From: a virus | IMG/VR virus record: IMGVR_UViG_3300036859_000864 | Location: 47,462-111,461 of that record | Length of the DNA: 64,000 bases | Reading direction: 5' to 3' (one strand) | Shown: positions 1 through 64,000 of the stretch, piece after piece | Position numbering within the stretch: the stretch's first letter is position 1 | Layout: every line of letters begins with the position of its first letter | Notes under the pieces: generated by a model | The model's database searches: none | Told to the model about the DNA's origin: nothing | Seen by the model: only the letters and a program-made list of their open reading frames with translations | Program-made: the position numbers and the translations under genes

Positions 1-2
1 CC

Positions 3-263
3 ACCGCTACCAACGCGGCCTACCGTTTCACGCACGATTCAAACTCCGATGGCGCGTACACGCTCCAAGAGTTCCAGTCGACCAGCGCTCTGATGCGATC
101 CTTCAATTCGTGCGCAGCGACGTCCACCCCGACGTCCCCGAGCCCGTGCGTGTCCTACGACACGTGTACTCATCCGGTCGTCGAATGCGCGTACTCAGGT
201 CTCGGGCACCAGCTTCCAGCAGGCTGGGGCACCGACACCTGGAACTTCTTCAACAGCCTCTAG
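3..263 (+). CDS. 3' end of an alpha/beta-hydrolase (PHB-depolymerase/feruloyl-esterase-like), truncated by window edge
   Basis: Not in ORF track. Open frame from nt 3 to TAG 261-263 reads ...CVSYDTCTHPVVECAYSGLGHQLPAGWGTDTWNFFNSL*, the typical C-x-x-Y-x-x-C..PV..C...GxGH...W.FF C-terminus carrying the catalytic His. Confidence 0.6.
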   Translation, partial: TATNAAYRFTHDSNSDGAYTLQEFQSTSALMRSFNSCAATSTPTSPSPCVSYDTCTHPVVECAYSGLGHQLPAGWGTDTWNFFNSL

Positions 264-370
264 CGAAACCACGAACGGCGCGAGCAGACGACACCTGCGC
301 GCGCCGTTCTCTAGAAATAAAAATGCCCGAGAACACACACCGCCCGAACGCTCCTAGCGGCGTTGCTTCT

Positions 371-586
371 ATGAAGCTCTGCGAGAAGTGCGGGCCGCTC
401 GTGTTCCGAACCGATCTCGACACGCTCGAGAAATTGCGCGAAGAGCTGTGCCCCGTGTGCAAGGCGCTCCTTCGGCTCCACACCATCGGGAAGAACCAGA
501 CCGGCGGCATACGCGCAGGCTCTATACGCGGCGGCCTCAACAAGCGCGAGGCGAAGCTGCTTCGGAAGTACGGAAACCGCGTCTGA
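371..586 (+). CDS. small Zn-ribbon protein
   Basis: CEKC...CPVC; stop overlaps next ATG (TGATG). Confidence 0.5.
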   Translation: MKLCEKCGPLVFRTDLDTLEKLREELCPVCKALLRLHTIGKNQTGGIRAGSIRGGLNKREAKLLRKYGNRV

Positions 587-2010
587 TGAAAGACACGCCT
601 CTCACCGTGACCCTCTGGAACTCCTTCTCACGCGGCCGGCGTGAAGAACGAACCTGGCGATCGTTCATCGACATCTTCGTGCGAGAGCCCGAGGTCGCGC
701 GCGACAAGCGCAAGGTGGCCGGCTTCTCCCTCGGGGCTTTCCTCGAGAACCGGCGCTCGCTCCCTCGAGTCGAGAGAGTTCATGCGCTCATTCTCGATTT
801 CGACAACGGCGACACGACAGTGAAGCAAGCCGCGCATCTACTCCCCGGCGTGCAAGGCGTGACCTACACAACATTCAGACACACACCCAAACATCCGAAG
901 CTGCGTCTCATCTTTCGCCTCAGCAGGCCCGTCGACGCCGACGAGTACGCGCGCGTCTGGGTTTGGGTAGCCGACAAGATCACGAAGGCGAAGCGGGTCC
1001 TCGACGAGTCGACGCGAGATGCGAGCCGCTTCTGGTACCTGCCGAGCCATCCGCCGGGGGCGACGTACGAGTGGCAAGAGATCGATGGGAAGCCTCTCGA
1101 CGTAGCGAAGGCGTTGAAGGAATCGAAAGCCACACACACCCGTCCCTTTCCAAGCCCCGGCAAGGCACGTGAGCGCAAGCCTCTGGCGCCCCTGCCTGGA
1201 AAAGGGCGGGTGTGTGTCGATCCCTCGGAGGCCGATCAGACCTTCTTCGGACGCGCGTTCGTGCACGCCAACATGGCCTTCGAGCTCCTCGACAACGGCG
1301 CGCTTCCCGTCACCTGCCCGTGGGCGAAGCTCCACACGAGCGGCGACGACGGCGATTCGTCGACGGTGATCTTTCCCGCGACCACCGAGGCCGGCTGGGG
1401 TCTCTTTCACTGTTCTCACGCCCACTGCGTCGGGCGGACGACGGCCGACCTCCTCGATGCCTTGCCCGCTGAGGCGCTCGAGAAGGCCCGGCACGAGCAC
1501 GGCCGCGGGATGATGAGGGTGCGGGTGATCGACGGCTGGGCGCAACGGCTAGAGGCCCTGCCGGAGTTCCCGGCGCTCGACCGGCTCATCTTGAAGTGCC
1601 GCCCGCGTGGGGGAGGCGCCGTCTTTACGATGACGGTGAAACTTGGAAGCTCGATGCACACCAACCACCTCGGGGCCGCGCCGTTGCCGTTGTTGATCGG
1701 ACGGCGTCTCGATGTCTCTATGGAGGGCCGGACGGTGAAGGCCGCTCGACTCGTCGTCGAGCCTTTCGATCGAAAGACGGCGCGAGCGCGCGGGGCGGCG
1801 ATTCTCTCGGGAGCCTCGGCGGGGGATCTGATCGCCGATGCTGACTTCGATTTTCTGTTTCAGGTATTGTGCCTGAGCTCGCGCCCCGAAGAGATGATAG
1901 GCCCGGGCGTTCGAAGGATTCGTGTGCGTGAAGACGAGCGTGGGAAGTGCTTTGAGGTCGTGCGTGTCGACGGGTCCTGCGTTGATCTTGGAAGGAGCTT
2001 GAGCGGATGA
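586..2010 (+). CDS. AEP-superfamily primase-polymerase with Zn-binding module and C-terminal DCL/DUF3223-like domain
   Basis: ALILDFD (motif I), YTTFRH..KLRLIFRLSRPV (motif II), DESTRDASRFWYLP (motif III); CPWAKLH...FHCSHAHC; start re-assigned to ATG 586, coupled to the upstream stop. Confidence 0.8.
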   Translation: MKDTPLTVTLWNSFSRGRREERTWRSFIDIFVREPEVARDKRKVAGFSLGAFLENRRSLPRVERVHALILDFDNGDTTVKQAAHLLPGVQGVTYTTFRHTPKHPKLRLIFRLSRPVDADEYARVWVWVADKITKAKRVLDESTRDASRFWYLPSHPPGATYEWQEIDGKPLDVAKALKESKATHTRPFPSPGKARERKPLAPLPGKGRVCVDPSEADQTFFGRAFVHANMAFELLDNGALPVTCPWAKLHTSGDDGDSSTVIFPATTEAGWGLFHCSHAHCVGRTTADLLDALPAEALEKARHEHGRGMMRVRVIDGWAQRLEALPEFPALDRLILKCRPRGGGAVFTMTVKLGSSMHTNHLGAAPLPLLIGRRLDVSMEGRTVKAARLVVEPFDRKTARARGAAILSGASAGDLIADADFDFLFQVLCLSSRPEEMIGPGVRRIRVREDERGKCFEVVRVDGSCVDLGRSLSG

Positions 2011-2237
2011 CGACCGATGAGAAAATGAAGATGAACGTCGAGACGACGATTTGGATCGTGGGGATCCTAATCATCGTAGGGCTGCTTGCCGTCGTGTATT
2101 TTTGGGGCAAGGGCCTTCGCAATGGGACGTGCACCGAGATGTGCCGCCCTGCGCAGTTCGACTCAGGTCAAGATGTGAACGGCGGTTGTCTTTGCATCGG
2201 TAGCGACAAGGTTCTTCGCATCAGGCCGGCGCCGTGA
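2007..2237 (+). CDS. small membrane protein with Cys-rich C-terminus
   Basis: N-terminal hydrophobic helix; ATGA overlap. Confidence 0.55.
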   Translation: MTTDEKMKMNVETTIWIVGILIIVGLLAVVYFWGKGLRNGTCTEMCRPAQFDSGQDVNGGCLCIGSDKVLRIRPAP

Positions 2238-2412
2238 CGACCGAAGAGCGATGGGAGCGTGAGAGGCGTGCGCGTGTTCGCGCTCGTGCTCGAGATACGA
2301 GTCGTGAGTTTCACGTCGTGTTGAACGTGTGGCTTCAAGAATCGCACCTATCCGGTGACAGTCGGATCCCATCTGAGAATTATTTAGGGCCGCCTAAGCG
2401 CAAGGGACACCA

Positions 2413-2634
2413 GTGATGTGGAATCCGATCACCGAGATGATCATTCAACTCGTACAGGTTGAAGAGGGGCTAGATCGGTTGCAGAAGATCGTCGATGAGT
2501 CCTCAGCGCCGAAGTCGGCGGAGTTGTTGAGCGCGCTGCTCGAGGCGACCGCGCATCTGTTGAAGATGGGTCGAACGGTCGAGGCGACCTTTACCGCGAC
2601 GGTGTGGGTCGAGCTCATTCGAAGGGCGAAATGA
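2413..2634 (+). CDS. hypothetical protein
   Basis: Coupled ORF in tightly packed operon. Confidence 0.45.
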   Translation: MMWNPITEMIIQLVQVEEGLDRLQKIVDESSAPKSAELLSALLEATAHLLKMGRTVEATFTATVWVELIRRAK

Positions 2635-2984
2635 ACTACCTGCTCTCCGAAGTCGAGGAGCCCATCTTCCAAGCGCTCGAACGTCTCGTCGCGAAAGACA
2701 TCGGGCTCCGACCGTTCGTCCACGTGTCGAAGGTCGGGCGCCCCGACGTCTTCGTTCAATTTGCGCGGCTGGTCCGGAACGGCGTTCTCTGTTTCGACGT
2801 GCCGAAACTCGAAATCGTGCTGGCTCCGACGACGCCTGCGGATGGGGCTAAACGCGCGGTAGTAGTGCTTTACATGGATCTGGGGGTGAGCATGGACGAG
2901 CGTGTTCTCATCCGCGAAGAGGAGGGTGGCTCGGGCGGCAAAGGCATTCCTTTTTGGAAGAGACCGTGGCTGCGCCCCGCGTGA
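2631..2984 (+). CDS. hypothetical protein
   Basis: ATGA overlap with upstream gene; protein-like composition. Confidence 0.5.
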   Translation: MNYLLSEVEEPIFQALERLVAKDIGLRPFVHVSKVGRPDVFVQFARLVRNGVLCFDVPKLEIVLAPTTPADGAKRAVVVLYMDLGVSMDERVLIREEEGGSGGKGIPFWKRPWLRPA

Positions 2985-3023
2985 GTTGACTTTTGACTAC
3001 GGTTGTAATACCTCCAAAAGACG

Positions 3024-3302
3024 ATGGCAGCCAAAGACGAGAAGGCGAAAGAGCGCTGGGTCGGCTGGACGCGCGATGCGATGACCGCGTACACGGAGCC
3101 GGACGACATCAAAGATCTCGACGATCTCGTCGACGACATGGTGGACACCTCGGTCGCGTACGCCAACGCGATGGCCGAGGAGTTCGATCATCTGTTCGAG
3201 AACGCCGGCGCTCGAAAGCGTCGGGGTAAGGGGAAGGGTCGGAGCCGTAGATCCGAGCCGGACCCGGACGATGACGACGACGATGACGACGATGACGACT
3301 GA
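3024..3302 (+). CDS. acidic protein with basic patch and poly-Asp tail
   Basis: ARKRRGKGKGRSRR followed by a poly-Asp run. Confidence 0.6.
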   Translation: MAAKDEKAKERWVGWTRDAMTAYTEPDDIKDLDDLVDDMVDTSVAYANAMAEEFDHLFENAGARKRRGKGKGRSRRSEPDPDDDDDDDDDDD

Positions 3303-3441
3303 GACGCCGTCGGGGGCTTTTCTCGCCCTCACGCTCTTGCTGCTCGTGCTGGTGGGTCTCCCGACGGCCTACACGGTCGTAGTGCTGTTCGGACTGAATA
3401 AGCGGTCCGAGCAGGCGGACGAAGACAAGAAGGAGTGAGTC

Positions 3442-3588
3442 ATGGCATCCAAGAAGAAAAAGAAGTCCTCGAAGAAGAAGGCGCCTGCGAAGGCCGCCAA
3501 GGGGTCCTCGAAGAAGAAGTGCACCGTGTGCCGCAAGCCCGGCCACAACGCGCGCAGTCACAGGGCCGGTTCCAAGAAAGCTCTGTGA
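3442..3588 (+). CDS. 48-aa Lys-rich protein with zinc knuckle (C-x2-C-x4-H-x4-H)
   Basis: Below ORF-track cutoff; AAGGAG RBS upstream; MASKKKKKSSKKKAPAKAAKGSSKKKCTVCRKPGHNARSHRAGSKKAL. Confidence 0.75.
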   Translation: MASKKKKKSSKKKAPAKAAKGSSKKKCTVCRKPGHNARSHRAGSKKAL

Positions 3589-3857
3589 GCGCGTTCATCG
3601 GGGACGTGAAGGGGCCGCGCCACAACAGCCCGGACGAGGCGGCTGGTGTGTGGTGCAGCCCCGGCAACGTCGAGCTCACCGTGGTTGGGGATCAGGGCGA
3701 TCCTGACTACGCCTCGGGTACCGTCAGACGAAGCCTCGATCCGATTGCCGCGCGGAACCTCGCCGCGCTCCTTGTGCGCGCCTCTGAGGAGGCCGAGCGC
3801 ATGGCCGAGCGGAAAGACCGCGAAGCCCGACAACCGAACGGAGACCTCGCAAGATGA
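3585..3857 (+). CDS. hypothetical protein
   Basis: GTGA overlap with the zinc-knuckle gene. Confidence 0.5.
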   Translation: MSAFIGDVKGPRHNSPDEAAGVWCSPGNVELTVVGDQGDPDYASGTVRRSLDPIAARNLAALLVRASEEAERMAERKDREARQPNGDLAR

Positions 3858-4129
3858 GCAGCAAGCGTCAGAAGGCCAAAGATCTAATCAACCTCGCCCT
3901 CGATGGCGACAACGACGCCAACGAGCGAGCTGCTGCGGCGATGCGGGCCGTGAAGATCATCGCCAAGTACGATCTTCTCGCCAGTCCGCTCGATGGGATT
4001 CTCGATAGCGGCAACGAGACCGTTCAAGCAGCGGGGGACATCTTCTCGAGGCTCACGGACCCGACGCTCTTGAACAGCCTCAAGAAGGTCGCGAGCCATG
4101 TCGGTCAGGCACGTCGGAGACGGCGGTGA
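3854..4129 (+). CDS. small helical protein (DUF2786-like N-terminus)
   Basis: KDLINLAL....NERAAAAMRA.K.I.KY pattern. Confidence 0.45.
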   Translation: MSSKRQKAKDLINLALDGDNDANERAAAAMRAVKIIAKYDLLASPLDGILDSGNETVQAAGDIFSRLTDPTLLNSLKKVASHVGQARRRRR

Positions 4130-4388
4130 GGGTTCGCCGCAGGCCGCGCCGTAGTAAGAAGGCGCCGATTGCTCGCCCGCGCGTGCGGGGCGGTACTTGG
4201 CTCTCTAGGGCGGCTGAGGCGTATCACCTGAATTCACGAAGGCTCATCGGATCGATCTCGAGAGAGTGCGCGCTCGGAAATATCTCGAACGCCAAGGCGG
4301 CTCGATTGATCCGTCAGGTTGAGGGGCAGTGGAGCCGGATGCACGACTTCTTGGACAAGGTGGGCGCTGAAATCGACGACGGGGTCTC

Positions 4389-4886
4389 TTGAACGGTGGA
4401 ACTATGGCTCGCTCTTCCTCTCGTGGTGCCGTTTGCGGTCCTGCTCGTCTTGCTTCGACGAAGGCGGCGCTCGCGCTTTTGAAAGAGTGGCCTTTAGAGC
4501 GTCAGATGAAAGAAGGAGTCCTCGTGAAGCAACACATACCGAAAAAGGACCCCCGTCGTCTTTCGAAACGTATCCGTTTCGCGAAACGTCATCGTCGGAT
4601 GACGTTCAAGCAGTTGGAGGCTCGTGGCAAAGAGTTCGAGCGCATGGCATTCCAGAAGCGCTTCGAGCTTGAAGTATTTTACCGCGGACTCAGTCACAAG
4701 AAAGACGAGGCCATCGAGAAGGCCGCTAGGCGCCCCTCAGAGGGCTCTGGGATGATGATCGCGACGGAGCTCCGTGACATGCGCTTCGAGTTTAAATCGG
4801 AAGCCTCCGCGCTCGCCGCCGCCGGTCGGATCAAGGCGACCGTGCGTGGCGCGCGTTGCATGCTCCGCAGCTCGAAGCGGGTCTGA
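4389..4886 (+). CDS. basic hypothetical protein
   Basis: Last ORF of rightward run; start uncertain. Confidence 0.45.
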   Translation: MNGGTMARSSSRGAVCGPARLASTKAALALLKEWPLERQMKEGVLVKQHIPKKDPRRLSKRIRFAKRHRRMTFKQLEARGKEFERMAFQKRFELEVFYRGLSHKKDEAIEKAARRPSEGSGMMIATELRDMRFEFKSEASALAAAGRIKATVRGARCMLRSSKRV

Positions 4887-4923
4887 TCTTTTGGGGTGTC
4901 GACTCTCCGCGCCCCAGCCTCGA

Positions 4924-5238
4924 CTACGTTGCAGCTAGAAACCTGGCGACGAACTCAGCCGCGTGCGCCTCGAGCTTCGCTTCGACCGTCTGTAGGAGCT
5001 GCTTCGTGTGTGGGGTCTCGGGCAGACGCCATCGAGCGCCGTCGTCGACGACCAGCTCGATGGCAGCGGCGCCCGAGTCGTCGAACACCTGCACGCGCCA
5101 CTGTAAAATCTGGCATTCGTACACGGGGCCCTTGCGGGTGTGATGCGCCGTAGTCCACTGGATTTTCCCGTTGCGTGCTTGGAGCTCCAACGTCGATACG
5201 ATTTTGACCCAGTCCTCGTGCGTTGCGCGTTTCGTCAT
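4924..5238 (-). CDS. hypothetical protein
   Basis: GGAGGG RBS before ATG 5238. Confidence 0.5.
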   Translation of the reverse strand: MTKRATHEDWVKIVSTLELQARNGKIQWTTAHHTRKGPVYECQILQWRVQVFDDSGAAAIELVVDDGARWRLPETPHTKQLLQTVEAKLEAHAAEFVARFLAAT

Positions 5239-5403
5239 CTGTCCCTCCCTAGTCATTCGACCATCGATACTGTTGCCACATCTCGTCGAGCCTTTTGACG
5301 AGACCTTCAAGCTCGGACGCCGCGCGTTTGAGGAGCTCGGCGTCTTCGGGATGTTTCTCAGCCAGTTCTCGAAGACTCGATGCTGTTTTGAGTTCGGGAT
5401 CTC

Positions 5404-5610
5404 TCACTTCGCCGCCGGTTTCTTTGGGGGAGGTGGGGGCTCGTAGATTACAGCGCGGAACCCGTACTCGAAGACCTTCGCCTTCGAGTTCTTGGTCCAC
5501 TCGGCCCAGCCTTCGAGCGGCTCTTTGAACAGAAGGTGCCGTTCGCCTTTCTTCGTGTCGATGACGACCCAAACCTGTTCCGGAACTCCGGACGGTACGA
5601 GGACGCTCAC
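5404..5610 (-). CDS. hypothetical protein
   Basis: Coupled ORF in leftward operon. Confidence 0.45.
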   Translation of the reverse strand: MSVLVPSGVPEQVWVVIDTKKGERHLLFKEPLEGWAEWTKNSKAKVFEYGFRAVIYEPPPPPKKPAAK

Positions 5611-5881
5611 GGGCGCACCTTGCGCATCCCGCTCGCGCGGGTGGCAAGCTCGAGGCGGTCCAGGGTTCCGGCGAGTGACGGGTGAGTCAGTATGTCGAAC
5701 GGAGAGTTCGGTTTGATTTCAGGTACCCACGCATCTGCGACGACGCATGCGATCTGTTCGATCTCTTCAAGCTGTCGTATACGCACGAGTATAGGGCTTG
5801 GCGATACTGAGGGCGCGTGTCCTTGAATTTCGCACAAGTAGGATCGTCTCCCGAGAATCGTACACGGGCATTCTTTGATGT

Positions 5882-6568
5882 TCATGAGGTTTCTCGTTTC
5901 GCTGCGATCCGTTCGTAGCGCATGACTTTCACGCGCCACTTCTTCTCGAGGGTCTTCGCGCGCTTCAATCGGGTCTCGGCGCGGGCGAGCATCCGCGCGG
6001 CGTGCGCGGCGCGCTGTTCGACGCGCTCGGCGGTCGCGGCCTTTTTCTTGGAGGCGCGTTCCTCTTCGGTTGAAAATACGCGCTTGGGGTAGTCAAGCCC
6101 TGCTCCGAGGGCGGTCTCGAGCCATGCGTCGAGCCTGTGATCGAGCTCGTAGCAGAGCACGCGGCCTTTTTCGTTGGCGGGGTTCGGGTCGAGCTCGACG
6201 CCCCAGAGCTCCTTCGCCGCGCGCGCGAGGGTTCGACGGAAGCGCTCGTTGTGGTGCGTGCGCGAGGGCAGCGCACAGTGGACGAGCTCGTGAACGATGG
6301 TCTCGAGCACCCACGCGAGAGAAGCTGACGGTGAAACTCGGATTCGAGCGAGACGGTTGCCGTGCGCGAGACCACCGGTCGCGAACGCCGAGTACACGAT
6401 CTTGACCTCCGTCTTCGCGATCGAGTACGGGCAGTCGTGGAAGACCGGCAGCGCTTTTACCTGCTCGACGAAGGCGGGGATGTCGAGTGGGAGCCATTCT
6501 CGAATCAGCCTTCGACGGTCACGGGCGACGCGATCTATGGCGGTGAGGTGGGAGTGGCGTGTTGTCAT
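5882..6568 (-). CDS. SprT-like zincin metalloprotease
   Basis: ETIVHELVHCAL...HHNERF (HExxH plus downstream H..F); basic coiled C-terminus; start at ATG 6568, coupled to the upstream stop. Confidence 0.7.
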   Translation of the reverse strand: MTTRHSHLTAIDRVARDRRRLIREWLPLDIPAFVEQVKALPVFHDCPYSIAKTEVKIVYSAFATGGLAHGNRLARIRVSPSASLAWVLETIVHELVHCALPSRTHHNERFRRTLARAAKELWGVELDPNPANEKGRVLCYELDHRLDAWLETALGAGLDYPKRVFSTEEERASKKKAATAERVEQRAAHAARMLARAETRLKRAKTLEKKWRVKVMRYERIAAKRETS

Positions 6569-7194
6569 TGAATCCCTACGTCGTCGATCAAGAGGGTCAC
6601 GGGTCCGGAAGCGTTCAACGCGAATCCGAAGATCTGGACGTCTTTCGGAGCGAATCCTGGGGTTGATGGGGCGTCGAAATCGAACTCGAAGCACGTCCAG
6701 TCCCCTGGCGTGAGAGTGATGTCGCGATCGGCTCCGTAGTCGTTTCCGTTCGACACGTAGGCGAGCACGTTGAGGGGACCGCCAGCCTCGAGCTTGAGCC
6801 ACACGGAGCCCCGGCGGCCTTGGAGGTCTCCTAGACTCTCTGGGAGCACGAGCCATCCGTGTGGCGCGTCTGGCGTCTCAAATCGAACGGCCCCGTCGGC
6901 GGCGTGTCCCTCCGGGCTCCAGGTCGCCGTTTCGAGGTAGGGTGGTCGGTACTCCCACTGCTCGAGGCTCTGATCGAAACCCCAGTGCCTCACCAGCCGT
7001 TCTCCGGAGCAGCCGAGCGCGGGCCCGGAGGGCGTGGTGCCGGCGTCTACGCCGCCCTCGCTCGGCGCCCCGCCATCTGGCATCGAGACGCCCCCCTCGG
7101 GCGCGGAGAGCTCGGCTTCGAGCCCCATCGGGTAGTAGCCGATACGCCCGCAACCGAGGGCGAGAAAGGCGGTCAAGAGGCTCATGCGGGGCAT
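6565..7194 (-). CDS. lipoprotein with carbohydrate-binding-like beta-sandwich domain
   Basis: Lipobox-like FLALGC, xEGG/DGG/DAG linker, Trp-rich beta domain ending LLIDDV. Confidence 0.55.
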   Translation of the reverse strand: MPRMSLLTAFLALGCGRIGYYPMGLEAELSAPEGGVSMPDGGAPSEGGVDAGTTPSGPALGCSGERLVRHWGFDQSLEQWEYRPPYLETATWSPEGHAADGAVRFETPDAPHGWLVLPESLGDLQGRRGSVWLKLEAGGPLNVLAYVSNGNDYGADRDITLTPGDWTCFEFDFDAPSTPGFAPKDVQIFGFALNASGPVTLLIDDVGIQ

Positions 7195-7199
7195 CGTGT

Positions 7200-7475
7200 T
7201 CAGTTTTCTCCTACCGGCTCGCATCGATCGGCGAACCAGCCGCACGATCCTACGCACCGGTAGTTGAACCACTTCCCTGCTATTTCGGTGGGCCCCGCTT
7301 GCCGTTGGTCGAGGGTTCGAGTGAGTTTCGAGCCGCACTTCGGGCAGACGCCGGCGTCGATCTTCGCGTCCTCGGCCTTCATGTCGCGAATCACGTCGTC
7401 GGCTTCGGCTTCGGATACCCCACCGGCAAGAAGACCGGCTCGGTAGTTGTCGTACTTGTCTTTGATCGCAGCCAT
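7200..7475 (-). CDS. Zn-ribbon protein
   Basis: CPKCG...C...CG; TGATG coupling. Confidence 0.55.
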   Translation of the reverse strand: MAAIKDKYDNYRAGLLAGGVSEAEADDVIRDMKAEDAKIDAGVCPKCGSKLTRTLDQRQAGPTEIAGKWFNYRCVGSCGWFADRCEPVGEN

Positions 7476-7936
7476 CAACCGACCTCGAGCTCGGCGGGGA
7501 GCCCGATCTCCGGATCGTCGCGCACCTCGGGGAGCTTCTCGCCTCCGATTATCGGCACCCCACCCATTTGGATGCGCTGTACGACCCAGTATAGGATCCC
7601 CATCTTCTTGAGCCCGTGCTTCTTGCGCTCGCGGAGGTAGCGATCCATCCCTTCGCCGTCGACGACGCGCTTGTCGTTCGCCATTTTGCCCACCTCGCGG
7701 AGCACGACGATCACCGCTCCAGGGCACTCCTGTGCCTTTGCGCCGGTCTTCGCGCCGACTGCGACGTGATCCGGATGCGACGGGTCGGTCAGGTGGCAAG
7801 ATTGCGGCTGCCCGCCCCCTCGAATCTGGTTCCAGAGACGGCGCAGGTTCGATTTCTTGTAGAAGCCGAACTTGTGAGGCTTGCCGTGGTTCGATTTGCG
7901 CCACGGGCACTGCGCGCACGGAGTCGTTTTGCTCAT
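7475..7936 (-). CDS. DUF6283-like Cys-rich phage protein
   Basis: PCAQCPWR...SCH...ECPGA. Confidence 0.55.
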   Translation of the reverse strand: MSKTTPCAQCPWRKSNHGKPHKFGFYKKSNLRRLWNQIRGGGQPQSCHLTDPSHPDHVAVGAKTGAKAQECPGAVIVVLREVGKMANDKRVVDGEGMDRYLRERKKHGLKKMGILYWVVQRIQMGGVPIIGGEKLPEVRDDPEIGLPAELEVG

Positions 7937-8102
7937 CGTTTACCCTTCGTCGCCATCAGGAGGGCCTCGAGCTCGGCAACGCGCGCCTTCAACGGCTCGA
8001 CTTGGGCGGCCTCCGCTTTCAAAGCCGTGACTTCGGCGCGGAGCTTCGTGATCTCGAGCTGTCGGCGCTCGAGGAGCGGGGTTAGTGTCTGACGTGAAGA
8101 GC

Positions 8103-8303
8103 TCATCGCTTCACCCGTGCGAGCTTGACGCCCTGTTCGAGCTTGTCGGCGCCTTGAGCGATGCAAAGACGCATGGCTTCGGAGCGTGTGATGGGGCTCA
8201 CGCCCGGCTGCGACATGCGACCCGCGATCTTGTCGATGCGCGCGATCAAGGATTTCGGAAGACGGATTGCCGTCTGGATCTGCTGTTCTTGTTTTTCTGC
8301 CAT
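8103..8303 (-). CDS. ribbon-helix-helix DNA-binding protein
   Basis: TAIRLPKSLIARIDKIA...TRSEAMRLCIAQG. Confidence 0.7.
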   Translation of the reverse strand: MAEKQEQQIQTAIRLPKSLIARIDKIAGRMSQPGVSPITRSEAMRLCIAQGADKLEQGVKLARVKR

Positions 8304-8308
8304 TTGGT

Positions 8309-8920
8309 TCAATGTTCCTGTCGTCGTTTTGCGATTCTGGTTCGAGCCTCGGCCTCTTCGTCCTTGGCCATGTCGGAGGCCATCTTCGAGAGTTCGTGTA
8401 GGAGCGTAGCCGGTGACTGGTGCGGCTCGTAGGTCTTCTTGAGGCGAACGGTCACATCGACGAGCGCGATCTCGAGCACGTCTTTCCCGAAACCCTCGCG
8501 TCTGAGAGCCTCGATGACGAAGCTGAGGCGATCGGATGCTTCCATCACCTGCGCTACCTGATCCGGCGTGTGCGCGGCGCGCTTGGCGGAAGGTTTCGAT
8601 CGCATGGGCCTTTGAGGTACCTCGATGCGATCTACGGCCTTCTTGCTGTCCCTGCGCCATTTCGCGCACTGAGCCGCGTGCTCGTAGATGCGCGCTTGCC
8701 TTTCGTCTCCGTTGCTTCGAGCGATTTCGGCTTTTGTCTCATCGATCGCGATGTCGATGTCGGCCTCGTTCGTTTTCATGCCGGATGTTGTCAGGATCGC
8801 CGGTACTCGACCCCCGGGGAGCTTCGACTCGCACGAACGGCAAAAGAAGATCGCCGCGGACGGTACTGGGTTCGAGCAGAACCGGCACGCAGGTTTGGGC
8901 GCGACGCTGGGGAGGCTCAC
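8309..8920 (-). CDS. protein with N-terminal Zn finger
   Basis: CRFC...FCRSC after GTG 8920. Confidence 0.5.
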   Translation of the reverse strand: MSLPSVAPKPACRFCSNPVPSAAIFFCRSCESKLPGGRVPAILTTSGMKTNEADIDIAIDETKAEIARSNGDERQARIYEHAAQCAKWRRDSKKAVDRIEVPQRPMRSKPSAKRAAHTPDQVAQVMEASDRLSFVIEALRREGFGKDVLEIALVDVTVRLKKTYEPHQSPATLLHELSKMASDMAKDEEAEARTRIAKRRQEH

Positions 8921-9390
8921 GGCGAGTCCTTGCTGGCTTGAATGGTGGTTGAGGCTTGCCCGTAGGCGTCTTGGATGTCGCCTCCGAAGAACAACTGCGT
9001 GGCGTTCAGCCCCGTGGCTGCGTCTGGGGTCCTCACGACTACCTGGAATTTGCCGGTAGGGCTCATTCGAGTGTCGTACGAGCACCTCGGGTTCGCGCGC
9101 ATCCACTCCGTGAAGATCTTGAGCGTTCGCGCGGCAGCATGCGCCATCACGATGTCGAGTTGCTCTTCGCGCGTAGGCATCGCGACAACCGTGAGCCCTC
9201 GCTTGTGGAGTTCTCGAACGAGCCTGGACGCGAGATCGATGAAAGTCTCCTCGGGATCCTCCGCGAGGGCCTTTTGATCCGTCGCGGTGATTGAATCACG
9301 GAGGCTTGCTGCGAGATCACGTGCCGTACTGTTAGGGCGGCGCGCACTCCCTCCTGTTTTTGAGGCTTGATCGGACTTCTTGACGTTCAT
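8917..9390 (-). CDS. hypothetical protein
   Basis: Start re-assigned to ATG 9390 (ATGA overlap). Confidence 0.5.
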   Translation of the reverse strand: MNVKKSDQASKTGGSARRPNSTARDLAASLRDSITATDQKALAEDPEETFIDLASRLVRELHKRGLTVVAMPTREEQLDIVMAHAAARTLKIFTEWMRANPRCSYDTRMSPTGKFQVVVRTPDAATGLNATQLFFGGDIQDAYGQASTTIQASKDSP

Positions 9391-9638
9391 GATGCTGTGC
9401 TTTCGTTGTTTGGGAGTTTTCGGGCGACCCTGCGGCAGGCGGCACGGGCCCCCTTCTGGCTTTTGCTCGTGCCCCCTCGAATGAAACCCGTTTTTGAGTG
9501 CCCGACGCGCCAGTTCCAGACGCCAACGGGATCTTCGGTAATCACGGCGACGGTGCTGGTGCGCGCGTCGCGGGCCCACTCTTGGCGCGTCCACCAGTAG
9601 GTGAAGGCTTTTTCGAGCTTGGGGGCCCCACGGCTCAT
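9387..9638 (-). CDS. hypothetical protein
   Basis: GGAGG RBS, ATGA overlap with rhomboid stop. Confidence 0.45.
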   Translation of the reverse strand: MSRGAPKLEKAFTYWWTRQEWARDARTSTVAVITEDPVGVWNWRVGHSKTGFIRGGTSKSQKGARAACRRVARKLPNNESTAS

Positions 9639-10204
9639 GCGGCCTCCAAGGCTTCGCTGTCGGTCGCCCGTAGAAGAACGACGGCGAGGAAGCCGATGAC
9701 GAACCCGCCGATGTGGCAGCCGAAAGAGACGTTCCCGGAACCCCCCGTGAAGGCGTTCCAGATGTTGAGGCCGGCGAACGCGGCCACGAACCCGAGGAGG
9801 CGGGGGTAGAGCGCCCCGGCCACGGCGAGGACCCCAAAGATGGCCCCCGAGGCGCCCACGAGGGGGTCGGTTGAACCGGGGGCCACGAGGACGTGCGCGA
9901 GGCCCCCAAAGACGCCGGCAGCCAGGTAGAGGGCCAAGAAGCGGAGGTGTCCGAGGCGGCCTTCCACGAGGGTCCCGAAAATGGCCAAAAAAGCCATGTT
10001 TCCAACGATGTGGGTGAGGGCCCCCGGGTCGTGGAGAAAGAGGCTCGAGATGAGGGGGCTGAGGGCGCCCGTCGACATAAAAGACCTGGGGACCAGGCCG
10101 TACACCTCGCAGGCCGGCAGGCCGCCGGCACCGAGCTCGAGGGAGTAGGCCGCGACGTTGGCGAGGATGAGGGCGACAGTGAAGAGGGGCATCCGGGGGC
10201 GCAT
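9635..10204 (-). CDS. rhomboid family intramembrane serine protease
   Basis: FLH....HIVGNM.FL.IFG..VE; VGASGA (catalytic Ser); HIGGF (catalytic His); multiple TM helices. Confidence 0.92.
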   Translation of the reverse strand: MRPRMPLFTVALILANVAAYSLELGAGGLPACEVYGLVPRSFMSTGALSPLISSLFLHDPGALTHIVGNMAFLAIFGTLVEGRLGHLRFLALYLAAGVFGGLAHVLVAPGSTDPLVGASGAIFGVLAVAGALYPRLLGFVAAFAGLNIWNAFTGGSGNVSFGCHIGGFVIGFLAVVLLRATDSEALEAA

Positions 10205-10218
10205 GCGAGGTCTTACGC

Positions 10219-10247
10219 AGAATACCCCCTCCGCATCCCCCGGTCAA
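10219..10247 (-). promoter_or_regulatory. sigma70-type promoter of leftward operon
   Basis: TTGACC-N17-TATTCT on minus strand, ending 14 nt before rhomboid ATG. Confidence 0.7.
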
Positions 10248-10305
10248 ACAACAGAAACCGACGTCAACCAATCTTCCAGTTTGGGCGTAATTCGTATTTC
10301 GGTGG

Positions 10306-10334
10306 TTGACGAGGGGATACGAGGAGGGCATCTT
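10306..10334 (+). promoter_or_regulatory. sigma70-type promoter of rightward operon
   Basis: TTGACG-N17-CATCTT, ending 14 nt before ATG 10349; mirror copy of leftward promoter. Confidence 0.6.
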
Positions 10335-10348
10335 GCGTAGGACCCGAT

Positions 10349-10597
10349 ATGGCAACGCACTCGATGAACGAATACCGCCGGGCGGCCTTTCAGTTGATGG
10401 CTCGGCAGAATCGCCGTTTCGGCGGTGCGGGGCGCCCTACGATGAAGACCTACTTCGAGGGCGACGTGATGGGTCGGGAGATGGCTATCACGCTGGCCCG
10501 TCTGGGCTGGCTGACGCGGCTGGCCGGGCGAAACGGTAGGCCGTCTCAGGTGACTCTAACCGATGCGGGGCTGTGGGTTCTTGGGGGCGCGTCGTGA
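10349..10597 (+). CDS. small winged-helix-like protein
   Basis: LARLGWL...VTLTDAG wing motif. Confidence 0.5.
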   Translation: MATHSMNEYRRAAFQLMARQNRRFGGAGRPTMKTYFEGDVMGREMAITLARLGWLTRLAGRNGRPSQVTLTDAGLWVLGGAS

Positions 10598-10782
10598 GCA
10601 CCGTCGAAGACAAGCAGGCCGAGATTCCGGACCTCTTGGCGCAAGCCAAGGCGCTCGTCGCGGCCCTGGAATGCGCCGAATCGTGCGAATCCGAATCGGA
10701 CTTTCAGGACAACGTCAGCGAGGCGCTCTCGCTCGCTCGCAGCATGAGCGTGGATTTGATTCTGCTCGCAAAAGACGCTTGA
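10594..10782 (+). CDS. small helical hypothetical protein
   Basis: GTGA coupling. Confidence 0.4.
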   Translation: MSTVEDKQAEIPDLLAQAKALVAALECAESCESESDFQDNVSEALSLARSMSVDLILLAKDA

Positions 10783-10783
10783 A

Positions 10784-11050
10784 ATGATCGAATTGGAGCT
10801 TCGGCGGCAAATCGAAAAAGTGGCAGTCGCCTACGAACGCTCGATCGAGACGGTCGAGGTGGCGTACTCGGGCGGACCGACTCAGGACGGCGGTTGGGGT
10901 TGGTCCGTTCGAGTCGCGGCTGTAACGAAGAAGCACGGGGCCGGTAGAAGGGTGCTGGCCTCGGCTAGTTTTGCTTGGCACGAGACGCTGGTGGGCGCCG
11001 TCGAAGAATCGATCCGCAAGGCCCCATTCTACAAGCAGGAGAAACCGTGA
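10784..11050 (+). CDS. hypothetical protein
   Basis: Packed ORF. Confidence 0.45.
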   Translation: MIELELRRQIEKVAVAYERSIETVEVAYSGGPTQDGGWGWSVRVAAVTKKHGAGRRVLASASFAWHETLVGAVEESIRKAPFYKQEKP

Positions 11051-11288
11051 ATCGCGTTCGGATCATCGTTCGTGCGTGCCTGTGCGGCCGAAAGGCGGCC
11101 GGGATAGACGAGTGCTACGGCAGCACCCGGGCGCGCGATAGCGGCTTAGGGTGCCCATGGAGGGCATCGTTGATGCACCCGCTCGACGAGCCCGATGGGC
11201 TCCAAAAGCTCGCCCAGTCAGATCTTCCGGTTCGCGATTTCGCCGATCAGTAGGGGATGTTGTTGAGGCGCTTCGCGTAGGACAAGAC

Positions 11289-11573
11289 ATGGCCCAAACT
11301 GAACTCGAAGACCTGTCGCCTTCCCAGAAAGAGTACCTGCACCTCGCCTACGTGCTCCAGAAGGCGAATGGGTGCGTAGACGCTCGCGGACGCGAGAGCT
11401 CTTCCTTCAAGTCCGGGATGAGACGCCTTGTCAAATTCGCGCTCGCTACCGAGCGATTCTCAGGCGTGTTCGATTTGACGGTGCTCGGGTCTAGGATCGG
11501 AGCCGACATCGAGGCCCAACGCGCCGAAGCCAAACGTAAGCGCATCGAAGCACGTGCGAAAGAATCGATTTGA
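11289..11573 (+). CDS. winged-helix-like protein
   Basis: LSPSQKEYL...MRRLVKFALA...FDLTVLG. Confidence 0.5.
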   Translation: MAQTELEDLSPSQKEYLHLAYVLQKANGCVDARGRESSSFKSGMRRLVKFALATERFSGVFDLTVLGSRIGADIEAQRAEAKRKRIEARAKESI

Positions 11574-11926
11574 TGGCGCATTTTCCCTCTCAGATCGACG
11601 TCGACTTCTACCTCTCAAAGCAGAAGTTGCCGGCATGGGCTCAGAAGGTTCAGGCGGCCCGAGAGGCCAAGTTGCAACGAGCCTCGTGGAGCGTCGATGC
11701 CGCAGAGGGGATCGAATTCATCGTGAATGCCCACGCGGGCGTTCGAGGCTCCGACGGCGAGCGCGCGGCGCACAACCTCTTGGCCATTGTTCGGGGCTAC
11801 CGTCGAAGGAAGGTCGATCTGGGGGCCGAGTTGCGCCAGTTGTCGACCAACCCCGGATGCGCCATCAACCCGGAAAAGCGGGCCGCGTTCGCGAGGAAGT
11901 GGGCCAGGCGACTCGGGGCGATCTGA
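11570..11926 (+). CDS. hypothetical protein
   Basis: Coupled ORF. Confidence 0.45.
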   Translation: MMAHFPSQIDVDFYLSKQKLPAWAQKVQAAREAKLQRASWSVDAAEGIEFIVNAHAGVRGSDGERAAHNLLAIVRGYRRRKVDLGAELRQLSTNPGCAINPEKRAAFARKWARRLGAI

Positions 11927-12156
11927 GGGAAGGTATTGAATACCAGTGGGGTACAACTAGGCATGGCTCACCAAATCATCGGAAACGCGACCTCCGAAAC
12001 TGTCACCCGCAGCGATATCGTCGAGCTCCGAACCGTGGCCAGAATGGCCGACGATGATGATATGGATGACATCTGTGGGAGGGCGCTCGAGGGCGACGAG
12101 GACTCGATCCGTCACTGCGAGCGCGCTATCGCTCACCTCGTTGTAGTAGGTCTGCC

Positions 12157-12507
12157 GTGATGGCATCCAAGGCCCCCGTCGTCTCTCGCCCGACTCTCAT
12201 CGGGGTCGCCCCACCTCGAGCGGGTAGCGCCCCCGAGCCTACCCGGAGCCTGACCCCTACGGGGCGCTACCGGATGAAGCCGGCGACCGTCGAGACGACC
12301 AAGCCGTTGCCTCACCTGCACGGCTTTCGGTACTCGGAACTCGAGTTCGAGCAGCAGGTGTTCCTTCGGAGATTAAAGTCGTGGGGTCTCGCCCGCGTGG
12401 TCGACAGGATCGTGCAGATCCGCAAGTCGGCCGACGTCGGCTACGAGATCCCGTACGCAGAGGCCGTAGCGACCGCGAAGATCTTCGGGTTCGAGGTGCG
12501 GTCGTGA
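12157..12507 (+). CDS. hypothetical protein
   Basis: Coupled ORF. Confidence 0.45.
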   Translation: MMASKAPVVSRPTLIGVAPPRAGSAPEPTRSLTPTGRYRMKPATVETTKPLPHLHGFRYSELEFEQQVFLRRLKSWGLARVVDRIVQIRKSADVGYEIPYAEAVATAKIFGFEVRS

Positions 12508-12803
12508 GTATCGAGAAGACCTACCTCTCACGTAAAGGCCGTGAGCTTTTGCAGAATCGAAGGATTGTTGCGGGTCAGCGAATCTGGTCGGGCGACACCA
12601 TCGACGGTTTCCTGGTCGTTTTCTGCGATCAAGTTGATGACGGGTTCTACGCCACGCTCTTTGCCTCTCGCGAGAATGGTAGGATCGTTGCTCGTTCGCT
12701 TGGAGGCACGTGGCTCGGAGCGACTTACGACTTGGAGCCCTCGTTGATCGCGGTTTGGCTGGATGCGATAGCGAACACGGCCTTGGGGCAGGTGCGGGCG
12801 TGA
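12504..12803 (+). CDS. hypothetical protein
   Basis: GAGG RBS, GTGA coupling. Confidence 0.45.
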   Translation: MSIEKTYLSRKGRELLQNRRIVAGQRIWSGDTIDGFLVVFCDQVDDGFYATLFASRENGRIVARSLGGTWLGATYDLEPSLIAVWLDAIANTALGQVRA

Positions 12804-13081
12804 GCCAGCTCGTCCCTGACTTCCAGTGGCGATCGATCGTCAAGGTGACCCTCCACGGTTACTCGGAGAGCTCTGGAATGAATGGGCGGCGCGCCGTGCG
12901 CTACATCGCTGTCATAGGTGACGACTCGGTCGATGCGGAAGTCCCGAAGCTCGGGCCTATTCTCCAAAGCGACGTCGGCGGATGCCTAGTGATCGATTTG
13001 CTCGAGGACGATCGTGTCGAAGTCTACATCGTCGGGACTCGAGGTTCGGATCGCTCATCGGCGCCGAAGGCGGCCGTATGA
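12800..13081 (+). CDS. hypothetical protein
   Basis: GTGA coupling. Confidence 0.4.
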   Translation: MSQLVPDFQWRSIVKVTLHGYSESSGMNGRRAVRYIAVIGDDSVDAEVPKLGPILQSDVGGCLVIDLLEDDRVEVYIVGTRGSDRSSAPKAAV

Positions 13082-13256
13082 GAGCCGCAGCCAAGATCGA
13101 TCGAAAGCTCCGCTCGACCGCCGACGAGGCCAGCAAGAGTTACGACCCCGACGCCCGCGCCATCGCGGCGGTGATGGTGAAGCACTACGGCGACGAATCG
13201 GAGGCTGTCCTCAAGCGCGCGGCGCTGTTCTTGGACGACGCACGAAAGGCTAAGCG

Positions 13257-13874
13257 ATGAAGAAACAGGAAGATGAGTTCTACGAGATGACCGAGCAGGA
13301 CGTCGGCAAGGCCGTTTACCAAATGATCGCAAAGAAGTGGCCCGATTTTGGAAGGGGCCCGGGGCCTATCAAAGCGTTCCCACCCGGAACCGCTATGACT
13401 CGCGATATCGGAAGGCGGATCTATCTTCGCAACGGGGAGCTGGACGTCGAAACCAACGGGGAGCGCGCTGAACGGCTCGCTTCGAGAGGGGAAACGATGA
13501 AAGACGAATTTCGAGAGATCACGCAAGACGACGTCGGCCTGGCGCTCTTCAAAGCTTTCAAGAAACATTGGGTGGTCGCCGACTTCATCGGCCGCATCAC
13601 GTCGTTGGACGTCGGAAAGCGCGTGTTCTTGCGCGAGGGGGTCTTGCGGGTCGAAAGCAACGCCCAGCGGGCAGCTCGACTCAAGGATCCCCAAGCGGCC
13701 GTCGAGATCACCAAACTCGAAGCTGTGGGCCTCGTTCTGACTACACTCCGAAATCGTCTCTCGCTCGTCAGTCGACCTCAGCGTGAGGAGGCCCTCGAGC
13801 TCTCGAAGAAATACGAAATCACCGCGGCAGATCTTGTCGAGTACGCCGTAGAGCAGGTGAAGAGGAATTCCTGA
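13257..13874 (+). CDS. protein with tandemly duplicated domain of unknown function
   Basis: DEFYEMTEQDVG...DIGRRIYLRNGELDVETNGERAERL repeated as DEFREITQDDVG...DVGKRVFLREGVLRVESNAQRAARL. Confidence 0.7.
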   Translation: MKKQEDEFYEMTEQDVGKAVYQMIAKKWPDFGRGPGPIKAFPPGTAMTRDIGRRIYLRNGELDVETNGERAERLASRGETMKDEFREITQDDVGLALFKAFKKHWVVADFIGRITSLDVGKRVFLREGVLRVESNAQRAARLKDPQAAVEITKLEAVGLVLTTLRNRLSLVSRPQREEALELSKKYEITAADLVEYAVEQVKRNS

Positions 13875-14148
13875 TGAACTGGCTCTACGCCCTCGTGGCT
13901 CCTATCTTGTTCGCGGCGATCGTCTACAGATTCGGTCGGAAGTCGCTCTGCGAACGTATCGAGGAGCACCTGGCTCAAATCCAATTCGAGCACGCGCGTT
14001 GGGTGGCCATCTGCCTCGAGTGGACTCGCGGCAGGTACGACAGAGAGGCCAAGATTGCGGCCGATCAAGTTGCCGTACTTCGGGGAGAGATCGACTTCTA
14101 CAGACGTATGCTCAAACGGATCCGAAGCACTAGCGCGAAGGCTCGAAC

Positions 14149-14436
14149 GTGAAAACCGCGAAACTCAACCCCTCTCAGGCTTGGCATCTTCAATGGGTCG
14201 CCGCCGCGTACCCTGGGCCGTTTCGAGAGATCTCGCGCTCGGCTGCGATGAACTCGCTGGCGCGCAAGGGGCTTGCGACGAAACGCCCTGCCGACGGTGT
14301 TCGTCGTCATCGTGGTCGGACGGATCGTCTCGCGGACTTCAAGCTCACGAGCGAGGGCCTGAAGGCTCTCGAGACAATCGACTCCGATTTGTTCAAGCGC
14401 GTGAGCGCATTGGTCTGCACTTTGAGCGGGGTCTGA
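14149..14436 (+). CDS. winged-helix-like protein
   Basis: LNPSQ...MNSLARKGLA...FKLTSEGLKAL. Confidence 0.55.
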   Translation: MKTAKLNPSQAWHLQWVAAAYPGPFREISRSAAMNSLARKGLATKRPADGVRRHRGRTDRLADFKLTSEGLKALETIDSDLFKRVSALVCTLSGV

Positions 14437-14440
14437 AAAA

Positions 14441-14830
14441 ATGTGGAACATGCAAATGTTTGGGCTCGCCGATTTCGCCATGCTGCACCAGCTCATCATG
14501 AACGAGAGGGTCTCGTTCAACCGAGCGTCCTTGCGTCACGCGCACGCGGATTTGATGCAGAAGGCCGGACTCGTTGAAATCGAGGCGTTGCCGCAGAACG
14601 AGTGTCGAGTTCAAATCACAAGTGCCGGTAGAGTTCTCGCGAGCAAGGCGCACAGGCTCCTTTCTATCTGGTCATCTCAGCTCGCGGGGCACGACGAGCA
14701 GAGCTCCGCTTCGTTGCGGAAGGCGATTTCCGATGCCAAGGGGGCGCTCTCGCGGGCCTCGGAAGAGGTCGATGAGTTGGAGGCGGCGATGGCCGTTGCT
14801 CTCTCAACGCCGGAGCCGGAAGCGCTCTAA
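14441..14830 (+). CDS. winged-helix-like protein with coiled C-terminus
   Basis: MQKAGLVE...VQITSAGRVLA. Confidence 0.45.
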   Translation: MWNMQMFGLADFAMLHQLIMNERVSFNRASLRHAHADLMQKAGLVEIEALPQNECRVQITSAGRVLASKAHRLLSIWSSQLAGHDEQSSASLRKAISDAKGALSRASEEVDELEAAMAVALSTPEPEAL

Positions 14831-15627
14831 TGCCCTCCCCTCTTCGACGTAGAGGTTCCACCGGCGAGGACCGACGCCGGCGTCGGTATCCCGACTATCA
14901 AGCCCCCGCACGCATGCCACGCCCACCGACAGCGAACTCGAACGAAGGTCCGTACATCGACCCTCGAGACACGACACCGCTCACGATTGAGGAATCGAAG
15001 GAATACGCGGCGCTAGCGATGGCCGGGAACGTATGCGCCAGGGACCGCATGGTTGCCTCGTGCGAGGGGATGTTGATCATTTGGGCCCGCAAGTACGCAC
15101 GTAGAGTGCCTCATCTGTTCGACGATCTACTCTCGGAATGCCGCCTAGCGGTCGCTCAGTCTGTACCTCTCTACAACGCGGAGCGCGGCATGAAGTTCTC
15201 GTCGTACGCGATGTTCCGCGTGAGGAACATGTGTTTCGAGCTGGTGCGGTCGCAGCGCTGGACGATAAATCTTCCGATCGTTCGGACCTACGAAAAAGCG
15301 AAACAGTACGGAGGGCGCCTTCGTACCAGATCGACGATTATCGCCGGCGAGGACGGCGAGGAGTTCGAGATGACGATCCCGTCGTGGGACCCGTCCCCGG
15401 ACTTCTTGGAGAACGAGTGTCTTCGAAATGCGTACTGGACGGTGCTCACAGATCGGGAGAGAGACATCATTGAGTCTCGTATGCGACGCGAGGAAACGTT
15501 CGAATCGATTGGGGCTCGGTACAATTTGAGCCGAACCAGAATCCAGCAGTTCGAGGCTGATGCGTTCGAGAAGCTTCGCGTGCACCTCATACGGCTCCCG
15601 GAGTTCAAGAAAAGAGCGCACCGATGA
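14830..15627 (+). CDS. RNA polymerase sigma-70 family sigma factor
   Basis: Region 2 (ARDRMV...ARKY...DDLLSE...YNAERGMKFSSYAMFRVR) and region 4 (LTDRERDII...TFESIGARYNLSRTRIQQFEADAFEKLR); start uncertain. Confidence 0.88.
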   Translation: MPSPLRRRGSTGEDRRRRRYPDYQAPARMPRPPTANSNEGPYIDPRDTTPLTIEESKEYAALAMAGNVCARDRMVASCEGMLIIWARKYARRVPHLFDDLLSECRLAVAQSVPLYNAERGMKFSSYAMFRVRNMCFELVRSQRWTINLPIVRTYEKAKQYGGRLRTRSTIIAGEDGEEFEMTIPSWDPSPDFLENECLRNAYWTVLTDRERDIIESRMRREETFESIGARYNLSRTRIQQFEADAFEKLRVHLIRLPEFKKRAHR

Positions 15628-15905
15628 ACTCCGACGTGAAGCTGATCAAGCACACCGCCGAGTGCGATCATCCAGACGACCCTTCGTTCCCTTTCAAGCT
15701 CCACCTGGTGATGCGTCCGCCGGAGTTCATGATCGTGACCTTCGTGATACTCTACGGCGGTACCGAAGAGGTGATCGCCCGCGGACGCTCGCTCGAGGCG
15801 CTTTCCGAATGGGCGGACGAGAACGGCCTCAAGGAGCACTCTCGCTTTTTACGATACACCATCACAAATGAGAACGACGCCGTCGTCGAGGAGAAGAAGA
15901 GATGA
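15624..15905 (+). CDS. hypothetical protein
   Basis: ATGA coupling, GC3-rich codons. Confidence 0.55.
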   Translation: MNSDVKLIKHTAECDHPDDPSFPFKLHLVMRPPEFMIVTFVILYGGTEEVIARGRSLEALSEWADENGLKEHSRFLRYTITNENDAVVEEKKR

Positions 15906-16321
15906 GCACAGCAACCGCAACGAAGAAGCCGGAACCTGAGAAGCACACGTTCACACTCACCGTCGAAGTCAGCCCCGGTTGGGTCGAGTATCTGACGGAG
16001 TACGGCGACATTTTCGCATCAGATCGAGCCGGCTACTGGCTCCGCGGCGTCGAGCATGAGCCCAAGCTCGGCTGGCTTTGCTGGGAGGACGACGACAAGT
16101 GCCGTCCCGGCAAGGAACCCAATCGCCAGGTCGCCCTGACGGCGTGGCGCGCCGGCGAAGCGCTCCCCGAGCACTGGTTCCGTCTCGACCGATCCGCCGC
16201 GCTGCGCGCTTGGGAGGGAGGAGTCAAGCGCTGGGGCGTAGACTGGTACGAGGAAGTCGATGCGATTCGCGAAGACGCCGTCGTGCAGCTCGCGCTCCTC
16301 GGAGAAACTCGATACGGCTGA
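15902..16321 (+). CDS. conserved phage-type hypothetical protein
   Basis: GYW...; ends DAI..DAVVQLALLGE.RYG, a common phage C-terminal pattern. Confidence 0.6.
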   Translation: MSTATATKKPEPEKHTFTLTVEVSPGWVEYLTEYGDIFASDRAGYWLRGVEHEPKLGWLCWEDDDKCRPGKEPNRQVALTAWRAGEALPEHWFRLDRSAALRAWEGGVKRWGVDWYEEVDAIREDAVVQLALLGETRYG

Positions 16322-16327
16322 AAGAAA

Positions 16328-16607
16328 GGCACTCGAGTCGAGAGAGGGGTAAGAGCCCAAGCGGGTCGCGCCTAGTCGGTACCCGAAGCGCGTCACGTGC
16401 GGTCAAAGAATGCTAACGGCTAGCCGCGCTCTTACCTCTCCCTTGACTCGAGTGTCTCGCCCGAGCTACCAACCCGCCGCCACTCGACGAGGCGCGGCAG
16501 CGCTTTCAACGAGACGGGGGCACCGCGCCATGTGGGAGGTACGGTGCCCTTCCCGGCCCTCCTAGACGGGTATGTAGTAGGCCCCCTCTGAGAGATCCCA
16601 GTAGCTC
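16328..16607 (+). ncRNA. putative structured non-coding RNA
   Basis: 29-bp stem 16328-16356/16428-16456 with 3 G.U pairs and 1 mismatch; second domain closed by 16463-16469/16601-16607 with internal hairpins. Confidence 0.55.
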
Positions 16608-16725
16608 CCTTCAGGCCAACTCGCAGGGCCGATTTGAGAATCGAACGCGACGTGAGCAGTGACGTAGTCGAGCCAGCCTCCGCCGACCGCCCCGGCCATG
16701 ATCGATTGCCACTGCTTGACGGCGC

Positions 16726-17517
16726 TCATTTCTTCTCTTCGACGAAAACCGACACGCCGATCTTGCCCTCGGCGTGCTTCTCGACGAGGGACACGAACAC
16801 GCGGCCGTCCGAACCGTGCTCCGTGCGCTTGAACCCGGGGACGATCTCCGGGTACTTACCAATCTCGGAGGCGATGCCTTGAGCCGACGATACGATGTTC
16901 GGAGGGATCTCCTTGGGGCCTGCCCGTCGGTATCCTGGGAGCTCCTTCTTCGAGTGATCGGGGCGGTTGGCCATCATCTTCACCCACAGGTCTGCGCGCT
17001 GCCAGTCGCGGTCTGAGGGCACGCACTTGCCACCGCTCGCGTAGCTCGCGAACGTCTTCGCGACGCGCGTACGGTCGGCGTGGACGCCGATGAACACCCC
17101 GCACTGCCGCGCCTGCGCCACGACGACGCGGAGGCCGTACTGCGCGCACAGGCGCATGGGGTCGGAGCCGGGACCCGCCAGGTGCTCCCACACGTCCTGC
17201 GGAACGAGTCCGGACACGTGGAGTTGCATGCCGCACCGCGCGAGGCCGTGGTCCTGGTTCCAGATCGGGTGCTGCTCGCCGACTTGAATACGCTTGTCGA
17301 GAAGCGTTTCGCTGTACCAGATAATGGCACCGGCGGCGGCAAGTTCGGTGGACGTCCAGCCAGTCCCGTTGGCGTACGGAGTGGCTTCTTCGGCCAAGTC
17401 CGTAGCGACCTCCCCGGCACGGGTGATGTACTCCTCACGTGTTTCGCCTGGCGCGTGGGACCCCGGCAGCTTCATCAATTCGGCGGCAAGCCACGCCGCA
17501 ACTACTGCTGTTTTCAC
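16726..17517 (-). CDS. putative lysozyme-like/lytic transglycosylase with small C-terminal domain
   Basis: GGAGG RBS + GTG 17517; helix-ET...DHGLARCGMQLH resembles the SLT catalytic E(S/T)...G.MQ motif. Confidence 0.5.
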   Translation of the reverse strand: MKTAVVAAWLAAELMKLPGSHAPGETREEYITRAGEVATDLAEEATPYANGTGWTSTELAAAGAIIWYSETLLDKRIQVGEQHPIWNQDHGLARCGMQLHVSGLVPQDVWEHLAGPGSDPMRLCAQYGLRVVVAQARQCGVFIGVHADRTRVAKTFASYASGGKCVPSDRDWQRADLWVKMMANRPDHSKKELPGYRRAGPKEIPPNIVSSAQGIASEIGKYPEIVPGFKRTEHGSDGRVFVSLVEKHAEGKIGVSVFVEEKK

Positions 17518-17571
17518 GAGAATCCTCCGCGCTCGCGCCCGAAGGCGTGGTGTATGTTCGACATGACACAC

Positions 17572-17600
17572 ACCCTAGCCAGCGACGCGGGGAGCGTCAA
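17572..17600 (-). promoter_or_regulatory. sigma70-type promoter
   Basis: TTGACG-N17-TAGGGT on minus strand upstream of 17517. Confidence 0.55.
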
Positions 17601-17642
17601 CGGGCTAAGATACCGCACCAGCCCACTAGGCGGGGGATCATC

Positions 17643-18011
17643 ATGCCCGACGTACTGCACAGTGAGACCTGCGTTTGCGGCGGCAACAACTGGCACATGA
17701 TGGTGGACCGCGTGATCTGGTGTCGCAGATGCGGGTGTCTGCGCCTCGTCTTCGAGAAGCTCTGGAAGGTGCCTCTGGATCAAGCAGGCGCGTTGCCGGC
17801 GGCAGCCTACGTCGTCAACGAGCGTGAAGATCCGCCGACGCTGCCAGGAACGCCTCACGCTTTGAAGACCTCGAGCCGCACTGACGTGGTGGCAGTACAG
17901 TCGCGCGAGTTCACGGCTCCCGGCGGGTTCAAGCCCCCGTCCGTGCCGCTCGTTCGAATGACTCCTACGCCTACGATCCCGCTTCCGGGGAAGAAGAACG
18001 ATCCGCGTTAG
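17643..18011 (+). CDS. Zn-ribbon protein with Pro-rich tail
   Basis: CVCGG...CRRCG; GGGGGA RBS. Confidence 0.5.
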   Translation: MPDVLHSETCVCGGNNWHMMVDRVIWCRRCGCLRLVFEKLWKVPLDQAGALPAAAYVVNEREDPPTLPGTPHALKTSSRTDVVAVQSREFTAPGGFKPPSVPLVRMTPTPTIPLPGKKNDPR

Positions 18012-18706
18012 ACGGCTGGAACGGAGAGCGAGCTCATCGTCTCGAGGAACCGTTGCCCCTCACGAATCACGTGCTCGGCGAGCACCGGATGAATGACGGA
18101 CTTCCCACTCGAGGCCGATACCGGCTGCGTGCGAAAATACGTGTCGAGGCGTGTGCCGGCCTTGAGACCGAGATTGATGTAGTCCTGCGTGAGCGCGTGG
18201 CATCCGCCTTTCAGATTGTAGAATTCGCTGACGATCCCTTGGGCGTCGGCGACGAGAGAGGTCGCAGAAGGATCGAGGAGATGCGCGGCGAACTCGGCGT
18301 GCTCACGCATGAACGTGATGTTCTGACAGTACGTGAGCTCGGCCGGAAGGCCGCCCTCCCAAACACGCGCGACGAAGTAGATGAGCTCACGCAGCGTGTG
18401 ATCGATGAACAACGGGAAGAGCCATCCCATCCACTTGCCGGATTTTTGGAGATCGAGCACTTCTTGCGTGAAGGAGGCCAGGTTCTTCGTAGGCTCCGAA
18501 ACGATCGCCTTCGCCGCGTCGAGACCTTGCGACTTCGTGAGCCACGCCCGTGCGTGCTCCCAGTTCTCGTGGAGCGCAGCGGCTCGAGTCTTGTACGGTT
18601 CGACCTCCAATCCGAGGTTCAAGAACAGCGCGTGCTCGGAGAGCTGGCGCGACCAAAATATGATGTCTCCTAGCGGATCCAATGACGGCATGGGTCTCCT
18701 ACTCAA
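18008..18706 (-). CDS. DUF2935-like four-helix (ferritin-like) protein
   Basis: Two repeats: FWSRQLSEHALFL...DHTLRE and FMREHAEF..HLLDP...LAEHVIRE. Confidence 0.75.
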   Translation of the reverse strand: MSRRPMPSLDPLGDIIFWSRQLSEHALFLNLGLEVEPYKTRAAALHENWEHARAWLTKSQGLDAAKAIVSEPTKNLASFTQEVLDLQKSGKWMGWLFPLFIDHTLRELIYFVARVWEGGLPAELTYCQNITFMREHAEFAAHLLDPSATSLVADAQGIVSEFYNLKGGCHALTQDYINLGLKAGTRLDTYFRTQPVSASSGKSVIHPVLAEHVIREGQRFLETMSSLSVPAV

Positions 18707-19127
18707 GCCCGACCACGACGATGGCCGGGAACTCTGTCGCCTTCAAGTTGTAGAGCGCGACGAAGCGGTGGGCCCCCTCGATGATGAAGGGCCCCTTCTC
18801 GTCGACGCCGATGATCAGCGGGTTGATCTCTCGAGATTCTTCGATCGCGCCAGAGAGCCGCTCGCTTCGCGCGAAGTCGTCGGCGGCGTAGAACACGGAT
18901 CTCGGGCCGCCGAAGTCGGACATCGGTACGACGCGCACACCGGGGAGCGTTTCCGACTCGGCCATGTACCCGTCGATCGAGCTGAGGTTCGGTACGTGAT
19001 CTCGAACCGTCAGGCCGCCGACGACGTCGCCGGCGACCGGGTACCGCGCGCTTGTGCTCGCGATCAGGCCCTCGAGCGACGAGTCGGCGAGCGCGAGTGG
19101 CGCCGCGCCGACCCTGCGGCTTTTGGG
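18699..19127 (-). CDS. ParB/Srx-like domain, probably expressed as a -1 frameshift extension of 19064..20422
   Basis: INPLII.....FIIEGAHRFVAL; frame stays open and coding-like (YPVAGDVVGGLTVRDHVPNLSSI) upstream of ATG 18965 with no ATG/GTG/TTG start. Confidence 0.6.
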   Translation of the reverse strand, partial: PKSRRVGAAPLALADSSLEGLIASTSARYPVAGDVVGGLTVRDHVPNLSSIDGYMAESETLPGVRVVPMSDFGGPRSVFYAADDFARSERLSGAIEESREINPLIIGVDEKGPFIIEGAHRFVALYNLKATEFPAIVVVGLE

Positions 19128-20422
19128 TGGCGACGACTCGACTCGTGCACGCCGGTACCGTTCCTAGCCGCTGCGACGCGCTCGGCGATCTCTCGGTCGC
19201 GGGCGCGTGTGAAGTTGCCTGTCCAGGCCGCCCAAGGGCGCCCCTGAGGCTTGAAGATGTCTACTTGCAACACCGAGTTGCCGGGCTCCCCGGGATGGTG
19301 GACGACCCAAGTTTCGGTCGATGCGTTCAACGTCTTGCTGGGAACGCCAACCCTCAATCGTCGCGCCTCCAAGCCGCCGTCGATGGTGAGCGTCGTCGGT
19401 CCGGAGGCGGGCGCGCCACGACGCGCTTCGCTCGCATGTGACGCAACGTCAGGCACGATTTTCACAGTGTACCCGCGTCCGGTCAGTTCGACTGCGATCT
19501 TGTCCGCTTTCTCGCGCGGGTACGATCGACGGTTCAGCCATCGGATCGGTTGGCCGGTGTCGACGTTGATGATCTTGAACAATGATCCTCTACGAGGCGC
19601 AGCGACCACACCTCGACGCGCTTCGCCGACGCCCCCGCCGCGCATCTCCTGTTTGATCTGCAAGAGCTCGTCCGCGAGCCAATCGCGCGTCTTCGGATCT
19701 TGCAAGGCGCCTTTGAAACCGATCCAAAACTCACGCACCGTCTCGCGTCCGCCTGTCGCCGTCCCGGGCCCGAAAACGCCCCCAGCCAGATCGAGGATGT
19801 CGTTATCGCCGAGGCCCCGCTCCGTGTCCCACACGAGCTGTTGAAGCATGTTTTTCGCGATCACCGTCGCGTCTGACTTCGTCTCGAGCGGGAGCATCTG
19901 AGACGGATCCGCGCGTTCTGCTTCGAGCATCTGCTCGCGGACCCAGTCCATGAAGTATCCGCCTTGGAGTTGATCGTTGGCGTACTGCTCACCGGCGGCT
20001 TCGGCGTTGGGGGCGTCGCCCGTCTCACGTGCGGTCGGAACTCTACGTTTGATCGGCACAGTCGACTCGCCGTAGTAGCGAAACGTCTTTCGCCCCCCAC
20101 CGATATCCACTTCGACGTTACGGTATCCGCGTTGGTCGCTATCGGACACAGAGACTACGGTAGCTTCTCCGGATTTGTCGTAGATGACGTCTCCGACGCG
20201 AAGATCATCCACGTAAATATGCTGATCTCGGCGGCGATCTCTCTTCGCGTTTTCTCGTGTTGTCTTTCGAGTCATCGTGCTCTCCTTCTCGTGTCCTTGG
20301 TAGCCGTGTGAGTAGGCCGCCCGTCCTTGCTTCTCGGCCTTCTGGCGTGCGCCGGGGCCGCAGTAAACCTTCCCGTGGGAGCCCCACTGGTAGCAACCGC
20401 GGCCTCTAGAGTGGACGGGCAT
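19064..20422 (-). CDS. modular multi-domain protein with Arg-rich linkers
   Basis: N-terminal YQWG..GK.Y.G..A..KA..QG module, SH3-like module and further small domains separated by TARE, VGEARRGVVAAPRR, ASEARR, VHESSRR. Confidence 0.75.
   Translation of the reverse strand: MPVHSRGRGCYQWGSHGKVYCGPGARQKAEKQGRAAYSHGYQGHEKESTMTRKTTRENAKRDRRRDQHIYVDDLRVGDVIYDKSGEATVVSVSDSDQRGYRNVEVDIGGGRKTFRYYGESTVPIKRRVPTARETGDAPNAEAAGEQYANDQLQGGYFMDWVREQMLEAERADPSQMLPLETKSDATVIAKNMLQQLVWDTERGLGDNDILDLAGGVFGPGTATGGRETVREFWIGFKGALQDPKTRDWLADELLQIKQEMRGGGVGEARRGVVAAPRRGSLFKIINVDTGQPIRWLNRRSYPREKADKIAVELTGRGYTVKIVPDVASHASEARRGAPASGPTTLTIDGGLEARRLRVGVPSKTLNASTETWVVHHPGEPGNSVLQVDIFKPQGRPWAAWTGNFTRARDREIAERVAAARNGTGVHESSRRHPKAAGSARRHSRSPTRRSRA
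19081..19127 (-). other. candidate -1 programmed ribosomal frameshift signal
   Basis: In-frame C_CCA_AAA heptamer (19127-19121), 6-nt spacer, 9-bp stem GGGUCGGCG/CGCCGACUC. Confidence 0.6.
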
Positions 20423-20426
20423 AGTC

Positions 20427-21563
20427 CTACCGTCTTCGTGTCGATCGTCGAGCGTTCGGATTGTGCGCGCTGCGCGTCGGGCGCGGTGCCTCGTCCATGC
20501 GCGCGCCTTTGATGCGCGAGCCGCGCGGGTAAAAACCCGCGTTCTTGCCGCGGGCGAGGTCGGTCTGCGCCCGCTCGATTGTCGGAGCCGTGATGTGCGA
20601 GATCACCCGACCGTCTGGGTTCACGACCTCGAACTGTTTCCCGTGCCCCGATTCGCGCGCTCTAGGAGGCGCCTGACGGCCGCCGGAGGGCACGAAACGA
20701 ACGACCCCCCGAACTCGCTCGGCCTCGGTCTTCGCGTCCCCGTAGCTCTTGAACGGGCCGGCGATGACGCGGTTGTGGTTGTCGAGGGCCTCGTAGTCTC
20801 GGACGGCATGGCGCCGAGGGGCTCCTCGCCGGGCTTCGGTGTCTCCAGGGAGGTACATGGCGTTCCGAGGAAGCTGGGCGATGATGCTGCGCGCACCAGG
20901 CCCCTGCGCGTGCCAGTAGCCTTCTTTTTGCCAGACGGTGGCCACGTAGTATCCGTTGTCCGGACACGGGAAGTAGATCCGCGTGTTGGCACCGGCGCCC
21001 GATACATGCGTGGCGCCGTCGACGGTGGCCGCATGCTCGATGAGATCTTGGAGCGTGCCGAAGTCAGAGACACGGTGAGTACGCGACGCTGAACGGCGCG
21101 GGGCTGCGACGACGCCACGGCGCCGACTCTCGCCCACGTGCGCGTCCAGAGGCGACCCGTAGATGAGTGTCTCACCGTCCTCGTCCGGATCGCCGACGTA
21201 CAGATCGAACTCGCCGTACTCGTGGGCGCCGTCTGTCAGCTTGGTCGCGTCCGGCTCGGGCCAGTCGCCGTCCCAAAAGCCGGCGCCGGCGCCGTTGCGC
21301 GTCAGCCAGAAGTCATGACCGGCTAGCTCGAGGTTGCCTCCGATGAGCTCTCCGAAACGCTCTTGGAAGGAAGCACAGTCGGCGATCATCTTGTCGCGTG
21401 TCGCGTCGTCGATGTCTCCGACGTCGTAGTTCTTGTCGAGCGGCTCGCCCCCCTGATCGTCCGAGTTGTCCGAGCTCGCCCAGAGGGCCGTTTCGAAGTA
21501 CGCGCGGGTGAAAGAATCCATGCGCTGGGGCGCACGGGCGGTGTGTCGTCTGCGAGCGGCCAT
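20427..21563 (-). CDS. modular multi-domain protein with Arg-rich linkers
   Basis: Acidic domain with AGHDFWLTRNGAGAGFWD motif (seen in phage hypotheticals), then small domains separated by VGESRRRGVVAAPRR, TEARRGAPRR, ARES, MDEAPR. Confidence 0.75.
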   Translation of the reverse strand: MAARRRHTARAPQRMDSFTRAYFETALWASSDNSDDQGGEPLDKNYDVGDIDDATRDKMIADCASFQERFGELIGGNLELAGHDFWLTRNGAGAGFWDGDWPEPDATKLTDGAHEYGEFDLYVGDPDEDGETLIYGSPLDAHVGESRRRGVVAAPRRSASRTHRVSDFGTLQDLIEHAATVDGATHVSGAGANTRIYFPCPDNGYYVATVWQKEGYWHAQGPGARSIIAQLPRNAMYLPGDTEARRGAPRRHAVRDYEALDNHNRVIAGPFKSYGDAKTEAERVRGVVRFVPSGGRQAPPRARESGHGKQFEVVNPDGRVISHITAPTIERAQTDLARGKNAGFYPRGSRIKGARMDEAPRPTRSAHNPNARRSTRRR

Positions 21564-22228
21564 TAGCGTCTCCTCTTGGAGGTTCTGAGCGCAGTTTTCC
21601 TACGCGCGATGCGCTTGCTTCGTTGCGCGTCGGTTTGGGTCAACCGATCGATGTACGACTTGGCGACGATGATCGCCTTCGTTTCAGTGCCGCCGTATCC
21701 GACCTGTTCGGCTTCGACGCCGGTAGCTCCGTTTTCGGATTCGTACGGGCTGTAGACGACGGCGGCGAAGTACCCCTTCTCGCCCTGATGGGGGCGTTCT
21801 TTGGGAGGTACTGGATCGTGATAGACCTCGAATTTGATACCCTTGTACTCACCCGTGTGTTGAAGCGATGCCTTCGGACCGAGCGCGCCGGTGACGAGCG
21901 TCGGAAGACTGGGGGCTTCCTCCTCTTCTTCGCTCATCAAACCGCGAACGAGCTCCTCGACATCTTGCTTGTCTTGGATGGCGGCGATCATGCGTCCGAG
22001 CTGGTCGAGTTCGTGCCACCCGATGCCCCCCAAAGGCTCGAAGCCCATGTCCTCGAGCTCCTCGCCGCCGGGCACGCTTGCGAGAAGTCGGAACACCGTC
22101 GTCGGGTAGTCGTTCGGACCGTGGTCGTAGTTCGGGAGCCACGACCTGAGCTCCGCGATCATGTCGGCGATCGGGGGGCGGGGTTTCGAGGTGTTCGCGT
22201 GCATTCTTCTTCGGGTTGCCATGGTCAT
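21563..22228 (-). CDS. two-domain protein with basic termini
   Basis: AAGGAGA RBS; start 22228 or 22222 (MATRRRMHAN...); basic C-tail. Confidence 0.65.
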   Translation of the reverse strand: MTMATRRRMHANTSKPRPPIADMIAELRSWLPNYDHGPNDYPTTVFRLLASVPGGEELEDMGFEPLGGIGWHELDQLGRMIAAIQDKQDVEELVRGLMSEEEEEAPSLPTLVTGALGPKASLQHTGEYKGIKFEVYHDPVPPKERPHQGEKGYFAAVVYSPYESENGATGVEAEQVGYGGTETKAIIVAKSYIDRLTQTDAQRSKRIARRKTALRTSKRRR

Positions 22229-23766
22229 CGTCTCCTTCGCGGGCTGCGCCGCTCTTGCATTCCGTCTTCGGGCCTCGAGCTCCACACGAGTTCACCGTCG
22301 CGTGTGATTACCGTCACGTAGTCCCCTTCGAACGTCGGGTCTCGGAGCAACTTCTGCGCGGCGCGGATTGCTGCTTGCTCATCGTTCAACGAGAACGTTT
22401 CGCCACCACCGCCGCCCAAACCTCCGACGATGGTTCCGTCGCTGTACGCCCCCTGCACGACGTAGTCGCCATCGTCGACATGGGCGTTCGAATCTTTCTT
22501 ACCCCAAATGGAGGCGTAACCGCTCGTTGAGCTCGCGATCTCATCGTTGCGGTCTTTCGGCCACCAGTCGATGCCCTGAGCGGCTTCCTTGACCGTTTCG
22601 ATCGGCAACTCCATATCGTGCGCTACGGCACGGATGGCGGAGTCGGGGCTGACGTGTTCTTCGGTGGTCGGTACCCTACCCCCGAGATCGGTCAGCTCGT
22701 AGCCGTCCTTCTCGAGGTCGGCCTCTACGCCGGACTCGGTTCGCTCGCTCTCCAGATCACCGTTGACGGCCACGGCGTCTCCGAACGAAGCGACACCGAC
22801 GAGCGAATCTGAATCGAAGCCATCTCGAGCGGCGTCGTCCGCGTGCTGATCGCCGATCGTGCTCCACGTCTGCGCAGCGCCGATGTCGGCCATTTCCTCG
22901 ACTTTCTTTTCGAGGTTGCTTCGGATGTCGCTGTACCCTAGGACGTCGTCCTTGAACGATTCGTCTTCGTCTGCGAGGTACTCGCGGAGTGTTGCGGTCG
23001 CGCCGCTCGACCACTTCACTTCGTGATCGGGAAGATCTCCAGACCAGCCGGAAGGCCCCTCGTCGACACCAGTGCCGTAGTCCATGAGCGCGCTCGCGAT
23101 CGTGAGCGCGCGCTGAGTTGGTGTGAGATCCTCGAGCTGGTTGTGATCCATCCCGATGAAGCTCATGACGTTCGAGATGTTCTCCTTGTTCGTGAGATCG
23201 TCGAGATCGTAGTACGCCTCGCGGGTCCAAAACGGGAAGCCGGCTTCGGCCGCTTCCGTGTCGCCGACGTACTCACGCACCGGTTGGATCTTGAAGAGCT
23301 CGAGGGCTCTGCCGTCGCTCTTGGCGATGGTGCCGCCGTGCGCACCGGGATCCATGTCGCCGTCGATCTGCTCCCACATCGGCATGTCCGGGATCTGAAT
23401 TTCCAGCTTCCCGGGGATGTCAGGGAAGCCCGGCAGGCTCGGTTGGTGGCGGCTCCTCACCCTCCGTCCTTTTCCACGCTCGTGCATCTCCCCGCCGCTC
23501 GCCGCACCCTCGTCCGGGCGCGAGAACCGCTCGAGGTGCCCCGCGTCGGCCGTGAACGGATCGGCCGTCCTCGAGCGCCCGCGTCCCGTCGAGCCCGGAG
23601 GCCAGATGCGGATCGAGCGCGCCTTGGCCTCGTAGCTGTACGGCGTGCCGCTTCCGGGGCGCAGCATGGTCGGCCGTTGATCCATCGGTGCCTGGTAGTA
23701 GAGCGGGCCTCCCGTGCGCGCGTACGCGAGAACTTCAGGCCACGACTTGAAGGCTACAAGGTTCAT
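22225..23766 (-). CDS. modular acidic multi-domain protein
   Basis: 513 aa; domains bounded by EMHERGKGRR and GMQERRSPRRRR. Confidence 0.75.
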   Translation of the reverse strand: MNLVAFKSWPEVLAYARTGGPLYYQAPMDQRPTMLRPGSGTPYSYEAKARSIRIWPPGSTGRGRSRTADPFTADAGHLERFSRPDEGAASGGEMHERGKGRRVRSRHQPSLPGFPDIPGKLEIQIPDMPMWEQIDGDMDPGAHGGTIAKSDGRALELFKIQPVREYVGDTEAAEAGFPFWTREAYYDLDDLTNKENISNVMSFIGMDHNQLEDLTPTQRALTIASALMDYGTGVDEGPSGWSGDLPDHEVKWSSGATATLREYLADEDESFKDDVLGYSDIRSNLEKKVEEMADIGAAQTWSTIGDQHADDAARDGFDSDSLVGVASFGDAVAVNGDLESERTESGVEADLEKDGYELTDLGGRVPTTEEHVSPDSAIRAVAHDMELPIETVKEAAQGIDWWPKDRNDEIASSTSGYASIWGKKDSNAHVDDGDYVVQGAYSDGTIVGGLGGGGGETFSLNDEQAAIRAAQKLLRDPTFEGDYVTVITRDGELVWSSRPEDGMQERRSPRRRR

Positions 23767-24491
23767 CAGTTGTCTCTCCAGTAAACGAACCCGGACGGGG
23801 TCGTGTAGTAGTTGCTGTCGTAGCGCGCGAGGAAGTGCTCGGCGCCGTCTGTGTCGACGGCCTCCTCGGCCGCCGCTTCGATGTCGATGCCGGCGATCTC
23901 GATGGCCTTCGCGGCGGCCTCGTCACCGTAGATCTCTTCGAGATACTCGAGCGGGTCGTTGAGACGCTCTTCGGCGATCTTCGAGGCGACGTCGTCGATG
24001 TAGTCCTCGGGGTCGGGCATCTCGCCCTCGCTGTCTTCCTCGGGGATGCTGTCGAGGTAGCGCTCCGCCGTCTGCCAGAATTGACGGCTGGACATCTCGC
24101 GAAGATCGTCCTCCGCCATACTCTGCACGTCAGACTTGAGCTCTCGACGCAAGCGATCCTTGTCGATGTGGTTCTCGATGAAGTCCTTGTTGAAGTTCCC
24201 GGGCTCTTCTTCGAGATCTTGCGTGACAACTTCGATGGCCAGCTCGTACATCTTGTCGTGACTTTCCACGACATGCCATTCCTTGCCGCCCGTACGATCG
24301 CCTCGAAAATAAATTCGGTAGGCGGTGCCGTCGAAATCTCCGAAACCTGTAAGCTGAGTGCTCTCTTCGATTTTCAAATCGTACGGGTCGATGTCAAGGT
24401 GCTTCGCCACCTCGATGAGCACCGCGTCTTGATCGTCGAAGTCGACCTTGCGCGGGCGCCGCTTCGCTGCCTTTTTCTTTCGGGTAGCCAT
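23766..24491 (-). CDS. highly acidic protein (possible DNA mimic/anti-restriction) with basic N-terminal tag
   Basis: MATRKKKAAKRRPRK followed by D/E-rich body ending DG.EHFLARYD...GFVYWR. Confidence 0.6.
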   Translation of the reverse strand: MATRKKKAAKRRPRKVDFDDQDAVLIEVAKHLDIDPYDLKIEESTQLTGFGDFDGTAYRIYFRGDRTGGKEWHVVESHDKMYELAIEVVTQDLEEEPGNFNKDFIENHIDKDRLRRELKSDVQSMAEDDLREMSSRQFWQTAERYLDSIPEEDSEGEMPDPEDYIDDVASKIAEERLNDPLEYLEEIYGDEAAAKAIEIAGIDIEAAAEEAVDTDGAEHFLARYDSNYYTTPSGFVYWRDN

Positions 24492-24492
24492 C

Positions 24493-24921
24493 TCAGTCGT
24501 CCTCCTCTTCGAACTCGTCTTCGTCTTCATCGTCGTCATCGTCATCCTCATCGTCGTCGTCGACGTCCTCGAACTCAGATTCGATTTCCTTCCACGCCGC
24601 TTCGGCTTTCGTCTTGCCGTCGAATCCGGTGAACCAGTCGGCCTCAACGATGCCATCTTCACGTTCGCAGAGAATCACCACCGAGGTGTCATCGAGCAGA
24701 GCGCCCTCCGCGCCGGTGAGCTGATCCTTCTCCTCTTTCGCGATCTCGTTGATGCGATCGACGACGTCAGGAGTGATTTCTACGAAACCGTACCAGCCGT
24801 CACCTTCGGAGCCTTCCTCCCGATCGGCGCCGCCATCGAGCGTCAACTCGTAGACGTAGCTGTCGATGATTTTGATGAACTTGCCGGGCCCGTACGAACG
24901 AATTCCTGTTTTGATCGGCAT
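24493..24921 (-). CDS. acidic protein with poly-D/E tail
   Basis: TGATG coupling at 24921; GPGKF...DGWYG. Confidence 0.6.
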   Translation of the reverse strand: MPIKTGIRSYGPGKFIKIIDSYVYELTLDGGADREEGSEGDGWYGFVEITPDVVDRINEIAKEEKDQLTGAEGALLDDTSVVILCEREDGIVEADWFTGFDGKTKAEAAWKEIESEFEDVDDDDEDDDDDDEDEDEFEEEDD

Positions 24922-25304
24922 CACTTTCTCCATTCGATCCAAGCTCGATCGATCTCGAGCGGTAACTGTTCGGTGGATACGCCCACCGTCTTGAGAACTC
25001 CCCGTAGAACGCCCCACTCTTGATCGATGATTTCGTCAAGATACTCGTCTTCCGAGTCGCTCTCGATAGCCCCTACGCCGGCGCTCGTGAGCGTCTGAGG
25101 GACTCCTTCGATGGCAACCTCGGCCTCGGCGTAGACGCGCATGAAGTCGAACTCATCGCGCTCGTAGGCGGCAAGGCCGTCCTCGTTCAAGTACGAGGTG
25201 TCCGGGCTCGAGTCCGGCGTGAAGATCACGCGCACGGCGCGCAGCTCCGCACGTGGCCTGCGTGAGGCAGCCTCGACGACGCGGCGTCGCGGGGGAGAGC
25301 TCAT
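24921..25304 (-). CDS. acidic protein with Arg-rich N-terminal tag
   Basis: MSSPPRRRVVEAASRRPR then acidic domain. Confidence 0.6.
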   Translation of the reverse strand: MSSPPRRRVVEAASRRPRAELRAVRVIFTPDSSPDTSYLNEDGLAAYERDEFDFMRVYAEAEVAIEGVPQTLTSAGVGAIESDSEDEYLDEIIDQEWGVLRGVLKTVGVSTEQLPLEIDRAWIEWRK

Positions 25305-25315
25305 CTTGTAACCTC

Positions 25316-25344
25316 AGTGTCCGCGAGCCTACGCGGGGCGTCAA
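25316..25344 (-). promoter_or_regulatory. possible promoter of the 18-25.3 kb operon
   Basis: TTGACG-N17-GACACT on minus strand. Confidence 0.35.
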
Positions 25345-25349
25345 GCCCT

Positions 25350-25619
25350 TCAAAATCCGAAGTATTCCTTGTGGAAACCGTTGAATACCTGTTCGGCATG
25401 TGAGCCGCGGGGGCCGGAGTATTCGCGGACGGTACGGCCATCCTTCGAAACGTTGACCGCGAAGGTGTTCGATTTCGCAAACATGACGACGCTGACGGTG
25501 TGCCCACAGAGCGTCGCAGCCTCGAGCCACCAGGTGCCATCTACATCTTCGAGCAGATCGATCGAACGGATGTCGTAGAGCCGAATGTCGTGCGGGTTCG
25601 GGGAGGGGATCGTGTTCAT
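25350..25619 (-). CDS. hypothetical protein
   Basis: Isolated ORF, protein-like. Confidence 0.45.
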   Translation of the reverse strand: MNTIPSPNPHDIRLYDIRSIDLLEDVDGTWWLEAATLCGHTVSVVMFAKSNTFAVNVSKDGRTVREYSGPRGSHAEQVFNGFHKEYFGF

Positions 25620-25721
25620 GGCTCGAAAGACGCCCGGCCACTTTTAGATCTGACATTGAAAAAGGGGAGGGAAGAACAGTTGCCCGGCTCGCGTAGATGG
25701 TGTACGAAAGGTGAATAGACA

Positions 25722-26219
25722 GTGAATCAGCCCGTCGAACAGATCGTGCAGAAGAGCTTGCCGTTTACAGCCTCGGAAGATTCGGATTCCGGCCCTCGCG
25801 CCGAATTGCGGAGCCCGGCCGTTACGGTCGCCTTCATGCTCGCCGGAAACGCTCACGTAACGTTTCAGAGTCGACGGACCGGCACTCGATTCACGTATCG
25901 CGTCCGGGCGGCTAACAGCCATTCGAGTCAGGGTGAGGCGCCGTACTTCGTGGCCGTTCTGACCGGACCCGACAACTACGAGTACCTCGGGTGCATCTAC
26001 CGCCGAACGAACTACGCTCACGGTCGAAAGAGTCACATCTCGACGGAGGCGCCGAGCGCGGTCGCGTTCGGGTGGGTGTGGCGGTACCTCACCTCGGGGC
26101 GCATGCACCCCGATCTCGCCATCTACCACGAGGGGCGTTGTGGGGCGTGCGGGCGCCGGCTTACGGACCCGACGTCGATTGAGACTGGCTTGGGCCCCAA
26201 ATGTCGGGGCGAGCGATGA
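25722..26219 (+). CDS. DUF6011-domain phage protein
   Basis: AGNA..T..S..TG.RFTY.V...VLTGPDN; HEGRCGACGRRLTDPTSIETGLGPKC. Confidence 0.8.
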   Translation: MNQPVEQIVQKSLPFTASEDSDSGPRAELRSPAVTVAFMLAGNAHVTFQSRRTGTRFTYRVRAANSHSSQGEAPYFVAVLTGPDNYEYLGCIYRRTNYAHGRKSHISTEAPSAVAFGWVWRYLTSGRMHPDLAIYHEGRCGACGRRLTDPTSIETGLGPKCRGER

Positions 26220-26451
26220 AAAAGGGAGGCTCGAATTCACCGGCGAAGATCGCCGAGAAGATCACCGCTGGGTACTTCGACGGGAACGAGACCAAATCTG
26301 TTCTCGATCTCAAGAACGCGATCGTCGAAGCGATTCAAAAGGAACGGATTTCCAAGCTCCGCTCGATGAGGCGTCTTCGTGCGCATTACGTGAAGCTTCT
26401 CGTGGAGGCCAGAGACCCGTGACCTACTACCCGCTCGGGAGAGGCGAGGAC

Positions 26452-26724
26452 ATGAGCGAAGGCGAGTACCAGTATCAGATGGCTCTGTGCGACGCCGCCG
26501 GCAATGAAGACGCGATCTACGAGAGCAGCTCGCTTCATCCGTTAGAAGAGCCTCTTTCTCCGGTGCCGGAAGGCTTCTGGCGCGTTCGAGGAGGTGCGCT
26601 GCTCGAAATCGCGAAGATGTCGACGGAGCATCTCAAGAACGCGATCAACTACTTCGAGCGCAACGACGGTGGTAGGCACTCGAAGATCGAAGAGCTCCGC
26701 GCGGAGTTGGAGCGCCGGACGTGA
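26452..26724 (+). CDS. small phage-type protein
   Basis: GAGG RBS; W....G..L.I..MST.HL.NAI motif. Confidence 0.5.
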   Translation: MSEGEYQYQMALCDAAGNEDAIYESSSLHPLEEPLSPVPEGFWRVRGGALLEIAKMSTEHLKNAINYFERNDGGRHSKIEELRAELERRT

Positions 26725-27068
26725 TACCGTCGCCGAAACTGTTCAACGCCGTGATGTGTTTCGCGGTGTGCCTACCTTGCCTCTTGGTGCAGATAGCGTG
26801 GGTGAGAGGCTTCTGTGGGCCATGGCTCGTACGAAACGTAAACCGCTTCGCTACCGTGGTGTGGGTCATGAGTACGATCGTGGACGCGACGGCAGGCTTG
26901 CGTTTGCACACGGCGATGGATCTACTCGTAGTTTTCGTGGGACTCCGTAACTGGAATCTCCCGAAAGACGACGAACCGCCTCGACGCCGGCGCAAGCTCG
27001 AGAAGAAAACCGAAGCAAAGAGCGGGTTCGATTGGACAGGCGCGGAGCCTGCAAGGGGAACGGCATGA
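26721..27068 (+). CDS. membrane protein
   Basis: Hydrophobic segments plus DDEPPRRRRK tail. Confidence 0.45.
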   Translation: MIPSPKLFNAVMCFAVCLPCLLVQIAWVRGFCGPWLVRNVNRFATVVWVMSTIVDATAGLRLHTAMDLLVVFVGLRNWNLPKDDEPPRRRRKLEKKTEAKSGFDWTGAEPARGTA

Positions 27069-27340
27069 AATCGAGAAATAAAATCATGTGGCTCGTCGTC
27101 GTGGGGCTCATCGGCTGGGGGCTTCTTCGACCGCAAGTAGCCGGAGCGGGCGCGGGCGCCGGTATCTTCCGTGAGGATTCGGTGCGTACCGACGGCGTGG
27201 TCTTCACGCGCGTGCGTGACACGACGGAGCATCGCGTCTGCTACGTCTTGAGCGCGCAGGGCGGAGCTTGGTGGTTCCAAGGTACGGCCACCTTGAACAC
27301 GGCGAACTTTCAATGTTTCCCGGAGGCCAGCGCGAAATGA
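27065..27340 (+). CDS. small secreted/membrane protein
   Basis: N-terminal hydrophobic helix; D......CY......C pattern. Confidence 0.45.
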   Translation: MKSRNKIMWLVVVGLIGWGLLRPQVAGAGAGAGIFREDSVRTDGVVFTRVRDTTEHRVCYVLSAQGGAWWFQGTATLNTANFQCFPEASAK

Positions 27341-27687
27341 AAAAGCAGACCTGGCGTCAGTGGGTGCGCTTGTGCTTGAACGACCCGTCGAGCCCGACGC
27401 TCCTCAAGAAAGGGTCGCTCGCCGCGCTCACAGGGCAAGACGAGCGCGCGTTGAATGCGATAGTGGCGTGCCTCGAGCTCTACTCGAACAGCGACGCCGC
27501 CGGCGAATGCGGTGCGCTCGCGGCGCTCCGGGCGCTTCTCCCTGCGATGCAACCGAGCACGCGGTTGATCGCGCGAGAGCTCATTCCGTTCGTGCTCGAT
27601 TGGCAAGACCGCCAACGGTTGTGGCCTCTCATCGCCCAACCTTCCGATCAAGGGCTGCAACCAGACTTCCGCAGTTTCGCCCCGTAG
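27337..27687 (+). CDS. hypothetical protein
   Basis: GGAGG RBS, ATGA coupling. Confidence 0.5.
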   Translation: MKKQTWRQWVRLCLNDPSSPTLLKKGSLAALTGQDERALNAIVACLELYSNSDAAGECGALAALRALLPAMQPSTRLIARELIPFVLDWQDRQRLWPLIAQPSDQGLQPDFRSFAP

Positions 27688-27945
27688 GAAAGATGACCGT
27701 CGAACAAGTACAGCACGCCATGAACTGCGCAGAACGCAATCACTACGTGGGGTACCGCGGCGCTGCCGGTGCGGCGTTGACGATCCCCATCTTTCAGGGA
27801 TCACGAGCGTTCACGTGGCGCGGCGAGGTTCGACTGCTGACCCCGTACGTGCCTCGTCATCCAAGAATCCGAGGAAGATTGCCCGCCCCCGGCGCGTAGA
27901 ATCTCTCAGTCTCAGAATAATCGTCGAAAGGCCCGGCATTCTCCC

Positions 27946-29457
27946 ATGACTGTTACCGTCAAAGATCTCTCCGCCGACCAGCTCGGGGCGTACAACACCA
28001 TCGTCGGTTGGATGAGGGCCAACGGCCCCGGCAGTGGTTCCGGTGTGCTCACGCTCGGCGGTTACGCCGGGAGCGGAAAGAGCACGCTCGTCAGCCTCAT
28101 CGCGGCGCAGGTCGAGCTCCCGGCGTTCTGCGCGTACACGGGCAAGGCCACGTCGATTCTTCGACGTAAGCTCAAGGCGGCGGGCACCGCGACCGTCGGC
28201 ACGCAGCCGCGCAGGGATGGGATGCAATCGGGGGACATGCGCCCCTACTGCGGGACGATCCACTCGCTCATCTATCGGCCGTGTGACTGTCGCGAGCCGA
28301 AGACCGTCGAAATCGCGAAGCCGTGCTCCGACGCCGACTGCGTAGGCGAGGTAGCGTGGAGTACGGATGAGGTCGACGGAAAGACGCAGTACATGTGCGC
28401 GAACGGCCACAGCGCGGATCTCACTGAGGAGACATTCGCGGCGCTCAAGCCGGCGAAGAAGTTCGTCTACGTGAAAAAGAATGAAGAGGGGCGCTGCGAG
28501 CTCTGCGGCGGCAAGGAATGGCTCCGCCGTGAGGTGCTCGATCGCAACTACGGTCTGATCATCGTGGACGAGGCGTCGATGGTCGACGACGCGATGCTCC
28601 GCGATCTCCGCAGCTACAACGTGCCGATCTTGGCGGTCGGCGACCACGGGCAGCTCCCGCCGGTCGGCGGCGTTGGCAGCCTCATGAAGGAGCCCAACCT
28701 TCGCCTCGAGAGGATCCACCGTCAGGCTGAGGGGAACCCGATCATTGCACTCAGCAAGTTGATTCGTGAGGACGGCAAGCTCCCCGAGAAAATGGACGGG
28801 GATGCCGTGACCTTCGAGAAGCTCCGTTTCATGGATCAGCTCATCGAGTCCCGCTACGAAAACGCTTCCCCCGCGCGGCTGCTCGAGATGGGCCTCGCCT
28901 GCTACACGAACCGCCGGCGCGTCGGCCTGAACGTCGCCGTCCGCCGAGCGCGGGGCACGGCGCGCGTCGGCCGTGAGCTCCCCCGCAAGGGCGAGCACGT
29001 CATCTGTCTCCGCAACATGAAGGCCGAAGGCGGGCGTCCGCCGGTGGCGAACGGCATGCGCGGCGTGCTCCAGAGCGATGTCGAGTTCAAGCAGAACTTC
29101 AACTACCGTGGCGAGAAGCTCAACGTGAGCGAGACGCAGGTCGCCGGCTCGATCGCGTTCCCCGAGGACGATATCGCAACGCACCAGTACACGATGCTCG
29201 CGGCGCAGTTCTGTCGCGAGAAGACGTTCTCGAGCCCCGAGGAACTCGCGAAGGAGACGGGCATCCACTCATTCTCGTCCGCCGGCGCGCTCTTTGATTT
29301 CGGCTATGCGATGACCGTGCACAAGATGCAAGGCAGCCAGTTCGACGATCTGGTGGTCGTCGCCGAGCGCCCCGGGCCCGTCGGCACGGAAGACTGGCGC
29401 CGCTGGCTGTACACCGCCGTGACGCGCGCATCTCACAGATTGACGGTGCTCCGGTGA
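27946..29457 (+). CDS. Dda/RecD-like SF1B helicase with Zn-finger insertion
   Basis: GYAGSGKS (Walker A), YTGKA, TIHSLIY, IIVDEASMV, VGDHGQLPPV, L..IHRQ, YAMTVHKMQGSQF, WLYTAVTRA. Confidence 0.93.
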   Translation: MTVTVKDLSADQLGAYNTIVGWMRANGPGSGSGVLTLGGYAGSGKSTLVSLIAAQVELPAFCAYTGKATSILRRKLKAAGTATVGTQPRRDGMQSGDMRPYCGTIHSLIYRPCDCREPKTVEIAKPCSDADCVGEVAWSTDEVDGKTQYMCANGHSADLTEETFAALKPAKKFVYVKKNEEGRCELCGGKEWLRREVLDRNYGLIIVDEASMVDDAMLRDLRSYNVPILAVGDHGQLPPVGGVGSLMKEPNLRLERIHRQAEGNPIIALSKLIREDGKLPEKMDGDAVTFEKLRFMDQLIESRYENASPARLLEMGLACYTNRRRVGLNVAVRRARGTARVGRELPRKGEHVICLRNMKAEGGRPPVANGMRGVLQSDVEFKQNFNYRGEKLNVSETQVAGSIAFPEDDIATHQYTMLAAQFCREKTFSSPEELAKETGIHSFSSAGALFDFGYAMTVHKMQGSQFDDLVVVAERPGPVGTEDWRRWLYTAVTRASHRLTVLR

Positions 29458-29825
29458 ACGGGCGCGCCCTCCGAGGGCGCCTCGTCACGAACGACGAGGC
29501 GGTTCAAGCGAAGGGGCAGCACCGGCGCCCTTGCTCGGACTGCCCTTGGGCGCGCGCGTCGCTCAACGGGTGGCTCGGCACCGCCACGCCGGAGGAGTGG
29601 GTTCAAACAGCCCACGGCGAGGCGCGCATCGAGTGCCACACGAAGAAGGGCGCGCAGTGCGCAGGCGCCGCCATCTACCGCGCGAACGTCTGCAAGTCGC
29701 CGCGCGATCAGACGCTCCTTCGGCTCGAGAGTGACAAGACGCGGGTGTTCGCGGCGCCGAGCGAGTTCCTCGAGCACCATCACGCACCGCCGACGGCCAG
29801 GAAGAGGCTGAAGGTGTTGCGATGA
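29454..29825 (+). CDS. DUF6283-like Cys-rich protein
   Basis: PCSDCPW...ECH....QCAGA. Confidence 0.55.
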   Translation: MNGRALRGRLVTNDEAVQAKGQHRRPCSDCPWARASLNGWLGTATPEEWVQTAHGEARIECHTKKGAQCAGAAIYRANVCKSPRDQTLLRLESDKTRVFAAPSEFLEHHHAPPTARKRLKVLR

Positions 29826-30036
29826 CATCCAAGACGAACGCCGAAAACGAGAAATTGGATGAGGCCCGCAAAGACGCGATCGTATGTGCCGTTGCCGATG
29901 CTTGGGCGTGTATGCCGTCTCTGATCCGAAATTCCATACGCCATCTACTCGGCTCCGACGTCGATTCACTACCGGACGCGCTCGATCGTCTAGAAGGCAT
30001 CACTCGATCGAACTTGGGCCGAAAGTTCAAATCACG

Positions 30037-30327
30037 ATGACACACGACGACGAGAAAACCGTGCCGTGCGAGACGTGCGGGTTGGACACGACGAAAACGG
30101 GCACCAAGCGCTGCGATTGGTGTTGGACGGTCGAGAATCTTCTCGACGGCTACCTTCAACGGGGCGGACGAAACGCGCAGAATGTGCTCGTTAACGCTCT
30201 CTCACGCGCAGGCGCGACGACCGTTCGAGAGGCGCAAGTTCGAGCGGTCCAGTTCGTACGGAATCTGACGCCGGTGAGCATCGATAGAGTCACCGGCGAT
30301 TTGCGCGACGGGAAGGTGCACCTGTGA
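30037..30327 (+). CDS. Zn-finger protein
   Basis: CETCG...TKRCDWCW. Confidence 0.5.
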   Translation: MTHDDEKTVPCETCGLDTTKTGTKRCDWCWTVENLLDGYLQRGGRNAQNVLVNALSRAGATTVREAQVRAVQFVRNLTPVSIDRVTGDLRDGKVHL

Positions 30328-30490
30328 GGGCCTCCCTTCTTGCCGAGCTGTCGGATCTGTTCTTGCGCGAAGCGAGCCGTGCGCTCAAACGCAGCGACTT
30401 CGACGAGTCCGAACGTCTTTGGGATATCTCGGACGAGCTACACCAGCGCAAGGTTGATACCGAGCGCGCCGAAGCGGGGAGGCCAGTTCA

Positions 30491-31210
30491 ATGACGGGCA
30501 TTGAAAACGAATCGGGTGTGCGGTTGCGCGACGTGTCGATCTCCGTTTCGTTCCCGGAGATGCGAATCGATACGGAGGCGGAGCATGGACGTTACGTGCG
30601 TGCGGTAAATGTAACGGTCTACACCGAAGACGATGATGACGGTCGGACTGTTCTAGGTTACCTAGAGTGCCTTCTATTCGATGCTGAAAGCGCCGATGCC
30701 GATGAGAAGACTATGTGGAGCGAGGCCGATTCCGACTCCGAATCCGCCGAGTTCCATGAGTTTCTTTTCTCTCGCTTGGATTTTATACGAGGCCGTATTC
30801 TTCATCGAATATCGCCAGAAGATTACGTCGACGACGATGATGCGGAAATGTGCGATAGCTGGGAGCTCTGCAACGTCTTGGCTGTCAACGGTGGATGGTG
30901 GGTGTGCCGTCCGGATGTTTTAGCGCATGTGATACGTCATCTGTTACGCTCGATCAAATTCAGCTTCGTGTGTATCGATACGGCGCACATTCGTACCGTC
31001 AGGTGCATCGATTGGCGCAGCGTCGACGCGCCGAAAACGCCGATTAGATTGTGCGAACCTTTCAAGAAGATCGTGTGGAGCGAAACGGCAAATCTCGCGG
31101 ACGGCCTTCAAGATCGTTTTTTCTGGATCGCCGCGCTGTTTGGCGACCGTGAATGTGACTTGCCAGAGATGTGCGACGACGAAAGAGTCCAGATTGGAGC
31201 GTTGAATTGA
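30491..31210 (+). CDS. acidic hypothetical protein with atypical, more AT-rich codon usage
   Basis: 239-aa ORF coupled to the SNF2 gene. Confidence 0.55.
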   Translation: MTGIENESGVRLRDVSISVSFPEMRIDTEAEHGRYVRAVNVTVYTEDDDDGRTVLGYLECLLFDAESADADEKTMWSEADSDSESAEFHEFLFSRLDFIRGRILHRISPEDYVDDDDAEMCDSWELCNVLAVNGGWWVCRPDVLAHVIRHLLRSIKFSFVCIDTAHIRTVRCIDWRSVDAPKTPIRLCEPFKKIVWSETANLADGLQDRFFWIAALFGDRECDLPEMCDDERVQIGALN

Positions 31211-32853
31211 TGGCCGGCTTTCGCATCCGTCAAATCGAGAACTCGGCGCTCTGGTCGATCGGCGCGGGCTATTACAGCCCCAAGCTCAATCAGGTCGCTA
31301 GAACCGTTCCCGGTGTGACCTTCGACGTGAAGCGCAAGGCGCACGTCGGGTACATCGACGGCATCGAGCAGGTCGCGCTCCGATTGCGCGAGCTCAACTT
31401 GAACACGGACGACCCGCCCGCGAACAGGCGGAAGTGGCCTCACAATCTGCCCGTCTCGTACGACAGCGCGCGCGAGTACCAGAAGGAGGGGATCGATTTT
31501 CTCGTCAATCAGGCGGGCTCTGGGGCGCTGCTCTGCGACGACATGGGCATCGGCAAATCGTTCCAGACCGTCAAGGCGGTGCGTGCCTTCAGACGAAAGA
31601 CGATCATCGTGTGCGAAGCCCACGTTCGAGGGGTGTGGGAGCGTTCGCCGGAGCTCGACGACAAGGGCGGCGAGCTCGCGAAGTGGTGGCCGAAGGCGGA
31701 GGTGTTCAAGCCGTACGGGGTCAAGCCGTCACCGGTGCCGCCGAAGGCCGACGTCGCCGTGATCCACTACGACATCATTTACGCTTGGGTCGACGCGCTG
31801 CTCGAGTGGTCGAAGGGTGACCTGACGATCGTCTTCGACGAGTTTCAGGTACTCCTCAACCCAACCAGCAGGCGATCCATCGCGTGCCGTACGCTGGCAC
31901 ACACCGCGAAGGGTCGAATCGGACTGAGCGGCACGCCGCCGGTCGACAAGATCAAAAATCTGCACAACGCCGTCGATACGATCTGCCCGGGGCGCTTCGG
32001 AGAGTTCTTCCCGTTTTGCATGCGCTACGCGGACGCACAGCAGAAGGAGGTCGACGGGCCTGAGAAGACGAAGAAGATCGTGTGGGATTTCTCGGGGAGA
32101 TCCAACACTAAGGAGCTCCGTCAACGTCTCGATTGGTTCTGCCTCCGACGCACGAAACGGGAGGTCATGAAAGAACTTCCGGCGCTGCAACGGCAGATCG
32201 TCGACGTCGAGGTGCCGGCGAAGCACCGCATCGCGATGAACGCGCGACTGGTCGGCGACCAGCGCCAGATGCGCATGGCGCTTGATAGTGCCGCGGATGG
32301 GAAGTTCAAGAGCGTCATCGAGTTGATCCGTGGGCATCTCGAGGCCGGACAGCGGGTCGTCGTCGGAACCTTCCGTCGGGCAGTCTGCGAGCGCATCGCC
32401 GACGTCATCGGTGAGTACGCGCCCACGCAGTTCATCCACGGCGGTGTGTCGCTCACACGGCGCAACAAGATCGTCGCCGATCTCCACCGCACGGAAGGGC
32501 CGGTGTGTCTCGTCGCGAACATCGATAGCACCAAGACGGGCATCGATTTCACGTTCGCGAACGTGGGCGTCTTCGCCGAGCTCGTGTGGGAGCCGCACGA
32601 GTTGGCGCAGTGGGAGGCACGCGCGCATCGCTTCGGCGCATCCCTCAAAGAGCCCGTGCTCATGCAGTACGTCATCGCGCGCGGCACCGGCGACGAGCTC
32701 ATCCTTCACGCCGTCATCAACAAGCTCGACAACTTCCTCGATCTAGTCGAGACCGACGCCGGCGACGGGCTCAAGGAAGCGCTCGCTGGCAAGAAGGACG
32801 AGGGCCTCTCGAGGCTCGCTGCCGCACTCAAGAAGATGGGGAAGAGCCGATGA
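31210..32853 (+). CDS. SNF2-family (SMARCAL1/HARP-like) helicase
   Basis: REYQKEG, LCDDMGIGKS, VFDEFQ, LSGTP, LRRTK, TGIDFT, QWEARAHRFG; start ATG 31210. Confidence 0.9.
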   Translation: MAGFRIRQIENSALWSIGAGYYSPKLNQVARTVPGVTFDVKRKAHVGYIDGIEQVALRLRELNLNTDDPPANRRKWPHNLPVSYDSAREYQKEGIDFLVNQAGSGALLCDDMGIGKSFQTVKAVRAFRRKTIIVCEAHVRGVWERSPELDDKGGELAKWWPKAEVFKPYGVKPSPVPPKADVAVIHYDIIYAWVDALLEWSKGDLTIVFDEFQVLLNPTSRRSIACRTLAHTAKGRIGLSGTPPVDKIKNLHNAVDTICPGRFGEFFPFCMRYADAQQKEVDGPEKTKKIVWDFSGRSNTKELRQRLDWFCLRRTKREVMKELPALQRQIVDVEVPAKHRIAMNARLVGDQRQMRMALDSAADGKFKSVIELIRGHLEAGQRVVVGTFRRAVCERIADVIGEYAPTQFIHGGVSLTRRNKIVADLHRTEGPVCLVANIDSTKTGIDFTFANVGVFAELVWEPHELAQWEARAHRFGASLKEPVLMQYVIARGTGDELILHAVINKLDNFLDLVETDAGDGLKEALAGKKDEGLSRLAAALKKMGKSR

Positions 32854-33086
32854 GCTTTCGCGACAAGACGCTGGGCGAGCTGTTCCCGAACGCGGTAGGG
32901 GCGTTGGCCGCGGACATTCATGCTCGGAGTGCTACTCGTGACTGTCGTAGTGACGGGCGGGATCCTCGTGAGCTCCGTGGTGTTTTTGGGCGTCTACGGA
33001 CCCGTGTGCCTCAGCATCGGAGCCTTGATCTACGCCATAGGCGCTGCGGTGTACGGCGATCTCCAAGATCTGAAACGGAAGAAACC

Positions 33087-33341
33087 ATGAGCGAGAAAAA
33101 CACCGCGACCGTCTACACCATTCGCGTGAACATGACGCCGATGAGTGCTTCCACACGCATCAACGTGGAGGGCTCGACGATCAAGAGCTACTACATGAAC
33201 GAGGTGGTGGCGTCGGAGGCCGTGATCTCGGCTCTGGCTGCCGTAGCCCAGCGCATCGCACGCAAAGAGATCGACGCCGGCGACGGCTTCACCGTCAAAG
33301 TGGAGTTCGTGACGGTACCGCCCGACAAGGAGAAACCGTGA
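33087..33341 (+). CDS. hypothetical protein
   Basis: Start re-assigned to MSEKN. Confidence 0.45.
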   Translation: MSEKNTATVYTIRVNMTPMSASTRINVEGSTIKSYYMNEVVASEAVISALAAVAQRIARKEIDAGDGFTVKVEFVTVPPDKEKP

Positions 33342-33598
33342 GACGATCATTCGCAAAGTTCACCGAGCGGCTCGAAGAGATCGATCTTCGCCGCGGTGTC
33401 GAGTCGCGCTCCGTGAAAATGCACGTCACGCTGCGTGAGCTCTACGAGGGAGAGGGGCGAGAAACTTCGATCGCCACTGCCCGGCGTGTCGTCTACCTGT
33501 GGCTCGTGGGGGAGGGCAAAGGTATCAACGAAATCGCCAGGCTCTTCGATCGAGCTCCGAGCGGCGTGAGCAAACTGATGCGAGAGAAAGGAGCCTGA
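33338..33598 (+). CDS. DnaA C-terminal-like HTH protein
   Basis: VTLREL....R...IATARRVV.L.L......NEIARLFDR..SGV. Confidence 0.6.
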   Translation: MRRSFAKFTERLEEIDLRRGVESRSVKMHVTLRELYEGEGRETSIATARRVVYLWLVGEGKGINEIARLFDRAPSGVSKLMREKGA

Positions 33599-33601
33599 CA
33601 G

Positions 33602-33838
33602 ATGCCGGAAGTGACACACATCGAAGGGCGATTGCTCCGTCCGATAGCGTGCTCTTGCGTGTACCAGTGCCGAAGCCGCGAGGAGATGCGTATGCGTCAC
33701 GGCGACCCGGAGCAATTTGCCGACTCACTGGCCAACGCGCTCGGAGAGATCTCGTTCGAAGAGGCCGAACGCGCGAATCTTAAGTACCGAGAGGAGTGGG
33801 CGAACGCTCCGGAAAAAACGGAGGTCGACAAATCATGA
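33602..33838 (+). CDS. hypothetical protein
   Basis: AAGGAG RBS. Confidence 0.5.
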   Translation: MPEVTHIEGRLLRPIACSCVYQCRSREEMRMRHGDPEQFADSLANALGEISFEEAERANLKYREEWANAPEKTEVDKS

Positions 33839-34125
33839 AGCCAGGCATGTTCGTGTGGCGAAAAAGCGGACGCGCATGGGTTGCGGACATCGGCAAGCTG
33901 TCGCTGATCGTGAACGAGCGTGGCAGTTTGAAAACCGGTCTTCGTTGGCGCGTCGTTTCTATTTTCGGGGCTCAGTCCTTCAAAATGGGCGGCACGCAAT
34001 GGCGTGACAGGCTCGAGGATGCGCTCCTCGAAGCTGAAAGTTACGCGGTGGCGGTAGGGATCCCCGCCCTCCGCAAATTAGGAGAGGCCACAGCGGCGCG
34101 CAGCGTACTGCGAGATTCGCGATGA
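33835..34125 (+). CDS. hypothetical protein
   Basis: GGAGG RBS, ATGA coupling. Confidence 0.45.
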   Translation: MKPGMFVWRKSGRAWVADIGKLSLIVNERGSLKTGLRWRVVSIFGAQSFKMGGTQWRDRLEDALLEAESYAVAVGIPALRKLGEATAARSVLRDSR

Positions 34126-34796
34126 GAAACTCCAAGCCGGGCACTATCCTGACGTACGAGCAGGTCGTCACGGCGCTCCGTGAGGCCAAGCGGCTCGGGG
34201 ACTGCGTACCCGAAGACATCGAGGGCACCGCGCGCGCCATCATCGACGGACGTTTGCAGAAGCCCTACCACGTTGTGGTTCGCATGCCAGAACCTCAGCC
34301 GAGCGACAGCGTTCGTCTGGAAGACACGATCGACGCACTGAAAACGTTCACTCTCGGCTCTTGGGGTGCGAAGAGCGCCGTCGTGCGTCAGGAGACTGAA
34401 AAAGTGATCGCCGGGTCGCGGCCGGAAGAGTTCGCCGGCGCCATCGGCGATTGGGTGGCGGCGCATTTCCAGTTCATGCGCGATCCGGCTCTGGCCGAGG
34501 TAGTGCCGACCCCAGAGTGGATGATGACTCAAATCGCTGCGTGCGGTCATTGCCTAGCCGACGGAGACGACGTAGCTGTTCTCGTTGCGGCAATGTGCTT
34601 GTCGGTCGGACTGGAAACACAGTTCGTGGCCGTAGGTTTCGACGGGAAGCCGCCCTCGCACGTCTTCACTCGCGTAAAAAAGCCGACGGGCTTGGATTTG
34701 TGGATCGCCATCGATCCGATCGCCGGGAAGCGATTCGAAGAGTTTTCCAAGCGCGTGACCGATTCGCGCATCTTTCCGATCGAGGAGGGCTCATGA
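34122..34796 (+). CDS. transglutaminase-like protein, probably catalytically inactive
   Basis: F.RDP...E....P...ADGDD (Cys->Gly versus GDCDD), HVF, W..IDP. Confidence 0.75.
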   Translation: MRNSKPGTILTYEQVVTALREAKRLGDCVPEDIEGTARAIIDGRLQKPYHVVVRMPEPQPSDSVRLEDTIDALKTFTLGSWGAKSAVVRQETEKVIAGSRPEEFAGAIGDWVAAHFQFMRDPALAEVVPTPEWMMTQIAACGHCLADGDDVAVLVAAMCLSVGLETQFVAVGFDGKPPSHVFTRVKKPTGLDLWIAIDPIAGKRFEEFSKRVTDSRIFPIEEGS

Positions 34797-35194
34797 CCGA
34801 CGAAGACGAGATCATCCAAGCTGTCGCGGAACTTCTCCACGAGTCTCGAGAAGACGAGTACACGGACATTCGACGCAGCTTTTGGATCAATGGACGTTGC
34901 GAGCATTGCGGGAAACCGCGTGCTGACAGCAATGCGCTCCAATGTGAAAGCTGCGGCGGGGCGACCGTAAGCCGAAGCAACACCTCTCCCGGCAAGAAAG
35001 TGCGCGCGCCGATCGCACAGTGGTGGGATATCGTACCTCCAGGTGACGGCGCCGCATTCCCGATACTCGTCGTGGCCAACCGCGTCGCTTTGGCTTGGGC
35101 TACGTGCGGGCTCTTTTCGGTCTTCGATCGATGGGATGACGCGCGGAAGGCGCTCGAGGAGCACAAGTTCGTGTGCACGAAGGCGCCGCCGTGA
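34793..35194 (+). CDS. Zn-ribbon protein
   Basis: CEHCG...CESCGG. Confidence 0.5.
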   Translation: MTDEDEIIQAVAELLHESREDEYTDIRRSFWINGRCEHCGKPRADSNALQCESCGGATVSRSNTSPGKKVRAPIAQWWDIVPPGDGAAFPILVVANRVALAWATCGLFSVFDRWDDARKALEEHKFVCTKAPP

Positions 35195-35565
35195 GCCACA
35201 CCTGCCACGCGCCTGACTGCAAGGAGCTCGTGCCGCAACGCATGTTCGCGTGCCGTTGGCATTGGAGCCGGCTCCCTAGCAAAGTCATGGACGCGATCTG
35301 GCGCGAGTACACCGAGGGGCAAGAGATCAGCAAGACCCCGAGCCGGCGCTACATGGCCGTACAGCAGCTCGCGTGCGCCTACCTCGTGTTCAAGCCGAAC
35401 AACGCGAAGGCAGTGCTCAAGGCGCTGCCATACATCGCGAAGGCGTTCGAGCACTCCAAGAAGTGCATCGCAGAGGGGCTCGGTGACCCGCTCGAGGGGC
35501 TCATCCCGAAAGAGTGGCCGACGAAGACGGTAGTGAAAGCGCACGCGAAAGCGAAGAGGCTGTGA
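35191..35565 (+). CDS. phage-type Zn-finger protein
   Basis: HTCHAPDC...VP..MFAC..HW..LP......IW. Confidence 0.6.
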   Translation: MSHTCHAPDCKELVPQRMFACRWHWSRLPSKVMDAIWREYTEGQEISKTPSRRYMAVQQLACAYLVFKPNNAKAVLKALPYIAKAFEHSKKCIAEGLGDPLEGLIPKEWPTKTVVKAHAKAKRL

Positions 35566-35873
35566 AAGTCCACTTGCTTCACTACAAGTACGACCCGGCG
35601 CATCTCGCCGACGTGACAGACGAGATGCGACGCCGCGGTGCGCCGCGAATTCGAGCGACTTTGCACGACGGGCAATGGTTCGCCCACGAAGGCTGCCATC
35701 GGCTACGGGCCGCCCTCGCCCTCGGCGTGGCACCAGTCATGATCCCGACCCCGTGGAAGAAATCACGCGCTGCTCTCGTCAGAGCAACGTTGCGCCGCGG
35801 GGCGCTTCTATTTCGGACAGTGGAGATGTCACGCGACTCCGGCGTCGACATCACCGAGGAGTTCCTACCGTGA
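35562..35873 (+). CDS. ParB/Srx-like small protein
   Basis: HL..V..EM...GAP.IRA......A.EGCHRLRAA..LG. Confidence 0.6.
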   Translation: MKVHLLHYKYDPAHLADVTDEMRRRGAPRIRATLHDGQWFAHEGCHRLRAALALGVAPVMIPTPWKKSRAALVRATLRRGALLFRTVEMSRDSGVDITEEFLP

Positions 35874-36066
35874 CGCGAAAAGTAGTTCAAATAGCTGTAG
35901 CGCAATCGGCAACCACAGAGAGCTACAGCGAGGCTCTCTACGCACTGGATTCTGACGGAACGATATGGGAATGGCGCCCGGCCCAATCGGACATGACTTC
36001 GGGGTGGTGCGCTCTAGATAACCCGTGGGACGATCCACCGACGAAGACGAAAAAGAAGAGGGCGGT

Positions 36067-36888
36067 ATGATCGCCCATCCGTTCATCAAATTCGTCGGTG
36101 GGAAGACCGCACTCTTGCCGGAGATCCTTGCCAGGCTCCCGAAGAAGATCAACACCTACTACGAGCCGTTCGTCGGCGGAGGTGCTGTTTTCTTCGCGCT
36201 CGCGGCGGAGGGGCGTTTCAAGCGGGCCGTCATCGGGGACGCGAACGAGGAGCTCATCCGTACGTACCGGGCACTCGCACGCAACGTCGACGTCGTCGTG
36301 CAGCACCTCAAGAAGCACGTCTACGAAGAGGAGCACTACTACTTCGTGCGCGCGAAGAACCCGCGGATACTCAGCGATGCCGTCGCAGCGGCGCGGTTCA
36401 TCTACCTGAACCGCACGTGCTTCAACGGGCTCTACCGCGTGAACAAGAAGGGGCTGTTCAACGTACCCTTCGGCAGCTACACGAACCCGACGATCTGCGA
36501 CGAGGAGAACTTGCGGGCGGTGTCGAAGGTGTTGCGGGAGACGGAGATCGTCTCGGCGGGTTTCCAAGCGACGACCGAGCTCGCGAAGCGCGGCGACGTG
36601 GTGTACTGCGACCCCCCGTACATTCCTGTCTCTGTTACCGCCAACTTCACGACCTACACCAAAGGGGGCTTCGATCTAGTCGATCAAGCACGTCTTCGAG
36701 ATTTCGCAGCGGATCTCGACAAGCGCGGTGTTCGTGTCTTGCTCTCGAATGCCGATACGCCTGTCGTGCGCAAACTCTACCGAGGTTTCAAGATCGAGGA
36801 GGTTCAAGCTCCTCGTCGAGTGAACTCGAAAGCCAGCAAGCGCGGGAATGTCGGGGAGCTTCTCATTTCCGGAAAGCATTCAAAGTGA
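36067..36888 (+). CDS. dam: DNA adenine methyltransferase (Dam/D12 family)
   Basis: KFVGGK, YYEPFVGGGAVF, AARFIYLNRTCFNGLYRVN, VYCDPPY, LLSN. Confidence 0.93.
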   Translation: MIAHPFIKFVGGKTALLPEILARLPKKINTYYEPFVGGGAVFFALAAEGRFKRAVIGDANEELIRTYRALARNVDVVVQHLKKHVYEEEHYYFVRAKNPRILSDAVAAARFIYLNRTCFNGLYRVNKKGLFNVPFGSYTNPTICDEENLRAVSKVLRETEIVSAGFQATTELAKRGDVVYCDPPYIPVSVTANFTTYTKGGFDLVDQARLRDFAADLDKRGVRVLLSNADTPVVRKLYRGFKIEEVQAPRRVNSKASKRGNVGELLISGKHSK

Positions 36889-37003
36889 TCCAAGCCGTCG
36901 TGATTGTCGGCGGCTTCTTGCTCGCAGGATGGCTCGAACGTTGGTTCGAGCGTCGTGCGCGCGTACGCGCAAGAACGAAAGCACGTCTACCTAGGAGAGT
37001 CGG

Positions 37004-37342
37004 ATGAGCATTCCGTTTTCAGATCGTAGCGACAATCATTTCACACGCACGTCTCAAGAGCGTGATCGGGCACTTCTCCCCGAGCCTGTACAAGAGCTCC
37101 TTCGGGGGCTCTTTGAGAAGCGCGACCAACTCGCGAAAGATGAAGTCGAGATCGAAGCGGCCATCGAGCGGGAACTCACGAAGCGAGACGCGGAGCTAAA
37201 AGCCCCTACACCTCATAGGTGGTCGACCGGCAGCCGCACGTGCGACAACTGTGGAAGAGACTACGATTGGAGCCACGAGGCTTGCAGCACGCCGCTTCCG
37301 CTCAACGATGCGCGTCGTCAGAGGGTTGTGTCGCAGCCGTGA
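37004..37342 (+). CDS. coiled-coil/Zn-finger hypothetical protein
   Basis: AGGAG RBS; H.W......CDNCG. Confidence 0.45.
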   Translation: MSIPFSDRSDNHFTRTSQERDRALLPEPVQELLRGLFEKRDQLAKDEVEIEAAIERELTKRDAELKAPTPHRWSTGSRTCDNCGRDYDWSHEACSTPLPLNDARRQRVVSQP

Positions 37343-37549
37343 AGCAACGACCTCCATGCCCAAACTGCAAAGGCGAAAAAGTCATCCGATGCGGTCTGCT
37401 GCACCCGGATGGTACGTTCGAGGACAGCATGCCTCCGATCGAGTGCCCCGACTGTCTCGGCACCGGCAAGGACTATCGATCTCGTACCGATGAGCAACCG
37501 CTCAACGGTTCTTGCAAACCGACTGAAGTGAAAAGGATCGAGGAATCTC

Positions 37550-38137
37550 ATGGAAACAAATAGGCGCAGCGTTCTACTCAAAGTCGCTCTGTTGATGCTC
37601 GTGTTCGTGGTTGCGTTCGTGGCTCACACGGTGAAGGCGAACGGCAATTCGTTGACCGTAAACGGTCGGTGGGCGGGAACCGGATTTGCCAACGCGGCGT
37701 TCGATTTCAACAACGACGGCATCTTCGCGCGATCATTTGATGTGAAAACGTACGACCAGCTCCCGTTCGCTGGGATGGAAGGAGTCGCCGACACCGGATT
37801 GATCAGCGTGGGATCTTGCGGCACCGCAAACTCCTTCGAGCTCCAACCCTTCGGTAAGATCACGTTTCGTGGTCGCTTCGGTGAAGCTCTCTACGCCGAG
37901 GTGGACCCTGCGGCACCGAATCTTTGCTTCGAACCAGCCAACCCGAGCGAGATTCTGACAATTCGTTTCGTCGGTGGAACCGGCATCTATCTCCACGCAA
38001 CCGGAACGGGGACGATGACGTTCCACGACTTCGCTCGAATAGAGAAGCCGGTCACGCTCCCCGGTTTCCCGTTCCTCATTCCGGCCCCACTCATGATCGA
38101 CTCCCATGGGGAGTTCGTGCTGCACATCAACCTGTAG
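37550..38137 (+). CDS. secreted beta-barrel protein (allene-oxide-cyclase/dirigent-like)
   Basis: Signal peptide; FVGGTGIY..ATG.G motif. Confidence 0.5.
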   Translation: METNRRSVLLKVALLMLVFVVAFVAHTVKANGNSLTVNGRWAGTGFANAAFDFNNDGIFARSFDVKTYDQLPFAGMEGVADTGLISVGSCGTANSFELQPFGKITFRGRFGEALYAEVDPAAPNLCFEPANPSEILTIRFVGGTGIYLHATGTGTMTFHDFARIEKPVTLPGFPFLIPAPLMIDSHGEFVLHINL

Positions 38138-38662
38138 CGGGAATCCAAATGAAGCACCCGGCGACCGTCGCGTTATTTCTCTTCGGATGCGTGCCTCAAG
38201 CACATTCCGGGGAAGATTCTAGACGTCTCTTCGTAAGAGACGTCAGCGCGGCGGTCGCCGACTGCGCGCGCCGAGGAGCTCCTCGGGTGTGCCCCGAGGC
38301 CGATCGGTTGTCGCGTGAGTATTTCGAGCACAGGTAGTTGAAATGAAGCATCGCAAACCTCGACAAGAAGAACGCCACGGAGGACATGGGACTATGACAA
38401 CAAGCGCAAAAACCAGCGACGGAGCGAAGTACCGAGCAATCATCGACGCAGCGGAGAAACGTCTCTCCAAACAGGTCAAAGCGAGCGAGGCCCAGGACGG
38501 GGACGACGCCGCCCAGGATGAGTTCAGCGATCCCCTTATGGCAACGAACGCGATCGCGCGTCACCGGTCCTTCTTGCCGTTCGTCGAGGCCGGGCTTCTT
38601 CCTGCGAGCATCGCGATTCGCATGGCCGTGGAGGGGAACTCCGCGCTGGCTCAGGTCGACGA

Positions 38663-39310
38663 ATGAGCCTCTTGCAGAGAGAGAGCCCGCTGATTTGGAA
38701 GCGCGCCCTGGCGCTCGCCACTGGCACGACTGGGATGGTGTATCTACCGAAGCTCCCAGCTCCAGACGGCACCGTCTGGGCCTGTGGTGGCGGCGGCACC
38801 GGTTCCCCAAAGCCGGAACCGAGACGCAAACGGAGAGACGTCGCGTTCCCGATCTTCCCTGAAGAGGGAGATCCGGAACTCGACGAGCCGAACGAGCACG
38901 AGCCCAAGCCGAATGCGCGGGCAGCTGTTTTCGTTCCCGACGGCGCCGTCGAGTGGCTCTTGCACGAGGTTGGCCACTGGCTTGCTGCGACTCCGGCCGA
39001 ACGCGCGCAGCGGAATTACGGGCTAACTGCGGCTCAGCACGGACACGACGGCGATCGCGAATGGCAAGCGTGGTCGTTCGAGGAGATCGTGCTCGCGCCG
39101 TTCGGGCCGAGTCGGCTCTTTGCGCCACCGTCGCAGCGTGACGGAGCGGCGTTTGCCAAATCGGGCCCGATGCCGACTCGGCATCTTCGACACATCGACG
39201 CGCGGCTCCGCGAAGAGGACGTCGACATCGCTGCATGGCGCGCGGTTTACGGCGAGTGGGTTCGGTGGGGCCTCGGGAAGACGGTTCGGCCCTGGGACCG
39301 CGTGAACTAG
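38663..39310 (+). CDS. HExxH protein (zincin-like)
   Basis: LLHEVGHWLAA...R...NYGL...E..A. Confidence 0.5.
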   Translation: MSLLQRESPLIWKRALALATGTTGMVYLPKLPAPDGTVWACGGGGTGSPKPEPRRKRRDVAFPIFPEEGDPELDEPNEHEPKPNARAAVFVPDGAVEWLLHEVGHWLAATPAERAQRNYGLTAAQHGHDGDREWQAWSFEEIVLAPFGPSRLFAPPSQRDGAAFAKSGPMPTRHLRHIDARLREEDVDIAAWRAVYGEWVRWGLGKTVRPWDRVN

Positions 39311-39392
39311 GTGGCACTCGTGAAGCAACGTGTGCCGGCGTCTCCGGCGGACTGAGTTACGCAACGTCTGAATATTGGAAGGACCGAACACC

Positions 39393-39755
39393 ATGAACAA
39401 CACCGACAAGATCGAAGCCTGCGCCCGAGCTGCCCACGAGGCGAACCGCGCCTACTGCATCGCCATCGGCGACACGTCACAACCGTCGTGGGACGACGCG
39501 CCTCAGTGGCAGAAAGATAGCGCCATCAACGGGGTGGACGGCGTGCTCAAGGGCAACACGCCGCACGAATCGCACGTCTCGTGGCTCGCGGAGAAGGAGC
39601 GCACGGGTTGGAAGTACGGCCCGGTGAAGGACCCCGAGAAGAAGGAGCATCCGTGCTTCGTCGCTTACGACCAGCTCCCGCCGGAGCAGCGCCAGAAGGA
39701 TGCCGTGTTCGTCGGGACCGTGCGGACGATGGCGACCGCGCTCGGGCTCGTCTAG
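39393..39755 (+). CDS. RyR-domain phage protein
   Basis: HEANRAYC...W.DAP.WQ.DSA..GV; H.SW...K...GWKYGPVKDPEKKEHPC.V.YDQLP.EQ..KD. Confidence 0.85.
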   Translation: MNNTDKIEACARAAHEANRAYCIAIGDTSQPSWDDAPQWQKDSAINGVDGVLKGNTPHESHVSWLAEKERTGWKYGPVKDPEKKEHPCFVAYDQLPPEQRQKDAVFVGTVRTMATALGLV

Positions 39756-39914
39756 GTCGACGATTCACATGGCATCCCTGAAGCAGTGGGTAACAGCTAT
39801 CCGTGAGGAGCTGAGAAAATCTGAAATGAAATTCATCGATTATCTCCTCTCGTTCATTCTTCTCATTTTCTGCTTTGCTCTCGCGTGGATGTGCGTCACC
39901 GGAGTGATTCAACT

Positions 39915-41075
39915 GTGAACGAGATCATCGAGATGTTTTGGGAGTGCCTCTCCTGTCATCAGGCTCCTCGCAACCGTGGGCGTTTCAAGGAGTGCGAGAA
40001 GTGCGGAGCGCCGCGGACTACGGACAGCCCCGAGTACATGCCGGACGACATCCAAGCGGCGCCATCCGTTGAAGATCCCGAGCTCCTACGAAAGTTCAAA
40101 GCGGGCGCCGACTGGAAGTGTCGGTACTGCGGATCGAGCGCGTTCCGCGCCGACGGATGCTGCGCGCAGTGCGGATCCCCGCAAGGCGAGTCGACGGCTC
40201 TAGAAACCGCTTCGACGGAACCGTCTTCCGTTTCGGTGGAGGAGCCCCCTGCGCTACGGCGCAGAATCCCGGATTGGGCCGTTCGAGTCATCGCTGCGGG
40301 TCTTTTGCTCTCGCTTGCAGGCTGGTTGGTTTTTCGAGAACGAACGTACGACGTGACGGTGCAGAGCGTTTCTTGGACGTCTACGGTGCACCTCGAGCGG
40401 TACTCTGTCCACAGTCACGAGAGCTTCATGGAAGGCGTCTCCGTCGGATCTTTTGATCGGACGCCGCTCGGTATACGACATCATCACGACGAGAAACTTC
40501 TCGATCACTACGACACGGTTCCGTATTCGGTATCGGAGCTGGCGGGCTACCGAAGCGAAAGCTACAGCGCGAGCGAAGCTTGCGGGCAATCGTGCTACAC
40601 GACGCCGCGTAGCTGCACCTCTAACCGCAACGGTTCGGCGACCTGTACTGGCGGTGGAGAGCGCTGCTCGACGAAGTATTGCTCGGTCTCTCGTACGCGA
40701 CAGGTTCCCTACTACCACGACGTCACGCACTATCGGCAGGAACCTCGATACCGATACGAGCCTCGTTTTGCCGTGTGGTATAGCTGGCGCGCTTGGGAGT
40801 GGGCGCCTGACCACGACGTGCGCAGGTCAGGTGCCGACACGAAGATCACTTGGCCGCCCTCGAAAGAACTGCTTCTCACGCTCGGCCCCGGAGAGCAGCA
40901 ACGTGAAGGTCGAGACACCAGCATGCGGGTCATTTTCACCGGAGACGACAAGACGTTCGACTACGTTCCGAAATCGCAAAGAGAGCTCGGTCTGTTGAAA
41001 CCGAGATCGCGTCACCGCATCAAAACGAACGCGCTCGGTAGCGTCACTCTCTTGGATTTGCCGAAAGGGATTTGA
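39915..41075 (+). CDS. double RanBP2-type Zn-finger membrane protein
   Basis: WEC..C...C..CGAPR and W.C.YCGS......C..CG; one TM helix; Cys-rich extracellular part. Confidence 0.7.
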   Translation: MNEIIEMFWECLSCHQAPRNRGRFKECEKCGAPRTTDSPEYMPDDIQAAPSVEDPELLRKFKAGADWKCRYCGSSAFRADGCCAQCGSPQGESTALETASTEPSSVSVEEPPALRRRIPDWAVRVIAAGLLLSLAGWLVFRERTYDVTVQSVSWTSTVHLERYSVHSHESFMEGVSVGSFDRTPLGIRHHHDEKLLDHYDTVPYSVSELAGYRSESYSASEACGQSCYTTPRSCTSNRNGSATCTGGGERCSTKYCSVSRTRQVPYYHDVTHYRQEPRYRYEPRFAVWYSWRAWEWAPDHDVRRSGADTKITWPPSKELLLTLGPGEQQREGRDTSMRVIFTGDDKTFDYVPKSQRELGLLKPRSRHRIKTNALGSVTLLDLPKGI

Positions 41076-41318
41076 CGTTGAGGATCCGACGCGACACCAG
41101 CACCGCCGCCATCCACATCGAGCTCTCCCCGCCGGAGGCTCGCGCGTTCTTCGAGGAGCTCTTGGATGTCCCCGGAGGGGCCCGTTTGCCGAAACTCAAG
41201 CAGGTGTGCCAAGGGCTCGGGGCTCTCTTCGCACCCGTCGAGCCCCAACGGAAACTGTCGGTGCTAGGGAAGAAGCGCTAGCCGTTCGACGTACCAAAGA
41301 GACAGGAGACACTTTCCA

Positions 41319-41927
41319 ATGAAGACGTTCATCGCAGCCCTCGTTTCCCTTGTACTGTTCGGTTGCAGCGGTGAGGCATTCACTGGGTTCACCCCCGGAG
41401 ATCCATCGTCAGCGGACGCCGATTCGACGATTCCGGCTGACGGCGGACCCGATGCGGTCCCGGCGAGCGCCACGGGTGGCAGCAGGGGGCTACTAGAGGA
41501 GGACGGGGGACCGAGCGGATCGGGTGGCGCAGGTACCGGCGGCACGGGTGGCACGGTCTCGACGGGAGGCTCGACCTCAAGCACCGGTGGGGCGCTTGGC
41601 ACTGGTGGCGCCGTCGGGTGTGCGCTCGTGACCCACGACAACGGTCTTGGGCAAATCTGGCAGGACTGTGTGCCGCTCGGCACCTACAATTTGAGCCAGG
41701 CGATGAAAGCCTGTGCGGCCTCCGGCGCCGTACAGTGTTTCGCCCGAGCCGCGTGCGGGCTGCAACTCGATACGGTGCGCGGGTACGACGGCGGTCAAGG
41801 ATGGCCCACCGGAGAATGGGGATATGGCTACAACGCTGCCGGCTACGTCGCGCCGGGCAACGGCGACGGGAATCTTCGCGGGAGCACCTGCGGGGGCTCC
41901 GTCCCTGGAACCAAAACCTGGAATTGA
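41319..41927 (+). CDS. lipoprotein with Gly-rich linker and Cys-rich domain (myxobacterial style)
   Basis: AGGAG RBS; LFGCSG lipobox; GTGG repeats. Confidence 0.65.
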   Translation: MKTFIAALVSLVLFGCSGEAFTGFTPGDPSSADADSTIPADGGPDAVPASATGGSRGLLEEDGGPSGSGGAGTGGTGGTVSTGGSTSSTGGALGTGGAVGCALVTHDNGLGQIWQDCVPLGTYNLSQAMKACAASGAVQCFARAACGLQLDTVRGYDGGQGWPTGEWGYGYNAAGYVAPGNGDGNLRGSTCGGSVPGTKTWN

Positions 41928-42006
41928 GCCGCGAAAAGACGGCTGAAAACGACCCGGGCGAAGACGATGTTGCCGATCACGCCGCGCGCGTGGCAACATG
42001 TAGTCC

Positions 42007-42405
42007 ATGCTCAAAACAGGCTTGGAGTTCGCGCCTGGAACGACCGACGAGTGCAAAAAGCTGATCGCTAGGTTGGTGCAACCCGAGCAGATCGTCAGCG
42101 CGTACCGTCAAGCCCGCGGGCAGTTCTCGACGAGCGACATCGTATTGACGGTCTCGGAGCAAGATCCGTCAGGGTTCGAAGCCGAGCCTCGACTCTCGTA
42201 CGTCAAGCGTATTCGAGACGCGAACAAGAAGGTTCCGCTTCTCATGACCGGACTCGCAGAGAAGTCAGCGCACGCGGTAGCGAAGATGCCGTTCGACTCG
42301 GAAGCGCTGTGGCTCATCATCGTGCGCGGCCCAAAGACGGTGCCGGCCATGTGCGTGCTTTTCGCGGTGCCTTACGAGACCACCGCTGTCGCTGCGCCGA
42401 ACTGA
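42007..42405 (+). CDS. hypothetical protein
   Basis: Protein-like ORF. Confidence 0.55.
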   Translation: MLKTGLEFAPGTTDECKKLIARLVQPEQIVSAYRQARGQFSTSDIVLTVSEQDPSGFEAEPRLSYVKRIRDANKKVPLLMTGLAEKSAHAVAKMPFDSEALWLIIVRGPKTVPAMCVLFAVPYETTAVAAPN

Positions 42406-42427
42406 ACCTGGAAAAGGACGGGAGACG

Positions 42428-42682
42428 ATGAGCAACGCGAAAACAGGAATCTGGAGCGCCATCGGCGCGGTACTTGGCGGCGCTGCGGGCGCGGCTGCGG
42501 GCAACTACGTTGCGCAGATGCGTCCTCGAGTTCGGTACGCGAACGCGAGCCGAAAGCGCAGTCGAGGTCAGCACATCGAAGATGCGATGGTGATGGGTGG
42601 CGCCGCGGGCGCTACGGTCGGCGCGTTCCTCGGCGGGACGATCGCCGGCGAGGAGACGCCTCCTCTACAGCTTCGAAAGTGA
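42428..42682 (+). CDS. glycine-zipper membrane protein
   Basis: Two GxxxG helices around a basic loop; GGAG RBS. Confidence 0.6.
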   Translation: MSNAKTGIWSAIGAVLGGAAGAAAGNYVAQMRPRVRYANASRKRSRGQHIEDAMVMGGAAGATVGAFLGGTIAGEETPPLQLRK

Positions 42683-42850
42683 ATCTTCTTCGTCTGATTT
42701 GCGGTACGTTCAGACCGCGCCGGCGCTGCTTTATCCTCTCTGGGCATGGTGAGGATCTTCGGCGACCGGCGTCTCTCGGTGCTCTCTCGGGAATCTCGAT
42801 CGCCGGCTTTCGATCGAACTCGAGTTGGACAGCGCTCGCTTGGTCGACGC

Positions 42851-43342
42851 TCAACGGGGCAAACGCGGTGGGCGCTTCGCGGGAGGCGGCAGGCTCGGGT
42901 CGCGCCTGGAGTCGGTAGAGTTCAAGCCGGGAACGACCAGCTCCAACAGCTCGCGCACGCCCGTCGGCGCCTCATCCCACTCTGAGGGGCGATCTGAGCG
43001 ACCGCCTCGATTGACGTGCCCGCGCAGTAGCAGGCTCGCAGTTCGGCGCGCATCTTCGATTCGAGCCAGGCGCTCGTCGTTGAGATCTTGCTCGAACTTC
43101 TCTCGTTGGTCGTCGAGCTTCTTGCCGAGACTCGCGGTCACCGCCTCCTTAGAAGCTTGCAGCACTTCGTACTGCTTTCGTTGCTCTTCGATGCGCGCCT
43201 CGAGCGCACCGACCAGTTTCGCATCTTTCCCACGCATCATACCCCACACCGCTCCGACGCCGGCGACCGCCATCGTGAGCAGGTAGGGGCCTACTCCGTG
43301 GGTGAGGTCTTGCGTAACGTTCGGTGGCGGGGTGTCGATCAC
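42851..43342 (-). CDS. N-terminal TM + coiled-coil protein (holin/spanin-like candidate)
   Basis: One TM helix then heptad-like helix. Confidence 0.45.
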   Translation of the reverse strand: MIDTPPPNVTQDLTHGVGPYLLTMAVAGVGAVWGMMRGKDAKLVGALEARIEEQRKQYEVLQASKEAVTASLGKKLDDQREKFEQDLNDERLARIEDARRTASLLLRGHVNRGGRSDRPSEWDEAPTGVRELLELVVPGLNSTDSRRDPSLPPPAKRPPRLPR

Positions 43343-43764
43343 GCCGGTTCAGGCTCCGACGGTGTTGCTGCGGGGGTGATCGCGGGCGGCGCGATCCCGA
43401 GCTTCTGCTCGATCTCGGCGAGTCTCAAATTGATCGTTTGCTGTTCGGTCGAGAGCTTGTGCGTTCGGTTTCGGAGCTGCTTGATCCACTTTGCGTGCTC
43501 ATCGCCGCGCTGTGTCTCTCGCTGGTAATGCTCCACGATCATGGTGCGGATGTCGTGCACCACTAGCAGGATGCGCTCGTCGCGCTTGTCGATTTGACCG
43601 AGCAGGTCTTGCTTGAAGTGCCCGAAAATCTCGATCACGTCTTCTGCCGTCGGGGGTTTGATCGGCTGGGTCTTGCCGAAGCTGCCCGATTGGGGCCGCT
43701 CGCCGTTGTCTTCAAGAGACTCGCCGGGAACTGGTGTGAGACGGTCGTCGTCGTGGTCGCTCAT
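43339..43764 (-). CDS. coiled-coil hypothetical protein
   Basis: ATGA coupling. Confidence 0.5.
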   Translation of the reverse strand: MSDHDDDRLTPVPGESLEDNGERPQSGSFGKTQPIKPPTAEDVIEIFGHFKQDLLGQIDKRDERILLVVHDIRTMIVEHYQRETQRGDEHAKWIKQLRNRTHKLSTEQQTINLRLAEIEQKLGIAPPAITPAATPSEPEPA

Positions 43765-44579
43765 GTGCGGCTCGGCTCGATCTGTTTCTTCGGTATGTAG
43801 TAGACGATGAGAGCTCCGCCGACCAGCACGGCGGCGCCCACGAGCACGATCGTTGCCCAGTGTATCGTTTTAGGTATCCCCTTGGCGGTTTCAGTGAGCC
43901 CTTGGGTAGTCGCTTGTACCAGATCGTGTACTTCCCCGAGCAGTTCGCCCGCGGAGTAGCCGATTAGCTGGATGACGCCCTTCGTGGAGATGTAGGCCCC
44001 CTCGATGCGGGCGCGGATCTCTTGTTGCAGGTCGAAGGACGGGACGTCGGGGAGTTGTAGAGGGACGTTCCAGAGTTTCGAGAGCGCGATCAGCTCTTGC
44101 GCGTAGTCGCCGCCGACACGCATGACGACGTCCTGGTGCCACTTGAGCATCGACGATGCGCCGGCGAGGATGTCAGCGCTGGACTTGTCCTTCCAGGCGT
44201 TCCATTGCGTCAAGATGTCGCCGCCCGGGTCTTTACCCCAGGTGCGCTTGCGTGTGAGAGCGAGCGAAGAGCAGAACTCGTGGTTCGCGTTCGGTGCGAT
44301 CTGCGCTTCGGTGAAGATGCCCGCCGGGCATTGCTTCGCGTCGGGTAGCCCTTCGAGGAGGTCGTTCAAATTACGCCAGAGCGCGATGTGCGCTGCGATG
44401 AATGGGTCCCACTCTTGTCGGTAGGCGAGCAGATCGCCGACATCGCCGAGTCCGATGCCGTTCAACCCGGAACTGAGCGATGGGTCGAGCGAGATGACTC
44501 GCCGTCCGCCGTAGTAAATCCCCTCTGGTCGTATGATGGGGCACTCTCCGAGGAACGCCGTTTCGTTGATCATCGTCAT
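43761..44579 (-). CDS. tail-anchored membrane protein (putative virion membrane protein)
   Basis: C-terminal TM (WATIVLVGAAVLVGGALIVYY) + PKK; GLNGIGLGD motif. Confidence 0.6.
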   Translation of the reverse strand: MTMINETAFLGECPIIRPEGIYYGGRRVISLDPSLSSGLNGIGLGDVGDLLAYRQEWDPFIAAHIALWRNLNDLLEGLPDAKQCPAGIFTEAQIAPNANHEFCSSLALTRKRTWGKDPGGDILTQWNAWKDKSSADILAGASSMLKWHQDVVMRVGGDYAQELIALSKLWNVPLQLPDVPSFDLQQEIRARIEGAYISTKGVIQLIGYSAGELLGEVHDLVQATTQGLTETAKGIPKTIHWATIVLVGAAVLVGGALIVYYIPKKQIEPSRT

Positions 44580-44755
44580 CGTCGTTTCTTCTTTCGAAAA
44601 GTGCTCGCGACTTCTTCGATGACCCATCCTGCTGCGGCGCTTACAACGCTCGTTGCGAGCACCGCAGGCCACGGCGATGCGGCGGCGGCGGCCGGAGGCA
44701 CCGGCACGCTCGAACCGAAACCGACGACGGGATGGCCTCCGTAACGGACGGTCAT
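44576..44755 (-). CDS. 59-aa membrane protein
   Basis: GHPVVGFG, TM helix, RKKKRR tail. Confidence 0.55.
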   Translation of the reverse strand: MTVRYGGHPVVGFGSSVPVPPAAAAASPWPAVLATSVVSAAAGWVIEEVASTFRKKKRR

Positions 44756-45615
44756 GACTTGTCTCGGACCCACGCCCTGAACGTCATCATTACGCCCATC
44801 TCCGGAACACCTGGCGTTGGTAGCTCGGCGGAGGAAGTCAACGGCGCTGTGATCGGCGCGTCGACCATGTAGCGGAACGCTCCCGGACCTAAATCGTCGT
44901 CCGAAGGCCAGTCCAGCGGGAGCAGTGACCCAGGAGGGTATGCGATAGCGTGCAACCCCGGTTGCCCCGCAGCGGCCTCCTCGAACATTCGAGTGCCTTG
45001 CGCGACGAATTCCGGAGGCAGCGGCACGCCGTCGATCCCGGCGACCGCGACGGCGATTCGCTGTCCCGCGTTCACGACGCTGTTCGCTTGAACGGGATGC
45101 CACCCCGACGTCGTCGCCGGCGTCGGTGTTACAGGCGCCGGCGTCGCGGGAGGAAGCGCCTTCGGTGTCGATGAGGGCGTCGGTGCGGGAGGCGTTACAG
45201 TGCACCCCGCCACTCTGGAAACTTCGGCCATGAACGCGCCGAACTTGTTCGGATCGGACATCCACGAGGCGTCGAACGGAGTGCCCGCCGCTTCGAGATT
45301 CGCTTTTGCCTTGTTGAAGGCGGCCGTGCGCTCGTCGGCGGACAGGCTCTCGCAATCTCTTTGCGGAGGTTTACGTAGCGCGTACGAAGCGAGAAGGTTG
45401 CCCCCCAGCAAGCCGCCGACTCCGCCGACTATAGTACCGACGGTGGCACCAACAGCGCCTTTATGGACGACGTTGCCGAGAACCGCTCCTCCAATTGCAC
45501 CTACGAAAAATCCAGCGATCGTCGCCGGTGCTGTAGCCCGCTCGTGCGCTAATTCACTCTCCGCGTCACCGAACCCGACAACCGGCGCGCCGTTCAAAAA
45601 TACTTGCTCGTTCAT
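44752..45615 (-). CDS. glycine-zipper membrane protein with Pro/Thr linker
   Basis: GAPVVGFG N-terminus; GxxxG helices. Confidence 0.6.
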   Translation of the reverse strand: MNEQVFLNGAPVVGFGDAESELAHERATAPATIAGFFVGAIGGAVLGNVVHKGAVGATVGTIVGGVGGLLGGNLLASYALRKPPQRDCESLSADERTAAFNKAKANLEAAGTPFDASWMSDPNKFGAFMAEVSRVAGCTVTPPAPTPSSTPKALPPATPAPVTPTPATTSGWHPVQANSVVNAGQRIAVAVAGIDGVPLPPEFVAQGTRMFEEAAAGQPGLHAIAYPPGSLLPLDWPSDDDLGPGAFRYMVDAPITAPLTSSAELPTPGVPEMGVMMTFRAWVRDKS

Positions 45616-46034
45616 GATGCTTTGCTCCAACCGTGTAGCGTAGCCGCGGTGCCCACAGCGAGGCTGGCTACCGTGAGAACAGCAATCGCGCGATCCCATC
45701 CCGACTTGGATGACGGTGGTGTGATGCCGGCTCCCTCGGGCGCGCCGGCGGGGATGTAGATGCCCGCCGCGCGAAAGCACCCCTGCACGAGGTCGCCCTT
45801 CTCGTCGCGCCCCCAAACCCGCGGCTCGATGCGGATGAGCGTCGTGACGCCCGGCAACGGAAAGCTTTCGGTCGCGCCGAGCGGCACAGCCGGATCGTCG
45901 ATGACGGCCTTCGCGCGTTGCGCCAAAGCGTCAGGCACGGGGCCGTCAGCGTCCGTCCAGCTTCTCCAACCGTCTGGAGTAGGTGCGACAGGGCACTGCG
46001 CCGCGAGTTGGGATCCTGCGCCGAATTGCGCCAT
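45612..46034 (-). CDS. tail-anchored membrane protein
   Basis: Small domain + GITPP linker + C-terminal TM. Confidence 0.55.
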   Translation of the reverse strand: MAQFGAGSQLAAQCPVAPTPDGWRSWTDADGPVPDALAQRAKAVIDDPAVPLGATESFPLPGVTTLIRIEPRVWGRDEKGDLVQGCFRAAGIYIPAGAPEGAGITPPSSKSGWDRAIAVLTVASLAVGTAATLHGWSKAS

Positions 46035-46116
46035 CCCAGGCTAGTCTACACGTGACACCTTGACACGTCCAACCGCAGGGGAGCAGTATTACGAAACGCA
46101 GACGGTTGAAATACGA

Positions 46117-46326
46117 ATGTCACACAAGGTTTTGGCTAAAACACCAGCAAAAACTGTAGTCACCACCTTCAGGTTCACACTCGAACAGCACCGCGCTATT
46201 GCAGATCGTGCCGCTCAGTCTGGGGCCCATGTGGGCGCTTGGGCACGCTCTATTCTGGTGCAAGCCGTCAACCAAAAGCCCCGTAAGGGGTATCTTCGCA
46301 TTCGAGAGCCGGACGGAGCGACCTGA
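46117..46326 (+). CDS. ribbon-helix-helix (MobC-like) DNA-binding protein
   Basis: TFRFT.EQ..AI..RA..SG..VGAWARS. Confidence 0.6.
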   Translation: MSHKVLAKTPAKTVVTTFRFTLEQHRAIADRAAQSGAHVGAWARSILVQAVNQKPRKGYLRIREPDGAT

Positions 46327-46931
46327 TGGATCCGCGTAAAATGATGGGCTTCCAGGCACCTGGCGATCAGAAGGTGCCGATCATGGTTCGCGACTGGAAC
46401 GCGATGAAGCTCGCGGTGTGGCGCAGCAAGGCCGGATGGGACATCGCCGAGCGCGAGGCCACCGCTATTCTGAATCGTTGTGAGCATGCGGAGGGTTGCC
46501 CCGCCGTGCACGACGAGACCAAACCGTGTCTGTCGGAACGTTACGAGAAGGAGCGCGCTCGAAACGAGGACGAGACGGACGACGAGTACGCTCAGGTTCC
46601 GGGCGTGCGCGTTCGAGAGGGTTGCCCTGATCGGGAGTTGCGCATGAGCGCGCTCGTCGTTCTCAATGCTGCTCGAATGTTCGCGCCGGTCGATGCGCGA
46701 CGGCCCGCCAACGAACCGTACTTCGCACCGAGCCGTGAGTATTTCAGCGAGGTGCTCTCGGAGCTAGGCGCCGCGCAGATCGAACTCGAAGTGCTACGCG
46801 AAGCACTCCGCGCGGCAGGCGTACCTTTGCCGTCGCCGAGCGCGGAGTTGACTACACTGAGCGAAGCCTTACTCACGGAGCGCGCACCGCCTCCGCAACT
46901 CTCACAACCGCTCGAGGAGCCCCCCACGTGA
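46326..46931 (+). CDS. hypothetical protein with Cys/His cluster
   Basis: C.H..GCP........CL...GCPD. Confidence 0.55.
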   Translation: MDPRKMMGFQAPGDQKVPIMVRDWNAMKLAVWRSKAGWDIAEREATAILNRCEHAEGCPAVHDETKPCLSERYEKERARNEDETDDEYAQVPGVRVREGCPDRELRMSALVVLNAARMFAPVDARRPANEPYFAPSREYFSEVLSELGAAQIELEVLREALRAAGVPLPSPSAELTTLSEALLTERAPPPQLSQPLEEPPT

Positions 46932-47311
46932 AATTCGTTCCTAGACACGCGCAGATCATCGGTCGCTTGGTTATCAAACCGCAGTCATCGACGATCATCA
47001 TGGGGGATCCGACGAAGGTCACAAAATTCCTCTTGGTGGACGCTGTCGGTGAAGGCGCCTCGAAGTCGGGGATCAAAGTCGGCGACTTGGTCGTGCCGAA
47101 AGCGTTGGCCCAGATCGTATTGGAGTCGGGCACTCGGTTCTGTCCGTATCTCGAAGAGAAGGACGTGGCGTTCTTCGTTCGAGGCGCGAACTTGAACGAC
47201 CTGCACGTGCAGACAGACTCCGCCGCCAAATACGTGCCGTTCGGTTCGCCGGAAGCTGCGGAACCGATCGGGGCGCAAGACGACCTCGAGCAAGCACAGG
47301 CGGCAGAATGA
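46928..47311 (+). CDS. GroES-like co-chaperonin
   Basis: MKFVP.H..I......S.II.......V.AVGEG....IKVGDLVV...L.EKDV..FV follows the Cpn10 pattern; GAGGAG RBS. Confidence 0.65.
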   Translation: MKFVPRHAQIIGRLVIKPQSSTIIMGDPTKVTKFLLVDAVGEGASKSGIKVGDLVVPKALAQIVLESGTRFCPYLEEKDVAFFVRGANLNDLHVQTDSAAKYVPFGSPEAAEPIGAQDDLEQAQAAE

Positions 47312-47982
47312 CGTACGGGGCTCGCGAGATCATTCGGCGCCAACGCGCCAACGACTGTGCGTGCAAAGCGCCTGCACGCGCGCCTTCTCATGTGCGTGAG
47401 GGCGGCGGTCGGATCTTGCGCCCGCGCGCGTTCATGCGCGAAGAGGTTTCCGAGCGCGGCAAGGTTCATCGTCCTCGCGGTGTCGAGCCTGTCGTCATCG
47501 CCGGCGCGCCCGGCTCGAAGTGTCGACCTTTCCTCAAGGTCGAGAAGGACGCTGAGAAGTTCGCGGCGTGCAACGCGCTCGCCGAGGAGCTCGGGCCACT
47601 CAACACGCCGAAGAAGATGTACAGAATCATCGAAGATGCCATCGGTGACGAGGTCAACGAGGTCTTCGGTGTCCTGATGCTCGACATGCACTTGAGGCTC
47701 AAAGGTCTCGCCGAGACCGGGCGCGGGGAACCCTCGAGCGTGATGGCGCCGTTGAAGCCGACACTTCAGATGGCGCTGATCAGCGGAGCGGATTCGATCA
47801 TCTTGTGGCACGTGCACCCCTCTGGGATCGAAGCCGAGCCCAGTGAGGCGGACAAGGAGACCACAGAGGCGTTCGCCGAAGCGTGCGATGCGATCGAGCT
47901 GCCACTTCTCGACCACCTGATCATCGGCGGAGACATCCGAAGACGCAGCTACTTCTCGTTTGCAGAAGACGGTTTGCTGTAA
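47308..47982 (+). CDS. JAB/MPN domain (RadC-like) protein with low-complexity N-terminal extension
   Basis: E.F.VL.LD, A.SIILWHVHPSG...PS.AD...T..F..A...I.L.LLDHLII. Confidence 0.9.
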   Translation: MTYGAREIIRRQRANDCACKAPARAPSHVREGGGRILRPRAFMREEVSERGKVHRPRGVEPVVIAGAPGSKCRPFLKVEKDAEKFAACNALAEELGPLNTPKKMYRIIEDAIGDEVNEVFGVLMLDMHLRLKGLAETGRGEPSSVMAPLKPTLQMALISGADSIILWHVHPSGIEAEPSEADKETTEAFAEACDAIELPLLDHLIIGGDIRRRSYFSFAEDGLL

Positions 47983-48058
47983 GCCGTCGTCCTCTCTCTT
48001 TCGTTCTAGGCGAGCTCGCTCGCCCCAATTCTCTTTTCACATGGAGGCTCGCCCCCGT

Positions 48059-48565
48059 ATGACCGTACCTGCCAACGGTGCTCAACCGACCGTCATAGAA
48101 CTCCCGAAACCGGAGTTCCCCATGCTCATGCGCGTGATCTCGAACGCGCTGTTCCCCGCCGCTCAGACGATAGGGTGCCCGCACTGCTCGAAGCCCATTT
48201 CGATTCCGGAGCTTGGAAAGACCGATCAAGATCCCGTCACTTGGGTTTTCGGTGAGGCGCACCCGCTCACGCCAGACATGCGCATTATTCGAATGTTCAT
48301 CAAAGGTGACGGCATCGAAATCTACTCGGTGCCCGGCGACACCTCCAAAAAGGGTGGCGTGTGCACGCGCAATCTCATTCCGATGTCCTCGGTACGCTTC
48401 ACCGAAGAAGCGATGCCGATCAACGTCTTCGTCGAAGAGCTGATCGATGCCTCCGAAGATGATGACGACGACGACGGTGACGATGACGACGACAACGACG
48501 ATCCGGAGGCGGAGCCTGCCGAAGGTGGGACTGCGCCCACGACGGACGGCTCCTCTGTGTCTTGA
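48059..48565 (+). CDS. protein with CPHC insert and acidic tail
   Basis: GGAGG RBS; poly-D tail. Confidence 0.55.
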   Translation: MTVPANGAQPTVIELPKPEFPMLMRVISNALFPAAQTIGCPHCSKPISIPELGKTDQDPVTWVFGEAHPLTPDMRIIRMFIKGDGIEIYSVPGDTSKKGGVCTRNLIPMSSVRFTEEAMPINVFVEELIDASEDDDDDDGDDDDDNDDPEAEPAEGGTAPTTDGSSVS

Positions 48566-48582
48566 AAGAAGGGCTCGTAAGA

Positions 48583-50442
48583 ATGACTCGTCGTGGATCG
48601 CGCGATCAGAATCGAAGCGAACGGGTCGCGCCCGTCGGCACGCCTGCTCAAGAAGATGAAGCGGACATCTTGGCCGAGGTGGGCGGTGAGCGTGACGAAA
48701 ACGGTCAGCTCATAGCCGACGAGGAATCGGTGCGCGCGATAGGTGCGATCGACGCGGAGAGCGTGCGCACGAACCGACGGATGAAAGACGTCGTGGACAA
48801 GAAGCGCGGAGGGATGAAGGGCGTCACGTTCAACACGGACGATCTGCTCGCGTCGTACGAGGCGCTGATCAAGCAGTGGCCTCCGAACACCCTCGACATC
48901 ACCGTCAGGCGCATGACAGGCACGCAGGTGACACGAACGATCACCAGCCGTCCCCGGTCCGGTGTCGAGCTCTACGAAGCGATCAAGCTGATCCACGGTC
49001 AGTACGAGGAAGCCGAGTACGAGGTCAAGTGCCTGGACACCAACCAGAAGCAGTACCGCGGCACCGGTCGAATCATCATGCCGGACACGCGCGCCGTGCC
49101 CCCACAAGGACAGCCGATGCAAACCTTCTACCCGAACGGAGCGCCTATACCTCCGGGTTACCCTCCGCAACCGGCGCCTGCTTTCTACCCACCGACGCCC
49201 GGTTATCCACCGCCTCCCGGCTACGCAGCGCCTCCGTCACCTCCGGCGCAGGGCCAACAGCCGCCTCCGCAGCAACAGCAACAGCCGTTCCCGCAGCAGT
49301 CGGCAGCGCCGCCGCAAGTGCCTACCGTACAAGTCATGCCGTCGCAGTTCGATCCGGGATCGATGATGACGATCATGGATCAGTTGTTTCAGATGTTCCA
49401 ACGGTTGCAGGCGTCGGCACAACCGCCACCGCAACCGCCGCCTCAGTACCCGCCACAGTACGCACCCCCGCCTTTGGCGACTTCGATGCCGCCGCCTCCT
49501 TCGGCGCAGGCCAGTCCCGCCGAGATGTTCGAGTGGATTCAAAGGGCGTTCGGGATGTTTCAGTCGATGACACAGCAGCCGCAGCAACAGCAGCCTGCGC
49601 AAGCGCCGGTCGTTTATCGGGAGCCGCCGGTACCGCCGCCGGCGCAACAGACCGCGCCTGCGGGTCCGACGAAGCCGCCGCCGCGCGGCTACATTTGGGG
49701 TTGGTTCCCCGAGCACGCCGCGTTCGCGCTCGTGCCTGAAACGACCGGTGGGGGCTCGGAGCAGGCCCCGGGCCCGTTCCGGCGCCCGGCGTACATGCCG
49801 CAAGGAGATCAAGGCGCCAGAACGCCCTACACGGGGCCGCAGCACCAACAACAGCAGCACGCGCAACATCCGCCGCCGCCCTCTCGTCCGAAAACGCCTC
49901 GAGAGCAGTTTCAAGAGTCCATAGGGTTCGTGCGCGAAGCTGCGAGCGCGGTCGAAGAGATGCAATCCTTGCTGCCCGGCTTCGGTGGAGGGGGGCAGCA
50001 AGAGGTCGCTGAACAGCCGGACGACGACGACAACCCGATCAAGATCATCGACACCGGCAAAGGACGCATCGCTATCAACAAGAGCGACGGCGCCCTGCGT
50101 TGGGCCGAGACGGGCATGATGGTGCTTCCCGACGTGCTCAAGTGGCTCGGCGAGCAGCATCAGACTATTCAAAAAGCTGCCGAACGGCGACAGCAGCAAC
50201 AACAGCAGCAACAGCCGCGACAACTCGCACCCGGCTACGTCGAAGTGACGCCCGGGTATCAGCCGCCGCCTGGGTTCACGGCCGTTCCGGTCGATCAAGA
50301 TCAACCTCAGCAGCAGCAACAGTCTCCGCTTCCGCCACCGCCGGCGCACGTGCCCCCGCCGATTCAAACTTCGGCGGAGCCTCCCGCAGGACGAACGTGG
50401 GGCACGCCAACGATCCCCGAGTTCGATCAAGGAGAGAACTGA
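48583..50442 (+). CDS. large Pro/Gln-rich low-complexity protein
   Basis: Globular N-terminus followed by long P/Q tracts with short amphipathic M/F helices. Confidence 0.75.
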   Translation: MTRRGSRDQNRSERVAPVGTPAQEDEADILAEVGGERDENGQLIADEESVRAIGAIDAESVRTNRRMKDVVDKKRGGMKGVTFNTDDLLASYEALIKQWPPNTLDITVRRMTGTQVTRTITSRPRSGVELYEAIKLIHGQYEEAEYEVKCLDTNQKQYRGTGRIIMPDTRAVPPQGQPMQTFYPNGAPIPPGYPPQPAPAFYPPTPGYPPPPGYAAPPSPPAQGQQPPPQQQQQPFPQQSAAPPQVPTVQVMPSQFDPGSMMTIMDQLFQMFQRLQASAQPPPQPPPQYPPQYAPPPLATSMPPPPSAQASPAEMFEWIQRAFGMFQSMTQQPQQQQPAQAPVVYREPPVPPPAQQTAPAGPTKPPPRGYIWGWFPEHAAFALVPETTGGGSEQAPGPFRRPAYMPQGDQGARTPYTGPQHQQQQHAQHPPPPSRPKTPREQFQESIGFVREAASAVEEMQSLLPGFGGGGQQEVAEQPDDDDNPIKIIDTGKGRIAINKSDGALRWAETGMMVLPDVLKWLGEQHQTIQKAAERRQQQQQQQQPRQLAPGYVEVTPGYQPPPGFTAVPVDQDQPQQQQQSPLPPPPAHVPPPIQTSAEPPAGRTWGTPTIPEFDQGEN

Positions 50443-50867
50443 TGAAGGTCGCGGTCAACATCGAGTTCACGGATGATGAGCTCAAGAAGCACGCCGAAGA
50501 CGTCGGAAGGCGTTGGGCGCTGAACACCATCAACGACGTGTTCAAAGCCGCTCAACGCTTCAAGTTCGACCCGAATGTCATCGCGGCCCTCAGAGACGCG
50601 GCTGCGAATGCGTTCGGGGGCTCGAAGAATCAAAACGATCCGGGCCCGCGAGCGACGGCCGGGATCGATGCGGAATTCGAACCGCCTACCAGGTGCGCGC
50701 AAGTGCATGCCAACGCGGATTTCGACGAGGGTTGGGCGTGTCATCACTGCGGCACCTACAACGCGCTTCAACGCGCAGCGTGCCGGAACTGCGCTCACGA
50801 ACGCTGCGACATCGTCGTACCCCCTCCCCCGGTTTCATCCGCCGCAGGCGACCCGTCCGCACACTAG
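50442..50867 (+). CDS. RanBP2-type Zn-finger protein
   Basis: AAGGAG RBS; WACHHCGTYN...R..C..C. Confidence 0.6.
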   Translation: MKVAVNIEFTDDELKKHAEDVGRRWALNTINDVFKAAQRFKFDPNVIAALRDAAANAFGGSKNQNDPGPRATAGIDAEFEPPTRCAQVHANADFDEGWACHHCGTYNALQRAACRNCAHERCDIVVPPPPVSSAAGDPSAH

Positions 50868-50879
50868 TAGAGGCCCGAA

Positions 50880-51065
50880 GTGGCGAAGTACCGCATCACG
50901 ATGAGCATGGCGGTGGAGGCGATCAACGACCACCAAGCTCACGACTACGCTGTGAAGCTCGCGGAGCTTCTCAAATCGCCGCTCGTGAAGATGGCGGTTT
51001 CGAACGAAGGGATTCGACTCTCCGGGGACGGACGTCCGATCGTGCACCAGCCACAGCGCGAATAG
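50880..51065 (+). CDS. small hypothetical protein
   Basis: GAGG RBS + GTG. Confidence 0.5.
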   Translation: MAKYRITMSMAVEAINDHQAHDYAVKLAELLKSPLVKMAVSNEGIRLSGDGRPIVHQPQRE

Positions 51066-51134
51066 CACAGCGGAAAATGAGGGCATTGACAACGCGCCTG
51101 GACTAGTCCCGGGAAGCGCGCGTACTCTTGTGGC

Positions 51135-52379
51135 GTGCACACACACGTCGTTCAGGCCGGTGAGAGCCCCTCGTCGATTGCGATCAACTACGTGGGGTGC
51201 CCCAAATGCTCGCGGGATTTGATCGAAGCGAACCCGCACAAGCCTGCCGTGGTGCACCCGAACGGCTACATTTCCTTCAAAGACCTGCGTGAGGGCGAAA
51301 AGCTCAAGCTGCCCGGCAAGTGGTTTGACGGGAGTCTCGACTCTCGCCCGACCGCGTACTTCGCAGCACTGCCGTACCATGACGGGGTGACGCCTGGCAA
51401 ATTCGGAGTCGGCGCCCCCAACGTGCTCAACGACTACGCCGCGCTCGACGCCGCCGGCGTGAAAGTCGGGGCACTCGCCGCTTTGGGTGATCAAGCGTTC
51501 GCTGCCGCCGTGAACGGCGCTGCCGACGCCGTCGACGTGTCGGTGCGTGAGATAGGTGAGGGGACGACGACGCCTACGGTGTACGCCGCTCCGTACGCGC
51601 GAGATGCACGCACGGCTACGGCCAAGGCGCGGCAGTACAACGCCACGGTGCTCGATGCGGCTATCGCGGCCGGGGATGCTCAAGAAGCATTTCAAGCGCG
51701 CACAGAAATTCTGAAAAACCTCTCGAGCGCGCTCGGGTCTGCGCGTTTGGCGCTCCAAGCGTTCTACGGAGACGCGGGCGACGGGGGTGCGCCTCAGCCT
51801 GTAGCGCCGGCGCCTCAACCGACTCCGGAAATTCAGGTCGACATCGGCCCGGCTACGATCGATCCGACGCTCACATCGCCGGCAGTCGTCACCGCTGCGG
51901 CACAAGCTGCGGTTTCCGCTATGGGCGCGGACGCCAACTACTGCACGTCGGTCGCGCGACCCGGCAGTGCTGTCAACTCAGCAGTGCATGCTTTCAAAAC
52001 AGCCTGGAACGCGGCAAATCCGAACAATCCGGTCCCGATTGGCACCAGCACCTACGAGCAAGCGACGGCCGACGCGATCATGCGCGCGGTTGGACACGCG
52101 CCCGTCGCGTGCGGGGCGAGTGCTGTTCCGAGTGCATCGCCGGGCGCAACGCCTACCGCCCCCTCGCTCGTGGCGCCTGAACCGAGCAAAGGGATCGGTG
52201 TCGCCGGTATCTTGGGTCTCGGATTGCTCGGCGCCGGCGCTGTTGGGGGCGTGATCTACTACGCCACCAGCAAACCTGTCGCGCCTCGCCGACGAGTGCG
52301 ACGAGTCAGCCCCGGCCCTCGTCGACGACCCGTGCAGCGCGACACCATCGGCCCTTGGAAGAAAGACCCCAACTCGTGA
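51135..52379 (+). CDS. LysM-like, tail-anchored membrane protein
   Basis: HVVQAGESPSSIA...LIEANP...L.EGEKLKLP; C-terminal TM + Arg-rich tail. Confidence 0.7.
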   Translation: MHTHVVQAGESPSSIAINYVGCPKCSRDLIEANPHKPAVVHPNGYISFKDLREGEKLKLPGKWFDGSLDSRPTAYFAALPYHDGVTPGKFGVGAPNVLNDYAALDAAGVKVGALAALGDQAFAAAVNGAADAVDVSVREIGEGTTTPTVYAAPYARDARTATAKARQYNATVLDAAIAAGDAQEAFQARTEILKNLSSALGSARLALQAFYGDAGDGGAPQPVAPAPQPTPEIQVDIGPATIDPTLTSPAVVTAAAQAAVSAMGADANYCTSVARPGSAVNSAVHAFKTAWNAANPNNPVPIGTSTYEQATADAIMRAVGHAPVACGASAVPSASPGATPTAPSLVAPEPSKGIGVAGILGLGLLGAGAVGGVIYYATSKPVAPRRRVRRVSPGPRRRPVQRDTIGPWKKDPNS

Positions 52380-53032
52380 TCGAAAAACCTGTAGAGGGCG
52401 TGCAGACAGACGCGAGACCGCATCCGCCTGGCGGCAAGGGCGCGCGATTGTCTTTACAAGAGGTGGCCGATCGCTCGTGGAAGGCGCGCATGAGCCCGCG
52501 TCTTCGTTCGTGGGTCACGAAAGTGCTCGACAAGGCCGGCGTGTCGAACGGAGGCCGTCGACAGAAGGCGCAGGCCATCCTCAAAGCTTTCCGAGAGAAG
52601 GTGCCTTACATCGCCGATCCGTTGATGGGCGAGTTCATGGCGACGCCCGACCAGGTGTTGTGCCTCGACGAGGGCGGTCTTTGCATCATCGGAGGAGACT
52701 GCGACGAGCACGCGATCACGCTCGCCGCTGCGATGATGACGATCGGCATCCCGGCCATGATCATCGGCGCCAGCTACCACGATCCGATCGATGTCCCGAC
52801 GCACGTGTACATGGCGTTCGAAGACGATCTCAAAGATTGGGTGCGCATGGACGGCACGACCAAACAGCATCCTGTCGGCCGCGTGTCTCCGAGCAGGAAA
52901 GAGTTCTGGGTAGAGCCCGGTGCGGCAGCGAAAGAGAACGGGAACGGCGACTTCGTAGGCATGAGCGGAGCTCCGGGAATGCTCGCCGCGCCTACGAGCG
53001 TGCTCGATCTGGTCTACCCGGGACTACGTTAG
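52376..53032 (+). CDS. transglutaminase-like cysteine protease (intact Cys-His-Asp triad)
   Basis: Y..DP...E....P; GDCDEH, THVY, WVRMDGT. Confidence 0.85.
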   Translation: MIEKPVEGVQTDARPHPPGGKGARLSLQEVADRSWKARMSPRLRSWVTKVLDKAGVSNGGRRQKAQAILKAFREKVPYIADPLMGEFMATPDQVLCLDEGGLCIIGGDCDEHAITLAAAMMTIGIPAMIIGASYHDPIDVPTHVYMAFEDDLKDWVRMDGTTKQHPVGRVSPSRKEFWVEPGAAAKENGNGDFVGMSGAPGMLAAPTSVLDLVYPGLR

Positions 53033-53279
53033 TAATACGTACGTAGTCTGTTCGTAATACATCGGACGACTATTTTCGATCTCGAACGTGCTCTGATTTG
53101 CCGGCAGAGGGCTCTTACACCGACCGCACGTAACCTGCCGTTCCGATTGGCGTTTCAATCGAACGTGAGATCGACGGGCGTAGAGAGATCGTTCCTGTAA
53201 CCACGACTGCGGCTCACCGCAATGCGTGTATTCCTGGACGCATCGATCTCTTGTTGCGATCTTAGAGGGGCACAGTGAC

Positions 53280-54845
53280 ATGGGCCTTTACGACACCCGA
53301 CTGGCTGAGCTCAGCGAACCGCGCCGGCGAAGGCGTGTCGCGCAGACCCACCCGTCCTTTTCCCTGTCACCTCCGAGACGCAACCCGATGTTGCGCCCGA
53401 TCGCCGAGCGGCGATCCGCTCCGATCGTAGTCGTTCGCAAAACCGAGGAAGAAAACATGGCCACTGCCCGCCGACGCTCCAAGAAAAAGACCGCAGCCCC
53501 CAAGCGCCGCCGGCGCGCGCGCAAAGCCGCGTCACCGAAGCGTCATCGACGCGCACGGAAGGTTGCGGCCCCCAAGCGTCGTCGTCGGGCCAAGAAGGCG
53601 GCTGCCGTCACTCGTCGGCGTCGTCGGCGCACCGTGCGCGTGGAAGCAAAGAGGTCTCGTCGTCGTCGTCGTTCGGCTGCTCCCGCGGCCCCCAAGCGTC
53701 GTCGTCGGCGTCGGGTGGCGCGTGAGGCGTGGAAGGGCGACTCGGCCGGTCACGCGAAGGCCGCCAAGAAGGGTCATCGTCGTCGTCGGGCGGCGCGGAA
53801 GACCACGAAGCGTCGTCGTCGGCGGAGCAAGGCTCGCGAGACTACGTACGCAGCAGCTCCTCGGCGTCGTCGGCGTCGGAGTTCCAGGCGGCGATCGTCT
53901 CACGTGATGGAGGCGAGTCGTCCCCGTCGTCGTCGGCACCGCATGCACGCCTCGAGTGGTGGCGGCATGGGCGTCGGAGCGATGTTGCTCGGAATCGGTA
54001 CGGCTGGCGTCGGGTTCGTGATCGCCGACGGTCTCGACCGTCTGCTCGCCACGTACAACCCGTCCGACGCCAAGAAGCCCACGGACAGGTTCACGAGCGA
54101 CGGCACCGGCATGCTCGCGAACACGCTCAACGTCGCGGCGATGCCGAACTGGAAGCGCGTCGTGGCGGGCGTCGGTCTCACGGCGGCACCTGCCGTCGGA
54201 TCGATGTTCGTCAAGAACACCTACGTACGCGGCGCGCTCGAGGGCCTTGCTCTCGGCGCCGGCATCTCGGTGTTCAAGCTGGTCTGGAGCAACGTGCTCA
54301 TGCCGATGCTCATCGGTAAGGACACGTCGGCCCCGGCGCTCCAGAAGAGTTACATCGCGCGGCTCTACCCGACGGAGGTCGCCTCTTCGCTCAACAAGAA
54401 GCAGGCGATGTCCAACGTCTCGAGCTCCGGCTCGGGTGCGCTCTCCGGCGCTCCCGAGCAACAGACCGGCGTCGGATCTCCCGACGTGGGCCCGTTCGCA
54501 CTCGCCGGCGACTCACCGTACCCCGACGCCTCTCAGGCACTCAGGTCTGGCGTGAGCGACGACCCCGGGTACCCCAGCACCTCGCAAGCGCTCCGAGCCG
54601 GAGTGAGCGGCGACTCGCCGTACCCCAGCGCAGGCCAGGCGCTCCACGCCGGAGTCAGCGCGCCGGCGCCGACGCCGACGGGCGGCTCCGATCCGAACTG
54701 GAATCCGGGTCCTCCTCCGGGTTCCGGTCCGGGGCCGCAGGCGAAGCCGCACTCCTCTTGCGGATGCGTCGGCGAGAACAACGCCTTCCTCGGCTTCATC
54801 GGTGAAGCAGTCGAAGAGACGCCCTTCTTGGGTGCCGTTGCGTGA
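53280..54845 (+). CDS. protamine-like Arg-rich core/membrane protein
   Basis: ~165-aa R/K/A/S tract after a second RBS+ATG at 53457, three hydrophobic helices, C-terminal 17-aa repeats; directly upstream of the capsid candidate. Confidence 0.75.
   Translation: MGLYDTRLAELSEPRRRRRVAQTHPSFSLSPPRRNPMLRPIAERRSAPIVVVRKTEEENMATARRRSKKKTAAPKRRRRARKAASPKRHRRARKVAAPKRRRRAKKAAAVTRRRRRRTVRVEAKRSRRRRRSAAPAAPKRRRRRRVAREAWKGDSAGHAKAAKKGHRRRRAARKTTKRRRRRSKARETTYAAAPRRRRRRSSRRRSSHVMEASRPRRRRHRMHASSGGGMGVGAMLLGIGTAGVGFVIADGLDRLLATYNPSDAKKPTDRFTSDGTGMLANTLNVAAMPNWKRVVAGVGLTAAPAVGSMFVKNTYVRGALEGLALGAGISVFKLVWSNVLMPMLIGKDTSAPALQKSYIARLYPTEVASSLNKKQAMSNVSSSGSGALSGAPEQQTGVGSPDVGPFALAGDSPYPDASQALRSGVSDDPGYPSTSQALRAGVSGDSPYPSAGQALHAGVSAPAPTPTGGSDPNWNPGPPPGSGPGPQAKPHSSCGCVGENNAFLGFIGEAVEETPFLGAVA
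54507..54659 (+). repeat. 3 x 51-bp coding tandem repeat (xD(S/P)(P/G)YPxxxQALxxGVS)
   Basis: Units at 54507, 54558, 54609. Confidence 0.85.
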
Positions 54846-54990
54846 ACGCGCCTCTCCGCGCATCGCGGAGAAGCAACACCCCCGCCCCGGTAGGCTTCGA
54901 GCCCCGGGGTTGAGGTGTCGAAGGGCCCGGAGCCCCTAAAACACCGCTCGTGTCGGCCCAGGAAACGGCGAGCAATCAGGAGAAGAAGTC

Positions 54991-56316
54991 ATGGGAGCCA
55001 GGAACATCGTCGGTCGGCAGATTCACAAGTTCGGTGACGCGCAGGACAAGGTCAAGCGCATGCAATTCGGTCTCGGAGTGGATCCGAACAGCGGAGCGCT
55101 CGCGGCAGACGCCTCGGGCAAGTGCCTCCGTTGCTCCTTCGGGAACATCCCCGTGATCGAGGAGGTCGTCTGGACGATCCCGCTCCCCCTCACGGCCACC
55201 GAGGCGCTCGCAACGCTCGGTGACACGGTGAACCTTCTCTCGGGCAGCTCCAGCGTGCCCGGCGTCGCGTCGATCGACTCGACGTTCCTCATCAACGGCA
55301 TTCTCCAGACGGACATTCTGGCGCAGGGCATCGGCGTGCACGTGTTCTGCGAGCCGATGAGCTTCTCGACCATCGGCAACGCCTTCGTGGCGCCCGAGAC
55401 GACGGTGGCTCCTCCTCCGTCGCCCGACGTGTTCACCAACAACGACGTGACCTCGCGCGCGATGAGCACGCAGGTCGACGCGACCGCGTCGAACTTCAGC
55501 CCGGCCGTGTTCGAGTTCGGTGCCGACGTTTGGCGCGCGGGCTGGAACTTCATCAACGCCTACCAGTTTCAGTGGAAGACCTCGCAGCGCGAGCTCGTCC
55601 TCAACGAGCTGGCGGCGGACGTCTCGTACTTCGGCTCCTTCGCGGACGCCGAGGCGAGCGGCACGAGCGAAGTCGCCATCATCGAGTTCGTCGCGACGGT
55701 CAACGCGATCTACCGGTCGAAGGGCTCGAATACGATCTTCCTGCCCGTCAACTTCCGGCGCGTGGGTTCCGTCAACAGCACCAGCGCGACGGTCAACGTC
55801 GGCGTGTTCCACCCGACGCGCGATTTCGATCTCGCGCCGGTCACCTGGGGCGGTCTTCGGTGGCAGGGGTACGGCTGCCGCGGGCAGATGTACCGGCCGA
55901 TCGAGAGCCCGTGCTTCCTCGAGCGCGGTATCCCCATCGGGATGCTCTTCGTCGTGCAGGACGCCGTGCACCAGGCGCTCATGCTCCAGGCCGTCACCAT
56001 CAACAACGAGCCCCTCGGCGTGAACGTCAGCGTGGACGAGAACTTCTCGGACGCCTCGGCCGTCATCCCGACGCCGGCGACCCCCGGTACGCCCACGGCG
56101 GGCGCCATCGTGGTCGGCGGCAACAACACGATGCTGGAGCAGACGCTCGATGCGACTCCGGTGCTCGTGACGCAGTCGGTGAACACCTCTCGGCAGGTGT
56201 TCAAGGGCGGCATCCTGAAACTCGCGATCAAGATCAAGGGCTGGGAGATGCCCGGCGGCTGGAAGGACTACTGCAAGACCAACCTGCCGCAGATCATGTC
56301 GAACTCGGCTCCCTGA
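54991..56316 (+). CDS. putative major capsid protein (jelly-roll type)
   Basis: AGGAG RBS, strongly C/G-ending codons, beta-strand-rich, followed by a terminator; no HK97-type context. Confidence 0.55.
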   Translation: MGARNIVGRQIHKFGDAQDKVKRMQFGLGVDPNSGALAADASGKCLRCSFGNIPVIEEVVWTIPLPLTATEALATLGDTVNLLSGSSSVPGVASIDSTFLINGILQTDILAQGIGVHVFCEPMSFSTIGNAFVAPETTVAPPPSPDVFTNNDVTSRAMSTQVDATASNFSPAVFEFGADVWRAGWNFINAYQFQWKTSQRELVLNELAADVSYFGSFADAEASGTSEVAIIEFVATVNAIYRSKGSNTIFLPVNFRRVGSVNSTSATVNVGVFHPTRDFDLAPVTWGGLRWQGYGCRGQMYRPIESPCFLERGIPIGMLFVVQDAVHQALMLQAVTINNEPLGVNVSVDENFSDASAVIPTPATPGTPTAGAIVVGGNNTMLEQTLDATPVLVTQSVNTSRQVFKGGILKLAIKIKGWEMPGGWKDYCKTNLPQIMSNSAP

Positions 56317-56354
56317 TTCGAACCAGCGCACGCTAGTCCGAACAGCACAAGGCT

Positions 56355-56400
56355 CAGGCGGCGTGACGGAAGACAACGTCGCGCCGCCTGTCCTGTTTCT
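56355..56400 (+). terminator. intrinsic terminator/attenuator after capsid gene
   Basis: 14-bp stem CAGGCGGCGTGACG/CGTCGCGCCGCCTG followed by TCCTGTTTCT. Confidence 0.6.
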
Positions 56401-56423
56401 AGAGAGTTCAACGGAGAATCGCC

Positions 56424-57029
56424 ATGCAGCCTCGTGATCACGAAATTCGGAATCTTGCGCTCTACGCCCCCAAGATCGCCTTCGGCATGATGGCCGGCGT
56501 CCCGCGCGTGCCGTTCATTGGGGACATCCCGATCCAGTTCTCCTCGTCGACGGTCAACGCGCCGCCGGTCGTGCAGAACTTCCAGAACAACCTGACGCAG
56601 CACACGATCGTCGAGCGCATCGCGTACAACTTGGGGCAGCAAAATAGCTTCCCCGGGAGCCCGTTCCAGAGCCTCTACTTCAACCAGCTCAAGCAGAGCG
56701 GCCAGATCGGCGTTGGCGTGCAGCTCGCCGTGTACGGCGGCCCCAAGTACAACGTCAACGACACGTTCACGGATCTCGGCACTCTCGCCGATGTGTTCGC
56801 GGTCGCGTGGCCCATGGGATGGCCGCTCGAGAAGCAGAGCAACGTGAAGGTGAGCGCGATTCTTCAACAGACGCCGGTGAGTGTGCCCTTCAACGTTACT
56901 CTCACCTTCCTCGGCTGGCAGTTTCTCTCGAAGGAGCTGGACGACATGAGCGACACCGAAGCGCGAGACCGATTGCGCAAACTCGGTATCGAGACCCCCG
57001 ACCTCAAGGTACTTCTCTCGAACCCCTGA
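56424..57029 (+). CDS. putative second/minor capsid protein (single jelly-roll-like)
   Basis: Beta-rich; P.GW.L...S.V.V...V.LTFLG pattern echoes the capsid C-terminus. Confidence 0.45.
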   Translation: MQPRDHEIRNLALYAPKIAFGMMAGVPRVPFIGDIPIQFSSSTVNAPPVVQNFQNNLTQHTIVERIAYNLGQQNSFPGSPFQSLYFNQLKQSGQIGVGVQLAVYGGPKYNVNDTFTDLGTLADVFAVAWPMGWPLEKQSNVKVSAILQQTPVSVPFNVTLTFLGWQFLSKELDDMSDTEARDRLRKLGIETPDLKVLLSNP

Positions 57030-57031
57030 AA

Positions 57032-57925
57032 ATGGACGAGCGCAGCGCGAAGGTGATCAGGCTCCAGACACACCCCGATGGTGTGGGGGCCTCGATCCGC
57101 TCGACGCTGTGCAACGGCCGTGACGAGATTGTCACCAACGGGCCGAACCAAGAATTCGGCTTCCTCGGAAGCGACCCGTACAACACGAACGCCTACACGG
57201 GTCTGGTCGTCCCGTCGGTTGCCAGCTCGGCGATCGGAAACGCTCGCTACCTCTTCGTGCTCGCGCGTCAGAGTTTCAGCACGGGCGAGCAGAGCTCGGA
57301 CCGACGCGGCGTCCGTCTGGTCGGCATTCGACAGTACGCCGAACTCATCGCGCGTATCCCCGCACGCACCGCCCCGCTCGCTTCAGGTACGGGATCACCA
57401 GCCGGAAGCACCGTCACGTTTCGCAAGGAGATCACGAGCCCCCTCTGGCATCCGCAAGACGGGAACATCTCCTGGCACGTGATGATCATCAACAAGGTGC
57501 AGCGTGATACGCGCAACCCCGCGAACACGGACGGGGTCATCTATCAGGACGCGCTGTCTCCCGCGCTGCTCTACCAAACGCTCGGGCCGTACGTTCCTCC
57601 GAACGCTGGACGTCCTTGGGGCACTCCGATTGGAGCGAGCCTCGGCAACATCCACGAGCTTCGGTACCCCTGGCGCACGACGCTGAGTGAGCTGACGCTC
57701 GATATTTCGATCCCGGTCCCGTGTGACGTCGTGCTCTTCGCGAGCGTTCGTCAGAACGACCCCGCGACCAATCCTGTGCTTTCGGACGCTGTGACCACGA
57801 CGCAACAGTTCGAGGCGCTCTCACCGGAAGATCAGTTCATCGTCGCGTACCCGACGTTCGCGCAATACGGCGCCATCGCCGGCTCGCTCGTCTTCGATCA
57901 GAACCTCGGGGAGGACGTACCGTGA
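57032..57925 (+). CDS. putative structural protein (vertex/penton candidate)
   Basis: Beta-rich 297-aa ORF in the structural operon. Confidence 0.45.
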   Translation: MDERSAKVIRLQTHPDGVGASIRSTLCNGRDEIVTNGPNQEFGFLGSDPYNTNAYTGLVVPSVASSAIGNARYLFVLARQSFSTGEQSSDRRGVRLVGIRQYAELIARIPARTAPLASGTGSPAGSTVTFRKEITSPLWHPQDGNISWHVMIINKVQRDTRNPANTDGVIYQDALSPALLYQTLGPYVPPNAGRPWGTPIGASLGNIHELRYPWRTTLSELTLDISIPVPCDVVLFASVRQNDPATNPVLSDAVTTTQQFEALSPEDQFIVAYPTFAQYGAIAGSLVFDQNLGEDVP

Positions 57926-58155
57926 GTTTTAACAACGGTGGCGTGTACATTCTCAGCAGCGCGATCGGAGGCTTGTTCGCGGGCGCTGTCGGCGCGGCCG
58001 TTGCCGAGTCCGCTGACTCGCATCCCGTGCTCAAAGGGGCCCTCGTTGTCGGAGCTATCGACGCGCTTCTGGCAACCGCCGTCTACGTCGCCGTCTCACA
58101 GCCCATCCTTCCTGCAACCGGCGTGAGCGGATTGCACAACCCGAGGATCCCGTGA
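57922..58155 (+). CDS. small two-helix membrane protein
   Basis: GGAGG RBS; hydrophobic. Confidence 0.6.
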   Translation: MSFNNGGVYILSSAIGGLFAGAVGAAVAESADSHPVLKGALVVGAIDALLATAVYVAVSQPILPATGVSGLHNPRIP

Positions 58156-58370
58156 CGCGAACTACCGCAGCGCTTCTCGGTCTCGTGGTAGGCGGTATCG
58201 CCGGTGAGGTCGTGGGTCGTCATTTCGAGAAGGGCCACGGAAAAGAGGCCGAGCTCGAGGGCGCGATCGGCGGCGGCGTTCTCGGCGCGGCGCTGGGTTC
58301 GGTTCTTTTCGCCACGGCGGCATCTTCTCCTCAACAGCAGGCGCAAGTCTCGCAAGCGAGTTTCCCATGA
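58152..58370 (+). CDS. small glycine-zipper membrane protein
   Basis: GAGG RBS; two GxxxG helices. Confidence 0.6.
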   Translation: MTRTTAALLGLVVGGIAGEVVGRHFEKGHGKEAELEGAIGGGVLGAALGSVLFATAASSPQQQAQVSQASFP

Positions 58371-59080
58371 CGCCGGCACAAGCGTACGGACACCCCGACT
58401 ACGTTCTGGACGTTCCCGTTCAAGGACCGACCGATCAAGGCATGCGCGAACTGGCCTGCCTGTTCGTCAAGACCGTTTTACCGACACCGCAGCAGGCCGC
58501 GTGCGTCGATTGTAAAGGACCGATTCCAATGTGGGCAAAAACGAACACAGGCGTCAGTGAAAAGATCTCGTTCGGCGGCGTCGGCGCAGTCGGCTTCGCG
58601 CTCGGAGCTCCCGGAGATCCCGACGCTTGGACGCAGCTCACGCCAGCGCAGCAGACGTGGGTCGTAACTTCGATCCGCACGCTCGACTCGAAGATCCGAG
58701 AGCAGACGAAGACCACGTGCCCTGGCATGCAATCGCCGAGCATCACGGGCATGGCCGGTTGCTTTCAGAACTGGTTCAACAGCGCGAAACTCGGTCTGAC
58801 GAAGCGCGACGGATCCCCGGTCGTGCTGCGCACCGACGGCGTCTTCGATCAAGACACGCTCGATGCGCTGCGCACCGTCACTTCGCTCGACGCGAAGAAC
58901 TACCCGACGCCGTTTCCGGGTACCGAGGCGGCCGGCATTCAGCCCGTCAAGAAGCTTTCCACCGGAGCCATGGTCGGCATCGCTGCCGCCGGCGCAACGG
59001 TTCTCGGTGGGATCGCCTACGTCGCCATGCATGGCAAGAGCAAACGCAAGGGCCGCACGACCCGCAGAAAGAGGAAGTGA
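58367..59080 (+). CDS. tail-anchored protein with peptidoglycan-binding-like domain
   Basis: FQ.WFN...LRTDGVFDQDTLDAL; LSTGAMVG TM + basic tail. Confidence 0.6.
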   Translation: MTPAQAYGHPDYVLDVPVQGPTDQGMRELACLFVKTVLPTPQQAACVDCKGPIPMWAKTNTGVSEKISFGGVGAVGFALGAPGDPDAWTQLTPAQQTWVVTSIRTLDSKIREQTKTTCPGMQSPSITGMAGCFQNWFNSAKLGLTKRDGSPVVLRTDGVFDQDTLDALRTVTSLDAKNYPTPFPGTEAAGIQPVKKLSTGAMVGIAAAGATVLGGIAYVAMHGKSKRKGRTTRRKRK

Positions 59081-60546
59081 TGTCGTTCTTCAGAGTCAAG
59101 CCGGGACAATCTCCGGCCATGGTCGCACGCGAGCTCGGCACGTCGGTGTCGGCGCTCATCGCCGCCAACTCGCACAAGCCCACTGCGGTCGTCGCAGGCA
59201 AGCGCACGTTCAAAACACTGCGCTACAACGAGCTCTTGCACAAGCCCGGTGTGGGCGTTGGAGCACTCGGTGAGGACGGCACGCTCGGTGCGATCACGCC
59301 GGCTGATCCGGCGGCGCCTCACGCGCTGATCGCATCAGGTAGCAGCGGTCCTGACGTTGCGCTCTGGCAGAAGATCATCGGCGTCAAGGTCGATGGCTCC
59401 TTCGGATCTGGAACCGCAGCAGCAACGAAAACGTGGCAGAGCGCACATGGGCTCAACAACGACGGCGTCGTCGGTCCCAACACGTGGGCGAAAGCTCTCG
59501 GCAACGCCTCGAGCGCGCCGGTATCGGTGTCGACTCCAGTCGCAGCCGGAGCGAGCCTCGCGATGGCGGCGGGAGCCGCATACACGGCGCTCAACCAGGA
59601 TCCGAACTACTGCACGAGCGTCGCTCGTGCAGGCACGCCGGTGAACACGGCCGTCCACAACTTCAAAGCGGCCTGGAACGCGGCCTACCCCGGACAGACG
59701 GTACCTATCGGGACTGGAAAGTACGAGCCGTCGGTGTCCGCCGCGCTCTCGTCGGCGCTCGGCGGAGTGGCCGTGCCTGCGGGATGCGGCGCCGGAGCGG
59801 CTCCACAACCCTCCCCCGCGGCGGCTCCGTCGGCACCGGCTCCCATGCCGGCACCGAGTGTCACGCCGGTGCCTACACCGGCACCCACGGCCTCGAGCGC
59901 CTACAGCAGCGCGCAGATCGCTGCGGCGACGGCCATGAACTCAGCGCTCGCGGCGCACGGCTACAAGCAGGCCGATCAGGGGCTCTACATGGCGTTCCAG
60001 CGCGCGATGGGGCTCACGGCCGACGGGTACCCCGGAACCGGCACGATGGGGAAGCTCAGGGCCGTCCTCACCTCCGCCGGCATTCCGATGGCCTCGGTAC
60101 CCGTGTACCCGTGGCGCGCGGGAGCCTACGACGGCGTGAACGCACCGACGGCCGCCTCTTGGACAGGCGCCGCCGCAACGCCCGCGCCGCCTCCCCCACC
60201 GTCCGCCCCGCCCTCCGCGCCTCCCGGCGGCGGCGCGGCTCCGGCACCCTCCGCACCGTCTGCTCCTTCCGCCGGCGGAGGCACGCTCCCCGTAGCTCCG
60301 ACGCCGGGCGGCATCACACCCCCGGAGGCGAAGAAGGGCCTGAGCACCGGTGCGATCGTGGTCGGCGCGATCGGCGCAGCGGCGCTCATCGGGTTGGGCG
60401 CCATGGCGTTGACGGGCAAGAAGACCGGCCGCCGCGGAGCTCGAGGAGCGCGTGGCCCGTCTCGACGCAAGTCGAGCAAGCACAAGCCGGCGCACCACGC
60501 GCATCCCGCACATCCGAAGCGCAAGAGGAAGTCGAAGAAGAAGTAG
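59080..60546 (+). CDS. LysM-like + peptidoglycan-binding domain, tail-anchored protein
   Basis: LysM-like start; GS.G.DV..WQ....VDG.FG.GT..A.K.WQ..HGL..DG.VGP.TW (PG_binding_1); second FQ..MGL.ADG.PG.GT; TM + basic tail. Confidence 0.8.
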   Translation: MSFFRVKPGQSPAMVARELGTSVSALIAANSHKPTAVVAGKRTFKTLRYNELLHKPGVGVGALGEDGTLGAITPADPAAPHALIASGSSGPDVALWQKIIGVKVDGSFGSGTAAATKTWQSAHGLNNDGVVGPNTWAKALGNASSAPVSVSTPVAAGASLAMAAGAAYTALNQDPNYCTSVARAGTPVNTAVHNFKAAWNAAYPGQTVPIGTGKYEPSVSAALSSALGGVAVPAGCGAGAAPQPSPAAAPSAPAPMPAPSVTPVPTPAPTASSAYSSAQIAAATAMNSALAAHGYKQADQGLYMAFQRAMGLTADGYPGTGTMGKLRAVLTSAGIPMASVPVYPWRAGAYDGVNAPTAASWTGAAATPAPPPPPSAPPSAPPGGGAAPAPSAPSAPSAGGGTLPVAPTPGGITPPEAKKGLSTGAIVVGAIGAAALIGLGAMALTGKKTGRRGARGARGPSRRKSSKHKPAHHAHPAHPKRKRKSKKK

Positions 60547-60550
60547 ACGC

Positions 60551-60799
60551 ATGCGCGTAGTGATCGACAACGCGGCGCTCAGGAAGGCTCGTTCCTGCAA
60601 GGGCGCCTACACCAACCGGGAATGGGATCCTGCATTGCAGGCGCTCGTGTTCCCGGATTGGGATGCGTCTGTCAAAGAGCTGCTGTCGACACCCAAAGGC
60701 CGCGCGCGTCTCGAGTGGTACGCCAGGCACAATCTCGTTCCGATGACGCTAGATCAATTCATCGCGGCAAAAGCCGCACTTGGAGTCTCCGATGAGTGA
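60551..60799 (+). CDS. hypothetical protein
   Basis: Packed ORF. Confidence 0.45.
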   Translation: MRVVIDNAALRKARSCKGAYTNREWDPALQALVFPDWDASVKELLSTPKGRARLEWYARHNLVPMTLDQFIAAKAALGVSDE

Positions 60800-61283
60800 G
60801 TTCGTAGGACGTACAGGGTCGCATCGCGTTTACTCCTACCCGGAGCCTCGGCGCACCGCTGCCGCGGTGACGCCGTTCGCGCGGAACTTCGCAACGGGCA
60901 CGAAGGGCAGCACTGCCGTAGGTGCAGGCATAGCCCTCACGTGGAACTCGATCGACGTCGGGACGGATCCGAGCACCGACGTTCCGATCACACCCATAAC
61001 CACCGGAGAGGTGCTGGTCACCGGCGTCATCACGCTCAACAACCCCACGGGCGCGCCCATACTTGCAACCATTCAGGTGCAGGTCGACGGGAGCGCCGTG
61101 GCGACTTTCTCCGCAACCACAATCGCCGCCGGCGCGGAAGCATCTATCCCTTTCGTGGCAGAAGCCGGGGTCCTCTCGCTGGCCCAGCACATCGTCACCG
61201 TCACGATCGACGGTAACGGACTGACGACCGTCTCGGATGGTTCGTCGATCAACGTAGAAGAAGTTCCACTGTCAACCGGTTGA
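60792..61283 (+). CDS. small beta-sandwich structural protein
   Basis: GGAG RBS; T/V/I-rich strands; N-terminal G..R...YP motif. Confidence 0.55.
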   Translation: MSEFVGRTGSHRVYSYPEPRRTAAAVTPFARNFATGTKGSTAVGAGIALTWNSIDVGTDPSTDVPITPITTGEVLVTGVITLNNPTGAPILATIQVQVDGSAVATFSATTIAAGAEASIPFVAEAGVLSLAQHIVTVTIDGNGLTTVSDGSSINVEEVPLSTG

Positions 61284-61294
61284 AGGAGACGCGC

Positions 61295-61483
61295 ATGCCG
61301 AAGCTGATTCATCAGGAGACGATGTGCTGCGGGTACAAGCGGTGCCCGGAGGCCAAGATCTTCGACGACGGCTCCGTCGAAATCAGCGACAACGACACGG
61401 AGGCAGGATCGGTCGGCACGATAAAGCTTCACCCCGAAGTGATGGCCCGCCTCGTCGAGCTCTACGCGCAACGAAAAATCTGA
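61295..61483 (+). CDS. small protein with CC....CP motif
   Basis: AAGGAG RBS. Confidence 0.5.
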   Translation: MPKLIHQETMCCGYKRCPEAKIFDDGSVEISDNDTEAGSVGTIKLHPEVMARLVELYAQRKI

Positions 61484-61486
61484 TCC

Positions 61487-62659
61487 ATGACACGCATCAT
61501 CGGAAAAGGCAGATACGCGAGCGAGGTCTACCCGATCAGCCCGGGCGTCGGCGCGGGTAGCGGTGGCGACGTGTTGCCTTTTTCGAATTTGCGCTACCTC
61601 GATCCGGCAACGACGCACGCGGCGCCGCACACGGGGTCGGTCAGCAACCCGTGCGTGACGGTCGCGGAGATCGCCGCGCTGACTCCCGGGTTCATGGTGA
61701 TCCAGGTCGCCGGGAGCCCGCTAGATAACCCTGCGGTGATCCCCGCCGGCACGCTGTGCGGCATCACAGGCATGCCGGAGTTCGGTTTCTTCTTCCCGTC
61801 GATGACGCTCGAGTCCGGCGCAAACGTCTCGATGCGTGACGTGTACTTCGTCAACGTCGGAGAGCAAGAAGGAGGAGGGGCGGCACAACTCAATGTCGTG
61901 TTTGCTATCGATCCGAGATCAGCCTCATTCACGAACCAGATTCGACAGATAAATCTGACTAACTCTCAGGTTTCCCTGACTCGCTGCAATGTCTACTCGT
62001 CGATCAGCGCGACATTCTTGACGCTCTATCAGTGTCGCATTTCTAGTCTCGGAGGAGAGCCAGCGCCTAGCATCACAATGAACAACGGCGGGTTCCTCTC
62101 TGCCGAAGACACGCTGTTCACTTCTTCGGTCCCGTCTACCATCACGCTCGACACGGGCGGGGGGCAGTTCATAAACTGCACGTTCAACTCGGCGGTGACG
62201 ATCAACAACGCGACCGGAATCGCGACGTTCGATCAGGTTTCGTTGGACAGCCTCAACGCAGCAGGAGGCACCGTCACCACCCCCGAGAACTTGGCCCTGG
62301 CTCCGGCGCAGTTGATGGTTCCCATGATCGGGACTCAGACCGTCGCGGCCAGCGAAGTTCTCACAATAGGAGCCAATTACTCTGCCGTAAATCAGTACGG
62401 ATCCAAAGCGACCGCATTCATCCCGCAGGCTGCCGCCGTTGGAGAGTCGTTGGTGATCACGCTCGTCATCGCAACGGGCGCCGTGATCGGGTCGGTGACG
62501 ATAGACAATACGACGCCCCCTGGCGCTGTAGACATCCCGCTCATCACGCCGAAAGTCCCCATCCCACCGGCTGGGGTACTCCTTGCCGATCTCAACTACA
62601 CGTCTGGAGTCGGCCCAACGCCGCTCGCTGCAACCGTCGTTCGCGTCGATTTGATCTGA
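61487..62659 (+). CDS. putative spike/receptor-binding protein (beta-helix)
   Basis: GS.SNP..TV lead-in then parallel beta-helix-like repeats. Confidence 0.55.
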   Translation: MTRIIGKGRYASEVYPISPGVGAGSGGDVLPFSNLRYLDPATTHAAPHTGSVSNPCVTVAEIAALTPGFMVIQVAGSPLDNPAVIPAGTLCGITGMPEFGFFFPSMTLESGANVSMRDVYFVNVGEQEGGGAAQLNVVFAIDPRSASFTNQIRQINLTNSQVSLTRCNVYSSISATFLTLYQCRISSLGGEPAPSITMNNGGFLSAEDTLFTSSVPSTITLDTGGGQFINCTFNSAVTINNATGIATFDQVSLDSLNAAGGTVTTPENLALAPAQLMVPMIGTQTVAASEVLTIGANYSAVNQYGSKATAFIPQAAAVGESLVITLVIATGAVIGSVTIDNTTPPGAVDIPLITPKVPIPPAGVLLADLNYTSGVGPTPLAATVVRVDLI

Positions 62660-62674
62660 AAGAGAGCATCCCAA

Positions 62675-63910
62675 ATGAGTCGAATACTCGGTCGTGGTCG
62701 TTACGTTTACGGAACCTACCCGCAAGGCCCCGGAGGCGGAGGCGGAGCTGGCGCGGCGGCTGTGCCGCTCTCTCGACAGCGTTTCATCGACGGTGACACG
62801 TCGCAGGCGGGGTTGAACGGGTCGGCGGCCGAACCGTTCAAGACCATCGAGCAGTTCATGACCGCTCGAGACAACACTGTTTCAGCGGCGGACTCAGACG
62901 CGAATTTCGTCGGGTGGCTCATGCCGTCACTCGCCGGGTACGTGGAAGACGTCGCATTTCGCGCTCGTTGTTCGACTGAACTTCGAGCCGACTCCATGTC
63001 TTTGCCCGGGACCGGAGGTGTAACGATCACCGGCAATGTGTCGTGGGCGAACACGTCTGGGACAGCAGCCGCTACGGCCGCCAATCTCTCACTCCACAAC
63101 ATCAACGTGACCGGCGCGCTCACCGTGACTGACAACGGAGCCGCACCGACGTGTCTCGTTTCGATAAGCGGAGACGAGGAGCCGGGTGGTGCTTCTGCGA
63201 TCATAGCCAGCATCGACTCGAGTACGACCACGAAGTTGTCGTCGATCTCGCTCAACAACGCTCAGTGCACGGGAACTCTCACCGCGGGCACCAGTGCGAC
63301 CAGCGCCGTAGCGATTCTCACGGGCGGATCTATCGTGGGAGACAACCTCACTGCACAGTCGCTCATTTGCAACGACGCGGTGATCGGCGGGGACGTCGCC
63401 GTAAACACTTCCGGGTTCGCGATATTCCGAAACACCGCGTTCAACGGTGTGACGGCGCTCACGGCTGCCACCTCCTCATTCGACACTGCATCGTGGGCCA
63501 GCTTCGTGGAGCAGGCCGGCACGCGCGCCGCCGGAACGACAGTGCTGGTCACCGGGGGTTACAACGGGGGCTCAGTGGAAGGTGCCGCTCTAGCAGCCGC
63601 GAGCACCAGCGTGTCGCTCAACGGCACGGGAGCCACTGCCGGATTCACCGGTGAGAACTCTGGAAATCACTACTCCACGGCGAGCGTCACACCGACCTCA
63701 GTCACACTCCTGACGGGCGGCGGAGAGAAACCCGGAGACACGCTGCTCATCACTCGAACCGCCGTCGTGGCAGCCGACCTCGCGGTCATAAACGGAGGCG
63801 GCGGAGCCGGCACAATCGGGACGATTCCGACCGGTTCCAAAGGGTTCGTGCTCGCTCGATTCAACGGCACGAACTGGATCTTCGTGGAGGGCGGATCGCT
63901 CGCAGCGTGA
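62675..63910 (+). CDS. putative spike/receptor-binding protein (beta-helix)
   Basis: NGSAAEPFKTI lead-in; G/T/A-rich; ends RFNGTNW. Confidence 0.6.
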   Translation: MSRILGRGRYVYGTYPQGPGGGGGAGAAAVPLSRQRFIDGDTSQAGLNGSAAEPFKTIEQFMTARDNTVSAADSDANFVGWLMPSLAGYVEDVAFRARCSTELRADSMSLPGTGGVTITGNVSWANTSGTAAATAANLSLHNINVTGALTVTDNGAAPTCLVSISGDEEPGGASAIIASIDSSTTTKLSSISLNNAQCTGTLTAGTSATSAVAILTGGSIVGDNLTAQSLICNDAVIGGDVAVNTSGFAIFRNTAFNGVTALTAATSSFDTASWASFVEQAGTRAAGTTVLVTGGYNGGSVEGAALAAASTSVSLNGTGATAGFTGENSGNHYSTASVTPTSVTLLTGGGEKPGDTLLITRTAVVAADLAVINGGGGAGTIGTIPTGSKGFVLARFNGTNWIFVEGGSLAA

Positions 63911-64000
63911 ACGAATTCCTGATCGTCTCGGCGCTCATCGGCACAACTCTTCTCGTTGTGCGCGGCACCATCTTCGAGCCACTCAGACGCCTCTGGCCCG
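63907..64000 (+). CDS. 5' end of a small membrane protein (DUF1360-like), truncated
   Basis: GTGA coupling; MNEFLIVSALIGTTLLVVRGTIFEPLRRLWP. Confidence 0.45.
   Translation, partial: MNEFLIVSALIGTTLLVVRGTIFEPLRRLWP

Follow-up and report, generated by a model that had tools for sequence, protein, structure and literature searches.

Mosaic proteins bounded by core-type Arg-rich peptides, a candidate cargo operon in a probably tailless bacterial virus

Eight genes on the minus strand of a viral genome (A to H; 18699..25304 of IMGVR_UViG_3300036859_000864:47462-111461, a stretch of 64,000 nucleotides called the window here) encode small domains, or beads, that are bounded by short Arg-rich peptides, and the same peptides build the protamine-like core protein encoded near the capsid gene. 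This motif is non-random, and outside the operon and the core protein it is not enriched. The operon may encode clade-specific accessory proteins of a polyvalent-like kind, which carry functional core-type tags and whose beads travel with the genome; we put the chances of this reading at about even. The evidence points to, although it does not prove, tag-based loading and trimming of proteins that accompany the viral DNA.

The peptides had been listed in an earlier note on this DNA, and all of them were found in the minus-strand translations of the genes named there; the weaker examples M-H-E-R-G and R-A-R-E-S-G conform to a looser variant of the motif. Expected counts were derived from 200 within-protein shuffles, separately for the eight operon proteins and the remaining 154 encoded in the genome. 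E[AS]RR is present six times in the operon against 0.26 expected, a count reached by none of the 200 shuffles, and three times in the rest of the genome against 2.5 expected, which is no enrichment. AP[RK]R is found three times in the operon (0.12 expected), four times in the core protein (0.2 expected) and three times elsewhere (2.2 expected). Even the looser motif [AVM]xE[AST], for which the note had suggested an enrichment check, is over-represented in the operon (16 against 7.5, reached by two of 200 shuffles) and not elsewhere (78 against 84). The peptides fall into three types: (G)-[VAM]-x-E-[AS]-R-R directly after a domain, R-R-(G)-V-V-A-A-P-R-R before a domain, and R-R-P-K-A-K-R-S-x-R-R-R-R, which is almost strictly C-terminal. 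It is the peptide rather than the DNA that is conserved, as had been proposed: the two G-V-V-A-A-P-R-R copies (19586-19630 and 21084-21143) differ in seven of eight codons, and DNA-level repeats are thereby ruled out as the source of the motif.

H (24921..25304, minus strand; 127 aa) has a basic N-terminal arm, P-P-R-R-R-V-V-E-A-A-S-R-R-P-R, followed by an acidic domain; its orthologue in the relative L059 has an arm identical at 19 of 19 positions against 76% identity in the domain, and the arm in L060 reads R-R-R-V-V-A-A-P-A-R. G (24493..24921, minus strand; 142 aa), whose start ATG overlaps the stop of H and which has an orthologue in L060, is acidic, ends in a poly-Asp/Glu tail and is without a basic tag. 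F (23766..24491, minus strand; 241 aa) begins with the arm M-A-T-R-K-K-K, followed by an acidic domain. E (22225..23766, minus strand; 513 aa) consists of bead E1, a linker at about 23437-23496, E2, E3 and a basic tail (22228-22266); in relatives, E2 and E3 are stand-alone genes or fusions with other beads. D (21563..22222, minus strand; 219 aa) has the arm M-A-T-R-R-R, a single domain and a basic C-terminal tail. The starts of D, F and G were corrected to 22222, 24491 and 24921, each directly past the upstream stop. C (20427..21563, minus strand; 378 aa) carries beads C1 (phrog_1915), C2, C3 and C4 with linkers at 21084-21143, 20808-20849 and 20625-20663 and a tail at 20430-20489. B (19064..20422, minus strand; 452 aa) is composed of five folded domains (residues 1-43, 69-117, 135-264, 280-326 and 339-426), with disordered linkers at 20219-20293, 20021-20071, 19586-19630 and 19409-19444 and a tail at 19067-19144. 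A (18699..19160, minus strand) is a ParB-N-like bead; its annotated ORF covers 18699-18965 and has a weak match to phrog_620 (E 0.008), its frame is open to about 19160 and homologous to a longer protein of a relative, and it overlaps the B tail in the -1 frame. In P0030, B1 is fused with this ParB-N-like domain. The gene downstream of the operon matches DUF2935.

That the motifs lie in disordered inter-domain segments was borne out by an AlphaFold2 model of B (mean pLDDT 76), in which all the low-confidence gaps (pLDDT below 50 at residues 44-68, 118-134, 267-279, 327-338 and 427-452) coincide with the motif. One E-A-R-R (residues 352-355) is an exception, since it forms part of a strand that the model folds with confidence and so belongs to a domain. 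Searches of A to H against Pfam and PHROGs gave only phrog_1915/20867 for C1 and the weak ParB match for A, and Pfam detected no peptidase domain in B to H. No match was obtained in PDB sequence searches with B and C or in Foldseek with the whole B model (E ≤ 0.001), E2 had no usable match in the ESM Atlas, and tblastn with B1 against phages gave two weak matches to hypothetical proteins.

Comparison with related viruses agrees with the prediction that domains are shuffled around the linker: the same beads occur in many orders, fused or separate, with breakpoints at motifs. C is split into two genes at precisely its first linker in the relative L002/L059, and in relatives stop/start junctions take the place of linkers and an inserted cassette lies precisely between two copies of E-A-R-R. 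Among 82 family proteins, B3 occurs in 40 with many different neighbours, C2 in 21, C3 in 15 and E3 in 10, while B2 and B5 likewise appear in many orders and with many partners; homology blocks also mark C and E as multi-bead proteins. B3 is found at variable positions in 208 cluster representatives. Mosaic breakpoints fall within 10 aa of a motif in 24% of cases, against 10.7 ± 1.5% for random placement. Against the proposed reading, the strict form E-[ASTG]-[RPK] is present in only 13 of 39 short inter-bead gaps (7.0 ± 2.3 expected). In an independent set of 137 family representatives with mutual identity below 50%, E[AS]RR occurs 60 times against 7.0 ± 2.8 expected, 79 (58%) carry a basic C-terminal tail where 3.7 would be expected, and 19 of the 20 copies of P-K-A-x-R fall within the final 20 aa. 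Only five of the 137 have any Pfam match; the beads of relatives include rare wHTH (MarR) and GNAT domains, and most are without a family.

In the virus's own genome a basic C-terminal tail is restricted to 14 of 163 proteins. The Shine-Dalgarno sequence of the next gene overlaps part of two tails, which counts against the tag reading; AGGAGA, however, explains at most two Arg codons in the tails of D and E and leaves the conserved R-P-K-A-K-R-S and the internal linkers unexplained, and therefore the tails were rejected as a by-product of this signal. Glu is strongly preferred over Asp, at 60:4 in the linker motif and 193:21 in the basic regions of the core protein, compared with about 1.1:1 overall. 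This bias fits a residue-specific site, such as the P1 position of the proteases of T4, phiKZ and SPN3US (PMC5694885). Part of the context bias may instead be structural, because helices, too, tend to start where Glu precedes Ala and Arg.

The protamine-like core protein (53226-54845, plus strand) consists of an Arg-rich half and subsequent membrane helices. Its Arg-rich half is made of the units V-x-E-[AS]-R-R-R and [AV]-A-A-P-[KR]-R-R-R in tandem, and Arg and Lys make up 45% of the basic region. It contains the words quoted from it in the earlier note, which had noticed that this protein shares the linker vocabulary, and the observation extends across the clade, where the orthologues repeat these units in tandem. 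In these orthologues, Glu is preceded at -2 by A/V/T/M (71%) and followed at +1 by A/T/S (65%). Of 31 relatives, 27 keep the core gene next to that of the capsid. The neighbouring gene at 52355..53032 (plus strand) encodes not a basic protein but a transglutaminase-like, papain-fold enzyme (Pfam PF01841, E 1.1e-6, above the cut-off). Among 19 orthologues, with identities as low as 35%, its residues Cys116, His150 and Asp166 never vary, and 26 of 31 relatives have the enzyme next to their core and capsid genes. The enzyme and a Glu-punctuated core are both retained by a distant relative, which favours the proposed reading; the lack of tagged beads in that relative counts against it. A PDB sequence search with the enzyme gave no match.

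The genome is a complete virus record of 111 kb with terminal repeats. LysM, PG-binding and sigma-factor genes mark the host as bacterial; a scan of GTDB genome contigs with B3 found no relative and pointed to no particular host. The genome encodes a HerA/FtsK-like ATPase of 326 aa, which matches TrwB_AAD_bind weakly, and neither the HK97 capsid (PF05065) nor terminase (PF03237) was matched in the genome; on these grounds the virus is likely tailless. The AlphaFold2 model of the capsid candidate (54991-56316) is poor (pLDDT 55), and its best matches to viruses (SPV1, HHIV-2, HCIV-1, PRD1 P3, P23-77 and FLiP capsids, Z 4.5-6.0) stand amid generic beta-sandwiches. Its language-model neighbours are jelly-roll coat proteins (0.80-0.85).

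Several known systems can be compared with this arrangement. Adenovirus pVII and pX/mu are core precursors cut by adenain, and ASFV has the polyproteins pp220 and pp62; these viruses belong to a non-tailed lineage and combine an FtsK/HerA-type ATPase and Arg-rich DNA-condensing precursors with a cysteine protease in the morphogenesis module. The virus studied here is similar in its apparently non-tailed lineage, HerA/FtsK-like ATPase, Arg-rich core and Cys enzyme beside the capsid genes, but the putative site is based on Glu rather than Gly-Gly, adenain (Peptidase_C5, PF00770) was not matched in the genome, the candidate enzyme has a transglutaminase/papain fold and the host is bacterial. In T4 (gp21), phiKZ (gp175) and SPN3US (gp245), cleavage occurs C-terminal to Glu in x-x-E, or A-X-E in SPN3US; short tags direct cargo into the capsid and core proteins are cut into small peptides (PMC5694885). 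Here, [AVTM]-x-E-[AST] resembles x-x-E and offers a compatible sequence context. In contrast to T4 and phiKZ, an S77-type protease (PF03420, searched across the complete genome at E ≤ 1), an HK97 capsid and a terminase were not detected, and the tags are basic, internal or C-terminal and common to a protamine-like core, whereas the T4 CTS is N-terminal and binds the scaffold. Polyvalent proteins of phages and of conjugative or other mobile elements contain 2-15 distinct domains per polypeptide and have been proposed to accompany the invading DNA, possibly being processed into separate units (Iyer et al., 2017; PMC5512222). The operon proteins resemble them in having many unrelated domains per polypeptide (five in B), mosaic relatives and a putative ParB-like bead. 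They differ in that their beads are small and almost all without a known family, that the MPTase (PF18818)/zincin peptidase was not found in the genome, that their linker and tail are conserved and sequence-specific, a feature not described in PMC5512222, where the word 'linker' is absent, and that the virus is apparently not tailed. Of the signature conflict domains of polyvalent proteins (DdrB-like ParB, ArdC-N, methylase and SNF2, among others), only the weak ParB-like match of A is seen in the beads, along with the rare MarR and GNAT domains of relatives.

The small autonomous beads are exchanged as cassettes between related viruses and are bounded by the short disordered peptides. In the proposed mechanism, these peptides would serve as nucleic-acid-binding tags of the core type, would attach the beads to the core and the viral DNA, and would thereby let them accompany the genome. 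The invariant Glu may mark a processing site at which the beads are freed and the core protein is chopped into short basic peptides; judged from sequence context, this step is put forward tentatively, with the balance leaning against it. The families searched yielded no known Glu-specific protease, which counts against cleavage, and the only protease candidate is the predicted Cys-His-Asp transglutaminase-like enzyme by the core gene. Alternatively, the target of this enzyme could be the cell wall, or the Gln/Pro-rich protein encoded next to it, which it would cross-link. By analogy, all these features could be joined into a membrane-containing, non-tailed bacterial virus with a full cargo system like the internal proteins of T4 and phiKZ and the core maturation of adenovirus: swappable effectors would be loaded on the condensed DNA by their Arg-rich tags, which resemble the core protein; a transglutaminase-fold cysteine protease in the virion would cut after Glu in [VAM]-x-E-[AS] to free the effectors and yield short protamine-like core peptides; the effectors would enter the host with the DNA; and whether B ends in a tail or runs on into the next bead may be decided by a -1 frameshift at its end. 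Taken as a whole, this joint scheme is rather unlikely.

The operon could alternatively encode polyvalent accessory proteins that are made early, stay out of the virion and remain uncut. Their Arg-rich parts would bind DNA or RNA in the infected cell, would thereby tether domains with anti-host or replication-helper roles, and would resemble the core only through nucleic-acid binding. This is a possible but somewhat improbable explanation. It accords with the position of the operon, which adjoins replication genes (helicase and methylase) about 26 kb from the capsid module, a location that counts against packaging; with C1, which belongs to an early-region, non-structural gene type of tailed phages whose homologues lie in terminal-repeat or end regions; with the wHTH (MarR), GNAT and ParB-like domains among the beads; and with the lack of a recognised dedicated protease. 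It leaves unexplained, however, why a DNA-binding peptide should hold a single Glu, favoured 9-15:1 over Asp, why the tail is sequence-specific and C-terminal, and why fused and split forms of beads interchange freely.

The linkers might also be neutral, compositionally biased spacers whose flanks are copied with each cassette in a GC-rich genome that favours Arg, Ala, Pro and Gly. The GC content is about 62%, the two E-A-R-R sites of B have 11 identical bases in common, which is sufficient for short-homology recombination, and the linkers of B are less conserved than its domains (54% against 80% identity); the corresponding values for linker or tail against domain are 80% and 81% in C and 100% and 76% in H. 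Since neutral spacers do not account for the absence of enrichment in the rest of the proteome, the codon differences between the long copies, the persistence of the enrichment among the divergent representatives, the position-specific tail or the strong preference for Glu over Asp, this explanation appears improbable. In type IV secretion, VirD4-type coupling proteins recognise their substrates by Arg-rich C-termini, and the basic tail, being C-terminal and conserved, could by pure analogy be a translocation signal with which the HerA/FtsK-like ATPase pumps proteins into the procapsid, but folded beads would have to unfold or pass the DNA channel and similar peptides lie in internal linkers without a free C-terminus, which makes this very improbable indeed.

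If the tags work as proposed, the operon would be the first described case of cargo loading and maturation in a large non-tailed bacterial virus. Such a scheme would tie bacterial members of the capsid lineage to the core processing of adenovirus and ASFV, and would have converged with T4 and phiKZ on processing at Glu. The portable tail and linker are also candidates for a packaging tag. Whatever the mechanism, the beads constitute a sizeable mosaic protein family of more than 200 clusters, whose boundaries are marked by a recognisable peptide, and with this peptide as a simple rule dozens of unknown small domains can be excised, expressed, taken to structure determination and screened for anti-defence activity.

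The eight genes of the operon are tightly coupled on the minus strand: H (24921-25304), G (24493-24921), F (23766-24491), E (22225-23766), D (21563-22222), C (20427-21563), B (19064-20422) and A (18699-18965, as the ORF from its annotated ATG). D, F and G were given new starts in place of those from the longest-ORF calls: each begins at an ATG just past or overlapping the upstream stop, and an AGGAGA or GGAGA site precedes these revised starts. Only two products are recognisable: C through its first domain, C1 (phrog_1915, unknown function), and A through a weak ParB-like match. Homologues of C1 (21144-21530) occur in 45 tailed phages as separate proteins about 125 aa long, and their sites include terminal-repeat regions in giant Caulobacter phages and right ends in Gordonia phages. 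The operon is extended by a gene for a DUF2935 protein (18008-18706; E 1.5e-21), which is kept in the relative.

All of the linker peptides quoted in an earlier note were found in the operon, and their recurrence is non-random. E[AS]RR occurs six times (0.26 expected), compared with three occurrences in the other 154 proteins of the genome (2.5 expected), and enrichment of AP[RK]R is limited to the operon and the Arg-rich core protein (53226-54845, plus strand). The pattern that the note had stated beforehand, [AVM]xE[AST], is found 16 times in the operon (7.5 expected) and 78 times outside it (84 expected). Seven of eight codons differ between the two long copies of the peptide, so conservation is of the peptide, as the note had proposed. 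B as modelled with AlphaFold2 from a 31-row alignment (mean pLDDT 76) has five confident domains, and pLDDT drops below 50 in five segments (residues 44-68, 118-134, 267-279, 327-338 and 427-452), which are exactly the motif-bearing stretches; the expected placement of the motifs in disordered inter-domain segments is thus confirmed, the exception being one E-A-R-R (residues 352-355) that lies within a strand of domain 5 and is part of its fold.

Shuffling of domains around the linker, also anticipated in the note, is borne out in related viruses both by fused and split beads, as these small domains are called here, and by bead mapping. C corresponds to two genes in the closest relative (L002/L059), split precisely at the first linker, and the first half retains G-E-G-R-R-G-V-V-R-A-P-R, followed by a different small domain. 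B of this relative is without two beads, and E-A-R-R, bead B4 and E-A-R-R of the window correspond there to one E-A-R-R. A search with B matched 31 mosaic proteins, encoded on contigs 70-130 kb long, in which beads from B, C and E appear in many orders. Mapped on 82 non-redundant family proteins, the window's beads were found in 40 (B3), 21 (C2), 15 (C3), 10 (E3) and 10 (B1) of them, B1 being N-terminal in every occurrence. Mosaic breakpoints lie within 10 aa of a motif in 24% of cases, against 10.7 ± 1.5% under random placement. A basic tail ends 42 of the 82 proteins, and all 17 occurrences of P-K-A-[KR]-R are within the last 22 residues.

When B3 was searched, without a profile, against 1.8 billion representatives, 208 clusters matched, 137 of which, none used earlier, served as an independent set. 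Their representatives contain E[AS]RR 60 times (7.0 ± 2.8 expected) and [AVM]xE[AST] 272 times (146 ± 11 expected); 79 of the 137 have a basic C-terminal tail (3.7 expected), and P-K-A-x-R is C-terminal at 19 of 20 sites. The spacing between B3 and the motif that follows it is fixed, at about 12-15 aa, and unrelated sequences come after the motif. Almost all beads lack both a Pfam and a functional PHROG assignment.

At the junction of A and B (19060-19170, minus strand), the A frame runs open for 154 codons and lacks a start, and its sequence upstream of the annotated ATG is homologous, with close similarity, to a 334-aa protein of the relative. A -1 slip on C-CCA-AAA-G within the B tail would give ...H-P-K-S-R-R-V-G-A-A-P..., containing the canonical linker R-R-V-G-A-A-P, and would fuse B with the ParB-like bead; in the 0 frame the ending resembles a tail. 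This overlap may reflect programmed frameshifting, a recent frameshift mutation or an indel in the assembly.

Orthologues of the core protein from 21 relatives consist of units repeated in tandem, among them V-x-E-[AS]-R-R-R-R and [AV]-A-A-P-[KR]-R-R-R-R, so that the operon linkers and tails are in effect single core-protein units. Around the 224 Glu residues of the basic regions of these orthologues, A/V/T/M occupy position -2 in 71% and A/T/S occupy position +1 in 65%, and Arg, at 28% of the background, is outside the six commonest residues at +1. Glu outnumbers Asp by 193:21 in these basic regions and by 60:4 in the linker motif, compared with about 1.1:1 overall. A distant clade member (G005, the 79.6-kb IMGVR contig of L109, capsid 45% identical) retains a basic core punctuated by Glu, as well as the transglutaminase-like gene; linker-motif enrichment and tagged bead proteins were looked for in G005 and none were seen. 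Long poly-Asp/Glu tails end two proteins, the product of G and that of 47960-48565, where the morphogenesis block begins, and these could serve the Arg-rich tags and the core protein as acidic chaperones or scaffolds.

A boundary element that is sequence-specific, disordered and conserved at the peptide level is thus common to the shuffled accessory domains and to the core protein that condenses DNA. This element would act as a nucleic-acid-binding tag that targets proteins to the core, and the chances that linkers and tails are functional tags of the core type seem about even. Two things speak against packaging: the operon sits among replication genes, and the terminal-repeat and end regions housing C1 homologues in tailed phages are typical of early genes. 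The main rival, that the operon proteins are a DNA-tethered early set that is not packaged, appears less likely than the tag reading. That the linkers are neutral spacers is improbable, being contradicted by the codon divergence and by the absence of E[AS]RR enrichment in the 154 other proteins.

DNA binding alone does not readily account for a single invariant Glu in a polycationic peptide, with its constrained context and strong preference over Asp. The A/S/G/L-x-E sites at which the head proteases in T4, phiKZ and SPN3US cut (PMC5694885) resemble the context of the linker Glu, and cleavage at this residue may be tentatively considered. Stand-alone beads begin with M-A-[TA]-R-R-R; removal of Met would leave an N-terminus like that left by a cut between E and A-R-R, and their tail would be the part removed by cutting, so fused and split forms may mature alike. 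The sole protease candidate found, by predicted activity, is the transglutaminase-like enzyme (52355-53032, plus strand; PF01841), whose triad (Cys116/His150/Asp166) is invariant and whose gene keeps synteny with those for the core and the capsid. Just upstream of the LysM and transglutaminase-like genes, 48562-50442 encodes a very Gln/Pro-rich protein of 626 aa; this neighbour suggests an alternative, in which it is possibly a transglutaminase substrate and the enzyme cross-links rather than proteolyses.

The record is a complete genome of 111,461 bp with direct terminal repeats, of which the window is the final 64 kb. It encodes a HerA/FtsK-type ATPase, family-A DNA polymerase, integrase, ThyX, a VapE-like protein, RecD-like and SNF2 helicases and Dam methylase. 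The 326-aa ATPase (L112:14700-15680, genome coordinates, minus strand; DUF87, AAA_10, weak TrwB_AAD_bind) is likely the packaging ATPase of a non-tailed virus. In the morphogenesis block, a LysM membrane protein is followed by the transglutaminase-like enzyme, the core protein and a 441-aa beta-rich capsid candidate (54991-56316); a RadC-like JAB-domain protein (47308-47982; phrog_10276, E 2e-25) is encoded immediately upstream. At least 31 IMG/VR contigs of up to 125 kb make up the clade defined by the capsid candidate, at 45-87% identity, and the model of the candidate (pLDDT 55) has capsid proteins of SPV1, HHIV-2, PRD1 and FLiP as top matches (Z 4.5-6), suggesting a fold that is jelly-roll-like at most. 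Three otherwise unrelated virion-type proteins (L112:1360-2106, plus; 2135-3580, plus; 7010-7576, minus; genome coordinates) have the N-terminal peptide I-G-K-G-R-Y-A-x-x-T-Y-P-E in common, continued in two of them by E-A-P-R, a tetrapeptide also present in the tail of C (M-D-E-A-P-R).

Terminase, HK97 capsid, S77 prohead protease, adenain and MPTase were all undetectable in the virus genome. By protease and by capsid, the system belongs neither to the T4/phiKZ type nor to the adenain type, and its likeness to both is functional only. The closest concept is that of polyvalent proteins (Iyer et al., PMC5512222), with which the operon proteins share multi-domain architecture and mosaicism but not the peptidase feature. 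What is new in comparison is the conserved linker/tail code, which is absent from the description of polyvalent proteins and is carried here by an undescribed clade of viruses.

What the first reader, a model, noticed from the sequence alone, without database searches (positions are those of the whole stretch)
19064..19127. Canonical -1 ribosomal frameshift signal adding a ParB-like domain to a modular protein
Seen: near the end of 19064..20422 the minus strand reads caC CCA AAA gcc. This is an in-frame X_XXY_YYZ heptamer (19127-19121), followed by a 6-nt spacer and a 9-bp stem (19114-19106 pairing 19089-19081). The -1 frame opens after a TAG at ~19165, has no ATG/GTG/TTG until 18965 (inside the apparent domain), and reads ...PKSRRVGAAPLAL...YPVAGDVVGGLTVRDHVPNLSSI...EGAHRF. 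It therefore resumes with the same RRxxAAP linker and then a ParB/Srx-like domain. The 0-frame ends in a basic tail like its neighbours. Inference: two isoforms are made at a fixed ratio, outside the usual tail-chaperone or capsid contexts of phage frameshifting.
Basis: partly seen in the sequence, partly recalled or inferred. Interest (0 to 1): 0.75.

Follow-up and report, generated by a model that had tools for sequence, protein, structure and literature searches.

The report
Conserved frameshift signal in viral modular protein
A gene of an uncultivated 111-kb bacterial virus very probably makes two proteins from one message, because some ribosomes slip back one base at a conserved signal and add a ParB-like DNA-binding-type domain; eleven viral contigs keep the same signal, so it is a real but mechanistically textbook case of programmed frameshifting in a new gene family.

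Summary
On the minus strand, the 452-codon ORF 20422..19064 contains C_CCA_AAA (19127-19121) in the zero-frame phase. A predicted hairpin starts 6-7 nt downstream. The -1 frame is open from 19163 to 18702 and has no ATG/GTG/TTG before 18965.

This is not an assembly error. The same cassette (heptamer, 7-nt spacer, 8-bp stem) occurs in 11 distinct viral contigs. Their flanks have diverged to about 53% identity, while the 22-nt core stays at about 82%. In every case a long zero-frame ORF ends 9-23 codons later in a basic tail (PKAKRSxRRRR*), and the -1 frame continues (PKSQxVGA..LTD) into a folded domain. That domain is ParB/Srx-like in five contigs, winged-helix in three plus a truncated copy in a fourth, and unknown in two.

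Two viruses of the same group lack the cassette and encode the winged-helix extension fused in frame.

The window's extension is a 16-residue linker plus a ParB/Srx-fold domain (AlphaFold pLDDT 91). The fold begins about 38 residues before the Met at 18965.

Verdict: conserved programmed -1 frameshift giving 452-aa and 574-aa isoforms (confidence about 0.88). It is a new member of a known mechanism, found in polyvalent-type modular proteins rather than tail or capsid genes. Ratio and function are untested. The scan holds no note of this cassette on other DNA.

The parts
19064..20422 (-). Zero-frame ORF (452 aa). It has an N-terminal leader MPVHSRGRGCYQWGSHGKVYCG.., several small modules joined by x-E-A-R-R-G linkers, and a basic C-terminal tail. 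This is the short isoform.
   Evidence: The modules are shared with relatives (alignment A5). No Pfam, PHROG or NCBIfam family was found.
19121..19127 (-). Slippery heptamer C_CCA_AAA in zero-frame phase. P-site tRNA-Pro shifts CCA to CCC and A-site tRNA-Lys shifts AAA to AAA.
   Evidence: It is identical in sequence and phase in 11 contigs. The codon before it varies (His, Ser, Thr, Arg, Pro, Val) but always ends in C. CCA is the rarest Pro codon here (8.7%) and AAA makes up 31% of Lys codons.
19114..19120 (-). 7-nt spacer (GCCGCAG) before the conserved 8-bp stem, or 6 nt if the extra G19114-C19081 pair forms.
   Evidence: The spacer is 7 nt in all 11 instances.
19081..19114 (-). Predicted stimulatory hairpin. 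The 5' arm GGTCGGCG is at 19113-19106, the loop is 16 nt with an inner helix, and the 3' arm CGCCGACT is at 19089-19082.
   Evidence: RNAfold gives -28.1 kcal/mol. An 8/8 stem sits at this position in 10 of 10 instances, against 0.27% of background positions. In the model-fitted alignment 96.6% of cells are paired, against 17-59% in slid controls.
19064..19120 (-). Zero-frame basic tail AAGSARRHSRSPTRRSRA plus the TGA stop. It overlaps the -1 linker, so this stretch codes in two frames.
   Evidence: Relatives read PKAKRSxRRRR*. The tail stays rich in R/K where the hairpin loop nucleotides differ.
19080..19127 (-). -1 frame linker PKSRRVGAAPLALADS (residues 1-16 of the extension), predicted to be disordered.
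   Evidence: pLDDT is 57-78. The linker is homologous to PKSQxVGA..LTD in relatives and to the in-frame linker ..APTLTD.. in L267/L268.
18702..19079 (-). ParB/Srx-fold domain (residues 17-142 of the extension) with an EGAHR motif in place of the ParB GERR motif. It is present only in the long, 574-aa isoform.
   Evidence: AlphaFold2 mean pLDDT 91.2, pTM 0.85. The domain family has 906 representative clusters, in which it stands alone or sits inside proteins of up to 5171 aa.
18699..18701 (-). Stop codon (TAG) of the -1 frame extension.
19164..19166 (-). TAG that closes the -1 frame 12 codons upstream of the heptamer. It limits where the -1 frame can be entered.

Best explanation
Gene 20422..19064 is a recoded gene. 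Most ribosomes read straight through C_CCA_AAA, unwind the hairpin and stop 18 sense codons later. This gives a 452-aa modular protein with a basic C-terminal tail.

A fraction of ribosomes pause with tRNA-Pro on CCA in the P site and tRNA-Lys on AAA in the A site, because the hairpin that begins 7 nt downstream sits at the mRNA entrance. Both tRNAs then re-pair one base back (CCC, AAA). Translation continues in the -1 frame through a 16-residue linker into a ParB/Srx-fold domain. The result is a 574-aa isoform, made of residues 1-434 plus 140 more.

The signal is a conserved, portable cassette embedded in the basic tail of a family of polyvalent-type modular proteins of one group of 75-111-kb uncultivated bacterial viruses. 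What follows it differs from virus to virus: a ParB-like domain, a winged-helix domain, or an unknown domain.

Shown here: the anatomy, its conservation, the fold of the extension, and in-frame fused orthologues.

Inferred: that slippage occurs and at what efficiency; that both isoforms function; and that the extension binds DNA or nucleotides, replacing or supplementing a DNA-binding basic tail.
For: 1. The cassette is repeated. Heptamer, phase, 7-nt spacer and 8-bp stem are the same in 11 distinct contigs.
   - Nine of these were reached without using the DNA pattern: by protein homology, and by the upstream module.
   - The 22-nt core has 82% median identity, against 53% for 120-nt flanks on either side.
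2. The codon before the heptamer encodes six different residues but always ends in C. CCA and AAA are minority codons in this genome.
3. The -1 frame has no ATG/GTG/TTG from its upstream stop to at least 22 codons past the heptamer in 8 of 11 instances. In L021 and L026 it opens only 3 and 7 codons before the heptamer.
4. GC3 switches from the zero frame (0.73 against 0.59) upstream to the -1 frame (0.87 against 0.70) between the heptamer and Met55. Substitutions against relatives in that stretch fall mainly at third positions of the -1 frame.
5. Orthologous in-frame fusions exist.
   - L003/L004 encode the same leader and the same C-domain in one ORF.
   - L267/L268 encode the conserved module plus the same winged-helix domain that is a -1 extension in L019/L022, with no tail and no heptamer.
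   - Their viruses belong to the same group and have no cassette.
6. The extensions are real domains: ParB/Srx fold with pLDDT 91, and HTH_24 above Pfam's cut-off in L022.
7. The zero-frame tail stays basic while the loop nucleotides vary, so both frames look selected.
8. C_CC.A_AA.A is listed among the heptamers that shift at more than 0.1% in E. coli even without a stimulator, and stimulatory structures usually start 5-8 nt downstream (PMC4066793).
Against: - There is no direct evidence: no reads, no transcripts, no peptides.
- The host and its tRNA set are unknown.
- Formal covariation in the stem is weak. The model-fitted alignment shows only one-sided changes (G-C, G-U, A-U) and does not exceed shuffles. 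The stem nucleotides also encode conserved peptides in two frames, so their conservation alone does not prove an RNA role.
- Single-sequence fold z-scores are modest, -1.1 to -2.3.
- Two of the eleven instances (L023, L030) were found only through a pattern that fixes the heptamer and the 5' arm. L030's upstream ORF is open for only 42 codons.
- No upstream Shine-Dalgarno-like stimulator is consistently present.
Confidence: 0.88

Rival explanations
1. Artefact or decay. A one-base indel in the C3A4 run, from sequencing, assembly or a real inactivating mutation, split a single fused ORF. The downstream domain is then either part of one ordinary protein or a dead remnant.
For: In-frame fusions of the same domains exist in relatives. 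Short homopolymers can collect errors. Reads could not be checked.
Against: Ten other independent assemblies need the same -1 shift at the same heptamer, while their flanks have diverged to about 53% identity. The zero-frame tail after the site is conserved and basic like the tails of unshifted neighbours. The downstream frame keeps a high GC3 (0.87) and substitutions biased to third positions, so it is not decaying.
Confidence: 0.03
2. Two separate genes. The ParB-like ORF is translated on its own, either from a non-canonical start codon or by termination-reinitiation after the zero-frame stop, or from Met 18965 as an 88-aa protein.
For: Gene callers have called stand-alone ORFs in relatives: P0002 from a GTG, and P0003 with a 39-residue upstream extension. 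Stand-alone versions of the domain, about 130 aa long, exist elsewhere.
Against: There is no ATG/GTG/TTG in the -1 frame before codon 55. Met55 lies inside the fold, after helix 18-28, strand 39-41 and helix 48-53. Homology in relatives begins at residues 10-29. The -1 linker directly after the heptamer is conserved (PKSQxVGA..LTD) and is in frame with the upstream module in L267/L268. L030's 133-codon extension has no canonical start in its first 60 codons.
Confidence: 0.05
3. The conserved 45 nt are mainly a DNA-level junction: a homology patch or recombination site at which downstream cargo domains are exchanged between viruses. The heptamer and stem would be by-products, and frameshifting would be negligible.
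For: The cassette is an island of identity between unrelated upstream and downstream domains. Its distribution within one virus group is patchy.
Against: A recombination patch explains neither why the downstream domain always sits in the -1 frame without a start codon, nor why the heptamer keeps X_XXY_YYZ phase with rare codons. The model search found no inverted or second copy of the cassette in the window, so there is no invertible-segment layout. This reading is compatible with programmed frameshifting rather than an alternative to it.
Confidence: 0.04

Closest known systems
Frameshift-added C-terminal Ig-like domains on phage structural proteins (T3 capsid, Lactobacillus phage A2, Listeria phages A118/A500), as reviewed in PMC5009743
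   Same: A fraction of ribosomes shifts near the 3' end of a gene and appends an extra folded domain. In some relatives the same kind of domain is fused in frame, and in others it is reached by frameshifting.
   Different: Here the carrier is not a capsid or tail protein. It is a modular, polyvalent-type protein beside replication genes. The appended domains are ParB/Srx and winged-helix, not Ig-like. A single conserved cassette of about 45 nt precedes different domains in different viruses.
IS911/IS3 orfAB and E. coli dnaX -1 frameshift cassettes
   Same: An X_XXA_AAN heptamer followed after 5-8 nt by a stem-loop, in bacteria. Frameshifting sets the ratio of a short and a long product (PMC4066793).
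   Different: The heptamer is C_CCA_AAA, not A_AAA_AAG. There is no consistent upstream Shine-Dalgarno-like stimulator. In dnaX the shifted product is the shorter one, whereas here it is the longer one.
Phage lambda G/GT tail assembly chaperone frameshift
   Same: A conserved low-level -1 frameshift in a dsDNA virus of bacteria that yields a C-terminally extended second product (PMC5009743).
   Different: There is no tape-measure or tail context. No tailed-phage structural PHROG hits were found among the proteins tested. Earlier unverified scan notes even suggest a tailless virion.
Polyvalent proteins of phages and conjugative elements (Iyer et al. 2017, PMC5512222)
   Same: Strings of small unrelated domains that include ParB/Srx-type domains. 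Close homologues of the window's C-domain are fused to ART-PolyVal (PF18760, above its cut-off) and to GNAT domains. The domain also occurs inside proteins of up to 5171 aa.
   Different: That paper never mentions frameshifting (0 occurrences). P0001's own modules match no described family. No zincin-like metallopeptidase (MPTase), MuF or portal linkage was seen.

Membership tests
Programmed -1 ribosomal frameshift signal | X_XXY_YYZ heptamer in the zero-frame phase that allows both tRNAs to re-pair | tested here: met
   C_CCA_AAA at 19127-19121, in phase with the ATG at 20422. The phase is the same in all 11 contigs.
Programmed -1 ribosomal frameshift signal | Stable RNA structure starting 5-9 nt downstream | tested here: met
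   A predicted hairpin starts 6-7 nt downstream in all 11 instances, at -18 to -32 kcal/mol per 55 nt. An 8/8 stem occurs at 0.27% of background positions. This is a prediction only, and covariation is weak.
Programmed -1 ribosomal frameshift signal | The -1 ORF overlaps the end of the zero-frame ORF, lacks its own start, and encodes a real protein | tested here: met
   no start codons; coding signal in the -1 frame; folded domains.
Programmed -1 ribosomal frameshift signal | The signal is conserved in relatives while its flanks diverge, and fused orthologues exist | tested here: met
Programmed -1 ribosomal frameshift signal | Both products are detected, and the shift depends on the heptamer | not testable with these tools
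   This needs a reporter assay or proteomics. No reads or RNA data could be obtained.
ParB/Srx superfamily (Pfam ParB_N, PF02195) | Sequence match to the family model | tested here: inconclusive
   The window's own sequence gives no Pfam hit at E <= 0.1 and a PHROG ParB-like hit at only E = 0.023. However, 28 of 39 homologues hit ParB_N (best 3.6e-7), and the family profile hits Noc/ParB structures at 2e-8.
ParB/Srx superfamily (Pfam ParB_N, PF02195) | ParB/Srx alpha+beta fold | tested here: met
   The AlphaFold2 model has pLDDT 91. All leading Foldseek hits are Srx, Noc, ParB, PadC or SbnI, at probability 1.00 and E about 1e-3, with TM normalised by target length 0.5-0.7 for the Srx chains.
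ParB/Srx superfamily (Pfam ParB_N, PF02195) | Conserved active-site arginine in the G-x-x-R box | tested here: met
   E117, G118, H120 and R121 are invariant in 39 homologues. They align to the GERR box of Noc.
Canonical chromosome or plasmid ParB (CTP-dependent clamp) | GERRxR CTP-binding motif plus HTH and dimerisation domains, with ParA and parS partners | tested here: not met
   The motif is EGAHR, which is Srx/DGHHR-like. The domain ends 21 residues later, so there is no HTH or C-terminal domain. No ParA was noted nearby.
Polyvalent proteins (Iyer et al. 2017) | Two to fifteen unrelated domains in one polypeptide, drawn from the recurrent polyvalent domain set | tested here: inconclusive
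   A multi-module build is evident from the shared modules and linkers. Relatives combine the same C-domain with ART-PolyVal and GNAT domains. P0001's own N-terminal modules match no named family.
Polyvalent proteins (Iyer et al. 2017) | Delivered into the host with the DNA (packaged in the virion or transferred) | not testable with these tools
   This needs virion proteomics.
Tail assembly chaperone G/GT-type frameshift | Located just upstream of a tape-measure gene in a tail module | tested here: not met
   The neighbours are a DUF2935 protein, other modular proteins, helicases and a methyltransferase.

The most novel reading that the evidence does not exclude
The 45-nt frameshift cassette is a portable adaptor. 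It is embedded in a basic C-terminal tail that several proteins of these viruses share; that tail may tether them to the genome for co-packaging. The cassette lets any downstream DNA-binding or effector domain be plugged in by recombination and be made at a fixed low stoichiometry. The virus would then load a small, tunable dose of variable cargo (ParB/Srx NTPase-nuclease-type or winged-helix domains) beside the bulk short form. That would be a recoding-based system for diversifying delivered proteins, in a possibly tailless, membrane-containing virus lineage.
Probability: 0.2. Interest if true: 0.75.

Novelty: new member of a known kind. Interest (0 to 1): 0.52.

Why it matters
Annotated phage frameshifts are overwhelmingly in tail-chaperone genes: 2397 of 2476 in the SEA-PHAGES training set of PRFect (PMC10885494). 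This case adds a well-supported, conserved frameshift cassette in a different gene class, modular polyvalent-type proteins, and in an uncultivated group of large bacterial viruses.

Gene callers currently miss or mis-start the downstream ORF. P0002 and P0003 are called with spurious starts. The ParB-like and winged-helix domains are therefore annotated as orphan genes, and the true long isoform is absent from protein databases.

The one-cassette, many-extensions layout also gives a clean natural system for two questions: how recoding sets stoichiometry, and how cargo domains are swapped.

Tried and rejected
It is a probable twelfth instance but is not counted.
- Bacterial genomes: the cassette pattern gave only chance matches among the 120 rows returned, for example inside an FtsA-like gene. 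No prophage or host was found.
- Phage GenBank records (INPHARED): no tblastn match to the extension.
- Function of the conserved upstream module: ESM Atlas, Pfam, PHROGs and NCBIfam gave nothing usable.
- Formal covariation test of the stem: the stem is paired in 96.6% of cells, but there are no two-sided changes in the model-fitted alignment and the score does not exceed shuffles. By hand-register, pair 5 is A-U in four contigs, G-C in two and G-U in four. I treat this as weak support only.
- Invertible-segment idea: rejected, because there is no second or inverted cassette copy in the window.
- Transcriptional slippage: rejected on general knowledge, because runs of C3 and A4 are too short.
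- Idea that the x-E|A-R-R linkers are protease cleavage sites: the motif recurs, but nothing here tests cleavage. It is left as speculation.

Full report
**What is in the window.** The window is the last 64 kb of a 111,461-bp IMG/VR virus record with direct terminal repeats. It has 62% G+C.

- On the minus strand, ORF 20422..19064 encodes a 452-aa protein (P0001).
- Near its end the sequence reads CAC CCA AAA GCC, so C_CCA_AAA (19127-19121) sits in X_XXY_YYZ phase.
- The zero frame continues for 18 sense codons (AAGSARRHSRSPTRRSRA) to a TGA stop.
- The -1 frame is closed by TAG at 19166-19164. It then stays open to TAG at 18701-18699 and reads PKSRRVGAAPLALADSSLEGLIASTSARYPVAGD...IIEGAHRFVAL...VVVGLE.
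- The first ATG/GTG/TTG in that frame is codon 55, at 18965.

On this window alone it is only suggestive. The heptamer occurs 6 times against 3.6 expected, and the fold z-score is only -1.8.

**The downstream ORF cannot stand alone.**

- A HMMER search of 1.84 billion representative proteins found 906 clusters with this domain. The match typically begins at residues 23-28 of the -1 product. The domain stands alone at about 130 aa, or sits inside proteins of up to 5171 aa.
- AlphaFold2 on a 39-sequence alignment gives mean pLDDT 91.2. Residues 1-16 are a low-confidence linker, and the fold starts with a helix at 18-28. Met55 lies in the middle of the fold.
- Between the heptamer and Met55, GC3 is 0.87 in the -1 frame against 0.70 in the zero frame. 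Upstream of the heptamer the zero frame leads, 0.73 against 0.59.
- Differences from relatives in that stretch concentrate at third positions of the -1 frame.

**The domain belongs to the ParB/Srx superfamily.** The window's sequence alone misses Pfam and gives only E = 0.02 against a PHROG ParB-like family.

- 28 of 39 homologues hit Pfam ParB_N.
- The family profile matches solved Noc/ParB N-domains at E = 2e-8.
- All leading Foldseek hits are sulfiredoxin, Noc, ParB, PadC or SbnI.
- The invariant box is E-G-x-H-R, which aligns to the ParB GERR box. It is the Srx/DGHHR flavour, not the CTP-clamp flavour, and there is no HTH or dimerisation domain.

**The frameshift layout is conserved.**

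- Protein-based searches recovered relatives of the C-domain.
- In the closest one (IMGVR_UViG_3300019880_000001, 85-90% identity), the P0001 orthologue ends ..TRSPKAKRSVRRRR*. The -1 frame reads ..LPKSQKVGAATALTD.., then an extra domain of about 240 aa, then the ParB-like domain, across an identical C_CCA_AAA.
- In a 1.4-kb metagenome contig (L015) the upstream domain is unrelated. The same heptamer, phase, basic tail (PKARRSAKPTRRR*) and -1 continuation are still present.
- A DNA pattern built from these three (CCCAAAAGC-N5-GGTCRGYG) found seven more viral contigs with the full layout and nine chance hits without it.
- A second pattern added an eleventh contig, L189, which has a different 5' arm.

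All eleven instances share these features:

| Feature | Finding |
|---|---|
| Zero-frame ORF upstream | open for 308-742 codons in eight; L015 and L189 reach a locus end; L030 is open for only 42 codons |
| Zero-frame tail | basic, 9-23 residues after Pro-Lys |
| -1 linker | PKS(Q/R)xV(G/S)..LTD |
| -1 extension | 49-358 codons |

The extensions are:

- ParB/Srx-like in five contigs (window, L011, L015, L030, L189);
- winged-helix in L019, L022 and L026, with Pfam HTH_24 above its cut-off in L022;
- a truncated winged-helix in L023;
- unknown in L021 and L029.

**Ascertainment.** The pattern fixes the heptamer and the 5' arm, so their invariance in pattern-found loci is partly circular. A pattern-free search using the conserved upstream module (LPLETK...DWLADELL) returned nine contigs. 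Seven of them are the cassette-bearing ones.

The other two (L267/L268) encode the module fused in frame, through a linker ..APTLTD.., to the same winged-helix domain that is a -1 extension in L019/L022. They have no basic tail and no heptamer.

A covariance model of the cassette finds nothing in those complete genomes or in that of L004. By a 441-aa protein at 77-87% identity they are nevertheless the same virus group as the window and three cassette-bearing genomes.

L003/L004 encode the P0001 leader plus another domain plus the ParB-like domain in one ORF. Fused orthologues of a split pair are the classical comparative signature of recoding.

**Signal anatomy.**

- The spacer is 7 nt in all instances.
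- The 5' arm is GGTC(A/G)G(C/T)G and the 3' arm is CGC(T/C)GACC, after a loop of 9-16 nt. This gives 8 of 8 pairs in 10 of 10 instances, against 0.27% of background positions.
- L189 uses GGCCGGT/ACCGGCC.
- In most instances the zero-frame TGA lies inside the 3' arm. The window and L030 have CGCCGAC there, so their tails run on a little longer.
- The 22-nt core has 82% median identity, between flanks at 53%.
- The codon before the heptamer encodes His, Ser, Thr, Arg, Pro or Val but always ends in C. CCA is 8.7% of Pro codons and AAA is 31% of Lys codons in this genome.
- No ATG/GTG/TTG lies in the -1 frame near the site in 8 of 11 instances.
- No consistent Shine-Dalgarno-like stimulator lies upstream.

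The formal covariation test is weak: 96.6% of cells pair, against 17-59% in slid controls, but the changes are one-sided. The same nucleotides also encode conserved peptides in two frames. I therefore count the hairpin as present and well placed, not as proven by covariation.

According to PMC4066793, C_CC.A_AA.A is among the heptamers that shift at more than 0.1% in E. coli without a stimulator. That paper also states that stimulatory structures usually start 5-8 nt downstream.

**Both isoforms look selected.** Where the loop nucleotides differ between viruses, the zero-frame reading stays R/K-rich (RRR, KRR, RKKR, PRRK). The -1 reading there is a variable Ala/Ser/Thr/Gln linker.

Basic C-termini are also found on unshifted neighbouring genes (..RRSTRRR..TSKRRR..SPRRRR). 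They occur on 8 of 155 crude gene calls against 1.4 expected.

**What the protein is.** P0001 has a leader (MPVHSRGRGCYQWGSHGKVYCG..) that is also seen on P0007, P0012 and L003. It then has several small modules joined by x-E-A-R-R-G linkers.

None of its modules matches Pfam, PHROGs, NCBIfam or an Atlas cluster. In relatives, the same modules and those of the neighbouring gene 20427..21563 are shuffled into single longer proteins.

Close homologues of the C-domain are fused to ART-PolyVal (PF18760, above its cut-off) and to GNAT domains. This is the domain vocabulary of the polyvalent proteins of Iyer et al. 2017 (PMC5512222). That paper describes ParB-type domains in such proteins but never mentions frameshifting.

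The local context is DUF2935, helicases and a methyltransferase, not tail or head genes. Earlier notes of this scan (unverified) read the virus as tailless and membrane-containing, with a protamine-like core protein. If that is right, a DNA-tethering role for the basic tails is attractive. Nothing here tests it.

**Mechanism, with odds.** I put about 0.88 on genuine programmed -1 frameshifting that yields 452-aa and 574-aa isoforms.

| Alternative | Odds |
|---|---|
| Independent initiation of the downstream ORF | about 0.05 |
| DNA-level junction with negligible shifting | about 0.04 |
| Artefact or pseudogene | about 0.03 |

Inferred but not shown:

- the efficiency of the shift;
- whether the short form's tail and the long form's domain both bind DNA;
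- whether the linkers are cleaved;
- whether either form is packaged into the virion.

**Novelty.** The mechanism is textbook. The nearest functional analogue is the frameshift-dependent addition of Ig-like domains to phage structural proteins (PMC5009743).

Three things are new:

- the gene class;
- the virus group;
- the finding that one conserved cassette fronts different extension domains, while sister genomes carry in-frame fusions.

Literature searches found no report of it. The scan's own index holds other phage frameshifts, but no look-alike of this cassette on other DNA.

Noticed in passing
L267:3474-4151 and L268:3474-4151: Two near-identical relatives encode the conserved LPLETK/DWLADELL module fused in frame to the winged-helix domain that is a -1 extension in L019/L022. 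They have no basic tail and no heptamer. The cassette has therefore been gained or lost within one virus group.
   Followed up: yes
P0006 (and L005:3-1082), P0008: Close homologues of the window's ParB-like domain carry an N-terminal ART-PolyVal ADP-ribosyltransferase domain (PF18760, 36.5 bits against a cut-off of 31.2) or two GNAT acetyltransferase domains. These are effector-type partners.
   Followed up: partly
L011:4921-5997: In the closest relative, the -1 extension holds an additional domain of about 240 aa, with no family match, between the linker and the ParB-like domain.
   Followed up: no
L030:8618-8815: This instance of the cassette has only 42 open zero-frame codons upstream, although they still contain a WLADTLL remnant of the conserved module. 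The upstream gene may be disrupted, or it may be shifted a second time.
   Followed up: no
window 19064-25304 (minus-strand gene cluster): Several co-directional genes end in Arg-rich tails (..RRSTRRR, ..TSKRRR, ..SPRRRR). The linker motif E-[AST]-[RK]-R occurs three times in P0001 and twice in its neighbour. Genome-wide, 8 of 155 crude gene calls have at least 4 R/K in their last 6 residues, against 1.4 expected.
   Followed up: partly
window 20291-20422 (minus strand): The N-terminal leader MPVHSRGRGCYQWGSHGKVYCGPGARQKAEKQGRAAYSHGY occurs once in this genome. It heads different domain combinations in relatives (L003, P0007, P0012). It has no family match.
   Followed up: partly
window 54991-56316 (plus strand): A 441-aa protein with very high GC3 (0.92) and no PHROG hit is 77-87% identical in five 80-96-kb relatives. 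It is useful as a marker of this virus group and is presumably a major structural protein.
   Followed up: partly
window 21272-21278 (plus strand): A second CCCAAAAGC lies antisense to gene 20427..21563. It has no frameshift layout and is a chance occurrence.
   Followed up: yes
L189 / L006 (IMGVR_UViG_3300031772_000013): This 75-kb record has the cassette in front of a different ParB/Srx-type domain (DGWHR motif). Elsewhere it also carries the window-type ParB-like domain fused in frame behind GNAT-like domains. It gave no match to the 441-aa marker protein.
   Followed up: partly

Follow-up and report, generated by a model that had tools for sequence, protein, structure and literature searches.

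We describe a viral gene that joins, in one reading frame, a protamine-like basic arm, three hydrophobic helices and a set of short repeats. It lies in the window, a stretch of 64,000 nucleotides from the 111-kb, terminally repeated genome of an uncultivated bacterial virus from soil that, judged by its sequence, is most likely a large tailless virus. At least 270 relatives were found in metagenomes, and arm and anchor share a single open frame in each of the 20 loci that were read as DNA, including loci at 26–30% identity. The family is a large one of uncultivated bacterial viruses of soil and wetland with jelly-roll-like capsid genes; MAG bins point to Kofleriaceae and Binatia as possible hosts. 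The reading we lean towards is that the product is a structural membrane protein of a tailless virus, acting as an anchored, genome-binding and mostly intact tether within the virion. The coordinates of the gene, its parts and two neighbours are collected in Table 1.

Table 1 Features of the arm–anchor gene and of its flanking genes, in window coordinates.
Feature	Position	Strand	Description
Transglutaminase-like (papain-fold) enzyme, upstream	52355..53032	+	Pfam Transglut_core 1.1e-6; syntenic in 18 loci
Full gene	53280..54845	+	521 aa plus stop: leader, basic arm, three-helix anchor, repeats, C-terminal motif
N-terminal leader	53280..53456	+	MGLYD motif; GC3 0.71; from alignment and locus ORFs
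Internal ribosome-binding site and ATG 53457	53445..53459	+	GAGGA; Shine–Dalgarno (SD)-like sequence conserved
Protamine-like basic arm	53457..53966	+	170 aa, net charge about +76
Anchor helix 1 (Gly-rich transmembrane)	53973..54053	+	Hydropathy; AlphaFold2 helix 3–29 of P0001, pLDDT about 90
Anchor helices 2 and 3	54150..54314	+	Hydropathy; AlphaFold2 helices 62–80 and 85–116, pLDDT 86–95
Three 17-aa repeats GDSPYPxAxQALRxGVS	54507..54659	+	Each a predicted short helix (AlphaFold2); conserved in relatives
C-terminal module	54696..54842	+	PGPPPGxGPGPQ, CGC, FLGFxG, acidic end
441-aa jelly-roll-like capsid candidate, downstream	54991..56316	+	Identity 67–86% in 18 loci; GC3 0.92

Within the enclosing open reading frame (53226..54845, plus strand), translation is predicted to start at 53280, because the MGLYDxRLAxLSE motif at the N terminus is common to the relatives. 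The GTG at 53226 was rejected as a start: GC3 is 0.56 there versus 0.71 after 53280, and conservation in the relatives is lacking. From 53280 onwards the gene has an overall GC3 of 0.76. By alignment, the leader of the window copy carries, besides this motif, a vestige of a globular domain of about 65 aa, lost here and retained in most relatives. The protein-atlas clusters nearest to this domain, ~70-aa viral proteins labelled Preplasmiviricota, serve as a lead only, and a word-based search with the domain returned only seven short fragments, all from its own family. A preliminary description of this DNA had proposed a second in-frame start at 53457, with a ribosome-binding site before each start. 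In the window, both are preceded by purine-rich SD-like sequences (AGAGGGG at 53264–70 and GAGGA at 53445–49). The one before 53280 is not conserved in the relatives, whereas all loci inspected, even the distant L021 and L022, have an A-rich SD-like sequence 5–10 nt before Met 53457. Because Met 53457 is itself invariant (20/20 aligned sequences) and always SD-like-preceded, a nested second product of 462 aa is likely.

The tract that follows Met 53457 had been described as consisting almost entirely of R, K, A, S, T, P, H and V, and these eight letters indeed make up 91% of its first 170 residues. The full composition of the arm is R62, A33, K19, S13, T8, P7, H6, V6, G6, E4, M3, W1, D1 and Y1, so that Arg and Lys together account for 48%. 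Runs of Arg alternate with short V/A/T/M(+Glu) spacers, a family signature (W-x-G-x4-H-A-x-A-A-[KR]-K-G) lies within the arm, and the underlying DNA contains a 36-nt repeat. The acidic residues are, as first reported, four Glu and one Asp, namely E63 (VRVEAK), E90 (AREAW), D95, E128 (ARETT) and E152 (VMEAS), which set blocks of about 62, 26, 37, 23 and 18 aa. Across related loci, the arm ranges from 136 to 281 aa with a net charge of +52 to +97, and modules have been duplicated inside the arms of relatives. In 20 of 20 loci it is in frame with a membrane part of ~300 aa or longer, with no free small (<15 kDa) form. Since no stop codon separates it from the anchor in any of these loci, the arm is neither a chance feature nor non-coding sequence. 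DNA binding is predicted from its charge alone. Contigs from three runs of soil or wetland origin gave only short pieces at low depth; one contig, short on one side, hints at an in-frame replacement within the arm (53509–53561), too weakly for any use to be made of it.

The three membrane helices and the repeats, likewise noticed earlier, were borne out. Hydropathy places the three hydrophobic segments at residues 171–193, 234–253 and 263–288 (numbered from Met 53457), and AlphaFold2 models them as helices with pLDDT 86–95; the second and third form a hairpin with a tight turn containing K/R. The three repeats share 11–13 of 17 residues in pairwise comparison. The C-terminal module is kept in relatives after linkers of widely differing length: whatever the length of the ORF (497 to 1209 aa), it ends in this module. 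Rhomboids have their active sites towards the outer side of the membrane and prefer N-out substrates. A viral rhomboid is conserved in these viruses. Release of the arm by rhomboid cleavage of helix 1 is unlikely, as the arm must be inside.

The protein falls outside named families in the databases searched. Neither the window protein nor long relatives matched a family in Pfam (E up to 0.1–1; two of the relatives) or in PHROG, hits in a profile search against PDB sequences were at chance level (E 0.28), and the protein atlas gave only unnamed viral clusters. A Foldseek search of BFVD with the anchor model returned nothing below E 0.24, and neither the anchor nor the 441-aa neighbour had a tblastn match among GenBank phages. 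The KGG stress-protein repeat (PF10685), considered for the W-x-G-x4-H-A-x-A-A-K-K-G signature, was rejected, having no match in the genome at E<=10.

The gene keeps a fixed position across loci, in the order LysM-TM protein, transglutaminase-like enzyme, arm–anchor gene, 441-aa jelly-roll-like protein, 201-aa protein and ~300-aa protein. The Cys, His and Asp triad of the transglutaminase-like enzyme is invariant in 15 sequences, making the enzyme a candidate maturation protease or cross-linker. Internal-membrane jelly-roll viruses of the PRD1 or sphaerolipovirus type were considered as the context of the arm–anchor protein, and the 441-aa neighbour is a candidate capsid protein. The AlphaFold2 model of this neighbour is mediocre (pLDDT 66.6), and the best VIA matches were beta-sandwich and jelly-roll folds at Z 5–6.4, including the capsid proteins of HCIV-1, HHIV-2, PBCV-1 and EhV; Foldseek gave no significant match, and the BFVD list consisted mostly of jelly-roll capsid proteins. 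A terminator (56355–56390) is present only after the 441-aa gene, with which the arm–anchor gene is probably co-transcribed. The anchor and C-terminal part of the gene resemble the capsid candidates in GC3 (0.82–0.88 and 0.86–0.92, respectively). A further three membrane proteins in the module have a terminal transmembrane helix followed by a basic tail, an arrangement that fits a membrane with one DNA-facing side. The gene sits inside this putative structural module, with neighbours that read as an adenovirus-like parts list.

Searches of the genome detected no terminase, portal-type or prohead-protease families. They did reveal a HerA-type ATPase of 326 aa (genome positions 14703–15680; DUF87 3.8e-7, phrog_2666 2.5e-20, PDB HerA 3.5e-11), with negative results for the Pox_A32 and FtsK profiles. 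The idea that this genome lacks a packaging ATPase altogether was rejected on these matches; the ATPase is patchy in the family, being found in only three of five related complete genomes. With an ATPase of the HerA/FtsK type present, condensation of the DNA need not be what drives encapsidation.

On the reading that we favour, the N-terminal arm would stay on the cytoplasmic, DNA-facing side of the membrane according to the positive-inside rule and would bind the viral genome non-specifically, neutralizing its charge and compacting it. The three-helix anchor would fix this nucleoprotein to a virus-specific membrane, and the repeats and linkers of the C-terminal part would lie on the opposite face, where the conserved docking motif probably contacts another virion component. 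Two forms are envisaged, a minor long one from ATG 53280 and an abundant short one from the SD-preceded ATG 53457. The V/A/T/M(+Glu) spacers, a conserved repeated module, may be protease sites; the protein is assumed to act largely as an intact tether. We infer its presence in the virion, its topology, its two products and the inner membrane of the virion. In a PRD1-like route, a vesicle is pinched off into the cytoplasm with its cytoplasmic face outward, away from the packaged DNA. With such a vesicle origin, the arm would meet the genome only if assembly took another route, such as wrapping, open sheets or budding. For PM2, a proposed model has the genome enclosed as its DNA interacts with a virus-specific patch of membrane (PMC6356626).

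The preliminary description went further, proposing a membrane-tethered core precursor that is cut into protamine-sized peptides. The tether in this proposal finds support, in that the basic arm is fused to the anchor and the fusion is conserved; cleavage is at most possible. If a viral protease cut after Glu at [A/V/T]-x-E / A/S/T, the products would be free peptides of protamine size, like those that adenain makes from pVII and pre-mu, and the adjacent Cys-His-Asp enzyme, syntenic in the 18 loci, would be the obvious candidate. The context of Glu in the arms is strongly non-random: 68 of 114 Glu in 14 arms have A/V/T at −2 and A/S/T at +1, against 9.4 ± 3.1 in shuffled sequences (maximum 25 in 1000), a statistic that overstates independence because the sequences are related. 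An A-R-E motif also lies at the junction of the N-terminal domain and the arm, and similar Glu-plus-Arg tags occur at the start or end of several proteins of the operon 18699–25304. The motif resembles the sites of the giant-phage SPN3US prohead protease gp245, which cleaves after A-X-E (P3–P1) with Ser at P1′ (PMC10052503). Against cleavage, and by the criterion that the preliminary description itself had set, the Glu positions are conserved only in part: in order along the window copy they are kept in 11/20, 12/20, 19/20 and 13/20 homologues, so that just one of the four is nearly invariant. Arms carry from 1 to 10 such sites, and L009 and L023 retain just one each, with Ala or His replacing Glu inside otherwise kept V/A/P spacers, so processing into peptides of 25–60 aa is not a family-wide requirement. 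No prohead protease of the T4/phiKZ-type S77 or HK97-type S78 families was detected at E<=1 across the complete genome, and the role of transglutaminase-like enzymes may be a different one, in protein cross-linking or at the cell wall. Glu-directed cleavage is therefore putative and not universal, and we regard this explanation as unlikely. Rather more doubtful still is a broader scenario: a lineage of tailless bacterial viruses of 60–125 kb with a chromatin-like core, in which a two-form anchored protamine precursor is matured at [A/V/T]-x-Glu by the adjacent papain-fold enzyme, the Arg-plus-Glu tags of the operon send cargo to the DNA core, and condensation at the membrane, not a terminase-type motor, drives encapsidation.

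Two further explanations leave out either the virion or the genome. The protein could attach the host nucleoid, or viral DNA while it replicates, to the cell membrane, serving as an assembly or replication site, in partition or, during takeover, in compaction of host DNA. The positive-inside rule would indeed put the arm in the cytoplasm at the cell membrane, the genome encodes an integrase and the virus may be temperate, and placement of the protein in particles is itself a deduction. We nevertheless consider such a non-virion role distinctly improbable, given the fixed position in the structural module, the probable co-transcription with the capsid candidate, the capsid-like codon bias and a docking motif carried at the C terminus by long linkers of variable length, which suits a structural bridge. 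Alternatively, the arm might not bind the genome at all and might instead scaffold assembly or work as an electrostatic glue to acidic lipids or the inner capsid face, or act as a membrane-active cationic peptide in lysis or entry. Stretches rich in Arg bind to anionic phospholipids and are able to reshape membranes, and the PRD1-type topology described above would turn the arm towards the capsid and not the DNA. The charge of the arms over their length, however, is far above what a lipid or shell contact needs and matches that of nucleic-acid condensers, module duplication points to selection for more charge, and the gene is not among the lysis genes; we give this explanation very little credence.

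In adenoviruses, proteolysis turns the core precursors into smaller basic peptides. The arm–anchor protein resembles the adenovirus proteins pVII and pre-mu (pX) in composition, with its 62 Arg and 19 Lys in 170 aa, and in setting: these are Arg-rich genome condensers from a dsDNA virus with a jelly-roll capsid, and their genes lie in a late or structural block with a papain-like-fold cysteine enzyme alongside. The likeness, drawn in the preliminary description, does not extend to a sequence relationship in Pfam. The adenovirus core proteins are soluble and lack a membrane anchor, whereas the arm here is anchored; adenain sites are (M/I/L)XGX-G, whereas the putative sites here are Glu-based; and the enzyme beside the arm–anchor gene is transglutaminase-like, not adenain, with cleavage only putative. 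Ascovirus P64 is also a large (>50 kDa) virion protein with a repetitive Arg-rich domain, in a virus with a genome of about 100–200 kb, and its Arg-rich domain has been shown experimentally to condense genomic DNA (PMC6163548). It differs in coming from an insect virus, in lacking a membrane anchor and in having its basic domain at the C terminus, and homology was not detected. Substrates of the prohead proteases of T4-like and giant phages resemble the putative sites here in having Glu at P1, a small residue at P3 and Ser/Ala at P1′, with several sites per internal head protein, as well as in the logic of a propeptide or tag for proteins packed with DNA. Those phages, however, are tailed; their capsids have the HK97 fold and their serine proteases are of the S77 type, and neither feature was detected here.

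The corticovirus PM2, like the virus proposed here, is tailless with an internal membrane, and its DNA is proposed to be enclosed together with a virus-specific membrane area, not pumped into an empty procapsid (PMC6356626). Its genome is only 10 kb, homology was not detected, and a protamine-like membrane protein is not described for it, the terms 'condens', 'DNA-binding' and 'basic protein' being absent from the review (PMC6356626). Baculovirus P6.9 and WSSV VP15 are small (<15 kDa) free basic polypeptides, whereas the arm here is always fused. The Arg-rich arms at the N termini of jelly-roll capsid proteins, like the bacterial histone-H1-like tails of AlgP and Hc1, are low-complexity A/P/K/R sequences (AAPKRRRR units) that neutralize nucleic acid non-specifically. 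They span 20–60 residues on a capsid protein or a soluble nucleoid protein, compared with 136–281 residues on a polytopic membrane protein here. To our knowledge, no phage has been described in which an arginine-rich arm joined to a membrane anchor holds the DNA. The prevailing view is that bacterial viruses package naked DNA with a motor, and protein-condensed cores are held to be a trait of eukaryotic viruses such as adenoviruses, baculoviruses and giant viruses. If our reading is true, chromatinized, membrane-tethered cores would also occur in the prokaryotic virosphere. The protein would then be a candidate for how tailless membrane-containing viruses manage genomes ten times the size of those of PRD1 or PM2, and it would bear on how core proteins and maturation proteases arose in the realm of jelly-roll viruses.

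The open frame of the arm-anchor gene, which encodes a leader, a basic arm, a three-helix membrane anchor, repeats and a C-terminal motif, gives a 462-aa protein when read from Met 53457. Over the first 170 residues of that protein there are 62 Arg, 19 Lys and 33 Ala, against only 4 Glu (at residues 63, 90, 128 and 152, numbered from Met 53457) and 1 Asp, counts that bear out the frame and the basic tract of the preliminary description. The three helices that it placed after the tract correspond to three hydrophobic segments in the hydropathy profile (residues 171–193, 234–253 and 263–288, same numbering) and to anchor helices 3–29, 62–80 and 85–116 (anchor numbering, pLDDT 86–95) in an AlphaFold2 model from 85 sequences, which also has a short helix per repeat and a disordered tail. 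Its three 17-aa repeats are likewise present, as GDSPYPDASQALRSGVS and two variants, 11–13/17 identical. The observation is real. CGT accounts for 30/62 Arg codons in the arm versus 1/16 in the gene for the neighbouring 441-aa protein, and the arm contains a tandem repeat.

Features of the arm-anchor gene and of other loci discussed (window coordinates unless 'genome' is stated)
Feature	Position	Strand	GC3	Remark
Open frame	53226–54845	+		
Frame before first ATG	53226–53279	+	0.56	
First ATG to Met 53457	53280–53456	+	0.71	
Basic arm	53457–53966	+	0.64	CGN-dominated
Anchor and C-terminal part		+	0.82–0.88	
CGTGAC site	53270–53279			AGTGAC in the window
36-nt tandem repeat	53486–53584	+		12 aa, AAPKRRRRARKx
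17-aa repeats	54507–54659	+		three copies
Transglutaminase-like gene	52355–53032	+		
441-aa protein gene	54991–56316	+		
Adjoining capsid-candidate genes			0.86–0.92	
Membrane proteins with basic tail	51135–52379, 58367–59080, about 59080–60546	+		
Listed 372-aa ORF	56807–57925	+		
Rhomboid protease	9635–10204	-	0.87	
Operon with Arg-rich tags	18699–25304	-		
HerA-type ATPase	genome 14703–15680	-		326 aa

A search with the anchor and C-terminal part (residues 165–462; E ≤ 0.01) retrieved at least 270 related proteins, the best 120 of which are listed with E values from 1e-185 to 2e-75; the contigs that carry the relatives among the matches listed reach 117 kb. None of these best 120 has a domain at the Pfam cut-off or an informative name (one sub-threshold match was judged spurious), neither the arm-anchor protein nor the 441-aa protein has a match in 50,697 GenBank phage records, and a literature search found no description of this virus or protein group. 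The family is conserved and undescribed. Lengths of the relatives are bimodal (~265–320 aa and ~500–630 aa), and the short ones are gene-caller truncations; in the window's own record the gene call (P0001, 292 aa) begins at the Met that follows the arm. Read at the DNA level, arm and anchor form a single unbroken frame in 19/19 IMG/VR loci and one MAG contig, extending to loci L021 and L022 with only 26–30% identity.

In an alignment of 20 long relatives, the protein opens with the motif MGLYDDRLAxLSExRR, which the window shares and which thus fixes the start at 53280. A ~65-aa globular domain follows (QSLLFDRxAGWTxSKAKAWAKSHGY...DQYIRIRQFDPKG...GIRAVVAREE), lost from the protein in the window and from a few other members (P0004/L004, L006 and L023). 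Next come the equivalent of Met 53457, invariant in 20/20; the arm, with Arg runs and short spacers (VRVEAKRS, xVMEA[PK]RRRR and ARETxYAAAPRRRR); the very conserved anchor; the repeats (DVGPFALxGDSPYPxAxQALR); and an acidic C terminus (PGPPPGxGPGPQ ... CGC ... FLGFxG). Arms of relatives measure 136–281 aa with a net charge of +52 to +97, and the signature W-[KR]-G-x4-H-A-x-A-A-[KR]-K-G-[HW]-RRR is present down to the most distant members. The C-terminal motif ends ORFs of 497–1209 aa with very different linker lengths. In L013, L015, L017 and L019 the C-terminal part is enlarged to 500–700 aa, with poly-Pro and Ala-rich stretches and an additional conserved helical domain (…HRWGLRGVG…ALPHIRRE…), and the terminal CGC...LGFVGDE motif is kept.

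The preliminary description gave the gene two starts, each with a ribosome-binding site. Purine-rich Shine–Dalgarno-like sequences do precede both ATG 53280 and ATG 53457 in the window, but only the second is conserved: GAGGA, AAGGAG or AGGAAA lies 5–10 nt upstream of the invariant Met in all loci, in surroundings that are unusually A-rich although the genomes are GC-rich. The first ATG (MGLYD) is instead directly preceded by a conserved CGTGAC, a possible regulatory element, for example one for transcription start; it occupies the same position in L004, L006–L008, L010, L011 and L013. The long form is translated, as indicated by protein-level conservation of the MGLYD motif and the ~65-aa domain and by the lack of stops, and, given the invariant Met and its ribosome-binding site, a second product starting exactly at the arm is likely and would probably be the more abundant one. 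Phage assembly genes are well known to yield nested products in one frame, as lambda C/Nu3 does.

The gene sits in a fixed order of genes encoding a RadC-like JAB protein, a 626-aa protein, a LysM protein, a transglutaminase-like protein, the arm-anchor protein and proteins of 441, 201 and ~300 aa. The transglutaminase-like protein (Pfam E 1.1e-6), with Cys, His and Asp invariant in 15 sequences, is probably an active papain-fold enzyme. The 441-aa protein is 67–86% identical in most loci, and a strong terminator lies 3′ of its gene, with none between it and the arm-anchor gene. Its AlphaFold2 model (pLDDT 66.6) has jelly-roll or beta-sandwich folds as best structural neighbours (Z 5–6.4), among them capsid proteins of HCIV-1, HHIV-2, PBCV-1 and EhV-201, and jelly-roll capsid proteins dominate its non-significant BFVD matches; these results are suggestive of a jelly-roll capsid protein. 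The 201-aa gene extends into the listed 372-aa ORF, whose similarity to relatives sets in just past the 201-aa stop; the real gene therefore probably opens at the ATG near 57029 and encodes about 298 aa. Three more membrane proteins of this structural gene block have a C-terminal transmembrane helix followed by a basic Arg/Lys-rich tail, which places all strongly basic segments on one predicted (cytoplasmic) membrane face. N-terminal to these helices lie PEPSKG or KKLSTGA-like motifs that recall C-terminal sorting signals, and the proteins have the N-out type I topology preferred for rhomboid substrates. One viral gene specifies a rhomboid intramembrane serine protease (Pfam E 2.5e-22) that occurs in 4/5 related complete genomes; a literature search turned up no published phage rhomboid.

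The whole IMG/VR record (111,461 bp, direct terminal repeats, CheckV completeness 100%; the window is its second half) carries, in a scan of 109 ORFs, phage-type replication genes (for a family A polymerase, a VapE-type primase-helicase, Dda-like and SNF2 helicases, Dam methylase, dCMP deaminase, a sigma-70 factor and an integrase) and genes for peptidoglycan-binding proteins. A search of the genome found no terminase and no match to Pox_A32 or FtsK profiles, and portal and HK97 capsid families are absent from the matches listed in that scan. A Walker-A scan revealed a HerA/FtsK-superfamily ATPase (GRTGSGKT) matching Pfam DUF87 (E 3.8e-7), phrog_2666 'terminase large subunit' (E 2.5e-20) and HerA proteins in the PDB (E 3.5e-11). 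Its role may lie in packaging, or it may be an accessory HerA of the defence type; because it is detectable in only 3/5 related complete genomes, in two of them within a ~670–700-aa frame, it is only a possible packaging enzyme.

We consider it plausible, and somewhat favour the view, that the arm-anchor protein is a structural membrane protein that tethers the genome to the virus membrane. The arm would bind and neutralise the viral genome, the anchor would fix the bound genome to the membrane, and the linker and motif at the C terminus would extend towards a further component. As a check on plausibility, half of the genome's ~223,000 negative charges would be offset by ~1,500 copies of an arm at +76.

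The preliminary description went further, proposing a precursor cut at its lone Glu residues. The 114 Glu of 14 arms do have a marked context: A/S/T at +1 in 88 (shuffle mean 34.8), A/V/T at -2 in 83 (32.8) and both in 68 (9.4 ± 3.1, maximum 25 in 1000 shuffles), figures that are descriptive as the sequences are related. This context is similar to A-X-E, the site determined by experiment for the SPN3US prohead protease, where P4 is Val and P1′ is Ser (PMC10052503). It recurs in a unit, R-x-R-E-(3–5 small or hydrophobic residues)-E-A-[P/R]-RRR, that is tandemly duplicated in some genomes (RRTREAPVTTEARRR ×4 in L016, RETMTVQARRRPKK ×3 in L015). Several observations speak against an obligatory role of the Glu: one window Glu is conserved in 19/20 long relatives and the others less so (in order along the arm, 11, 12, 19 and 13 of 20); arms carry 1 to 10 motif sites; and L009 and L023 keep a single site and retain Glu-free spacers such as VHAVAVAAP. 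The conserved element is thus the short non-basic spacer, in which Glu is frequent yet dispensable. Searching the genome detected neither an S77 nor an S78 prohead protease. We regard proteolytic maturation as possible but rather unlikely. Several proteins of a separate operon bear Arg-rich tags at the N- or C-end with arm-like Glu motifs inside (for example AKETMTMATRRR, GMQERRSPRRRR, ARMDEAPRP...RRR and GESRRRGVVAAPRR), possibly core-targeting or cleavage tags.

We class the arm-anchor protein as a putative genome-condensing basic core protein, membrane-anchored, of a bacterial virus. The adenovirus pVII/mu comparison of the preliminary description holds for the parts list, for which this virus has a candidate jelly-roll-like capsid protein, a probable papain-fold enzyme and a putative Arg-rich core protein, but it does not extend to homology. 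In PRD1-type vesicle formation the cytoplasmic face of the membrane points away from the lumen (PMC6356626), a route that would turn the arm, on its predicted cytoplasmic face, away from the DNA. For the arm to point at the DNA, either the membrane must wrap around the genome, an arrangement proposed for PM2 (PMC6356626), or the particle must bud.
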